Shown here: positions 1 through 43,396 of the stretch, in pieces | Position numbering within the stretch: position 1 is the first letter of the stretch | Layout: each line of letters begins with the position of its first letter | NCBI GenBank assembly: GCA_964389655.1 | Contig: CAYMED010000019.1 | Coordinates: forward strand, 1-43,396 | Source: an uncultured Candidatus Poseidoniales archaeon | GTDB lineage: Archaea > Thermoplasmatota > Poseidoniia > Poseidoniales > CAYMED01 | Length of the DNA: 43,396 nt | Reading direction: 5' to 3' | The notes under the pieces: generated by a model | What the model saw: only the letters and a program-made list of their open reading frames with translations | What the model was told of the DNA's origin: nothing | Database searches by the model: none | Position numbers and translations under genes: made by a program

Positions 1-123
1 TCATCGCCGCTCGAAGGTCAGAGGATTCGCAAACCTCTTCCATTTCCTCAGAACCGAAATTCCATCATTCACAATGGAAATACCCCTAACCACGACCATT
101 ACAGGGACGGCTTAAATTATGAA

Positions 124-549
124 TTAACAACATCCGGCTTCACGGAGTGGGGCCACAACGAACTCCACTCGATCTATATCCTTGGTATTCTTCAGTTTCT
201 CAACCATTTCACGTATGGATTCCGAACTTCCCTTTATCTGCATAGTATCCACACACGTGTGACTAGAAGTGAGACAGTTGTGATGGTATGATGAGACCGT
301 AATTGAACCGGAGTGCCTCAATTCAGATAGTTTGTGCTCAATGCCGTGCTGATAGTAAATCACAGTGGTACCTTCAATCTCAACTCCATCTTTCATCGTA
401 CCCAAATCTCCCCGAAGAGTTGCTTCAGCAAAGTGGATACTAGCATCTCTCAGAAACATACTGCGATTATTGTATCCGGATCGCTCAACAAGGTGTTCCA
501 ACCTCTTGGCAAATTCCTTGTCTGTGCTGAATGAAAGAACACGGCTCAT
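124..549 (-). CDS. NikR-like ribbon-helix-helix metal-responsive transcriptional regulator
   Basis: N-terminal RHH (SRVLSFSTDKEFAKRLEHLVERSGYNNRSMFLRDA) plus an ACT-like NikR C-terminal domain (GTTVIYYQH...LRH...HHNCLTSSHTCVDTMQIKG). ATG at 549 preferred over the ORF-track start at 570. Confidence 0.85.
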   Translation of the reverse strand: MSRVLSFSTDKEFAKRLEHLVERSGYNNRSMFLRDASIHFAEATLRGDLGTMKDGVEIEGTTVIYYQHGIEHKLSELRHSGSITVSSYHHNCLTSSHTCVDTMQIKGSSESIREMVEKLKNTKDIDRVEFVVAPLREAGCC

Positions 550-582
550 AGTGCCACTAGATTCCCTCAATTAATAATATTT

Positions 583-590
583 TTTAAATA
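583..590 (+). promoter_or_regulatory. Probable archaeal TATA box (TTTAAATA) for a leaderless ZIP transcript, in an AT-rich divergent promoter region
   Basis: TTTAAATA lies at -30 to -23 relative to ATG 613, the spacing expected if transcription starts at or near the start codon. Confidence 0.55.
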
Positions 591-612
591 CATAATAATT
601 AAGTGGGCCGCT

Positions 613-1467
613 ATGACGGAGGCAAGCTTGCCAGTCGAACTAATTCTGTTAACTCTGATTTTATCTTTATTTGGTGGATTGTCGCCTATATTCAGCAAGA
701 TAAAGGAAAATAGAGAGACCATGCGTAGAATCACCGCTATTGCTTCTGGCATATTATTGGCTTCTGCCATACTTGTGGTCATCCCAGAGGGCTTTGAGTT
801 AGCCGCAGGGGGGCATGATAGCCACGATGAGGACGGCAATAATGAAGTGGCTGCTCTCGGAAGCCTAATCATTGGGGGGGCCATACTTGCTGGATTCGTA
901 ATGATGTTGATTATGGAGGGATTTGGAATTGGTCATGCAGTACACGAGGAACACCACGATCATGAGGAAAAGCACGGGCATGCTCATATCCACCATCAGG
1001 CCTCTCAGATGCTGCTCGTTCTTGGGCTATCTTTGCATTCAGCAGCAGATGGATTGGCCATTGGTGCTGCCGCAGCCAGTGGAATGGGGACAGTTACTGC
1101 ATTAGTGGTGTTCGCCGTCTTAGTGCACAAGGTCCCTGCAGCATTTAGTCTCGGAGTATTTGCTCTTCATGAGCGCGAAAATCGAAATGCAGCCATCAGG
1201 GATGTTGCTTTGTTCTCACTAGCAACACCGGTGATGATTCTCATTGCGTTCTTCGCATTCGAGGGCTTAGATGGGAAATGGATCGGTTTGGCCATGCTTT
1301 TCGCCGCAGGTACATTCCTTTATGTCGCAACGGTGGACACTTTGCCCGACATCCACAATCCAGAAACCGGCCGGAGCGCGCTAATTCATGTCCTCATAGG
1401 TGTCATCCTTCTTGCGGCAACATTGTTCATAGCAAGTGAAATTGGAGTTATTGGACATGCACATTGA
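613..1467 (+). CDS. ZIP (ZupT/Zrt/Irt) family divalent metal transporter
   Basis: About 8 TM helices, His-rich loop (HAVHEEHHDHEEKHGHAHIHH), LHSAADGLAIG and VHKVPAAF motifs, FAAGTFLYVATVDTLP. Confidence 0.93.
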   Translation: MTEASLPVELILLTLILSLFGGLSPIFSKIKENRETMRRITAIASGILLASAILVVIPEGFELAAGGHDSHDEDGNNEVAALGSLIIGGAILAGFVMMLIMEGFGIGHAVHEEHHDHEEKHGHAHIHHQASQMLLVLGLSLHSAADGLAIGAAAASGMGTVTALVVFAVLVHKVPAAFSLGVFALHERENRNAAIRDVALFSLATPVMILIAFFAFEGLDGKWIGLAMLFAAGTFLYVATVDTLPDIHNPETGRSALIHVLIGVILLAATLFIASEIGVIGHAH

Positions 1468-1541
1468 GGGTATTTTCGCTGTCTGATGCTTGGCAAACCC
1501 ATCCACAAGAATGGAATACCACGCTGGTCTTTGCTCAAATT

Positions 1542-4500
1542 ATGAAGCGAGCACTTGCTGTTCTCTCTGCTGGTTTGATGTTGCTCCCCTTGCTCTACAT
1601 CGTCGTCGAAGAAGATTTCACACATGGGCAATCTCAGTTAATGCAAGATATTGAACAACAGACGAGCCTTGCAGAAATTTTCGAATGGAATCCTGATTGG
1701 GAAAATCAGACGGGGGAACATCTCGTTCGAGGTGACCCATGGGTACGTCCCCACCCCTATTCATCTAGTGCCGATGACCTAGATGGAGATGGGATTTCAA
1801 ATGAAAATGATACACATCCTTTCGACACATCAATGGGTGATTCTTCATTTGGCATATATTGCAATGGATTGCGAGACGACCTGTGCCATAGGAAGGAGCT
1901 TTTCACGATTCCAGTAAGTGACGGTGTCCATTTTGATGCGTCAGGCGATGAAATGGACATCGCTGACATCGATGGTGATGGTGATCTAGACCTTGGGATC
2001 CTAGACAACAAGATTTTCAAAATCTACTCAAATGTTGACGGAGAGTTTGTGGATGAATGGCATGCATTTCCTCTGCAACATGATGGAAAAGACTTGACAA
2101 TTGCAGACTTTAATGGAGATGGTGATGTTGATGCTCTCGTTCTCACAACCCATTCACTTGCGATGGTTGAGAATATCCTTGATCCAGCGTCTGCCCCCTC
2201 TGATGTCTTTTCAGCGTCTGTTTCTGGTGCGAATTGGAATGGTGGATCATTCGCAGAATTCGAAGTTGATGATATCAACAATGATGGATTTTTTGACGTC
2301 ATCATCGCCAAAAACCCCGGTACATTTCTACTAAATGGAACATCGACAGGGTTTGAAAGCACAGTGGGCTGGGATTCACTTTCACGTGCGCCGACCCAAA
2401 ATAGCAATTCAATTGCGATTGGAGATATGAATGGAGATGGGCTAAAGGATCTGATTCACTTAGGACATAGTCCCACAGCCCAAGAAGTTGCCATCTTCGA
2501 AAATACAGCTCAAGGATTGTCTTCCACTCCATCTTGGAGTAGCAGTACGAATGGCTATTATTACACCGTGGAAGTCGCAGACATTGATGGTGATGGAGAT
2601 TTGGATATTGCCGTAAAAGTGTCAGGTGACACACGCGTATATTTCAATGATGACCATAACGGAATCGAACCACGGTTTTGGGATTGCGATCCCCGATCCA
2701 CTCATTCAATTTGCAATTCTTGGGGCGATAATATCGCAGTTGGGGATATTGACATGGATGGGATGGATGACCTCTTGGTTGCAGGGAGGGATGTCGAAGA
2801 TGGCATCTTTTCAGGACATAATATCACTGATGAATTTCAAAATAGGTGGCTCGCTCATCCCCACAACGAAGTAGCAGAGATTGAAAATATTCCTTGGTCG
2901 AGTGGCTTAGTCATGGATACTAGTGATGTTGCGCTGGAAGATCTCGATGGAAATGGGGTATTGGATGCAATCCTGCTAAGTGAAAGCAAGGGTTTGTACA
3001 TTCACCACGGTCAACAAAATTCGATTTCAGAAACAGCCGGATGGGTTAGCGATTCATCTTCAACGACCGAAGATATTGTTATCAGTGATGTGAATGGAGA
3101 TGGAACACTTGATATTATCACATCAGGGACGCAACTCGATAATTTACGTGTGTACCGAAATACAAATGGGGTAATTATCCCCAGTAGCACAACACCAGCT
3201 GCTTGGAATTCGTTGATCGCAGAACCTAACCCTTCAGTCAATCCAAGTTCTGGTTCTGGAACACATGGCACAACAGTTGCAGATATGAATGGAAATGGAT
3301 GGACAGAAGTTCTCCAAAGTTTCGTTGTGTCCGGATCAGACGCGCGGATTCGCCTGCTCGAATATGACTCTGCATCTGAACCAGGATTCACATTTGTAAA
3401 ATTAGGAAATGATTTGAAACCAAGCAATCTCCATGATCCAGCATTCTCAAATGGAAAGTATCGGCCAACAAATACATTGGTTGCCATTGATATTGATGGG
3501 GATGGAAATGATGAAGTTGTTGCGGGATCGAATTCCATTGCAGCTGGGAACACACCAGGATATGTCATTGATTGGAATGCGACAAGTTCAGATTTAGAGA
3601 CAAATTTAACGATTCTTGACACACCCGGTACAGTGACGTTTGATTCGATTCTTTCTTTAGATTCAAACCAAGATGGAAAAGAAGATTTAGTTGCTATTGT
3701 GGATGGAAATCCGACTTTATTCAACAACACCGGTGGCTGGTTGAATGCATCATGGACGGTGTCCGGCACAAATCTTGTTGACATCAATAGCGCAGATATC
3801 AATCGAGATGGTTTTGCAGATCTAATCCTTATTCGAAATGGAAATACGATGGAAATTCACTTTGGCAGCGACGTGGGATTTTCCACAGTACCCGATCAAA
3901 CCCATGTATCTGGCACCTTTTTTTCTGGAATTGAAAAAACCGAATGGGCTGACATTAATTATGACGGCTATCCTGAAGCAATATTGGCGATTGATTCTAC
4001 CACAAGAGGGAATGTCGCATTGTGGAATAATGAAGGAAACATCACACCAATGGTCCTTTGGGAAAGCGAAAATCAACAAAGCACAATTGACATTGAAGTC
4101 GCTGATCTCAATGGTGATGGGGCAGTCGACGTGCTGACTGGAAATAGAAATTCAAACAATTATGTCTACTTCGGAATCCTTGAGATTGATGGGGATGGAA
4201 TTGACAATGATGATGACATATTCCCAACAGACCCGACGCAATCAGATGATGATGATAATGATGGGTTTGGAAATTCAGAGCGCGGGCGATATGGTGACAT
4301 ATGTGCAAACACATATGGCACATCATGGAGAGACCGCTTTGGATGCGCAGATGAAGACGAAGACGGGCAATCCAACCTAAATGATGATTTTTGGAATAAA
4401 ATGAGCCAATGGCTTGATACAGATGGTGATGGATATGGGGATAATTACGATGATGAAACAGGGCGCAAAGCTTGGTGGCCCGGTGAATACATCCCCGGTG

Positions 4501-6473
4501 CGGTCTTGAGTGATGAAAGTCCACTAGACCGGGATGATGACGGATATGAAGACCAAAGACTAGCAGTCAAGGGTGCAGTTGCGCCCTATGACCAATGCCC
4601 ATCTCGTTATGGGACCTCAGTTCACGATGTAATTGGCTGTCCGGACTCAGATGGTGATGGTATCTCTGACTTGCAAGATGCATTTCCAGGAGATCGAAGC
4701 CAATGGAATGACACGGATGATGATGGTTATGGGGATCAAAGCAATGGCTCATTTCCCGATGCTTGTCCCTTGGTGCATGGAACTTCAGATGATGATCGGT
4801 TTGGATGTCCTGACCGCGATGGTGATGGGTGGTCTGACCTTGCCGACGACCTCCCTGATGATCCAGAAGAACAAGTCGATTCAGACAATGATGGCGTGGG
4901 AGATGGGGAGGATGAATGTCCCTTCAACTCGGGAGCTTCGACTCTAGATTATGTGGGATGCCCCGATAAGGACGGCGATGGGCTTGCAGATATTGATGAT
5001 GTTTTCCCAAACGACAAAACTCAGCACTCAGATCGTGATGAAGATGGGTTTGGGGATAATGGAACACCTGGTGCAAACCAGCCAGATACCTGCCCTGATG
5101 CAGCGGGTGAGTCATTCAGAAATGGCATACTTGGCTGCCCAGACTCTGATGGGGATGGATTTGCAGACGATGATGACGAGTGTGAAGATTACTTTGGCAC
5201 TTCAACATTCCAAGAACTCCGTGGCTGTCCCGACCAAGATGGAGATGGGCTTCCTAATCATGATGGTGATGGGGAAGATGTGGATATTTATGCTGGAAAT
5301 GCGCATGGGGGGACGCCACATGATTGGGATGGTGATGGGGAAGATAACTTTGAAGATGATTTCCCAGCGGACCGCACACAATGGGCGGATTCTGATGGAG
5401 ATGGATATGGAGACAATTGGGACCCTGCAGTCCTTGGCATATCACTTGCAATTTATACGCTTGAACGCTCAGAGATCGGTGCGGATTGGCCAGGTGAGTA
5501 TGTAAAAAATGCAACAAATATTGATTGGTTCCCCGACGATGAAGATTCTTGGAGCGATAGTGATGGGGATTGGTTTACCGACCAAACAGGATTGGATCAC
5601 AGCGACGTCTGCCCATTCACCAAAGGAACAAGCGTTACCCCCTGGAAAGGGTGTGAAGATATCGATCATGATGGAATCATGGATCTCTCTGACACGGACG
5701 CCGATGGAGACGGGATTGCGAATTCATTAGAGGAAGCAGCAGCAGCAGCAGAAGGTACCACTTACGATATTTACAATGCCTCTTCTACTCCCCTTGACAC
5801 AGATGGGGATGGAACACCTGATTCAATTGATACTGACGATGACAACGATGATTTCCCAGATATTATGGAAAAAGAGAGAAAATCTGACCCACTTGATGCC
5901 AATGAGACACCACTTAATGTTCTAAAAATAGGAGGTCAGGAAACATCAGGGGTATATTTCATTCCAGGAAAAGGATTCTCATCACAATATGACCCTGATG
6001 GATATGAAATGAGTTTGTCAATGGCTTTGTCTCTCATCCAATCCGAATTGCTTATTCCGATCATGATTGCACCCCTTTCCCTTTGGGCTGTACTTCGAAA
6101 AGGAAGGCGCTTCCGACGCATAAGAAAGCGGCTAACACGAGTTGATGAAATGGAAGACCTCAATGAATATGAAAGCAAGATCGATCACTTGATTGAGAAA
6201 AACAAGGTAAAAATTCAACATGGGATGTTATTGAGGAACTTGTATGAACGTCGAAAGGAGGAGATGGAAGAGGCATATAGAACTCCCGAATCAACCGCTT
6301 GGCGGAAAGACGCAGAAACAAATCGAAAGACTCTCGCAGAAGCTGAACGCTCAATGACTGGACCTAGCATGTTCACACGTACAATCGAAGAAGAAAATGA
6401 GGAAGAACCCCCTTCATCGTCTCGAGGGGGAGTAAGTCGCCCTGGCGGAGGACCCCCTGGCGGATATTATTGA
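1542..6473 (+). CDS. Large membrane-anchored surface protein with FG-GAP/VCBS repeats and thrombospondin type 3-like Ca-binding repeats
   Basis: N-terminal hydrophobic segment from MKRALAVLS (ATG 1542); many ADIDGDGDLD-type repeats; then DxDGDG...CP...GCPD repeats; C-terminal TM, basic stretch and cytoplasmic tail. Confidence 0.88.
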   Translation: MKRALAVLSAGLMLLPLLYIVVEEDFTHGQSQLMQDIEQQTSLAEIFEWNPDWENQTGEHLVRGDPWVRPHPYSSSADDLDGDGISNENDTHPFDTSMGDSSFGIYCNGLRDDLCHRKELFTIPVSDGVHFDASGDEMDIADIDGDGDLDLGILDNKIFKIYSNVDGEFVDEWHAFPLQHDGKDLTIADFNGDGDVDALVLTTHSLAMVENILDPASAPSDVFSASVSGANWNGGSFAEFEVDDINNDGFFDVIIAKNPGTFLLNGTSTGFESTVGWDSLSRAPTQNSNSIAIGDMNGDGLKDLIHLGHSPTAQEVAIFENTAQGLSSTPSWSSSTNGYYYTVEVADIDGDGDLDIAVKVSGDTRVYFNDDHNGIEPRFWDCDPRSTHSICNSWGDNIAVGDIDMDGMDDLLVAGRDVEDGIFSGHNITDEFQNRWLAHPHNEVAEIENIPWSSGLVMDTSDVALEDLDGNGVLDAILLSESKGLYIHHGQQNSISETAGWVSDSSSTTEDIVISDVNGDGTLDIITSGTQLDNLRVYRNTNGVIIPSSTTPAAWNSLIAEPNPSVNPSSGSGTHGTTVADMNGNGWTEVLQSFVVSGSDARIRLLEYDSASEPGFTFVKLGNDLKPSNLHDPAFSNGKYRPTNTLVAIDIDGDGNDEVVAGSNSIAAGNTPGYVIDWNATSSDLETNLTILDTPGTVTFDSILSLDSNQDGKEDLVAIVDGNPTLFNNTGGWLNASWTVSGTNLVDINSADINRDGFADLILIRNGNTMEIHFGSDVGFSTVPDQTHVSGTFFSGIEKTEWADINYDGYPEAILAIDSTTRGNVALWNNEGNITPMVLWESENQQSTIDIEVADLNGDGAVDVLTGNRNSNNYVYFGILEIDGDGIDNDDDIFPTDPTQSDDDDNDGFGNSERGRYGDICANTYGTSWRDRFGCADEDEDGQSNLNDDFWNKMSQWLDTDGDGYGDNYDDETGRKAWWPGEYIPGAVLSDESPLDRDDDGYEDQRLAVKGAVAPYDQCPSRYGTSVHDVIGCPDSDGDGISDLQDAFPGDRSQWNDTDDDGYGDQSNGSFPDACPLVHGTSDDDRFGCPDRDGDGWSDLADDLPDDPEEQVDSDNDGVGDGEDECPFNSGASTLDYVGCPDKDGDGLADIDDVFPNDKTQHSDRDEDGFGDNGTPGANQPDTCPDAAGESFRNGILGCPDSDGDGFADDDDECEDYFGTSTFQELRGCPDQDGDGLPNHDGDGEDVDIYAGNAHGGTPHDWDGDGEDNFEDDFPADRTQWADSDGDGYGDNWDPAVLGISLAIYTLERSEIGADWPGEYVKNATNIDWFPDDEDSWSDSDGDWFTDQTGLDHSDVCPFTKGTSVTPWKGCEDIDHDGIMDLSDTDADGDGIANSLEEAAAAAEGTTYDIYNASSTPLDTDGDGTPDSIDTDDDNDDFPDIMEKERKSDPLDANETPLNVLKIGGQETSGVYFIPGKGFSSQYDPDGYEMSLSMALSLIQSELLIPIMIAPLSLWAVLRKGRRFRRIRKRLTRVDEMEDLNEYESKIDHLIEKNKVKIQHGMLLRNLYERRKEEMEEAYRTPESTAWRKDAETNRKTLAEAERSMTGPSMFTRTIEEENEEEPPSSSRGGVSRPGGGPPGGYY

Positions 6474-9268
6474 ACTTCAACCCGCTCTTCCAGAGTCGGG
6501 GGGTGGATGCCATCATCGGTGGCAACGAGGCTTGATGCACCATTTTGCCGAATCACTTCCGAATTCGTCCAATCATCAAATGGCATTTCATGTTTGGGAA
6601 GTGGCTGCTGAACAAATTCTGTTGTTGAAGAACTAGGGCGCAGAAAAATGGCCAACAAAAGAATTAGAACTGCAATGCCCAGAGTTGTTCCCAACCAAAT
6701 TATTGCCGGGTTTGACATGTCGAGCAAGGCAGAACCGGCCAACTTTGACGAAGTGCGTCCTGAAGGGGATTCACAACCATCAGGGATCGCATCCCGGTCT
6801 TGGTCGATTCGATCATCATGTCCCTCACAGGAATCATGTGAATTTGCGACCCCATCTCCGTCAGAATCAATCAAAGAATCACACCCATCCGATATTCGAT
6901 CAGAATCAGCATCTTCATTGTCGTCATAGCCCTCACAAACATCTTCTGAATTTGCGACCCCATCCCCATCAGAATCGACCAAATTATCACACCCGTCAGG
7001 GATCGAATCTTGATCCTCATCGATGGAATCGTTGTACCCTTCACAAATGTCATCTAGATCAGCTATGTGATCGCCATCCGAGTCGAGCAAGGAATCACAG
7101 GCATCTGGAATTTGATCGCGATCAACATCTATCTTATCATCTTCATTTTGACACAAATCTGCGACATCCGATACTCCATCCCCATCATCATCTCCATCCT
7201 CATCATCATGACACCCATCGTTATCAAAATCCGAGGCACTTGAATTCTTTACCCCAAGGGGACAATAGTCCTGTAAATCAGGTATTCCATCTCCATCATC
7301 ATCTTCATCAGAATCGTCGATGCATCCATCCGAATCATGATCAGGGCCAGAATTGTCGAATGGGCATGGGTCAATCGCGTCGTTCATCCCATCTGAATCA
7401 GAATCAAGTTGAGTAAGTGAGCACCCTTCTGCATTGACCGACTCATTATGTTTGGTGTTTTGGCACTTGTCTATGAGATTCCCCACACCATCTCCATCAT
7501 TGTCGATTAATGAATCACAACCATCGGGAAGACCATCTTGGTCCTGATCAACACGGTCATCATATCCTGCGCACAGGTCATTGACATCTAAAACTCCATC
7601 TCCATCATCATCTTGGTCCTCATCGTCATGACAACCATCCAAATCTCCATCTAGGGAATGCAAACCAATCATTCCTTTTGGGCAGAGGTCATTGACATCA
7701 GAGACCCCGTCATTATCGTCGTCATCATCAGAATCGTCGATGCATCCATCCGAATCGTGATCAGGGCCAGAATTATCCAATGGGCATGGGTCAATCGCGT
7801 CGTTCATCCCATCTGAATCCGAATCTCGTTGGGTTGGTGAACAACCATTTTCATCTGCAATTTCAGTAGCAGGAGTGTCTGTACAGTGATCTACGCCATT
7901 GGAGACCCCATCTCCATCCTCATCCAATTGTTCCCATGAACATCCATCTTGATTCACGGTGGAATTCATTGTCCAAGGGCATAGATCATTTGCATCTTCG
8001 ATTCCATCATTATCCGTATCTGGGGTCCCAATCAATGTTTGCACATATTTTCCGATAATCAAGTGCATGGAAGCAGTAGGGTGGGCTTTGTCAAAATATA
8101 GATACTCGTCAACATTGTTTGCCACTGTGTCTCCTGAATTGCAAATTGGCAAAGGAAGAATACTACCTGATGATGAACAAGCTGAATCTGCAGTATTTGT
8201 TATACCTAGGTGGGATGCGTTTCCAACAATCTCGTTGAATAAGGTATGAACATCGATATAATCAACGCGAATATTGAGGGCTGAAATTAGACCAGTTACC
8301 CCCGCATCAAGTTTGTTATTGTACTCAACTACACCTGCCGCCAACCGATTTTGTTCACTAACACTTCTTGAGGAACCTTCCGGAGTTTGTTCAAGAGGTG
8401 GTAGGTTCGCAATTAAGAACTTCTCAGCACCTGCACTAGCAAGTGCAGTGATGTGGGATATCATGTTTGAGGAGATTACATCAGGATCTCCCGAACCGTA
8501 AAGAAAGTCATTTCCACCCGCCCATAACACAACCAATTCATCTTGACCGAATGTTGCTTTAACATTCGAGATATAGGAATCGATTTGAGTGCCCACATTT
8601 GGCAAAAGTACGTAACTGTAACCTTGCCCGGTTTGTGAACCCCCGAAGGCACGATTATCCCCTGAATTGGTGCTGGAACCGTAGGTTGTATTAATTCCAT
8701 ATGCTTGTGATAAATGCTCAATCCATACTGGACCATTCGAAAACCGTCCATTCCAATAGGGGGGTGTATCTGGTACATTCAATATGCTACTTTTTGCATT
8801 TCCCATATCGGAAAGGCTGTCTCCAAATACTAGAATATCCGATATGGTTGGGAGTATATTTCTTCGTATAACTGTAAAGTTTGAAGTTGTTTCAGCGACT
8901 AAATTTTGGCTTGAATATAGTTCAACATTTGCTGTATAGTATTGGTTACCTGAGAAAAATGAATGCATGGTATAATTTTTGATAGTCTGAGTTTTTTGCT
9001 GATACCAAACATCTTCAATACGTGCAACTTCTCCAAATGCATCCTCTAGGATGATGGAAATATCCAATGTAGTGCCAAACTGCACTCCTTTGACAATGAC
9101 TTCAACAGATAACTTCTCATCTGAAAACAAGATGTATTGGTCGAGTCTTATTTCAGCAGATATGGCCCTTCCTTCTGATGCAGAAACCCTTTCTAATGCG
9201 CCAAGGAAAATAATCAGCAATACAATGACTGCATTGCGCACAGAAAAATACAGATGGCCACCATACAT
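6467..9268 (-). CDS. Secreted SGNH/GDSL lipase/acyltransferase with TSP3-like repeats and C-terminal membrane anchor
   Basis: FGDSLSDMGN (block I), GRFSNGPVW, WAGGND (block III), FDKAHPT (block V); signal peptide; many DxDGDG/DxCP repeats; TM near the C-terminus. Confidence 0.92.
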   Translation of the reverse strand: MYGGHLYFSVRNAVIVLLIIFLGALERVSASEGRAISAEIRLDQYILFSDEKLSVEVIVKGVQFGTTLDISIILEDAFGEVARIEDVWYQQKTQTIKNYTMHSFFSGNQYYTANVELYSSQNLVAETTSNFTVIRRNILPTISDILVFGDSLSDMGNAKSSILNVPDTPPYWNGRFSNGPVWIEHLSQAYGINTTYGSSTNSGDNRAFGGSQTGQGYSYVLLPNVGTQIDSYISNVKATFGQDELVVLWAGGNDFLYGSGDPDVISSNMISHITALASAGAEKFLIANLPPLEQTPEGSSRSVSEQNRLAAGVVEYNNKLDAGVTGLISALNIRVDYIDVHTLFNEIVGNASHLGITNTADSACSSSGSILPLPICNSGDTVANNVDEYLYFDKAHPTASMHLIIGKYVQTLIGTPDTDNDGIEDANDLCPWTMNSTVNQDGCSWEQLDEDGDGVSNGVDHCTDTPATEIADENGCSPTQRDSDSDGMNDAIDPCPLDNSGPDHDSDGCIDDSDDDDDNDGVSDVNDLCPKGMIGLHSLDGDLDGCHDDEDQDDDGDGVLDVNDLCAGYDDRVDQDQDGLPDGCDSLIDNDGDGVGNLIDKCQNTKHNESVNAEGCSLTQLDSDSDGMNDAIDPCPFDNSGPDHDSDGCIDDSDEDDDGDGIPDLQDYCPLGVKNSSASDFDNDGCHDDEDGDDDGDGVSDVADLCQNEDDKIDVDRDQIPDACDSLLDSDGDHIADLDDICEGYNDSIDEDQDSIPDGCDNLVDSDGDGVANSEDVCEGYDDNEDADSDRISDGCDSLIDSDGDGVANSHDSCEGHDDRIDQDRDAIPDGCESPSGRTSSKLAGSALLDMSNPAIIWLGTTLGIAVLILLLAIFLRPSSSTTEFVQQPLPKHEMPFDDWTNSEVIRQNGASSLVATDDGIHPPTLEERVEVQ
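7305..7825. repeat. Near-identical 101-bp direct repeat (7305-7405 and 7725-7825) inside the GDSL gene
   Basis: Direct comparison shows 4 mismatches in 101 bp at 420-bp spacing; both copies encode DSDSDGMNDAIDPCP(F/L)DNSGPDHDSDGCIDDSD. Confidence 0.95.
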
Positions 9269-9491
9269 GGTGATTTCGATCCGGGTATCAAAGACAATTT
9301 ACAGATAATCGTTGAGGAAAGCAGTATCTACCCCCCCATCATACAAGGTCCCGAAATCAGCATTTTCAGGCGATATTTGGGTGAATTTCCTTTCTGCTGG
9401 GAGAGACAATGAGTGCACGGTCTCCCCACCTTGTACTTGCAAATGGCCTGTTTTCGAATCACCCCACTCCGTTGCCACTAAGGTTTTCTTT

Positions 9492-9700
9492 CTATGGGGT
9501 GGGGGGTGAATCATAGCGTGATTTTTGTGGACGCACAAATATGATTAGAAGAAGAATTAGAATCAGCGTGCCCAAGGCAATTCCGCTCCAAACGACTGAA
9601 CGTTTTGAAAAATCAATCAAATTTGTGCTTGTAACCTCGGAAGATGGAGGGGAACAAATGGCTCACAAGCATCAGGGATTCCATCATGATCCTCTTCGAC
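9492..9700 (-). pseudogene. Frameshifted remnant paralogous to the 3' end (last TSP3 repeat plus TM anchor) of the neighbouring GDSL gene
   Basis: Minus strand reads EDHDGIPDACEP in one frame and SEVTSTNLIDFSKRSVVWSGIALGTLILILLLIIFVRPQKS in another, aligning to DRDAIPDGCES...ALLDMSNPAIIWLGTTLGIAVLILLLAIFLRPSSS of 6467..9268. Confidence 0.75.
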
Positions 9701-9770
9701 CCATCAAAAGGAACTGAATGCCTTTACTTGTCAAAGTTGTGAGTGGATGGATTCTAGTCAATGCCCAGAA

Positions 9771-10577
9771 TTATTCCTCCTGAGATCTTTTCACCGTATT
9801 TTTGCGTCGAAATTCAAGATATATGATCGCAGATAATCCCATAATACAAGCCCCCTCAATGGCCGTCAACCCAATGTATATGTCTCTCGGGGAACTACTC
9901 AATGTCCATCGTCGTGGTTTAAGACGCTCAGATAGAAGGCGCCATGCAAGATATGTTCCCATCCATACACGAAAGGAAAGTCCATCTCGCAATGGCCGGA
10001 CCCGATTCCATATCTCTGCCCCCATCAAAAATGTGATGAGCACTAGAATTTCGAGAATTCGAACTGGATGTCGAGATATCCCATCACCAAAATCAATTCC
10101 CCAAAACCAAGTGGTTGGGGCACCATGAGTCATGTCATCAAGACCAGATAAGACACACCCAATCCGGCCAATGATTATTCCAATCGTGAGTGGGAAAACT
10201 AGAGCATCGCCAGTTGAACGTGTTTCTCCGAGTTTCTTTTTTGTGATTTCTACAGCTATCCATCCTCCAAGAAGTCCACCGACCACAGTTCTACCTGAAA
10301 ACAATGACAGAATCTCGAGATTTTGTAATGCCTCAAGTGTGTTATGGGGGTGCTCAAAGAATGCAAGAAGATTAGCTCCTACAGCGGCACCAATTATTCC
10401 AGCCATCATACACAATTGACGTGTATCAAGGGGTATTGTATCGGAACGGTGTCGCCGAAGATAAAGAATTAATCCAAGTGTCGAGATTGCCCCAAGCATT
10501 TCGAATAATGGATGGGGATGGATTCGAAGAGGCCCAACCTCAATCCAGATCACTGGGTTAAGTGAGCTATTTATCAT
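9771..10577 (-). CDS. Prolipoprotein diacylglyceryl transferase (Lgt)-like membrane protein
   Basis: Lgt-style N-terminus (LNPVIWIEVGPLRIH), GRTVVGGLLGG, GIIIGRIGCVLSG, WGIDFGDGISRHPVRILE, YLAWRLLSERLK; about 7 TM helices. Confidence 0.85.
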   Translation of the reverse strand: MINSSLNPVIWIEVGPLRIHPHPLFEMLGAISTLGLILYLRRHRSDTIPLDTRQLCMMAGIIGAAVGANLLAFFEHPHNTLEALQNLEILSLFSGRTVVGGLLGGWIAVEITKKKLGETRSTGDALVFPLTIGIIIGRIGCVLSGLDDMTHGAPTTWFWGIDFGDGISRHPVRILEILVLITFLMGAEIWNRVRPLRDGLSFRVWMGTYLAWRLLSERLKPRRWTLSSSPRDIYIGLTAIEGACIMGLSAIIYLEFRRKNTVKRSQEE

Positions 10578-10630
10578 GAATGGAGCGAATCAATGTTAGC
10601 CTTCAAATTCTGTGGACACATCCCCAGTGT

Positions 10631-10978
10631 ATGGAACGTCCTTCTATTGAAATAATTGAACGACTCGAAGAGGGGCTCCGGCTCGTATGGTCTGACAAAA
10701 GTGAACATCAGGTTTCGTACAGAGAACTCCTTTTTTGGTGCCCTTGCGCAGGTTGTTCTCCTAAAAGAGATGATGAACAGATTGCAGAACAAATGTCCAA
10801 GGAGATTTCATCCTATGCAATTGCGAGGCCCGATATTGAAGCAACAGGGGGATATGCCATTCGCTTGAAGTGGGAAATTGGATGTAATAGCGGTATTTGG
10901 ACCTTTGACCGTCTATGGCGGCTGGCTATGGAAAAGGACCCTGATGAAGGAAAACCCTATGTCCACGGCGCATGGTAA
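10631..10978 (+). CDS. DUF971 / GBBH-like N-terminal domain protein
   Basis: LRLVWSD...CPCAGC...GGYAIRLKWEIGCNSGIWTFDRLW pattern. ATG 10631 preferred because 10580 would abut the divergent Lgt start. Confidence 0.8.
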   Translation: MERPSIEIIERLEEGLRLVWSDKSEHQVSYRELLFWCPCAGCSPKRDDEQIAEQMSKEISSYAIARPDIEATGGYAIRLKWEIGCNSGIWTFDRLWRLAMEKDPDEGKPYVHGAW

Positions 10979-11028
10979 TCCCCGCGCAATGGTGAAACGT
11001 CGTTGCCTGTTCGCAACACCATCCAAGT

Positions 11029-12618
11029 TTGGCTAGTTCCCACTTGGATGGAGGCGATGGCCTGATCGAAGAAGTGGAAGATGCTGAAGAGAGTTGGATG
11101 AAATTCTCTGAAGACGAACAACAAGTGGGTATTGACCTTTGGTCTGACCTCGTACCGGAAGATCAAATTGGTCAAGATTTTGACGAAGAATTTGAAATTG
11201 ATTTGGAGCCTCATTTGTTTGAAATTCCTTCAGCTCCAGCTCCAGCTGGATTATCGCATTTGGTTTCACTTGGGTTATGTGATTCCTGCCTTGGACGACT
11301 GGGTGGATTACAATCTGCAGGGGAGTCTCTAGGTGAGGCTGGTCTCAAAGTCCGATCAGAGGTTGAAAATAGAGACCCTGAATTGATTGTTGAGGGAGAA
11401 ACCGAAATTTGCCCATTGTGCGAGGGCCTTTTTGCAGATATTGAAATAGTCGGTGAAGAAATCCTGTCTTCGCTTTCAGATTTGGAGGTTGAGCGATTGC
11501 AAATCGGCCTACAACTTCCAGATGACCTTGTTGAAGATGACGAAGATGCACGAACCCGCATCGGAGCTCCGAGAAGTCCTGCACTAAAAGCTAGTTTGAC
11601 CGAGGCGATTGGAAATATTATCTGTGAAAATATGAAACATACTGAATTGGTAAACGACCATCCTGAAGTCGTCAGTTTAGTCGATTTGGTAACAATCAGT
11701 GTACGACTTGAAATTCGACCAGTTTACGTATACGGCCGCTATCTCAAACATGACAGGAACCTCCCACAAACAAGATGGCCTTGCCGTGCTTGTCGGGGTA
11801 GAAAAGGGGGATGTGATGCATGCCAAGGAACGGGCCTTCAATTTCCTGATTCCGTTCAAGATCTGATTGGCATGCCACTTGTTGAGGTATTTAATGGCGA
11901 AGATAATGCATTCCATGGTATGGGCCGTGAAGATCGAGATGTACGTTGTCTAGGCAAAGGGCGCCCCTTCGTTTGTGAGATCAAATCACCGAAAGCTAGG
12001 ACAATTGATTTTGCATCGGCAACCAAGAAAATTAATTCATCATCAGAGGGGAAAATAGAGATCTACTCATTGCGAGCATCGACCAAGCGAGAAGTTGTGC
12101 GAGTCAAAGACACTCCAGCGGAAAAAACCTATGAAATTGCGTTTAAAATGATTCATAGAGCACCATTTATCGATGAAAAGGCACTGGAGATTCCCGAAGG
12201 AAAACGTGGGCGCGGGCGCGGTAGGAGGAAAAAGAAGCCTCATTCAAATGATAAAGATGCGAAAGTGAAGGTAAATGAGGAAGGCCCTCTAGATGAAGAA
12301 AACCTCCTCGATGAATTGGATAATGAATCGATTCGAACAAGTATCGAATCAATTGGAGGCGTTACGCTTCGGCAACGAACTCCAGAGCGTGTGGCTCATC
12401 GGCGAGCAGACCGTGTCCGCGAACGGAAAATCATAAGCGCTACAGTTGAAAGAATTGAAGACGCGCTCATTGTAGCGCGCTTTCGAACCGAATCAGGCAC
12501 ATATGTAAAAGAACTCATTCATGGCGATGGTGGGCGAACACGACCTTCTTTAGCAGAAAAACTGGGCCGTGTGTGTGAGGTTGAGTGGCTTGACGTACTC
12601 GACATTCATGCAGATTAA
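11029..12618 (+). CDS. pus10: tRNA pseudouridine(54/55) synthase Pus10
   Basis: LCDSCLGR, CPLC, YGRYLKHDRNLPQTRWPC, FHGMGREDRDVRCLGKGRPF, QRTPERVAHRRADRVRER, GTYVKELIHGDGGRTRPSL. Start uncertain (11029 TTG or 11098 ATG). Confidence 0.95.
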   Translation: MASSHLDGGDGLIEEVEDAEESWMKFSEDEQQVGIDLWSDLVPEDQIGQDFDEEFEIDLEPHLFEIPSAPAPAGLSHLVSLGLCDSCLGRLGGLQSAGESLGEAGLKVRSEVENRDPELIVEGETEICPLCEGLFADIEIVGEEILSSLSDLEVERLQIGLQLPDDLVEDDEDARTRIGAPRSPALKASLTEAIGNIICENMKHTELVNDHPEVVSLVDLVTISVRLEIRPVYVYGRYLKHDRNLPQTRWPCRACRGRKGGCDACQGTGLQFPDSVQDLIGMPLVEVFNGEDNAFHGMGREDRDVRCLGKGRPFVCEIKSPKARTIDFASATKKINSSSEGKIEIYSLRASTKREVVRVKDTPAEKTYEIAFKMIHRAPFIDEKALEIPEGKRGRGRGRRKKKPHSNDKDAKVKVNEEGPLDEENLLDELDNESIRTSIESIGGVTLRQRTPERVAHRRADRVRERKIISATVERIEDALIVARFRTESGTYVKELIHGDGGRTRPSLAEKLGRVCEVEWLDVLDIHAD

Positions 12619-12681
12619 TTTTGATTCGATCAGTTCATAAGAACTGGGCCGGTGGCGCGGTCCCTTCAGGAGGGATTTCTC

Positions 12682-12969
12682 ATGCGTCGAAGCCACGGGC
12701 AGCGTCAAGGAACTCGCTCAATTCTACGTAAGCGCTCTCGTTTACGAGGGCGTGTTCAAATTCGCAGGGTCATGCATGCTTACGATGTAGGTGATCAAGT
12801 CTCAATTGTGCTCGATGGTGCACAGCCAAAAGGAATGCCACACCGTAGATTCCATGGATTGACTGGAAGTATTGTTGGGAAACAAGGACGCGCTTGGGTT
12901 ATTTCTGTTAAAGATGGAAATATGGATAAGTCTGTCGTAGCTAGACCAGAACATCTGCGTCCACAATAA
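12682..12969 (+). CDS. rpl21e: 50S ribosomal protein L21e
   Basis: MRRSHGQRQGTRSILRK...GMPHRRFHGLTG...VARPEHLR; GGAGG upstream of ATG 12682; follows pus10. Confidence 0.96.
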   Translation: MRRSHGQRQGTRSILRKRSRLRGRVQIRRVMHAYDVGDQVSIVLDGAQPKGMPHRRFHGLTGSIVGKQGRAWVISVKDGNMDKSVVARPEHLRPQ

Positions 12970-12986
12970 AAAGTGAGGGTGAAAAC

Positions 12987-13355
12987 ATGGCAGAGGATAC
13001 ATCAAACAGATATGTGGGTCCCGGAACAGTACGTGATCGACTAATCGATGCGCAAAAGCGAAGAGGAGACCTTTCTTTCATGCAAAAAGTAACTTTGTAT
13101 CAAGTTGAATGGGCAGCTAGTGACCAACGCATGGGTTACAAAGCTTCACCTGAGGTTTTTGATTCACTTTACGAACGTTTCATTGGAATGGAGAAACTCG
13201 AGAAGAACCCTGAGGTCGCCGCAAAGTTGGCTGAAATACTTCCACTTTCAAGTGATGATATCCGTGCGATTCTTGCAACTCGCCGTGTATCAATGTCGGG
13301 CGATGAAATTGAACAGGTTTTGGAAGCAATAGCTCAAGAAATTGGTGTGGAATAA
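12987..13355 (+). CDS. rpoF: DNA-directed RNA polymerase subunit F (Rpo4/Rpb4 family)
   Basis: Size and pattern (LSFMQK...AAKLAEILPLSSDDIRAIL...EIEQVLEAI) and the conserved archaeal position between rpl21e and DUF655. Confidence 0.85.
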   Translation: MAEDTSNRYVGPGTVRDRLIDAQKRRGDLSFMQKVTLYQVEWAASDQRMGYKASPEVFDSLYERFIGMEKLEKNPEVAAKLAEILPLSSDDIRAILATRRVSMSGDEIEQVLEAIAQEIGVE

Positions 13356-13387
13356 GAATAAGAAAATAACCCCAAGGGGGGACTTCA

Positions 13388-13945
13388 ATGACATTGATGG
13401 ATGGATGGGAGGCTGAGCCTTGGTCAGTAGAAACAAAGGCGTTCGTAATTGAGCAACCTCTCGGAACTGGAATTATTGAAGTTTTGACCGAAAATGGGCT
13501 TTGGATGTTACGTGCTCGTGCATCAATAAGTGCGGGAACCTTTTCCTCGGGCGATGAAATAAATTTGGACGGTACAGATTCCCGAATAGATAGGATCCTT
13601 GGAACTCTTGACCCTTCTGCTTTAGGACATAGGGCTATAACTGATTTGACGGAAGTGATTGCGACTTTGATACGCAAAAACCCTGAGGCCCATTTGAGTT
13701 TTTTTCGACGGGCCGGCCCCATGTCTCTCAAAATGCATTCTTTTGAACTTCTTGCGGGAATTGGTCCTTCTGCTGCCCTTCGAATGCAGGATGCACGTTC
13801 AGTACATGAATGGTCTACATTCGAGAAGATTGACTCGAGCTCTGGTATCGATTCAGTTCAATTGTTGGCTGGGCGCTATGGTGAGGAATTGCTCGACATC
13901 GAAATTCAGCCGCGCTTAGTTGATCTGTTGTTACGATCCTCATAA
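13388..13945 (+). CDS. DUF655 family putative RNA-binding protein
   Basis: FFRRAGPMSLKMHSFELLAGIG HhH-like motif; conserved synteny rpoF-DUF655-rsmA. Confidence 0.85.
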   Translation: MTLMDGWEAEPWSVETKAFVIEQPLGTGIIEVLTENGLWMLRARASISAGTFSSGDEINLDGTDSRIDRILGTLDPSALGHRAITDLTEVIATLIRKNPEAHLSFFRRAGPMSLKMHSFELLAGIGPSAALRMQDARSVHEWSTFEKIDSSSGIDSVQLLAGRYGEELLDIEIQPRLVDLLLRSS

Positions 13946-13959
13946 CATGTATACCTTTG

Positions 13960-14922
13960 ATGCGAACAAGGGCCTCCGGATCTATGCTTCCGATGGAGCC
14001 AGCCCCTCTTATCGCAGCACTCCGGCAACGACTACGACCGTCCAAGGACCTTGGTCAGCATTTTCTAACGGACCCTCAAATCCTTAGCCAAGCTTGTGAT
14101 AACGCCGGATTGCCTCAGTATGATGAGAATCATGATGGATTCAAAGTTCTTGAAATTGGAGCGGGCCCAGGTGTCCTTTCGACTCACATAATCTCTAGAT
14201 CTCAACACCTAACAGCAATTGAGGTTGACCCGTTCGCAATATCGCACCTTGAAACGCTATTTTCAGAATACATCAGTTGTGGGAAATTAAAAATCGTTGC
14301 AGGAGATGCCTTGCGCGTGAAATGGCCGGAGGCCATCAACAAGATTATTGCAAATATACCCTATGGAATTACGAGCCCACTTCTTGGAAGAATTGATGAA
14401 CATTATGGGGTGCTTTCGAATAATTCGAACCGACCTACATGTCTACTTTTGATCCAAAAGGAAGTCGCTGACCGACTTAGCAAAAAAGCAGTATCAAAAT
14501 CAAGATCCTCTCTCGCAATGACGCTACGGCTTGGATGGGATGTCGAATGCCTTGACAAAGTCAGCAAGACCAAATTTGACCCACAGCCCGCAGTCGATGG
14601 CCGTTTCATTCGCCTTTCACCAATCGAAAATAGAGCTGGGAATTCGACAATCCGACTTGCCAAACGCTTGATTCGTTCAGGATATTCCATGAGGCGAAAG
14701 CGGCTTTCAAATGCCCTTCGTCAGCGGCCTCCTCGGCATCTTAATCGCATAGAGGGATGGGATACACGTGATTGGCAAACGATTCTTACACGTGCTATGG
14801 AGGGTGATGAAGAACGTCTATCCCTGCGTGCTGAAGTGCTATCATGTGAGGATTGGATCGAATTATCATCATACTTTGAAAAGGTCAAATCCTTGCTTAA
14901 TGATGAACCGACAGTTACATGA
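13960..14922 (+). CDS. rsmA: 16S rRNA (adenine-N6,N6)-dimethyltransferase RsmA/KsgA
   Basis: PSKDLGQHFL, VLEIGAGPGVLS, IIANIPYGITSPLL, IQKEVADRL, FDPQPAVD, RRKRLSNAL. Start may be a few codons downstream. Confidence 0.95.
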   Translation: MRTRASGSMLPMEPAPLIAALRQRLRPSKDLGQHFLTDPQILSQACDNAGLPQYDENHDGFKVLEIGAGPGVLSTHIISRSQHLTAIEVDPFAISHLETLFSEYISCGKLKIVAGDALRVKWPEAINKIIANIPYGITSPLLGRIDEHYGVLSNNSNRPTCLLLIQKEVADRLSKKAVSKSRSSLAMTLRLGWDVECLDKVSKTKFDPQPAVDGRFIRLSPIENRAGNSTIRLAKRLIRSGYSMRRKRLSNALRQRPPRHLNRIEGWDTRDWQTILTRAMEGDEERLSLRAEVLSCEDWIELSSYFEKVKSLLNDEPTVT

Positions 14923-14978
14923 TTGGACATAAGGTTCAACCGAGGAGGCTGGTTCGGCCCTTTTCGGGAAGGGATGTA

Positions 14979-16061
14979 ATGGCCAAGAAGGACACCTTTC
15001 TAGCACTCGTTCGAAGAGGTATTGACGAGGCAACTGCGACCCATCTTGCAGAAGCAGGAGTTAAAATAGGTGACTTGAAAAAGATCGGACAGGAACAACT
15101 TCAGCAAAATTATGGTCTCAAGGCAAAAGTTGCAGAATCAGTCATCAATGCAATTCGAAGTGGCCCAACAGCAACAAGCCGTCAACGATATCTCTCTGGA
15201 ATTCTCGCTGAAAAGAAAAAGAAGGGGAAAGTTGAGGAAGTACGTTGGAAAAGAGAACAAAAAAGCCATCTTTCTAAACTTCAAGAAGAGCGCGAGCGCC
15301 TCAGACAGGCCCGGGTAGATCAATTTCGATCTCACAAACTTATCATGAACCGACTTGGCAAAACAATCGATCTAATTGTCAAACTTGAGAATAATTTTGA
15401 TGACGAAGGGAAAGACGATCAACGTGCAAAATTACGTGATCAATTAGAAACACGTGGACTTGAAGCAGCGCGCGACCATGAAGCCCTAAACCTCCCCGGT
15501 GTTCCCCAAGATATCGCCGACTTCCGCCGCAAGACCGTCCCAGTTCGCTGTTTTCATGCGTGCCCTGAATGTGGGGATGAAATCAACCCCACGTCGGGAC
15601 TCAGCACAGATGACCCTGATGATTGGAGTATTATGTGCTGGGATTGTGAGCACGAAGTTCGTTCAACTCTTTGTGACAGAGTTGAAGAATTGCTTGTGAA
15701 CGGCGAGCGCATCAAGATAGAAGGCAAGATAAAACCACGAAATGAAGTTCCATTACGTCCACTCGCCCCGATACAATCTGTGGATGAATTGATCGCAGAT
15801 GACCTCAAACGCACTGGTGCAACAGCAGACCATATCGCCGAAGCTGCGAAGGCATCTGATCTTGCAGGTGGGTTGATGGATATTATGGAATGGATTGACC
15901 AAACCATTGCTGCTAAAGGATATATTCAATCTCAGGAAGATCGTGACGATTTCATCTTAAGAACTGGTGCTGGTGCAACTAAGTTCAATAAATGGATGAA
16001 GAAGGCGGGACTTGTCTTCAATAAGCAAACAGGCCGCTGGACGCGATATGAAGGCCTATGA
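14979..16061 (+). CDS. Uncharacterised protein with N-terminal HhH-like segment, coiled coil and Zn-ribbon
   Basis: Long clean ORF from MAKKDTF; RGIDEATATHLAEAG...YGLKAKVAESVINA; CPECG...CWDC; stop overlaps the next start. Confidence 0.75.
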   Translation: MAKKDTFLALVRRGIDEATATHLAEAGVKIGDLKKIGQEQLQQNYGLKAKVAESVINAIRSGPTATSRQRYLSGILAEKKKKGKVEEVRWKREQKSHLSKLQEERERLRQARVDQFRSHKLIMNRLGKTIDLIVKLENNFDDEGKDDQRAKLRDQLETRGLEAARDHEALNLPGVPQDIADFRRKTVPVRCFHACPECGDEINPTSGLSTDDPDDWSIMCWDCEHEVRSTLCDRVEELLVNGERIKIEGKIKPRNEVPLRPLAPIQSVDELIADDLKRTGATADHIAEAAKASDLAGGLMDIMEWIDQTIAAKGYIQSQEDRDDFILRTGAGATKFNKWMKKAGLVFNKQTGRWTRYEGL

Positions 16062-17875
16062 GTGAATCGCTTGATTCATTGGTGTGTGCTGATTCGATGA
16101 CTCTTGTGCAGACCGCCTCTCCCCATCCTTTGAAACGGCTGATAAATCATGCGAAGCCACATAGGAGTACACTTCGAAGAGCAACTTTTTGTTCGATTAT
16201 GAATAAAATTTTCGATCTTGCACCCCCTCTTCTCATTGGGGCTGCTGTTGATGTGGTCGTAACTCGAGAGAATTCTCTTATCGCACGATCTGGGTTCACG
16301 GATCCCTTTCACCAGTTACTTATTCTTGCGGCTTTAACTATCCTTGTTTGGTCAGGCGAATCCTTGTTCCAATATTTGTATGGGGTCCTTTGGCGTTCAT
16401 TGGCCCAGGCAGTTGAGCATGACTTACGAATTGAGGCTTGGAGACATGTGCAGGACCTAGAAGTTGCGTGGTTTAGCCAACGGCCGAAGGGTGAAATCAT
16501 GTCTATTTTAGTTGATGATGTCAATCAGCTTGAGAGATTTCTAGATGTGGGTGCAAATGACCTTCTTCAAATTGCTACGACAGTTGTGATTGTTGGGACA
16601 ATATTCATGGTTCTTTCGTGGCCTGTAGCCCTACTTGCCTTTCTCCCCATTCCTGTTATTTTATGGGGTTCTTTCCGATTCCAAAGAAAAATAGGACCAA
16701 AATATGATGAGATGCGTGCCGAAGTAGGACGCTTGAATGCCCTTGTAGAAAATGATTTAACAGGGATTGAAACAATCAAGTCCTTCACTGCCGAAGAGCG
16801 CGAAGCAGAGCGCCTTCAAGACGCCTCAACTCGATACCGGGAGGCGAATGAACGCGCAATCCGAATCTCTGCAGCTTTTGTTCCTCTAATCCGTATGGCT
16901 ATTCTACTCGGATTTTGTGCCACCCTTCTTTTGGGCGGCTGGTTTACACTTCAAGAAGTTCTATCTGTCGGTGCCTACAGCGTTCTCGTCTTTTTGACAC
17001 AGCGGCTTTTGTGGCCATTAACTCGTCTCGGTGAGACTTTTGACCTGTACCAGCGCGCAATGTCTTCTTCCACGCGCATTCTAGATTTAATCGATACACC
17101 AATTGACGTAGAAGATGGGGTGCATGTGTGCCTAGATGAGGAAGCCCGTCAATCGATTTCATTTCATAAAATTATTTTTGGATATCCAAACCGAGAACGC
17201 GTGTTTGAAGAACTCGATTTAACGGTAAATGCAGGATCTACACTTGGGCTTGTTGGACCAACCGGCGCTGGAAAAACGACACTTGTTGCATTGCTTTTGA
17301 GATTCTTTGATCCTGAACGCGGCCGTGTTAGCATTGGCGAACATGATGTGCGTGAATTAACTCTCGAAAGTCTACGCAGATCCATAGCATTGGTGAGCCA
17401 GCACACTCTTCTTTTCCCTACGACAATTGAGGAAAACATCCGCTATGGTCGTCCCGACGCGACTGATGAAGATGTCTTGGCCGCAGCTGAGACGGCTGAA
17501 GCAACAGAATTCATTGAACGCCTTCCTAAGGGGATGAAAACCGAAGTTGGGGAAGGGGGGAAAAAGCTCTCTGGAGGTCAAGCACAACGCATCTCAATTG
17601 CGCGTGCCGTCCTCAAAGATGCGCCCATTTTAATTCTTGATGAGGCTACAAGTTCGGTTGATAATGAAACTGAAGCAGCATTACAACGCTCCCTGAGGCG
17701 GTTGCAAGAAGGGCGAACATCATTCATAATCGCGCATCGCCTTTCCACTCTCCGAGATGCTGACCGAATTGTTGTAATTGACGGCGGAAAAATCATTGAA
17801 GATGGGACGCACTCAGAACTTGTCACCTTGAAGGGGCTATATGCCGACCTTTGGTCGGTTCAAACGGGATCATGA
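16058..17875 (+). CDS. ABC exporter, fused permease/ATP-binding (MdlB/MsbA-like)
   Basis: TM domain followed by Walker A GPTGAGKT, signature LSGGQ, Walker B ILILDEATS, IAHRL. Confidence 0.95.
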   Translation: MSESLDSLVCADSMTLVQTASPHPLKRLINHAKPHRSTLRRATFCSIMNKIFDLAPPLLIGAAVDVVVTRENSLIARSGFTDPFHQLLILAALTILVWSGESLFQYLYGVLWRSLAQAVEHDLRIEAWRHVQDLEVAWFSQRPKGEIMSILVDDVNQLERFLDVGANDLLQIATTVVIVGTIFMVLSWPVALLAFLPIPVILWGSFRFQRKIGPKYDEMRAEVGRLNALVENDLTGIETIKSFTAEEREAERLQDASTRYREANERAIRISAAFVPLIRMAILLGFCATLLLGGWFTLQEVLSVGAYSVLVFLTQRLLWPLTRLGETFDLYQRAMSSSTRILDLIDTPIDVEDGVHVCLDEEARQSISFHKIIFGYPNRERVFEELDLTVNAGSTLGLVGPTGAGKTTLVALLLRFFDPERGRVSIGEHDVRELTLESLRRSIALVSQHTLLFPTTIEENIRYGRPDATDEDVLAAAETAEATEFIERLPKGMKTEVGEGGKKLSGGQAQRISIARAVLKDAPILILDEATSSVDNETEAALQRSLRRLQEGRTSFIIAHRLSTLRDADRIVVIDGGKIIEDGTHSELVTLKGLYADLWSVQTGS

Positions 17876-20049
17876 TATGGTGATTTATCTCTTAAAAAAA
17901 CTCGAAGTCGATACGCCAAAATTCCTGCTATGCCCAAAGCACCTAGCAGAGAAAGCACTCCTATGAGTGGGGGTAGCCCACCTAGCCACTCCTCAAATGA
18001 TCGCGCAGGTGTATCTGCTTCACTCATTGAAGACCCTTGGCTGGGTGGGGGGCCGGGATTGCATCCCTCTGGTGGAGGGCCAATTCCCGGTCCCCATGTT
18101 TCTCCATGTCCCGCACAAGGATCTCCTTCCCCTCCACCTCCTTGACCGCCACCAGGTTGTGTTGACAAATCTGCTTCACCTCGATAGCAGATCAAAAAGT
18201 AAGGGAACCCCATATCCCCATTGCCATTTTGCATGGTTGAGTGATAATGATAGATGCCTTGTGGAAAGTCGGGAGTTGGTCCGAAATGACCATTGCACAC
18301 ATCTAGGTGCCCTAATCCTTCAGCATATATGTAATCAGAAATCCCGTTGTATCCCGTTTCCCCACTTTTGAGTTCATAGGAACTTTTCATCTCAACTACG
18401 TTCATCTGCTCATCATACCCCCAGAATCCATAGATTGGATAGCCATCGAATGCCACTCCAATCACTTTGGAATGATTGCCATCATAGGTGTTTGGTGCAA
18501 CTAGTTCCGGTGCAGAATTATCATAATCATCCTTGATGTTTTCACCCTCTTCTGGGTGCCAATGCATACAATTAGAATCTGCGTGATAATGGTATGTTCC
18601 ACCTTGAGCAGCATGTCCGTGGCATACGCCTAATTCGATTGGTTGACGGTCTTCATTGTAGGCCCCATGTTCAGCAGCAACCGCATCACCCCCAGGGCCA
18701 TCTTCTGGACCGAAGATTGGAACACCATTCATTGCTACAGCGATTGAGCCTCTGTCTGCTGCACACTCATACTCACCATTTGCTTCAGGACAGTTAGCAC
18801 TGTCATGGCCACCTGTAGTATCGTTAGTAGGATTCCTTGGAATAGACCAGGTGTAATCCTGCACAGATGTACAATCCCCCCCTTGTGTGCAAGCAAGTGT
18901 AGACTCTAAATCGTGGTTTGGAATTCCATTTGATGAAATGATGAGGTGTGTTGCATTGATTACGATCGAGATGTCGCATTGTAAATCATCTGAACCTGAT
19001 GTCGATAAATCATCAATGAGGGGACGATCCTCTAATGTCTGACAAAAGAAATAATCTATCCAAAACTGGGTGAGGTCACTGGAATTGTAACCATTCATAT
19101 TTTCATTCCCAGTTTGATTAGGCCAGATCACTATGAATGTGTGCTGAAGTATTGAATTTGGACAATCATGCCAGTTATCTTTCTCACCACAGTTTAGGAT
19201 CATTGCCTCAAAGGAAAGTGTTATTTCTGTGCCGTTGGGAATCGAATCATCCAATACGAGTTGCCAAGACTGATTGTAAGATGAATTTTGGAAGAGAAGA
19301 TAGTACCACTCAACCATCCCTGAGAATCCCACTACAAGTGAGTTGTCTACCGTCGCGTTCACACCGGGGTAGTGGATGTCCTTGTCGCAGATGTTGACGA
19401 GGTCTAGGGTGATGTAGTGAGTCACATTAACGGTAAGGTTGTCGACGATGAGACAATGCCCGTCAGGTTCCCTTGTCTCATTTGTCATCGTATCATTTTC
19501 TGATTCGTGGACATTTTCGGAATTGCTTGTATTCTCCCCTTTTTGGCTCGTTGTGCCATTTAATTCACCACCCGATGGTGATGAAGGGGAGCGCGAGTCC
19601 CTAATTTCAAGATAAATTGTTTTAGGCTCTGATATCTTGTTTTCAGGAAGATGATGGGCAAGGATCATAACGTCATAGAATCCCGCTTCATTCAATGGCG
19701 CATTCCAAGAAAATTCTCCTGTAAGAGATGTTGGTATGTTTGATTTATTGAACATTTCAGCGCCATTTTGATCCATAATTATGATTTGTACACGAATCTC
19801 CAATGGATGTTCATGGAGCACTTTCCCAGTAATCATTGGAGCGCCATTAGCCAAGTCAATTGGAAGGTGGTCGGCGACGACCGTTGGAGCGGGATGTTGG
19901 TGCTCTGCCTGATGAATCTCGATATATTCTTCCGTTTCTATTGGGTTCGCCGTTGTGATGGCCTCAATTTCTTCATCATCATCCCCCATACAACCTGAAA
20001 ATGCTGCAAAAAATAAGAGAAGTGAAATCAAGAAGGGGAGCCTATCCAT
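17860..20049 (-). CDS. YHYH-domain protein, putative lipoprotein with additional C-terminal TM
   Basis: Lipobox FSGC (Cys20); SNGIPNH, NGVPIFGP, GTYHYH, GVAFDGYPIYG, LDVCNGH, IYHYH; Pro/Gly-rich linker then hydrophobic C-terminus. Confidence 0.9.
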   Translation of the reverse strand: MDRLPFLISLLLFFAAFSGCMGDDDEEIEAITTANPIETEEYIEIHQAEHQHPAPTVVADHLPIDLANGAPMITGKVLHEHPLEIRVQIIIMDQNGAEMFNKSNIPTSLTGEFSWNAPLNEAGFYDVMILAHHLPENKISEPKTIYLEIRDSRSPSSPSGGELNGTTSQKGENTSNSENVHESENDTMTNETREPDGHCLIVDNLTVNVTHYITLDLVNICDKDIHYPGVNATVDNSLVVGFSGMVEWYYLLFQNSSYNQSWQLVLDDSIPNGTEITLSFEAMILNCGEKDNWHDCPNSILQHTFIVIWPNQTGNENMNGYNSSDLTQFWIDYFFCQTLEDRPLIDDLSTSGSDDLQCDISIVINATHLIISSNGIPNHDLESTLACTQGGDCTSVQDYTWSIPRNPTNDTTGGHDSANCPEANGEYECAADRGSIAVAMNGVPIFGPEDGPGGDAVAAEHGAYNEDRQPIELGVCHGHAAQGGTYHYHADSNCMHWHPEEGENIKDDYDNSAPELVAPNTYDGNHSKVIGVAFDGYPIYGFWGYDEQMNVVEMKSSYELKSGETGYNGISDYIYAEGLGHLDVCNGHFGPTPDFPQGIYHYHSTMQNGNGDMGFPYFLICYRGEADLSTQPGGGQGGGGEGDPCAGHGETWGPGIGPPPEGCNPGPPPSQGSSMSEADTPARSFEEWLGGLPPLIGVLSLLGALGIAGILAYRLRVFLRDKSPYHDPV

Positions 20050-20160
20050 GAGTGGTGGTGGTGAATTTCCTACTTGAATTGAAGGGGCATATATGCACTT
20101 TCATTGGCCCATATACTCCTCTAAAGATATGATCAAAGATCGGCTGAAAGATGACGAGTC

Positions 20161-20937
20161 ATGGTTCTGAATCCTTGGCGCCTCGAGGAGCACCGAATTC
20201 TCATCACTGGGAGTTCAAAAGGTATTGGAAAAGCAACTGCCGAAGTCTGTCTTGAACGCGGGGCAGCTGTATATCTCAATGCACGGGGGGAGGGGGATCT
20301 ATTCGCAACAATCAGCGAGCTACAGAATCGCTTCCCTGAATCGAATGTGAATGGATCTGCAGCCGATGTATCTACTGGTGAAGGGCGTTCATCAATTATC
20401 AATGGAGTTCGTAACTGTTGGGGTGCATTAGATGGATTGGTGAATAATGCGGGAACAAACATTCGAAAATCAACTGGGGAGTTCTTACAAAAAGATACAA
20501 AGAAAATTATCTCTACAAATCTTGAAAGCGTCTTTGAATTGACCCGTGATGCATTACCTCTTCTTGAAAAAGGAACAAATGCCTCTATCATAACTCTCGG
20601 ATCAATTGCCTCTTCGAGATATATTTCATCAGGGTCTGTGTATTCCATGACAAAAGCAGCAGTCGAACAATTCATGCGCTATGTGGCGGTGGAGTGGGCG
20701 GAAAAAAAGATCCGTGCGAATGCAGTATTACCCGGTTATACATCCACTCCTCTAACTGAGCCAGTTCTCAGTGATCCAAAGCGCCTTCAGAGGATTCTCG
20801 CATCGATTCCAATGGGGAGGGTTTGTGATCCAAAGGAAATCGCTAATGCAATCGCATTCTTGCTCAGCCCTGCGGCATCGGGTATTACGGGTGCCTTGCT
20901 CCCCGTGGATGGTGGATTCACGGCTTTTGGGCTGTAG
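20161..20937 (+). CDS. Short-chain dehydrogenase/reductase, tropinone reductase-like
   Basis: TGSSKGIG, LVNNAGTNIRK, YSMTK catalytic motif, EWAEKKIRANAV, VDGG. Confidence 0.92.
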   Translation: MVLNPWRLEEHRILITGSSKGIGKATAEVCLERGAAVYLNARGEGDLFATISELQNRFPESNVNGSAADVSTGEGRSSIINGVRNCWGALDGLVNNAGTNIRKSTGEFLQKDTKKIISTNLESVFELTRDALPLLEKGTNASIITLGSIASSRYISSGSVYSMTKAAVEQFMRYVAVEWAEKKIRANAVLPGYTSTPLTEPVLSDPKRLQRILASIPMGRVCDPKEIANAIAFLLSPAASGITGALLPVDGGFTAFGL

Positions 20938-20960
20938 TCTTATTCTATGGTCTAGTCAGA

Positions 20961-23060
20961 TCACCAGTCTGATGCGAGAGGAAGGAAAGCATTTGCCGCC
21001 TTTTCAGCTGCATTGGCCACATCATCGAGTCGTTGCAATACACGATACATGTGCATTGCAGCAAGTGGGTTATCATCACCCTCAGAGAAAACATGTGCCG
21101 CCGCTTCTCTTTCTGCTTCATCAGCTTCATGCTCAAGTAGATTAACCTCTCGAATCATACCTAACAAAGACTGTTGTTCCTTCCTAGAAAATCCAGAATA
21201 CGCCAATTCTTTCAATAATTCAACCGCATCTTCATATTTTCTCACAGTCATGGCGACTCGTTCAGCATGCTCAACCACAAGTGTTCTCGCTTTTTCATTT
21301 TCATAGAGAATTCGAAAAGATAATTGTTCAGCAACATTTTGGGCATAATCAGCAATTCGATCTTGACGGGTAATCATATGAAGAAATGTATCTCGATTGA
21401 ATGCCAAGCGCACTCCTGATAGTGAATCTCTCATCTTATTTTTCAGCAAATCTGCCCTTAGTTCAGCCTCTTGCGTCGCTATAATCTCCTGTTCTGGAAT
21501 TTCTCCAGACACTGCTTTAGATACTGCTTCTAGCATGCCGGTGACTGTTTCTTCAACAGCAGATGCATGCTTGTGAAACAAATCCAATATTCCGCTGCCT
21601 TCTTTCCCGACTGGTGTTTCAACCTGTATGATCGTTCCCCTATCTTCATCATGTTCGGTCACTACACTGTCATTTTTCATAACATAAATTACTGCGAGTA
21701 TTGCTAGTGGGAGGACGATTATTACATTCGTCGGAGAGCCTGCAAAAAGGATGTAAAGGACAATTGACCCTATACCTGCAACGGGCAAACTAGCCACCCA
21801 ACTTCCTGCTATTTTTGCAAACACCCTGAAGTCAACAGCAGATGCGCCACCTGCCAACCCTACTCCAACAACAGCACCAACAAGAGTATGAGTTGTCGAA
21901 ATTGGAACTGCAAGAAATGGCATGGAGAATATGAGAACCGTAGTGGCGGCCCCAAATTCTGCAGCGAATCCACGAGATGGTGTAATATGTGTGATCTTCT
22001 TTCCAATTGTATCCATCACTTTGTATCCCCATGTTGCGACACCAATTGTAATGCCGATTCCGCCTAGAAGAAGCAATCCGATGGGCACCTCTACCTTATT
22101 TGGGGAAAGCGTACCTGTCGGTGATGTGGATATGTCCCAAATTGCAGCCATTGGTCCAATGGCATTGGCCACATCATTCGCCCCGTGTGCAAATGCAACA
22201 TAACAAGCAGTGATAATTTGTAACCAAATGAAAACACGTTCTACACCTGCATATCCTTCCTCTTTGAATTCATATCGTTTCAGCGCTTTTCTCATTAAAA
22301 GACTGGCAATTAAACCAATAATGGAAGCAACTAATATGCTATTGAAAGGAATCCACGCAACGTCGGAGAAGGGATTCCAAGACCCATCTTCCTTTGCAGG
22401 CAACCATTTAGATGATTCAATCAGGCCTCTTCCATCAAGGTTCTTGAAAAAACCCTTCAGTGCCTTGAACTGTAGTGCAAGTCCGAGAATTGCAAAGGTT
22501 GGGAATGCCAATACTGGTGCAAGTGATCTTGTCCGAGTTAATGGATCATCATGCTCCATGATCAATTTCTTGATCACATAGAATGACAAGAAGGCTAGAA
22601 CAGCGCCAAGTAATGGGGAAGCAATCCAGCTGAGAATAATCTCAATCACTTTTCCTACATTGACAGACGATGGTTGTATGAACAATCCTACTCCAATTAC
22701 GCCACCTACGATGCTGTGTGTTGTTGATACTGGCAAACCCATTTTGGTGGCTACTGTAAGCCAAATTGCAGCCGAAAGAAGAGCCGCCATGAATCCATAC
22801 ATCAATTTTTGACTTATCTCATATCCGAAATCTTCTCCTCCAAAATCAAGAACACCTTTTCGGATTGTATCAGTAACGTGGCTTCCAAAGAAGACTGCCC
22901 CGCAGAATTCAAACAATGCTGCCACAAGAATTGCCCTCTTGAGAGTTAGAGCCCCACTTCCAACACTCGTACCCATCGCATTTGCAACATCATTCGCTCC
23001 AATGTTCCATGCCATATATGCCGCAATTACTAGTGATGCGAACAGAATGACTTCCCACAT
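20961..23060 (-). CDS. PiT family inorganic phosphate transporter fused to a C-terminal DUF47 (PhoU-like) domain
   Basis: Two GANDVAN motifs, PVSTTHS and PISTTHT; C-terminal helical domain with EAELRAD, QDRIADYAQN, EHEAD, LDDVANAAE. Confidence 0.93.
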   Translation of the reverse strand: MWEVILFASLVIAAYMAWNIGANDVANAMGTSVGSGALTLKRAILVAALFEFCGAVFFGSHVTDTIRKGVLDFGGEDFGYEISQKLMYGFMAALLSAAIWLTVATKMGLPVSTTHSIVGGVIGVGLFIQPSSVNVGKVIEIILSWIASPLLGAVLAFLSFYVIKKLIMEHDDPLTRTRSLAPVLAFPTFAILGLALQFKALKGFFKNLDGRGLIESSKWLPAKEDGSWNPFSDVAWIPFNSILVASIIGLIASLLMRKALKRYEFKEEGYAGVERVFIWLQIITACYVAFAHGANDVANAIGPMAAIWDISTSPTGTLSPNKVEVPIGLLLLGGIGITIGVATWGYKVMDTIGKKITHITPSRGFAAEFGAATTVLIFSMPFLAVPISTTHTLVGAVVGVGLAGGASAVDFRVFAKIAGSWVASLPVAGIGSIVLYILFAGSPTNVIIVLPLAILAVIYVMKNDSVVTEHDEDRGTIIQVETPVGKEGSGILDLFHKHASAVEETVTGMLEAVSKAVSGEIPEQEIIATQEAELRADLLKNKMRDSLSGVRLAFNRDTFLHMITRQDRIADYAQNVAEQLSFRILYENEKARTLVVEHAERVAMTVRKYEDAVELLKELAYSGFSRKEQQSLLGMIREVNLLEHEADEAEREAAAHVFSEGDDNPLAAMHMYRVLQRLDDVANAAEKAANAFLPLASDW

Positions 23061-23083
23061 TGTTATGATTGAGGGAAAATAGG

Positions 23084-23110
23084 TATATTACTTAGATCAT
23101 AAGTAATCTA
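23084..23110. promoter_or_regulatory. Inverted repeat, candidate operator between pit and phoU
   Basis: TATATTACTTA-GATCA-TAAGTAATCTA: perfect 8-bp arms ATTACTTA/TAAGTAAT, extending to 11 bp with one mismatch, within the 76-bp divergent intergenic region. Confidence 0.65.
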
Positions 23111-23136
23111 TATAGCAATATTTAGGATGGCGATTT

Positions 23137-24168
23137 ATGGCATATGGTCCTGGAAGTATCCATACTCGAAGGCTGCAACTAACTGGAGGCAGCACATTTA
23201 CTCTTAGCATTCCAAAGGAATGGGCACTTCATCATGGGATGAGGGCAAAAGATAGTGTCAAGATTGATTGGCGACCCAGTGGTGCTTTGAGGGTTAATCC
23301 TGCATTAGAAAATAAGCCACGGAGAAGAGAAATCTCCCTCAATGTCGATCAAATACCTGTTGGGTCATTAGTCGATCATTTGGTTGCTGCCTATATCGCA
23401 TCAGCTGATCGAATCAGGCTCGTTTCTGCAGATGAATTTACGCGTGAGCAAAAGGCAAGGATCAAGCGATTTATGCGAATGACTTCTGGTTTTGAAATTA
23501 TGAATGAGGATGAAAAAAAGATTGAATTACTCAATCTATTGAATATTGGGGAGATGCCAATTTCATCCGGCCTCAACAGAATGTATCTGCAATTGACTTC
23601 TATCATTCGTGACATCGTAGATGTTCTTTCAGGAGAAGATGAAGCGATATTGGATGATGTTGAAGAAAGAGAGCGTGAAATTGATGCCATGCAACTTCTC
23701 ATTCAACGACAAGTTGGTGCATTGCTTGAGTCTCACAAAGTTGCCGTTGAATTGGACACTGGCAGGAGAACTGCACTAGAGTTTGCAAATTTAGGTAGGG
23801 CCTTTGAGAGAATGGGTGATCATGCACAGTTACTGGCTCAATTGATTATCTCTACAGGGCAGAAGCCAGTGTTGAAATTTGATACAGAGCCATTGAATAA
23901 ATTAGAAGTATGGCAGACATCAATTAAAGCGTTGATGATCAACCTCCGTACAGAAAACCCAAAAGAAATCCATGATGCAAGAATGGAATTAAAGAAAGCG
24001 CAGCAAAACCTCTCTGAGCACGAGGATACCCTTTGGAGAGGAAGAACAAATGTAACATCGGTTCTTTATCAATTCAGGGTTTCAGAAACGATTCGTCGCT
24101 TGTGCGCATATGCCCGTGATATGGGAGAGATTTTACTCAATATCATAGCCTGTAAGAATACAACATGA
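23137..24168 (+). CDS. phoU: Archaeal phosphate uptake regulator (AbrB-like DNA-binding domain plus PhoU domains)
   Basis: RRLQLTGGSTFTLSIPKEWA N-terminus; EREREID, ERMGDHA PhoU motifs; divergent from the PiT gene. Confidence 0.9.
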   Translation: MAYGPGSIHTRRLQLTGGSTFTLSIPKEWALHHGMRAKDSVKIDWRPSGALRVNPALENKPRRREISLNVDQIPVGSLVDHLVAAYIASADRIRLVSADEFTREQKARIKRFMRMTSGFEIMNEDEKKIELLNLLNIGEMPISSGLNRMYLQLTSIIRDIVDVLSGEDEAILDDVEEREREIDAMQLLIQRQVGALLESHKVAVELDTGRRTALEFANLGRAFERMGDHAQLLAQLIISTGQKPVLKFDTEPLNKLEVWQTSIKALMINLRTENPKEIHDARMELKKAQQNLSEHEDTLWRGRTNVTSVLYQFRVSETIRRLCAYARDMGEILLNIIACKNTT

Positions 24169-24174
24169 GTAAGC

Positions 24175-25863
24175 CTATTCATCAGAGGATATGGGTACTG
24201 GATTTTCTTCAGACTCGATTTGAGTCCAGAGAGTCATGAGATAAATTTGTGCAGCAGATAGCAGGAATGACCACCATACCCACAATGGTAAACCAAGTAA
24301 AAATGGAGTTCGGTCGTTCCACCACCAAAAGTCATTGGCTAGAATAAAGACACTGATTAAGCCTAAAATCGGCAACCTAGCCTCTTTTCGAGGTAGGGCG
24401 GCTTTCCATAGCCCGCGCATCGTACTAGTTCCTGCAACAGCCACCTGTGTGCCAATGAGAACAAGAACCGCTACCCCTACTGCAGGTACGATGATAATGG
24501 GCACATTTGGTCCAACGGGTTCAACCCACCATCCCGCAAACACTTGCGGACTAAAGTGAGCAAGCCCAACCATCAATTCTCCAGCAATTGCCGAAGCAAG
24601 CACAGCACGTCCATCTATTTGGTCGGAAAATAGTGTGGCGGCAACAGCAGGGAAAAGAACGGCATATCCCGTAAATGCCAATAATCCAAGGTCAAGAATG
24701 GTTAAATCGGACCAAAGAGAAAGAAGAAGGCCAAGTATTGCAAGAGAAATGACTGTAATTGTACGAATATTTTCACTATTTTCTTGATCTTTTTGGGCAA
24801 GATCTCGAACTACGAAAGAACCAGCAGAAAGCAATTGTGAGTCCATTGTTGACATCAAGGCGGCAAGCCCTGCAATCAAAATAAGGCCTCCAAACAACTC
24901 ACCACCCGCTTCGACAATTAGGGTCGGGAGAATGTTGTCAGAGGCAGCTCTACTTAGCCCTGGATGATTGAGGTGTCCTAACACCCCAATCAGGATTGGG
25001 GGGATGAATGCTAGCGTTGCAACTAGAGGGTATAGGACAGACATGCGTCCTATTGCTTTGTCATTTTCTGCAGCACACAAGCGCTGGAATAGTTGTGGGA
25101 ACATGGGGTCAGCAAGCATCCATAGAAGAAGAGTACTAGCCCAAATACTCCACACATAAACTTCGGCACGCCCGAGTTTCACAGGAGTTGTTTCGGCGAG
25201 TTCAGCAAAGGCTTTCGATGGACCCCCTACATCTCCCAATACAAGGAATAAACCGGCCCACAATAATAGAAGGGCGAGGAGTCCTTGGGCAACATCTGTT
25301 CGGGCAACAACCATCAAACCTCCTTGCAATGTATATGCCACAACAATGGCGGTTACAAGCACCGCTCCAGTCCAACTTGGCCAGCCAAATAGTGCTTCAA
25401 CTACGATTCCAGCAGCTCGTGGTTGTAAAGCTAAGTAGGGTATTGTAACTAGTACGAAAATAGCCGCCATTGTTTTTTGTGCGGGAACTGAACCGGTTCG
25501 TAGACCAATGATTTCAGGTGCGGTTACGGCACCTAATTCAGCCGATATTGCACGCGCACGTCGCCCAATCCCCCACATGATTACGGCCATGAACCCAGTT
25601 CCAAACGCCATAATTGGCAGAAAGGATAGGCCAACTCGGTAAGCAGCACCGCTTGAGCCATATACAGTAAAGGCGCTGAAATTTGTTGCCGCCATGGTCG
25701 CTAAGAGCAACGGCCATGTCAGAGATCGCCCGCCTAGGAAATATCCTTCATCATCTGTTGGTCGATCCCGACGTGCCCAAATAGCAATTCCAAGCATCAA
25801 TCCAACATACGCAAGTAGGGCGAGCCAAGCAAGCCACACATGGGGCCCTATGGGTTGATACAT
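24175..25863 (-). CDS. Sodium:solute symporter (PanF/PutP family) with C-terminal DUF3311/DUF997-like extension
   Basis: YFLGGRSL, ATNFSAFT, GGLMVVARTDVAQG, AALMSTMDSQLL; tail NDFWWWNDRTPFLLGLPLWVWW. Start at ATG 25863 or TTG 25881. Confidence 0.9.
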   Translation of the reverse strand: MYQPIGPHVWLAWLALLAYVGLMLGIAIWARRDRPTDDEGYFLGGRSLTWPLLLATMAATNFSAFTVYGSSGAAYRVGLSFLPIMAFGTGFMAVIMWGIGRRARAISAELGAVTAPEIIGLRTGSVPAQKTMAAIFVLVTIPYLALQPRAAGIVVEALFGWPSWTGAVLVTAIVVAYTLQGGLMVVARTDVAQGLLALLLLWAGLFLVLGDVGGPSKAFAELAETTPVKLGRAEVYVWSIWASTLLLWMLADPMFPQLFQRLCAAENDKAIGRMSVLYPLVATLAFIPPILIGVLGHLNHPGLSRAASDNILPTLIVEAGGELFGGLILIAGLAALMSTMDSQLLSAGSFVVRDLAQKDQENSENIRTITVISLAILGLLLSLWSDLTILDLGLLAFTGYAVLFPAVAATLFSDQIDGRAVLASAIAGELMVGLAHFSPQVFAGWWVEPVGPNVPIIIVPAVGVAVLVLIGTQVAVAGTSTMRGLWKAALPRKEARLPILGLISVFILANDFWWWNDRTPFLLGLPLWVWWSFLLSAAQIYLMTLWTQIESEENPVPISSDE

Positions 25864-25957
25864 TTTATCGAATCCCAACAATGCTGAAGAAAATATCGAT
25901 TCTACGAACTATCATTCAAGCCGACAGGTCCAAACATGTCCAGCATAACCACCCCAC

Positions 25958-26221
25958 ATGAATGATGAAGGTAAGAAGGGGGTCGGGAAATTGGCAAAGG
26001 GAGCTCTTCGCAAAGCAGTGAGTGGTTCCATCAAAGGAGCAGCAGTGAATGCTGCTGCCAAAGCGACTGAACCGGCGAGAACAGCAATCAAAGAAAAAAT
26101 CGATCATGCAACTTCTGAGGTGCGAAATAAAGCTCAAAAAGAGGCAGAAAAAGTGGCAAAAGAAGCAATGAAAAAGGCAGTAAAGGATCAAGTTAAAGGT
26201 GCATTCGGAAAGAAGGTTTAG
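25958..26221 (+). CDS. Small Lys/Ala-rich helical hypothetical protein
   Basis: 87-aa ATG ORF with amphipathic K/A-rich composition, ending 2 nt before the next start. Confidence 0.65.
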   Translation: MNDEGKKGVGKLAKGALRKAVSGSIKGAAVNAAAKATEPARTAIKEKIDHATSEVRNKAQKEAEKVAKEAMKKAVKDQVKGAFGKKV

Positions 26222-26223
26222 GA

Positions 26224-26700
26224 ATGAATATTTCAACTCCCCCGGTCAAAAATGAAGATGTAGAAGAAGCCCAGAGTGCTTGGGCCGCTTCGATCATTGA
26301 AATTGGTGCATCTCCAACTTGGGAGGCCGCATATGAGTGTGCGGAAAAAGCAGTAAAAAATCTCTATTTGATCGAGGATGATACACTTTTGTTTTGCCCC
26401 ACAAAAGCCTCTGAACAGCAATTTCGCGGAACGCTCAAAAGTGCAGTATCTTATTTTGTTGGCCATGATCATGAATACGAAGAAGACCAAGGTTTTGCTC
26501 TAAAACCATGGGTGAATATCAGATTTGAGAATGCAGGAATTATTGTTAAAGAAGGAATTGCCCTGTCGATGGGAAACTACTACTTCACCGATAAAGAAGG
26601 GGATGAGGTCAAAGCAGAATTTACATTTGCCCATATCCGAGATAAGGAAGGGAACCTTAAGATTCAACTTCATCACTCGGCCTTTCCCTATGGAAAGTGA
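26224..26700 (+). CDS. Iota-class carbonic anhydrase-like protein (COG4337, NTF2-like fold)
   Basis: EDVEEAQSAW, LFCPTKA...FR...AVSYFVG, EDQGFALKPW..IRFEN, MGNYYFT, KAEFTF, LKIQLHHSAFPY match the COG4337 pattern as I recall it. Confidence 0.85.
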   Translation: MNISTPPVKNEDVEEAQSAWAASIIEIGASPTWEAAYECAEKAVKNLYLIEDDTLLFCPTKASEQQFRGTLKSAVSYFVGHDHEYEEDQGFALKPWVNIRFENAGIIVKEGIALSMGNYYFTDKEGDEVKAEFTFAHIRDKEGNLKIQLHHSAFPYGK

Positions 26701-26768
26701 CTATTTTTGATATGGATTGCAATCGATACCGATAAGGAAGAGCATGTATCCCAAAGAAATGATCACCT

Positions 26769-29700
26769 ATGCGCCAGTGTCTACTCGTTCTCTTCGCACT
26801 GCTCCTTTCAACATCCTATTTTTCCCTAAATAGACAAGTTTCTGAGCAAGAACAAACGCATAGCAATACGCTTGACCCGATTTTTGAAGCAGCAGTCAGT
26901 GGAAGAGCCGTATCCCCGTCTTGGATTGCCCATGTGGGGGGGATTGGGGGAGATGAAGCACATTCTCTCCGAATTGGGTCAAATGGCGATGTGTATGTTA
27001 CAGGCCGCGTTTGTACAAGTGCCGGTACTTGCTCTGCCATATTCGGAAACAAGACTATTTTTGCAGGAAACGATGTTTTCGTTGCTCGCATGACTCCTGA
27101 TGGCGCATGGAAATGGGTTACAACAACAGAATCCCAAGATAGCAATTCCCAAATTCATGTAGAAGACCTTGAAATTTTGAGTGATGGTTCTGCAGTTATT
27201 GGTGGATATCTTCAGTATGACTACAAATTCGGAAATGCAGCTAGTTGGGGACCGTACAGTAATCCAAGCCGATGGGATGGCTTCGTTGCTCGCATCTCAG
27301 CCAATGGTGTTTGGAATCAATCGATTTCCATTGGTGAATATCACTACGATTATGTGAGGGACCTTGCTGTAGATTCAAATGATAGGGTCATCGTTACTGG
27401 AACTTCGTATTATTCCGATGATGGTGGATTACGCATAAATTTCCAGCAAAAATTCAACAACAAATGTGACTATTGGATCAATAGTGCGTATGTTGTTGTG
27501 CTCAATTCAGATCTTGACTATATTTGGGGAAAACCCATTGCAGCTCATAGCACAGGGGGTGGTTGGAATAGTTGCCATGAAACTCAAGGGTATGGGGTGG
27601 CTGTAGATTCCTTTAACGATATTTTCCTCACCGGATATTTTGGATATCAAATTGATTTGAGCCCAGTATCCAATATATCTTCAGGGAGTTGGGATACATA
27701 TGTGGCAAAATCAACCCAGTTTGGAACTTGGCAATGGGTCTCACACGCAGGGGGCCTCCAGGATGATTATGGGTATTCTGTTGATATTGATGGAAATGGA
27801 TCTGCAATTGTAACTGGTCGTGATGGAGCCCATTCAAGTTATGGTACCCGAATTATTCTACCAAATAGTGGCCCTTTTGTTGCAAAAATATCGACAAATG
27901 GGACATGGATTTGGGGAATGCGCCCCTCTCGTTCATCGTACACACCAATCGAAGTTCACGTCGATACATTAGGGCGTATTCACTCTGTTGGGGGGGATAC
28001 AGCAACTCGTGTATTCCCAAATGGAAGTGAAGATTGGTCTGTAGGTCTTGTTTCTACGATTTCTGGAATTGACTCTGATGCAAATGGGACAGCATATTAC
28101 AGTGGCCATTTCAATGGAAACCCTTCTTTTGAAGGAAAAGTCCTGATAAGCAACGGGTCCAATGACCTATTTGTTTGGAAGCGAGATCCAGATTTAGATG
28201 GGGATGGGATCCCTGATCGAATTGATAATTGTCGATTGACACATAATCCCGTTCAAGATGATCACGATAGTGATGGAAGTGGGGATGCCTGCGATACCGA
28301 CGATGATGATGATTTAGTCTTCGATGTGGACGACCGCTGCCCCCTTGGCAAAACATCTTGGATATCTGCAAATTTAACTGACTGGGATGGGGATGGGTGC
28401 AATGATAATTCTGAAGATAATGACGATGATGATGATGGAATTCTAGATGATGATGATTCATGCAACCCCATGAGTTCAGTTGGGTGGTTTTCAGCTACTT
28501 GGAATGACCATGACCGTGATGGATGCCTAGATGTTGATGAAGATAGTGATGACGATGATGATGGAATTTCTGATCTTCTAGATTCGTGCCCTCTTGGTGT
28601 GATTTTTTGGGCATCAAACGCAACATCCGATCATGATGGTGATGGATGCAATGACGACTTAGAAGATGATGATGACGACAATGACCTCCTTTCAGATCTT
28701 GTCGATGCATGTCCAAAAGGAGACCTTTCATGGGCATCAACCCACCTCACAGACCACGATAGTGATGGTTGTCGAGATGACGGTGAAGATGGGGATGATG
28801 ATGGTGATGGTGCTGCTGACCAAGCGGATTCTTGTGCGCGTGGTATTGTCGGATGGACGCGCTGGATTATTGCTGACCATGACGGAGATGGATGCCGTGA
28901 TTTAGATGAAGACCCTGATGATGATAATGATCTAGTCACTGATTTATTCGATGCCTGCCCAACAGGGCGTACTGGATGGATTTCAACAAACCTGACGGAT
29001 CATGATGGGGATGGGTGTCGCGATTTTGATGAAGATCCCGATGACGACAACGACCTTGTTTCTGATGAAAATGACCGGTGCCCAAAAGGCGCAATTCAAT
29101 GGAGGTCTGGGCGCATGACTGACCGAGATGGGGATGGCTGTGAAGATGCAGGAGAAGATGTGGATGTAGATGGAGATGGAATCAATAACACAGTAGATGC
29201 GTGCCCTGAAGGGCATGCGGATTGGACATCATCTCCTGCCTTGGATCATGATGGGGATGGGTGTCATGACACCATTGAAGATGCTGATGACGACAATGAT
29301 GGAACACCAGATGTACAAGATACGTGCCCTTGGGGGGAGAGTGGATGCATTCCAACCGGGTCTGGGGGAAATGTAACAATTATTCATGAAGCAGAACAAA
29401 ATGACGGTCCATCTACAATTGTAAATTATTACAACAATTCTACAACCATAAACCAGGGTGACAATATCACAAATGAGGATAATTCAACCAATACGACGAG
29501 TCTGATTGTCACACCCATTGATAACACATCTGTTACAGGAAAAGATTTGGCATCTGATGGTGAAAGCGATTCTGGTCAATTGACCATGTGGGTTTGGATA
29601 GCCGGAGCAAGTATCGCATTTTTATTCCTCATGGGTCTTGTATTAGGTCGTCGCCGACCTGGAGAACCCGAATCTGATCTAGCTGCAGCAGCAGCAAAAA

Positions 29701-29909
29701 TGGCATCTCTCCCAGATCAGCAAGATGGAGGTTATTCAATGCCCAATCCTTCGATGGAAGCATCCACGATTCCACGGGGGACCGCTCCTCCCCCAGGTGC
29801 AAGAGGAACAATTGGATCGGATGGATTTGAGTGGTATGAACACCCACCAGGCTCTGGAACTCATTGGCACCGTCCTAATTCATCTGCCCCTTGGCAACCA
29901 TGGCAATAA
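26769..29909 (+). CDS. Surface protein with SBBP-like beta-propeller, about 41-aa TSP3-like repeats, TM anchor and Trp-rich C-terminal domain
   Basis: Signal peptide; GDVYVTG/DVFVAR/GxWxW propeller repeats; repeated CPxG...W...DHDGDGCxDxxEDxDDDND; [25 protein letters not shown]. Confidence 0.88.
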
Positions 29910-29948
29910 CCGGATAGACTTGAAATTTGACAACCCGTCCCCAAGTGC

Positions 29949-31346
29949 ATGGGCGTGCAGAAGTTGCGATTTGGAGCGCCCATATCGATTCTAATTTTCA
30001 TTCTTTTTGGATCCATGCCCATTATGGCTCAACAGCCAGACATTGTTCAGGAACATTGGTACCATTCTTATCTGACACTGACTTCTGATGTACAATCATG
30101 GGCTGCAGATCATCCTGATATCGTTATATTGACCGTTGCTGGACAAACCGAACTCGGTAGGAATCTCTGGGTTCTTCAAATATCTGATTGGGCTCAAAAT
30201 ACCAAACCAGATGGTACACAGAAAGAGGTTGTTTACATCGATGGTGGGCACCATGGAAATGAGCACCTTGGAACTGAATTAGCATTCTTAACCGCTGAAT
30301 ATTACATAGGGGGCTGGGCGGCTGGAGATCAGGAAATCATTGATGTCCTCACTACAACTGAATTACATATTCTCATCATGTTGAATGCAGATGGTAATGA
30401 CATTGACACACGCTGGAATATCAATCAAGTGGATTTGAATCGAAATTACAACCATTACTGGAATACCTGCGAGACAACCCAGCCAGGTAGTGGTGCATTC
30501 AGTGAATCTGAAACCCTTGCGAATTCGATTTACATGAATACGGTTGTGCCTGATGCTGACCTCTATGTTACAATGCATACTGGAGTTTGGATTATGCTCT
30601 ATCCATGGGGCAAATGGCCCGACCAACCTTCAGATTGGGAGTTATTCCACGGGATTAGGGATGAAGTTCACGCAAATATCTCAGATATTCCAATTCAAAA
30701 TGCAAATCAGGGTTTGTATCCAAATTGTGGAACCAGTAGAGATTATGGCTATGGTGTGATGGGGTTCCCCACATTTACGTTTGAAACGGATGACGAACAA
30801 TGGGCACTAGGAACCATTGACCCATTATCAAACCGACTTGGCGAAGAATTGGATGTGATGCGATACCTTATTTCAAATGTCTGGTTTTGGCGGGCCCGCC
30901 TAGACGTCTCCACTTTGGAGATTCACCTTGACGAGATTCACCTTTTGGTTGAGAATTTAGGTCGTGCCAGTACTCGTAATGCCTCATTACACTATGTCGA
31001 TGAGGCAGGAGAGGTGCTTTGGCATTCAAGTAACTTCAGCGTTAATGCCAGTAATTCCACCGCTGAGATATTCCCTATTGGAAACCTTAGTTTGGAGACC
31101 GGAGGTTTTTGGGAATTACATTATCAGAAAAGAGTCATTGATTCATCTCGGTGGGTTCATGAAACGATCAATGTTTCTAAGATTACAATCACGCCGTTGT
31201 CTGAAGAAGGATGGCTCCCCATGCCAGGCCTTGCACCCGTTATTCTTGGTACATCTCTTGCAGCATTATCGAAGAGAAAAAGAGAACTTAGAGTGTTGAA
31301 GGGCCCCCATATTCAAGAGGGGGAAGCATGGTCAGATTTCCTCTAA
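29949..31346 (+). CDS. Secreted M14 zinc carboxypeptidase with C-terminal anchor
   Basis: IDGGHHGNE (HxxE), NADG, VDLNRNY, FSESET, TMHTG, GTSRDY, FTFE; signal peptide; LPMPG plus hydrophobic and basic tail. Confidence 0.93.
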   Translation: MGVQKLRFGAPISILIFILFGSMPIMAQQPDIVQEHWYHSYLTLTSDVQSWAADHPDIVILTVAGQTELGRNLWVLQISDWAQNTKPDGTQKEVVYIDGGHHGNEHLGTELAFLTAEYYIGGWAAGDQEIIDVLTTTELHILIMLNADGNDIDTRWNINQVDLNRNYNHYWNTCETTQPGSGAFSESETLANSIYMNTVVPDADLYVTMHTGVWIMLYPWGKWPDQPSDWELFHGIRDEVHANISDIPIQNANQGLYPNCGTSRDYGYGVMGFPTFTFETDDEQWALGTIDPLSNRLGEELDVMRYLISNVWFWRARLDVSTLEIHLDEIHLLVENLGRASTRNASLHYVDEAGEVLWHSSNFSVNASNSTAEIFPIGNLSLETGGFWELHYQKRVIDSSRWVHETINVSKITITPLSEEGWLPMPGLAPVILGTSLAALSKRKRELRVLKGPHIQEGEAWSDFL

Positions 31347-32790
31347 GTGCGGGTCCTGTGACTAATGTTCCTACAATTCCTAATTCACCCGCCGGGTTAT
31401 GGGAAAGGGCAATCCATGGGCGGCCATCCACATCGATTACAATATCGATGAAATCACCAAATCCACCACATCTCTTGTTTCCACAATCGTCATCTGTATC
31501 AAGAGGATCATCAGGAGAATTTACCGCAGTTGTGGTGATCAATGGCCGGTCGGCAAATGCATCAGTCATGATGGACATGTACCCATTCCAGCCCGCCGTA
31601 CCCGCTCCTTTCCCAATATATCCAATGACAACCCGACCCTCTGCCCCAGCAGCAATCGTAGGGAACCCACTGCCATTGATACCTGGGGGCGCTACCATCA
31701 TTGGATCGGACCATGTATCTCCTTGGTCGCGTGAATACGCATACCAAATCATTTCATCCATTCCAATCCATGCAGCATAGAGATTACCAGAATCATCTGT
31801 TGCAGTCGCAACTTCATGGTCATGCCATCCATCGACCATTTGGATCGTTGTAGTAATGGTATGCTCCGTCCAAGTATATCCTCCATCTACACTACGATAC
31901 ACAGCCGGACCATCACAAGATGGATTTCCACGATAAACGGCTCCATCAGGCGAACCAATTACATGTCCATGCAAGCCTGAACATTGAAAGACGCCGATTG
32001 GATATCCCGGTCTCTGAATGTCCCATGTAAGACCTCCATTGAGGCTTCGGCTGCATTGGGGTCCTGCAGCAGAGTTACCCGTATTAATACAGAATACATA
32101 GATGGTCTCATGGAATGCAGTAACTCCATCAGGAACGACCGTTGATGCAATCGATTGGTGATCTTGAGGTGAATAATATCCTTCAGCAGAATAAGGGATA
32201 CTCCATGAATCACCTTCATCATCAGAATATTCAACAAACATTGCAGTGAGAGCGTGCATATCGAATTTGATGATGCGGTCAGTCCAAGGATCGACATAGA
32301 GATATGGGTCATTGCTGCTTGGGACTTGGCCAGTACTTGGGAATATTGGATTGAAGGGTCCGATATCCTCCCACGTTTGCCCTAGATCTTGGCTGCGAAT
32401 GATGTGGGTGCCATCTCCAGTTCCTCGATAATTTGTGATCACAAGTGTGCCTGAGCTTGTTACTCCAATTGTAGGTTCAAATGTCGTAAAACCAATTCCA
32501 TAATAGGTTGATTCTGCCCAGAATGGTGTGTTGTTATCGGTTAAGTTTGTATGGTTTGACGTGTCAGAAACTGCATCTTTTCCATCAACCCAGTGATAGT
32601 ATGTCGTATTGCCAATAGATTGTGAAAAATCAAAAATCCCGGGTGGTGGTGGCGGCGGCAAAGGATCTTCCCCAAAGCATCCCGAAAAAGATGGGGCCAC
32701 GAACGCTATAATTAGGGCAAAAACCAGTTTTGAAGGGCTTGACTCCCCTCCATGGCTTCTGATCACAGCCGCCGCGCGGCCTTCTAACAT
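31288..32790 (-). CDS. BNR/Asp-box repeat (sialidase-fold) putative lipoprotein
   Basis: Asp boxes SQDLGQTW, SDDEGDSW, SLNGGLTW, SVDGGYTW, SRDQGDTW; lipobox FSGC followed by a poly-Pro linker. Confidence 0.87.
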   Translation of the reverse strand: MLEGRAAAVIRSHGGESSPSKLVFALIIAFVAPSFSGCFGEDPLPPPPPPGIFDFSQSIGNTTYYHWVDGKDAVSDTSNHTNLTDNNTPFWAESTYYGIGFTTFEPTIGVTSSGTLVITNYRGTGDGTHIIRSQDLGQTWEDIGPFNPIFPSTGQVPSSNDPYLYVDPWTDRIIKFDMHALTAMFVEYSDDEGDSWSIPYSAEGYYSPQDHQSIASTVVPDGVTAFHETIYVFCINTGNSAAGPQCSRSLNGGLTWDIQRPGYPIGVFQCSGLHGHVIGSPDGAVYRGNPSCDGPAVYRSVDGGYTWTEHTITTTIQMVDGWHDHEVATATDDSGNLYAAWIGMDEMIWYAYSRDQGDTWSDPMMVAPPGINGSGFPTIAAGAEGRVVIGYIGKGAGTAGWNGYMSIMTDAFADRPLITTTAVNSPDDPLDTDDDCGNKRCGGFGDFIDIVIDVDGRPWIALSHNPAGELGIVGTLVTGPALRGNLTMLPPLEYGGPSTL

Positions 32791-32895
32791 TCAACCATTG
32801 GGTCGCGAAGTTGGCAATTTTCTGTACCACGGCGATCGTGATTTTCTACTCCTACCGAGGTCTAATAGAAGTCATGAATATGCGGCCTCGTGTCG

Positions 32896-33105
32896 ATGCC
32901 CTCTGCAGAGGCCCATTCTCCCCGCCGCTTCGCATTTGCCTTGGCATCTACAATCATTCTAGTGTCCCTCTTAGGGGCCGCACAAGCAGGAAGCGGACAC
33001 AATCCAATTCCCTCCGATTGGATGGAACCCGGAAGGGTGCTTTTTGAGAATCACACAAACACGATCAACAGATCAAAATCAGATGAAAGGGAATTTAATG
33101 AATAA
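32896..33105 (+). CDS. Short ORF with signal-peptide-like N-terminus (small exported protein or truncated gene)
   Basis: RRFAFALASTIILVSLLGAAQA resembles a signal peptide with AxA site; stop overlaps the next ATG. Confidence 0.4.
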   Translation: MPSAEAHSPRRFAFALASTIILVSLLGAAQAGSGHNPIPSDWMEPGRVLFENHTNTINRSKSDEREFNE

Positions 33106-34222
33106 ATGGGACCCGAATCGGTCGAGAGCAAAGCACATCGATGCTTTGCGAGGTCTTGCAGTCTTAGCAATGGTCCAAGTACATACTGCAGCCATGTTGC
33201 CTGCACCAGTAGATATAACCCATATTCTTGCACTTTTGTCAGCAGCAATAGGTGGAATGGCTGCCCCGTTATTTGTCACTCTTTCAGGATGGGCCGTCCA
33301 TCGTGGTATTCGACGACGAATGGATGAGGGGATTCCAATTGCACGGTGGCTTTGGGTGCGTGTATTTGCCCTTTTCATTTTTCAATTTGCTATTAATTTG
33401 CTCCTCCCACAGCGCTTCAAATGGTATACACCTGGTGTTCTGAGCTTGTTGGCTCTGTGCACAATGATTGCCCCATACAGTTTGATGCGCGACCGACTTA
33501 TCCATTCGAGGTTGATCTGGTTACCTCCTGTGAGATCGAGAATCATTCGGGCAACGGTTGTTATTTTGATCCCTGCCTTCATCTTCTTTCTATTTCCATC
33601 TCTCACCCCTATTGATGACTGGTGGTGGTTTGTTGAAGCAACCACCTTGAAAGATTGGTTTTTGAGACTGTTCATCAATGGAACTTATCCTTTTTTTCCT
33701 TGGGTGGCGTATTTCTTGATTGGAGGAATTCTAGATCATAATGTGCTTAAAGAATCTGAACGCAGACCAGTTCTTCGACGTACTGGATGTTTTGCTTTTG
33801 TAGCACTTGCACTGACTGGAGTTCTTGCCATGGTGAATGGACAACCTTGGGCCATGCCGATTGGTGATGGTATTCTCACCTTTTTCCCAGCAAACCCATG
33901 GTTCGTTTTCGTATCTCTTGCGTGGGCTGTTTTTGTGTGGGATCTGTTCAGAGCACACTCTAGGCGCTTTTTCCCTTTTATGCGGGTCCTTGCCCCCGCA
34001 GGGCGTCTCTCATTGACCATCTATGTGTTACATTTCGCTTTGTTAGGGATGATGGCCGCATTTTTGCCGAAAGAAATGAGCATCACAAGTGCTTTTTTGA
34101 TTACATCCGCCCATGTCAGTTTGTGGATTATTATCGCAACCTTTCATCAAAAGAAGATTCCAAAAATATCAATCGAAAGGTTCATTCAGTTTTGTTCTGT
34201 TCGGAAAAAGTACCTTGAATAG
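33098..34222 (+). CDS. Membrane acyltransferase-like protein (DUF1624/HGSNAT catalytic-domain-like)
   Basis: IDALRGLAVLAMVQVH, AAPLFVTLSG, YPFFPWVAYFLIG, GRLSLTIYVLH; about 10 TM helices. Confidence 0.85.
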   Translation: MNKWDPNRSRAKHIDALRGLAVLAMVQVHTAAMLPAPVDITHILALLSAAIGGMAAPLFVTLSGWAVHRGIRRRMDEGIPIARWLWVRVFALFIFQFAINLLLPQRFKWYTPGVLSLLALCTMIAPYSLMRDRLIHSRLIWLPPVRSRIIRATVVILIPAFIFFLFPSLTPIDDWWWFVEATTLKDWFLRLFINGTYPFFPWVAYFLIGGILDHNVLKESERRPVLRRTGCFAFVALALTGVLAMVNGQPWAMPIGDGILTFFPANPWFVFVSLAWAVFVWDLFRAHSRRFFPFMRVLAPAGRLSLTIYVLHFALLGMMAAFLPKEMSITSAFLITSAHVSLWIIIATFHQKKIPKISIERFIQFCSVRKKYLE

Positions 34223-34458
34223 ACCATTTTGAGATCGTATGATCCACCATGCCACCGTTTGAATCAGGAATGTTTAGGCCATCATACCAAGCGCCGGGCC
34301 CGTTGACACGTTCATCCTCCGCAGTGCTGGTCGTCGGCCTCCTCTTTGTTCCCGCAGCGATGTTGGTTGGAACTACAGCCTCAAATGATGCGTGCGTGAT
34401 CGGTTCGGAGGCGATCTAAATCCCAATCATAGAACGTCTCTCAAAATTAAACGATCGC

Positions 34459-34908
34459 ATGATAGCGGTGAAGTGGACACCGAAAAAAATGTTGAAAGAA
34501 TTCATGAGGTTCAACATTGTCGGCACATTCAATACCAGCATTCGTTTTATTTTCTACGTTTTTTTCTACTGGGCGAATGTATGGGCGGCGCATCGTGCAG
34601 TAACAGCTTGGATATTATCTTCTATTTTTGGATTGGTACAGGCTCACTACATGCACCATCGATTCACCTTCAAATCAGGAGTTGAATATGCAACAAGTCT
34701 CAAATGGACAGCATTTTGTTTGGCTATCTATCTTGTAATCTCCACCATTCTCAATTATATTCTTGTAGAACGCGTCTTAATCAATCACTATATCGCCTGG
34801 GGGATCAACATTTGTTTGCTAAGTTTCGTAAGTTTTGCACTCATTCGATGGTTGGGATTTCCGCCAGAAAAAGATCTAGCATATCTCCAAACCTTAGGGG
34901 ATGAATGA
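34459..34908 (+). CDS. GtrA family membrane protein
   Basis: EFMRFNIVGTFNT, HHRFTFKS, four TM helices, about 150 aa. Confidence 0.85.
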   Translation: MIAVKWTPKKMLKEFMRFNIVGTFNTSIRFIFYVFFYWANVWAAHRAVTAWILSSIFGLVQAHYMHHRFTFKSGVEYATSLKWTAFCLAIYLVISTILNYILVERVLINHYIAWGINICLLSFVSFALIRWLGFPPEKDLAYLQTLGDE

Positions 34909-37569
34909 CTATTGTTCTTTTTGCATGGCGACAGTAGCACCTTCTGAACCAGCAACTGAGCGACCAGATGTGATGTTTGAGATGAAAGATGAGGGAGACG
35001 AGATTGTGGTCGTGTTGTTGTGAGTATGGATCTCAGAGATGATGGTATCGAACAGACCTCCTGGCACGTTTCCATCTGCTGTGACCACTGAAGACAACCA
35101 ATTCGTCGCATTGGTCGGCAGAGAGTTGCTATCCCAACTGTAGGTATTAGCAAGGATTGCATCTTGTGAACTGAAGTTGTAACTGATTGATGCATTGCCC
35201 AGATCGTGCCGCAATGCTGCCAGCAATTGGAGGTAAATGACATTAGTACCGGTGTTGGTCATATCGATGATTGTGCCTGCGGATGACGAACCCCACATCG
35301 TGATTGGGCTGAATGATGAGAGCAGGTCGGAGTAATCAAGATACATTAACAAAGTGACATTAATCGCAAACAGCGCCACGTCGTCGACGTAGAATATACT
35401 AAGATTACCATCGTATATTCTCCACTCGATCTTACTGGTCGAATTCCAACCCCAGTCCTCATTTTCGGTATCGTTGCCGAGGTCTTGGGAGGTGGAGACA
35501 GAGAGGTTTGCCATGCTCATTCCAAAGATGGCAAGGGTGGCGTTGACGTTGGGCATGTCTCGTAACTCGATGACAGGCGATCTGGAGCCGTTCGTCCAGA
35601 TATGGTCGGGCGTGACCTGATAGTAGTAGGCGTACATATTGCCGGGAACCCAGCTCAAGTGGTGCCCTTGCCCGACACCAATGATTGTGTAGTTCATTGT
35701 GAATGACCCGTTTCCTGAAGAGGACAACCAAGGGGTTGGGTCTGCAGCATTACCGATACCATCTCCATCGGTATCGAAGCACTCGGAGGAATTTACTGGT
35801 GCCCAATCAAGGGCATCCTCGCAACCATCCGAATCCGAATCGGCCGACAAAGGGTTAGTCCCGAGGCGGAATTCCGTGCTTTCATTGAGACCATCTCCAT
35901 CCGAATCAGCAGCGTATCCCACCATCAGGGTGTTGAAGTGCTGTAATTCCCAGGAATCGGGCATACCATCGAAATCTGAATCGTGCTGCCATCGTGAATC
36001 GTTCGGCCACACGTCTGAATTGTCACCTAGACCATCTCCATCGGAATCCACGCTCTCGCTGGCATCATACGGGAAGGTATCTGTTGCGTCATCCACTCCA
36101 TCACCGTCATCATCGGTGTCTGTATTATCACCGATTCCATCACTGTCGTAGTCGCTGTCCTCAGAAGCGTTCAGGGGGAAGGAATCGTTCGCGTCATCCA
36201 CTCCATCGTTGTCATCGTCCTGATCTGCATTGTCGCCCACCCCATCACCATCGAAGTCGATGGTCTCATTGGGGTCATTCGGGAACATATCGAGACTATC
36301 GGATAGACCATCTCCATCCGTATCAGCATCATAGGGGTTAGTGCCACCACTAAATTCTTGCAAGTTTGTTAATCCATCACCATCTGGGTCTGCATTTGCA
36401 TCCCCACTATTTAGTGGGTTAAAACCCCAAACAACTTCATAACCATCGGGTAAACCATCATTATCTGTATCATTAGAATTAGGATCTGTACCATTTAGAT
36501 ATTCTTCGAGATTTGTTAGGCCATCATCTGCATCACCTAAAGCTGCATCAGATGGATTAGAAGAATTTAATCCATTGCTTTCTTCCCAAGAATCTGGCAT
36601 TCCATCACCATCAAGATCACTCACTGGTTCAATGGCGCAGACATACTCCGATTTGTTGGTGATCACCGCATCGATGTGACTTTCTACACCTACTTCACGC
36701 GTGAAGGACGCTGTAGGGTGTGTGTTACCCACGATATTCTTGGCATTCAATCCGGAACTGGACTTAAATTGCCCGAGCGACAGATCGTTGGCATTTTCAA
36801 CATGCCAAGCGGTGACTGTATTGAACGGCCCCGATACCCAAGCCTGCCACACATTGCTCTTGTGTCCCTCGGACATCGAGCAGATCTGAGTCATCAGAAC
36901 GGGATTCTGCTCCGACATGGGTTCGGCTGTGAATCGAAGATGGAAGGGGGCAACATCATCTGGGTCCAAGTCGTTGATCACGTAGATGAAACGCACACTT
37001 CCATTGCCCCAAGCCTCAGGACTCGGCTCATTGATGATCACATTGCAGCCTCCATCCCATGTTTCGGTGGCATTGTTCCAAGAGACCTCACCCTCATAGT
37101 CAGCATCACAGGCACATGGAAGACCGGATGCCCCCTCAGGGCATTGCACAAGCGAGCAGGAACCTACCCACATCCCTGTCTCTGGATCCATCCCGAGCGA
37201 TCCCACATGACCCTCGAGGCATTCAACAATCGTTCCTGGGCCACCATCATCAGGCACACATGAACCGCTGACTGGACCATTTTCATCATATATCTCTACA
37301 TAATGACAACCTTCCATGTCATTGCATTCATTGAACAGATAGAGTGAACAATCCACAACGGTGTTGTTATCTGGATTGTTCGTTCCATTCTCAACAGTGT
37401 TATTCTGATCGGTCACATTTCCAACCGTATCATTCGTCGTTTGATTATCCCCTTGTATTTCACTTCCCGAAGGATTGGCAGTAGGATTTTGTGTTCCTGA
37501 CATGCATCCTGCAGATAGGCTTGATAATATCATCAATATTGAGGTCATGAAAACACGATGGGAATGCAT
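34909..37569 (-). CDS. Putative lipoprotein with Cys-rich segment and TSP3-like Ca-binding repeats
   Basis: Lipobox LSAGC (Cys22); Asn/Thr-rich linker; Cys-rich region; DxDGDGLTNLEE...GTDP and DxFPxD repeats. Confidence 0.85.
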   Translation of the reverse strand: MHSHRVFMTSILMILSSLSAGCMSGTQNPTANPSGSEIQGDNQTTNDTVGNVTDQNNTVENGTNNPDNNTVVDCSLYLFNECNDMEGCHYVEIYDENGPVSGSCVPDDGGPGTIVECLEGHVGSLGMDPETGMWVGSCSLVQCPEGASGLPCACDADYEGEVSWNNATETWDGGCNVIINEPSPEAWGNGSVRFIYVINDLDPDDVAPFHLRFTAEPMSEQNPVLMTQICSMSEGHKSNVWQAWVSGPFNTVTAWHVENANDLSLGQFKSSSGLNAKNIVGNTHPTASFTREVGVESHIDAVITNKSEYVCAIEPVSDLDGDGMPDSWEESNGLNSSNPSDAALGDADDGLTNLEEYLNGTDPNSNDTDNDGLPDGYEVVWGFNPLNSGDANADPDGDGLTNLQEFSGGTNPYDADTDGDGLSDSLDMFPNDPNETIDFDGDGVGDNADQDDDNDGVDDANDSFPLNASEDSDYDSDGIGDNTDTDDDGDGVDDATDTFPYDASESVDSDGDGLGDNSDVWPNDSRWQHDSDFDGMPDSWELQHFNTLMVGYAADSDGDGLNESTEFRLGTNPLSADSDSDGCEDALDWAPVNSSECFDTDGDGIGNAADPTPWLSSSGNGSFTMNYTIIGVGQGHHLSWVPGNMYAYYYQVTPDHIWTNGSRSPVIELRDMPNVNATLAIFGMSMANLSVSTSQDLGNDTENEDWGWNSTSKIEWRIYDGNLSIFYVDDVALFAINVTLLMYLDYSDLLSSFSPITMWGSSSAGTIIDMTNTGTNVIYLQLLAALRHDLGNASISYNFSSQDAILANTYSWDSNSLPTNATNWLSSVVTADGNVPGGLFDTIISEIHTHNNTTTISSPSSFISNITSGRSVAGSEGATVAMQKEQ

Positions 37570-37719
37570 TTCTAGATGTCCTCAGTATTTCGGTGTAGAG
37601 TTATACTACATTTGTATTTCTAGCAAAAATGAGCCCCTATGGTTTGTATTAGTTCAATCCCGTACAACAGGATGATGAGTATCCACTTTCTTGCTTGTAA
37701 CACTTTTTTTCGATAATGA

Positions 37720-38811
37720 TCATTCAACAACTGAATCGCGCCTAAAACTGACTGCAGCCATTGCTAGAAGAATTATTGTTTCCACGGCACCCACTGGAAA
37801 AAGTAACAGTGATGATTCATCATTGTCATCTGGAACCTCGTCGTGCAAATCCATCGATTCGTAATCATCGACCTCGATCATGAACCATTCGAGATCACGA
37901 GGTAAATCTTCGGTGAGGAATTCATGTCCATCGGAATTGACTAGAAAGTCATCCTCAATTCTAACTCCAAACCAGCCGTCTAAATATATCCCTGGTTCAA
38001 CAGTCACTGCATCCCATACAGCGAGTGGTTGCTGATTGTATGTCAATCCAAAAAGAGGGTCATCTGTACCACTGGAGAGCAATGGGGGTTCATGAACACA
38101 GATTCCAAACCCATGACCTAAACTGTGGATGAAGTAATCCCCATAGCCTTGTTCTTCAATATGTGTTCTTGCGATATCATCAGGGATCCAAGCAGGCGTT
38201 CCTGCCTCAATAACAGGGAATGTGAGGTTTTGAGCATCGTAGACTGCCATGTAAACTTCAATGATCGTTTCATTATTGGTCGGCCCCACAATATATGTTC
38301 TAGTGACATCACTGACCCAGTCATTTACTCTAGCACCTAGATCAACCACAACCACATCACCAATTTCAACCACCTTTGGGCCGGCTCCGTTGTTTTCTGG
38401 ATCTCCATGTGGAATTGCCCCGTTTTCTCCGCTAGCGACGATTGTGTCAAAACTTTTCCAGTTTGGATTGGAGCCATTTTCTTCCATGGATCGATCAATT
38501 TCTAGGGCAACTTCTTCTTCTGTAAATACCTCCCCCATCAATACTCGCCATAGCATATGCCGTGCTGTTTGATGACCAATTCCAGCAAGGTTCGCAGTTT
38601 CACGAATCGAATCATCTTTGTCGGGAGAAATTCCAGTTGGGGATGGGAATTGGCCAGTGAGTGCATTTGCAACTTCGGTTTCACAAGCAGCTACACTTGG
38701 AGCGGCCATTAGTAGACCGATAAAGGCGACAATGAGAACTCGCACAGTCTTGACACCCCTCAACACAACATCGGTGACGGCTAGACCTTTGTCATTTTTC
38801 CCATTTTCCAA
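37720..38811 (-). CDS. Exported M24 (Xaa-Pro aminopeptidase-like) metallopeptidase, catalytic domain only, C-terminal anchor
   Basis: IPHG, VVVDLG, SDVTRT, HSLGHGFGICVHE, TVEPGIY, GVRIED; hydrophobic leader ending VAAC; hydrophobic tail ending RR. True start is probably downstream of 38811. Confidence 0.9.
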   Translation of the reverse strand: MENGKNDKGLAVTDVVLRGVKTVRVLIVAFIGLLMAAPSVAACETEVANALTGQFPSPTGISPDKDDSIRETANLAGIGHQTARHMLWRVLMGEVFTEEEVALEIDRSMEENGSNPNWKSFDTIVASGENGAIPHGDPENNGAGPKVVEIGDVVVVDLGARVNDWVSDVTRTYIVGPTNNETIIEVYMAVYDAQNLTFPVIEAGTPAWIPDDIARTHIEEQGYGDYFIHSLGHGFGICVHEPPLLSSGTDDPLFGLTYNQQPLAVWDAVTVEPGIYLDGWFGVRIEDDFLVNSDGHEFLTEDLPRDLEWFMIEVDDYESMDLHDEVPDDNDESSLLLFPVGAVETIILLAMAAVSFRRDSVVE

Positions 38812-39768
38812 TCATTCATCAATTCCGATAACAGGTCCTCGATTCACCCATTTCTGCGCTATATCTGCATAATACAATCCTCGTGCAAAAGCTACTGAAG
38901 CAAAACCATGCGCAAGAACAGCAGCAGTGGGGGGAATTTCACCGGTCCAATATACCCAAGTCCCCCGACTTGTTCCCCAATACTCGAGAAAATAGCCCAA
39001 GCAAGAACCGATGATGAAAAGAGATGCATCTTCTCTTGGCTTGGCACCAACAAACGTCACAACAGCAAGGAGAAAAAGAACACATTGCGTACTCCACATG
39101 CTCCATGTTGGTCGAACAAACCAGCCCATGATTCCGAGAAAACCGATCATAAATATCCATGAAAAATACTGAGCATGGGGGTGCCATCGATTTGCCCGCA
39201 GCAAACGGCACAGCCGTTCTACTGTTAACGCGGCAATCGGCCAGGCTGGAAGGATCCAAAATGGCGGCTTTTCATTGCTGAAGTAAACCCATAATTCTGT
39301 GATTGTTCCCCATGCTTCAATCATTAGTCCACCTAAAAGGCCAATGAGGAGTAAAGGAAGATCGAGATGAATATCGAAATCTGCTACAACAAGACATACC
39401 ATAAATGCCCATAATCCCGCCAGTAACCAATCTATATTTGCCTCGTCATTGATCAGGAATGGGTAGCGTATTCGAATCAAAAAGAAAAGGAAAAAAAGCG
39501 CAACAAGGAGAGATGTTGGCTGTAAACTCGCTTCTCGTTGTGAAGAGTCATCCCGCTTATTTGCTTGAAAATAAATCATTCCTTCCCACACAATCATGAT
39601 TGCTAAAAGAGCAAGCAATACGAATGATGTATCAGTTGCAAGCGAGATCGGCATGATTCCTGATTTAATAATCAGCCAGATGAGAATAACTGAACCAAAT
39701 GCTGCCAATGGGTATGGAGGAGGTGGACGCTCTTGTCGAGCAAGAATAGTAGGCATAGTAGCACTCAC
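38812..39768 (-). CDS. Polytopic membrane protein with internal duplication (ExWGT...WVY...PP motif twice)
   Basis: About 9-10 TM helices; IEAWGTITELWVYFSNEKPP and LEYWGTSRGTWVYWTGEIPP. Confidence 0.75.
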   Translation of the reverse strand: MSATMPTILARQERPPPPYPLAAFGSVILIWLIIKSGIMPISLATDTSFVLLALLAIMIVWEGMIYFQANKRDDSSQREASLQPTSLLVALFFLFFLIRIRYPFLINDEANIDWLLAGLWAFMVCLVVADFDIHLDLPLLLIGLLGGLMIEAWGTITELWVYFSNEKPPFWILPAWPIAALTVERLCRLLRANRWHPHAQYFSWIFMIGFLGIMGWFVRPTWSMWSTQCVLFLLAVVTFVGAKPREDASLFIIGSCLGYFLEYWGTSRGTWVYWTGEIPPTAAVLAHGFASVAFARGLYYADIAQKWVNRGPVIGIDE

Positions 39769-39779
39769 GCGAGATATTT

Positions 39780-40457
39780 TCAGGAATTAGAAAGGCCTAG
39801 GTTTTGAATAGCAAGTTGTACATGTTCATTTTCTGGAGCATGAATCTGTGCATTTGAAAGAAGAATTTGCATTTCGTCTGTACGATTCAACTTTGTGAGG
39901 AGTAAAGAGATGTGGAATACAAGATCAATATCATCTCCAAGGCTGGCTGCCAGCAATTCAAACTTTGATGTGGCCCCTTCTATATCCCCGGCGCGCGAAT
40001 ACTCCAGTGCTTCATGCAAGTACTTCCGCCGTTGCGAGGGGGAAAGGTGCTGGGTTTGTGGCCATGGCCAAATAGCAGGCTGTGGGATTTCTTCAGTCAC
40101 TTTTTTGAGCGCTAGTTGCGGGGCGTCTATGGGTGCCCCGTGTGAAGTTCCACCCCCCCTTTCTCGACGCATTTCTTGCCAATCAATGGCTTGCTTTTGC
40201 TGTGCTCCACGGAGTTGCTTGACGTCGATTTTATGGTCTAAGTTCTTGCTTCGTAATTGATTCCAATTCACATTTTTTGTATTCCCAATTTTTAACCATC
40301 GAATGATTTTTTTCCTAATTGTACCTGCTACTCCCATTCCAATCAGGAAAAGTACAAATGCCCCAAATGCTAAACTCACTTGAGCGGCGATCTGAGTCTC
40401 TGGGTCAAGGCCGTCGGTGATGCCAAAGAACCAATCAACCATCGTAGTTTTTGTCAT
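39780..40457 (-). CDS. Membrane-anchored protein with C-terminal TPR-like helices
   Basis: One N-terminal TM; ALEYSRAGDIEGATSKFE...AQIHAPENEHV TPR-like pattern. ATG 40457 preferred. Confidence 0.7.
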   Translation of the reverse strand: MTKTTMVDWFFGITDGLDPETQIAAQVSLAFGAFVLFLIGMGVAGTIRKKIIRWLKIGNTKNVNWNQLRSKNLDHKIDVKQLRGAQQKQAIDWQEMRRERGGGTSHGAPIDAPQLALKKVTEEIPQPAIWPWPQTQHLSPSQRRKYLHEALEYSRAGDIEGATSKFELLAASLGDDIDLVFHISLLLTKLNRTDEMQILLSNAQIHAPENEHVQLAIQNLGLSNS

Positions 40458-40499
40458 ATCATCCGTGCCTTTCAACATCACCCTACTGGATTTGAATGC

Positions 40500-41114
40500 A
40501 TGTCAGAAGAAACGCGTGATGTTTTTCGGGCGCCGCATCCAGCTCTCTGGCAAGAACGATATGCATCACCTGGATGTGATGAAAATCCCCTAAAATTGCT
40601 TTTCATAGGACATAATCCAAGCATAATTGCTTGGAATACGGGTCGTTTTTATGGAAATCCTTCCAATCGCTTTTGGAGACTCTTGACAGAATCCAAGATT
40701 CTCTCTCCAAATGTCTCAACCCCTTGTGATGACATCATGCCGGATGAATATGGCATGGGTTTTACGGATCTTGGCTGTGTACCCGGAAATAATGCCAATT
40801 CCTATAGAAGAGATACGATGATTCGATGGAGAAGTGATCTATGGGAGCGTCTTAAATCTCATGCAATACGTTCTGGTGCCGAACCAAAAATCATCGCATT
40901 CACAGGTATCCGCCAATGGAGTCAGTTGTTTGAACCGATTCAACCACGAACAAAATTTGGTATTCAAGATGAACATTTACGACCCCCTGGGTGGCCATAC
41001 GTAGATGCAGAAGTCTGGGTGTTACCATCTTCTTCGGGAAGGGCTGCATATACATTTAAAGAGCGTATTTTACCTTATCATGAACTTTCTGAGAGACTTG
41101 AAAAGATGGGTTAA
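40500..41114 (+). CDS. mug: Mismatch-specific uracil/thymine DNA glycosylase (MUG/TDG, UDG family 2)
   Basis: LLFIGHNPS, YGNPSNRFWRLL, GMGFTDL, PKIIAFTG, WVLPSSSGRAA. ATG 40500 avoids overlap with the divergent gene. Confidence 0.9.
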   Translation: MSEETRDVFRAPHPALWQERYASPGCDENPLKLLFIGHNPSIIAWNTGRFYGNPSNRFWRLLTESKILSPNVSTPCDDIMPDEYGMGFTDLGCVPGNNANSYRRDTMIRWRSDLWERLKSHAIRSGAEPKIIAFTGIRQWSQLFEPIQPRTKFGIQDEHLRPPGWPYVDAEVWVLPSSSGRAAYTFKERILPYHELSERLEKMG

Positions 41115-41770
41115 TCTCTTCGTTTATCGATTGGATCAAGGAAAATGAGAAGAGGAATTGAAACAATACCAAGGCCAATTTGCAGTACCGGGGCAATGGG
41201 TCTCATCTCAAAATTAAAGTCGCTTGGCTCAAACAGTTCACTCTGTGGAAGAACTTCAATCATTTCTTCTTCTATGCTTGATTGTTCGCCCGATGTTAGA
41301 GCAACGCCCCATACAATTGGGGTAAGAATGAGTAAAAGAGAGGGGAGAAAACGAACCCATTTCAATTTCATAGGTGGGCGGTTTGGACTTGGCCAAATTA
41401 GTAGGAGTATGAAACTTGAAGCAATCGTAGTTGCAACTAACATCCCTCGCGCCAACTCCGAGGATAGCAGCCGTTTTTCACATCTTGCAAATGCATTTTC
41501 AACCTCATCACAATCCGCACTCTTGAGATGAACTTGGGTGTCATAAACGATGTCCATATAAAGGAATGATACGGTAACATTGACTTCTTCAAGATCCATT
41601 TTGAACGATAGGGATTCAAGTAGACTCGCGCCTTCAAACGCGGCATCCGCCTCTAACCAAGTCATCCAAAATGATCCAATCGATACCGATGAAATTAATG
41701 CGAGTACGAGAAGAAGAATTGGTCTAGGTGGTTGGCCCATCTCGATTGCATCAAGAACCTCATCGCTCAT
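41111..41770 (-). CDS. Hypothetical four-TM membrane protein
   Basis: TM, extracellular loop with two Cys, three further TM segments; ATG 41770 or 41797. Confidence 0.65.
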   Translation of the reverse strand: MSDEVLDAIEMGQPPRPILLLVLALISSVSIGSFWMTWLEADAAFEGASLLESLSFKMDLEEVNVTVSFLYMDIVYDTQVHLKSADCDEVENAFARCEKRLLSSELARGMLVATTIASSFILLLIWPSPNRPPMKLKWVRFLPSLLLILTPIVWGVALTSGEQSSIEEEMIEVLPQSELFEPSDFNFEMRPIAPVLQIGLGIVSIPLLIFLDPIDKRRD

Positions 41771-41793
41771 TGGAATCACCAGAAGCTTTCGCC

Positions 41794-42669
41794 TCATTCT
41801 TCGCTATCGATCGCGCTAGAAGAATCTTCAAGCACAGAAGCGATTCGACCAATGACCCATTGCGCCTCTCGCCGAAACATATCACAACTAATTCGGCGAT
41901 CATCGAGTAAGAGAGCTAGGCGCCCAGAATTAGTAACATCTAGATCCCGAAATTCTGAAATTGGGTGTCTCCGGCTTCTTCCAGGTAAAAAACGCAGCAC
42001 TTTTGGATGTACTTCAACGCGCTCTGATGTAATGACAATTCTGTGCCGATGCTCAAAAAGACCTCCTGCACTATTCCCAAGAACAACAAGAATGATCCAA
42101 AATGGGATTGCTGCAGCAATCCCGGTCAATGCGGTTTGAAGTGATCCTTGAGCAAAGCCAACCATCAATCCGACTCCAGTAGATAGGAGCAGCAATCCAA
42201 GCAGAAGGCCGAAGGCAAATGTGTCTACTTTGGATGGAAGTTGAACATCTAATCCATCTTTTGTTCGACTGACAAAGGCGCGTAGACGCTCTGGGGCGCG
42301 GCAGCGCTCCCATCTTGAGGGGAAACGACGCATTTGGGTGACGACATCGAGGCCATGCTCATCAGCCTCAACAGAGCGGCCGGTGTGCTCTTCGAAACGG
42401 ACAGAGCAAGCTTCAGCAAGTTGTTCAACCGCCTCAAGGCAAGCACCTTCAGATGAACTATGAGTCAATTGCATCCACCGTTCTGACCCACTTGTCGTCG
42501 AAACTCGAACGTCGAGGCCATATTTTGGTGGAAGGCGTTTTGCACGCCTGGTTCGATAAGCAAGAATTCGGTCTCGGTCGACATTAAGTGGGTCATCCTT
42601 GATGTCTAGTTTTTTCTTGGAAAGGGCGATAATCCGACCGCCGAGGTCGATGGTGAGTGTCTCGGACAT
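41794..42669 (-). CDS. Hypothetical membrane protein (TM hairpin flanked by soluble beta-rich domains)
   Basis: 291-aa ATG ORF with two TM helices and a G-rich run just upstream. Confidence 0.7.
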   Translation of the reverse strand: MSETLTIDLGGRIIALSKKKLDIKDDPLNVDRDRILAYRTRRAKRLPPKYGLDVRVSTTSGSERWMQLTHSSSEGACLEAVEQLAEACSVRFEEHTGRSVEADEHGLDVVTQMRRFPSRWERCRAPERLRAFVSRTKDGLDVQLPSKVDTFAFGLLLGLLLLSTGVGLMVGFAQGSLQTALTGIAAAIPFWIILVVLGNSAGGLFEHRHRIVITSERVEVHPKVLRFLPGRSRRHPISEFRDLDVTNSGRLALLLDDRRISCDMFRREAQWVIGRIASVLEDSSSAIDSEE

Positions 42670-42756
42670 CGGACGTCATCCCCCCCTCAATCCCTTGAAC
42701 AATTCGCTCAAATTAGAACCGTAGTCATCTTCAGCAGAAGCCCCGTCATCGCGCCA

Positions 42757-43095
42757 ATGCGATTATTTCACAATCCGAGATGCTCGAAAAGCCGGCAAGC
42801 CCTTGCGCTTATGGATGGAAGAGATGTTGAAGTGGTTCAATATCTTAATACCCCTCTAACTGTTGAAGATTTACTCGAGATCATAGGACGACTTGACGAT
42901 CCCCTCCCCGATCTGGTTCGGACAGATGAAGTGGAATGGTCAGAATGTGGGCTTGAAAAAACAGACCTTAATGATGCTGAAAAGGTAGCGGCTGCAATTG
43001 TGTCTCATCCAAAATTAATGCAGCGCCCGCTTGTTGATACTGGAGAAAGTGCGTTCATCGCTCGTCCACCAGAACTCATTGAGCATCTAGATTGA
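42757..43095 (+). CDS. arsC: ArsC family (glutaredoxin-type arsenate reductase-like) protein
   Basis: HNPRCSKSRQAL, YLNTP, HPKLMQRP, ARPPE. Confidence 0.88.
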   Translation: MRLFHNPRCSKSRQALALMDGRDVEVVQYLNTPLTVEDLLEIIGRLDDPLPDLVRTDEVEWSECGLEKTDLNDAEKVAAAIVSHPKLMQRPLVDTGESAFIARPPELIEHLD

Positions 43096-43168
43096 GGTGA
43101 ATGAGCTGTTGCGAACTCGATGTATGGCACTTCTTTTTATCCGGATTTTCCTAATCCGTGTAATTTCA

Positions 43169-43396
43169 TCAAAAATATGTGACGAACAAATAGAATATGC
43201 CCGCACCTATCAGCCACCATTTGCCAGCCTCAAGTCCAGCTTTCGAACTGCCCTTTAGTGAAGCAGCCCAACTTTCCTCGCCAGAATCAGTCTTTAATAT
43301 CACAATAACCGAGATCAGTCCTATAATCGCAAAGATTACCCCGGAGGCATAATCACCATTGCCGGCAAACACGATTGTGAGTATGAAGCAGAGAAT
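43169..43396 (-). CDS. Small membrane protein, 5' end probably outside the window
   Basis: Hydrophobic ORF with two TM segments; the frame appears open to the window edge. Confidence 0.55.
   Translation of the reverse strand: MLCFILTIVFAGNGDYASGVIFAIIGLISVIVILKTDSGEESWAASLKGSSKAGLEAGKWWLIGAGIFYLFVTYF

Follow-up and report, generated by a model that had tools for sequence, protein, structure and literature searches.

The DNA analyzed here (the window, 43,396 nucleotides) is contig C19 of an uncultured Candidatus Poseidoniales archaeon, whose genome is designated G000 in this study. The window carries an intact reading frame with an ATG start that is predicted to code for a 268-residue membrane protein, and this protein has a single Pfam match, PF01790 (LGT; 60.7 bits versus a cut-off of 24.9, residues 11-223). 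The assignment agrees with that of the first-pass annotation, which had been made from the sequence alone and had called the gene Lgt-like. PF01889, the AliA/DUF63 domain, is absent from the protein. The lgt equivalog model TIGR00544 gave only 28.6 bits versus a cut-off of 118.9, the best NCBIfam lgt model gave 34 bits versus cut-offs of 334-558, and NCBIfam has no model specific to the subfamily described below. Some public gene calls begin the reading frame at Met57 (212 residues). Such a start would remove a conserved N-terminal helix containing H22. The family alignment favors the 268-residue form.

To the right of the gene, the window encodes Pus10 with an archaeal THUMP domain, L21e, DUF655 and KsgA, which identifies the contig as archaeal. 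To the left are genes for NikR, a ZIP transporter, a giant FG-GAP protein and a GDSL lipase with TSP3 repeats; these genes and the Lgt-like gene make up the right part of a genomic island. The start codons of the Lgt-like gene and the divergent DUF971 gene are 2 bp apart. The arrangement GDSL, Lgt-like, DUF971 and Pus10 recurs on contigs of other samples and assemblies, and a 1-bp insertion in the Lgt-like gene after position 10340 was seen in one contig of low depth that came from another study. Features of the window are listed in Table 1.

Table 1. Features of the window discussed in the text
Feature	Position	Strand	Evidence
Right part of genomic island missing from the syntenic site of G001	1..10579	.	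Synteny with G001 contig C26
Lgt-like membrane transferase gene of the Y26H/H103V/N146C subfamily (gene 1 of the proposed module)	9771..10577	-	PF01790, fold, tree
DUF971/GBBH-like_N gene, synteny boundary, outside the module	10580..10978	+	PF06155, 48.6 bits
Lipobox signal peptide (...AAFSGC) of YHYH-domain protein (ORF 17860..20049), outside the module	19990..20049	-	
Lipobox leader (...PSFSGC) of BNR-repeat protein (ORF 31288..32790), context	32677..32790	-	
Lipobox leader (...LSAGC) of TSP3-repeat protein (ORF 34909..37569), context	37504..37569	-	
Lipobox leader (...SVAAC) of membrane-anchored M24 peptidase (ORF 37720..38811), context	38683..38811	-	

A non-canonical member of the Lgt family

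Residues were mapped by aligning a profile of the subfamily with Escherichia coli Lgt (hhalign probability 98.2). All the motifs quoted in the first-pass annotation were found in the protein, i.e., GRIGCV (residues 137-142), GRTVVGG (95-101), RHPVRILE (169-176) and R213...E217, and the departures from canonical Lgt that it had reported at the His and Asn sites were confirmed by the alignment. Three E. coli residues are replaced, Y26 by H22, H103 by V99 and N146 by C141, and the three replacements are invariant in an alignment of 26 subfamily sequences (A1, the window protein and 25 relatives). In addition, E151 corresponds to L146 and R246 to K220. The conserved residues are D129 (D124 in the window protein), G142-R143 (G137-R138), the equivalent of G145, R195-H196-P197 (R169-H170-P171), E202 (E176), Y235 (Y209), R239 (R213) and E243 (E217).

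Six residues are absolutely required in E. coli Lgt, namely Y26, H103, R143, N146, G154 and R239 (PMC13251419). The window protein keeps R143 and R239, has changed Y26, H103 and N146, and has a gap opposite G154. Where the Lgt signature reads G142-R-L-G-N-F-I-N-G-E-L-W-G-R, the protein has G-R-I-G-C-V-L-S-G-L-D-D. It shows the characters of its own subfamily, which are a length of about 250 residues, His at Y26, Cys at N146 and the GKTIVGG, STGD and DFGDG..RHP motifs. Compared with 109 relatives in a 110-sequence alignment, it retains 35 of the 41 positions that are conserved in at least 93%; a near-invariant position is changed (Y175L), as are four other highly conserved positions.

An AlphaFold2 model of the protein (pLDDT 87, pTM 0.86) had only one significant match in a fold search of the PDB, E. 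coli Lgt (5AZB; E 1.8e-5, TM 0.58), and a PDB sequence search with the protein returned nothing at E<=1. Judged by these comparisons, the window protein is a member of the Lgt family, but it is not a canonical Lgt. It shares the Pfam family and the multi-pass fold of E. coli Lgt, the phosphatidylglycerol:prolipoprotein diacylglyceryl transferase (EC 2.5.1.145; 5AZB/5AZC; PF01790; TIGR00544), but its head domain is much shorter, and E151 and G154 are unmatched. The second Lgt homolog of the bacterium Mycolicibacterium smegmatis, MSMEG_5408, is reported to carry Y26H and N146C, as does the window protein, and is presumed to have low Lgt activity (PMC13251419; PMC12462473).

Association with a radical SAM protein

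The nearest relatives of the window protein (40-47% identical) are proteins of about 250 residues that carry the annotation 'prolipoprotein diacylglyceryl transferase family'; their sources are Paenibacillus, Neobacillus, Longimicrobium, Hymenobacter, cyanobacteria and many metagenomes. A gene for a radical SAM protein of about 470 residues (PF23545 and PF04055) comes directly after the Lgt-like gene in Neobacillus, Hymenobacter and a metagenome contig. Of the 109 loci examined, 29 belong to Poseidoniales and 80 to species-representative genomes; in 100 of the 109, this radical SAM gene was present on the same strand within 4 kb of the Lgt-like gene. The first-pass annotation had stated that similar bacterial paralogs adjoin radical SAM genes, and this proved accurate. 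The nine loci without such a gene are mostly cyanobacterial. In Poseidoniales, all 29 loci other than that of the window have the radical SAM gene immediately 3' of the Lgt-like gene. A natural fusion of 733 residues (P0176) contains LGT, Zn_ribbon_HMPTM and Radical_SAM domains, with the radical SAM part placed at the C-terminus of the Lgt-like domain, which we take to be its cytoplasmic end from the known topology of Lgt. The pairing of the two proteins is thus indicated by adjacency, co-occurrence and fusion. We found no paper describing a pairing, or a module, of an Lgt-like protein and a Tes-like radical SAM protein.

The radical SAM partners score 264-298 bits against the Tes model (NCBIfam NF045702, cut-off 450) and 296-338 bits against the NCBIfam TrsS model (cut-off 490); the TrsS literature gives no function. 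By these scores the partner is neither a Tes nor a TrsS equivalog; its PF23545 zinc ribbon is the mark of the MJ0619/Tes superfamily. The partner encoded in G000 has the same N-terminal zinc ribbon (PF23545) and radical SAM core as Tes/GDGT-MAS (MJ0619; NF045702). It differs in its scores, 264 bits against 450 for Tes and 296 against 490 for TrsS, and its family accompanies the Lgt-like gene in aerobic bacteria for which no tetraether production is known.

Distribution and phylogeny in Poseidoniales

PF01790 was detected in 36 of 401 sampled Poseidoniales genomes (about 9% of species genomes), and a few genera hold most of these occurrences: g14 (14 of 22), g4 (4 of 5), g26 (5 of 7) and g13 (6 of 35). 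The radical SAM gene was found in 33 of the 401 (about 8%), and every one of the 33 also has the Lgt-like gene. Three genomes have PF01790 without the radical SAM gene: G122, where the gene is at a contig end; G216, which has a weak match riddled with stops; and G390. The G390 protein, the only canonical Lgt hit in the order (217 bits), was rejected as a bacterial contaminant; its gene lies in an lgt-thyA-folA arrangement at 33% GC.

The root of the tree of Lgt-like proteins depends on a single, very long outgroup branch. In this tree, the 36 rows from Poseidoniales group into one clade (SH-aLRT 88), which is nested among bacterial groups. Its basal member is the window protein, whose terminal branch is the longest in the tree (1.34 versus a median of 0.16). 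The radical SAM protein of G000 has a branch of 0.75 versus a median of 0.12.

The first-pass annotation had left two readings, a candidate archaeal lipid transferase acting on lipobox proteins or a divergent Lgt paralog that was gained by horizontal transfer and acts on another substrate. It had named in advance a patchy distribution nested within a bacterial non-canonical clade, along with a lack of transferase activity, as evidence against a role in lipoprotein maturation. The survey and the phylogeny that it had proposed revealed just such a distribution, which speaks against that role. The second reading fits a subfamily that is mostly bacterial and non-canonical and is represented in Poseidoniales by one nested clade. 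Relative to E. coli Lgt, the window gene differs also in being tied to a radical SAM partner and in a distribution unlike the phyletic pattern of lipoproteins.

A dispersed cassette at a genomic island

No radical SAM gene is located directly downstream of the Lgt-like gene on the same strand, or anywhere in the window; the first-pass annotation had correctly seen none adjacent. The genome has one PF23545 radical SAM gene, C43:2410-3921(-), on a contig (C43) of 5.3 kb. The protein is 57% identical to the Neobacillus partner and keeps 135 of 152 highly conserved positions, including every conserved Cys. In the radical SAM tree it falls within a Poseidoniales-only set (support 99), which indicates that C43 is not a bacterial contaminant. 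The pairing is therefore present in G000 at the level of the genome, with the Lgt-like gene on C19 and the radical SAM gene on C43.

Comparison with a genome of the same genus, G001, bears on this arrangement. Contig C26 of G001 is collinear with window positions 10580..17875, i.e., DUF971 (49% identity), Pus10, L21e, DUF655, KsgA and an ABC transporter, and none of the genes in window positions 1..10577 has a match on C26. Beside DUF971, C26 carries two YbjQ-type genes and no Lgt-like, GDSL or radical SAM gene. The best matches of the two YbjQ-type genes in G000 are C43:227-598 and C43:611-1084. Together with the collinearity of C26, these matches place C43 and the window at the two flanks of one island that is absent from G001, and the empty syntenic site indicates that the absence of the gene there is real and not an assembly gap. 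A DNA-level search for window positions 8800-12700 in G001 found nothing; the synteny was recovered at the protein level.

The Lgt-like gene is at the right edge of the island, and the left edge is on C43 with the radical SAM gene. In the shared orientation, both genes are read from the minus strand and the Lgt-like gene precedes the radical SAM gene, as in the intact cassette. The right ends of C43 and C29 share an exact overlap of 55 nt, and on this basis C29 (17.6 kb) probably belongs to the island; C19 has no exact end overlap with C29 or C43, and the island is thus not closed. At the left end of the window, the join lies within a gene for a TSP3-repeat surface protein, and all assemblies break there. 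Other assemblies add 569 nt to the left of the window, and this addition codes for a TSP3-repeat surface protein and matches no G000 contig. The simplest history would be that of an intact cassette that was later split by inserted surface-protein genes, over at least 11 kb and probably at least 29 kb. The other 29 cassette loci of Poseidoniales are not syntenic with the window flanks.

A gene separated from its partner in this way might be a decaying or repurposed remnant, drifting or having gained a new role, for example with the GDSL lipase. Its terminal branch, the longest in the tree, the Y175L change and the four further changes at highly conserved positions would fit such a history, as would the lack of intergenic promoter space between the divergent start codons and the 1-bp insertion in the low-depth contig. 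However, the frame is intact, and H22, D124, R138, C141, D148, D165, R169, H170, Y209, R213 and K220 are all kept. The same sequence occurs in several samples and assemblies, the radical SAM partner is intact with all of its Cys ligands, and in no other locus is a GDSL gene the neighbor of the Lgt-like gene. We therefore consider a remnant improbable. Genes of the module can be separated by an island and yet remain intact.

A candidate third component

In most of the 13 larger Poseidoniales loci, the gene directly after the radical SAM gene codes for a membrane protein of 167-373 residues. These proteins have an acidic N-terminus, which is often EF-hand-like, and a C-terminal helical hairpin that ends in LFGFC, LFGLC, FFGC or IFAC; the Cys is 10-16 residues away from the C-terminus. 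The bacterial counterparts have 86-92 residues and end in FSAC, FGAC or NGGC.

An HMM was built from the C-terminal domain as found in the Poseidoniales proteins and run against the 16,195 ORFs of G000; it gave one match, C2:134655-135059(-) (E 8.8e-6), the next best ORF having an E value of 0.84. This ORF codes for a protein of 134 residues with an N-terminal CPHC...CPFC zinc ribbon; it adjoins ftsZ and is unlinked to the other two genes. The match is modest, the zinc ribbon is absent from the other third-gene proteins, and the Cys context, LLVC, makes a poor lipobox. On sequence grounds, this ORF is a candidate for the third gene in G000.

Lipobox proteins and the AliA family

The four lipobox-like leaders that the first-pass annotation had listed in the window (FSGC twice, SAGC and, with a question mark, VAAC) are all real (Table 1), and about 30 convincing lipobox ORFs are present in G000. 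It could thus be argued that the window gene is the prolipoprotein transferase of this archaeon, which modifies the N-terminal lipobox Cys of exported proteins. Besides the lipobox ORFs, such a role would be compatible with the family and fold of the protein and with the retained equivalents of R143, R239, Y235 and E243; and, with Lgt described in published surveys as missing from archaea (PMC13251419, PMC12462473), a case of this kind would have escaped notice.

The distribution of lipobox proteins does not follow the gene. A canonical Lgt is expected to be present wherever lipobox proteins are made, but only 36 of 401 genomes have the window gene, which goes together with a radical SAM gene. 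G003, a complete genome in a single contig, has neither the Lgt-like nor the radical SAM gene, but is rich in lipobox ORFs: nine were found in its first 381 kb, with the motif ...(A/S)GC(F/L)G as in G000, and per Mb they are as numerous as in G000. The G001 ortholog of the YHYH lipoprotein retains LSGC despite the empty syntenic site, whereas the ortholog in the cassette-bearing genome G014 has no lipobox. In the two other families, the orthologs are anchored at the N-terminus without a Cys.

A different family is linked to lipoprotein lipidation in an archaeon, Haloferax volcanii. AliA and AliB are membrane enzymes that are proposed to attach a glycerolipid to Cys by a thioether and that have two conserved arginines as in Lgt (PMC12462473). 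AliA is the name that Hong et al. (PMC12462473) gave to HVO_2859 of H. volcanii, a protein annotated as DUF63 family (PMC9426492). AliA/AliB (arCOG02177/02178; HVO_2859/HVO_2611; PF01889) and the window protein belong to different families, and their distributions also differ, DUF63 being near-universal in Poseidoniales (120 of 121 sampled genomes) and the Lgt-like gene being patchy. The DUF63 gene of G000 is on contig C1 (442 residues, 125 bits), and no NCBIfam model matches its product.

With the AliA family in nearly all genomes and lipobox proteins abundant without the cassette, a general lipoprotein role for the window gene is unsupported. The ordinary lipobox proteins of G000 are most likely lipidated by the AliA-family (DUF63) enzyme encoded on C1, and it is very unlikely that the window gene matures them. 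Three of the six required Lgt residues are changed (Y26H, H103V and N146C) and G154 has no counterpart, which adds to the case against the window gene as the archaeal prolipoprotein transferase, as does the low activity presumed for the M. smegmatis paralog that shares Y26H and N146C; we regard this explanation as the least credible of those considered, with hardly any chance of being correct. The first of the two readings offered in the first-pass annotation is weakened by the patchy and nested occurrence, the near-universal DUF63, the lipoboxes of G003 and the lipobox that G001 keeps despite its empty site.

Discussion

We somewhat favor the view that the window gene codes for a membrane enzyme of the Lgt family that is non-canonical and serves a dedicated three-gene module, and that it is not a general prolipoprotein transferase. 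The module would consist of the Lgt-like protein, a cytoplasmic radical SAM protein of the Tes/GDGT-MAS superfamily, and a small membrane protein in which one Cys, close to the C-terminus, is conserved. In the proposed mechanism, R138 and R213, which correspond to R143 and R239 of E. coli Lgt, would bind the phosphate of a membrane glycerolipid. The Lgt-like enzyme would then move the lipid-glyceryl moiety onto a thiol, most likely that of the Cys in the small membrane protein, and the radical SAM partner may form a C-C bond at unactivated ends of the lipid tails. This would yield a membrane protein or lipid that is specially lipidated or tail-linked. Several observations count against the module. 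The three genes are unlinked in G000 and are only proposed to act together there. Both proteins from G000 are at the tips of long branches, and the Y175L change of the Lgt-like copy may reflect relaxed or changed constraint. In addition, the SH-aLRT value of the Poseidoniales clade is only 88.

A more specific form of this proposal is that, in the Poseidoniales that have it, G000 with its dispersed copy included, the module is a second protein-lipidation route beside AliA, in which a Cys in the C-terminal helix receives a thioether lipid whose tails are welded by the radical SAM protein. We put this forward tentatively, as a possibility that is less probable than not. If true, the product would be a covalently lipid-stapled membrane protein, of a kind undescribed in any domain of life.

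The main rival to the module acting on a Cys protein is a pathway that involves lipids alone. Here, the Lgt-like protein would bind a membrane glycerolipid or hand it to the radical SAM protein, or transfer the lipid-glyceryl moiety to another lipid or a small thiol; the pair would thereby make a lipid with linked tails (macrocyclic or membrane-spanning) or one modified in another way, and the Cys protein would be accessory or unrelated. The partner does belong to the tetraether-synthase superfamily, with 264 bits against the Tes model and 296 bits against TrsS, and Tes works on lipids alone (PMC8941075, PMC9433317). The lipid-phosphate-binding arginines derived from Lgt are kept, and the third gene is very variable, with products of 86 to 373 residues and differing N-terminal domains, and is not beside the radical SAM gene in G000. 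On the other hand, a C-proximal Cys after small or hydrophobic residues recurs in the protein encoded after the radical SAM gene, both in Poseidoniales and in bacteria. The chemistry of Lgt is thiol alkylation, which does not agree well with a pathway restricted to lipids. Furthermore, the radical SAM protein falls below both equivalog cut-offs, and a true Tes needs no Lgt-like partner (PMC8941075). On balance, we view the lipid-only pathway as unlikely, though it is the alternative to be taken most seriously.

The favored reading, a dedicated module, extends well beyond this archaeon: with the window gene as its marker, the uncharacterised module occurs in hundreds of bacterial species from many phyla, including Bacillota, Cyanobacteriota, Acidobacteriota, Bacteroidota and Planctomycetota. 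What this locus adds is the dispersed arrangement, the evidence from the island and its synteny, and the test against AliA and the distribution of lipoboxes. The module would join the chemistry of thiol lipidation to the radical chemistry that welds lipid tails.

These data also bear on the Poseidoniales as marine group II (MG-II) archaea. A 28%-identical 'Tes homolog' was reported in one of 231 MG-II MAGs, and MG-II was concluded to lack Tes (Zeng et al., PMC8941075). The radical SAM protein of the module is probably a 'Tes homolog' of this sort. Separating this partner from Tes guards against inferring GDGT synthesis by MG-II, a matter of relevance to the TEX86 proxy. Finally, Lgt homologs (PF01790) have been stated to be absent from archaea (PMC13251419, PMC12462473). 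With PF01790 in about 9% of sampled Poseidoniales species genomes, this statement needs to be qualified, although the proteins in question are not lipoprotein Lgts.

Start and reading frame of the Lgt-like gene

The Lgt-like gene and the neighboring DUF971 gene are divergently oriented, with ATG codons (10577 on the minus strand and 10580 on the plus strand, respectively; window 10575..10582) that are separated by 2 bp, which leaves no room for an intergenic promoter. Public gene calls differ in the start of both genes, giving 212 or 268 aa for the Lgt-like protein and 115 or 132 aa for DUF971. A single contig of low depth (~4x), derived from a different study (run X5), carries an extra G after position 10340. 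This insertion would frameshift the Lgt-like gene; the extra base could have arisen through misassembly, or another population could carry a disrupted allele.

Genes surrounding the Lgt-like gene and its radical SAM partner

Features in the vicinity of the Lgt-like and radical SAM genes and related loci
Feature	Location	Strand	Remarks
42-aa ORF	window 9492..9620	-	just downstream of Lgt-like gene; one hydrophobic helix (…IALGTLILILLLIIFVRP…)
Giant surface proteins with thrombospondin-type-3 repeats	window 6467..9268, 1..570, plus L185:2-658		GDSL lipase, FG-GAP protein, protein left of window
YHYH-domain surface protein	window 17860..20049
Rieske/ring-hydroxylating oxygenase alpha-subunit gene	host genome, contig C43 (L162:3973-5100)	-	directly upstream of radical SAM
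Homolog of the Rieske gene	G207 (L050:2071-2559)		after third gene

Window 1..10579 forms the right-hand part of an island whose left edge lies on C43, the contig with the radical SAM partner. Many of the proteins encoded by the island are giant surface proteins that carry thrombospondin-type-3 (DxDxDG) repeats and are anchored at the C-terminus, and the breakpoint of all public assemblies lies inside the repeat protein at the left end of the window. The 42-aa ORF has no Cys and closely resembles the C-terminal anchors of neighboring surface proteins, such as that of the GDSL protein (…IAVLILLLAIFLRP); it may be a leftover of a displaced gene end.

On C43, the usual position of the Lgt-like gene is occupied by a Rieske/ring-hydroxylating oxygenase gene. 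A homolog with 60% identity is present in G207, which has the next-basal Poseidoniales cassette, and none was found in the remaining cassette loci. The oxygenase may be an added component of the module in these two lineages.

Lgt-like and canonical Lgt genes in other genomes

No Tes-like radical SAM gene occurs within 4 kb of the Lgt-like gene at cyanobacterial loci L069, L072, L076, L089, L096 and L105; unlinked layouts, as in the host genome, therefore probably exist in bacteria too. Canonical Lgt was detected in only one of 401 Poseidoniales genomes (G390, contig C42, locus L008; 217 bits). This gene is very likely MAG contamination rather than a genuine Poseidoniales gene, given its classic bacterial arrangement (lgt-thyA-folA-TauE) and 33% GC.

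Anchoring of the YHYH-domain surface protein

Among orthologs of the YHYH-domain surface protein (loci L140-L154), a lipobox (FSGC/LSGC) is found only in the genus of the host genome and G001. The proteins of the 13 other genomes examined (12 from other genera and the cassette-bearing G014) begin with a hydrophobic anchor that has no Cys. Within the order, one and the same protein therefore switches from being anchored by a lipid to being held by a signal-anchor helix, or the reverse.
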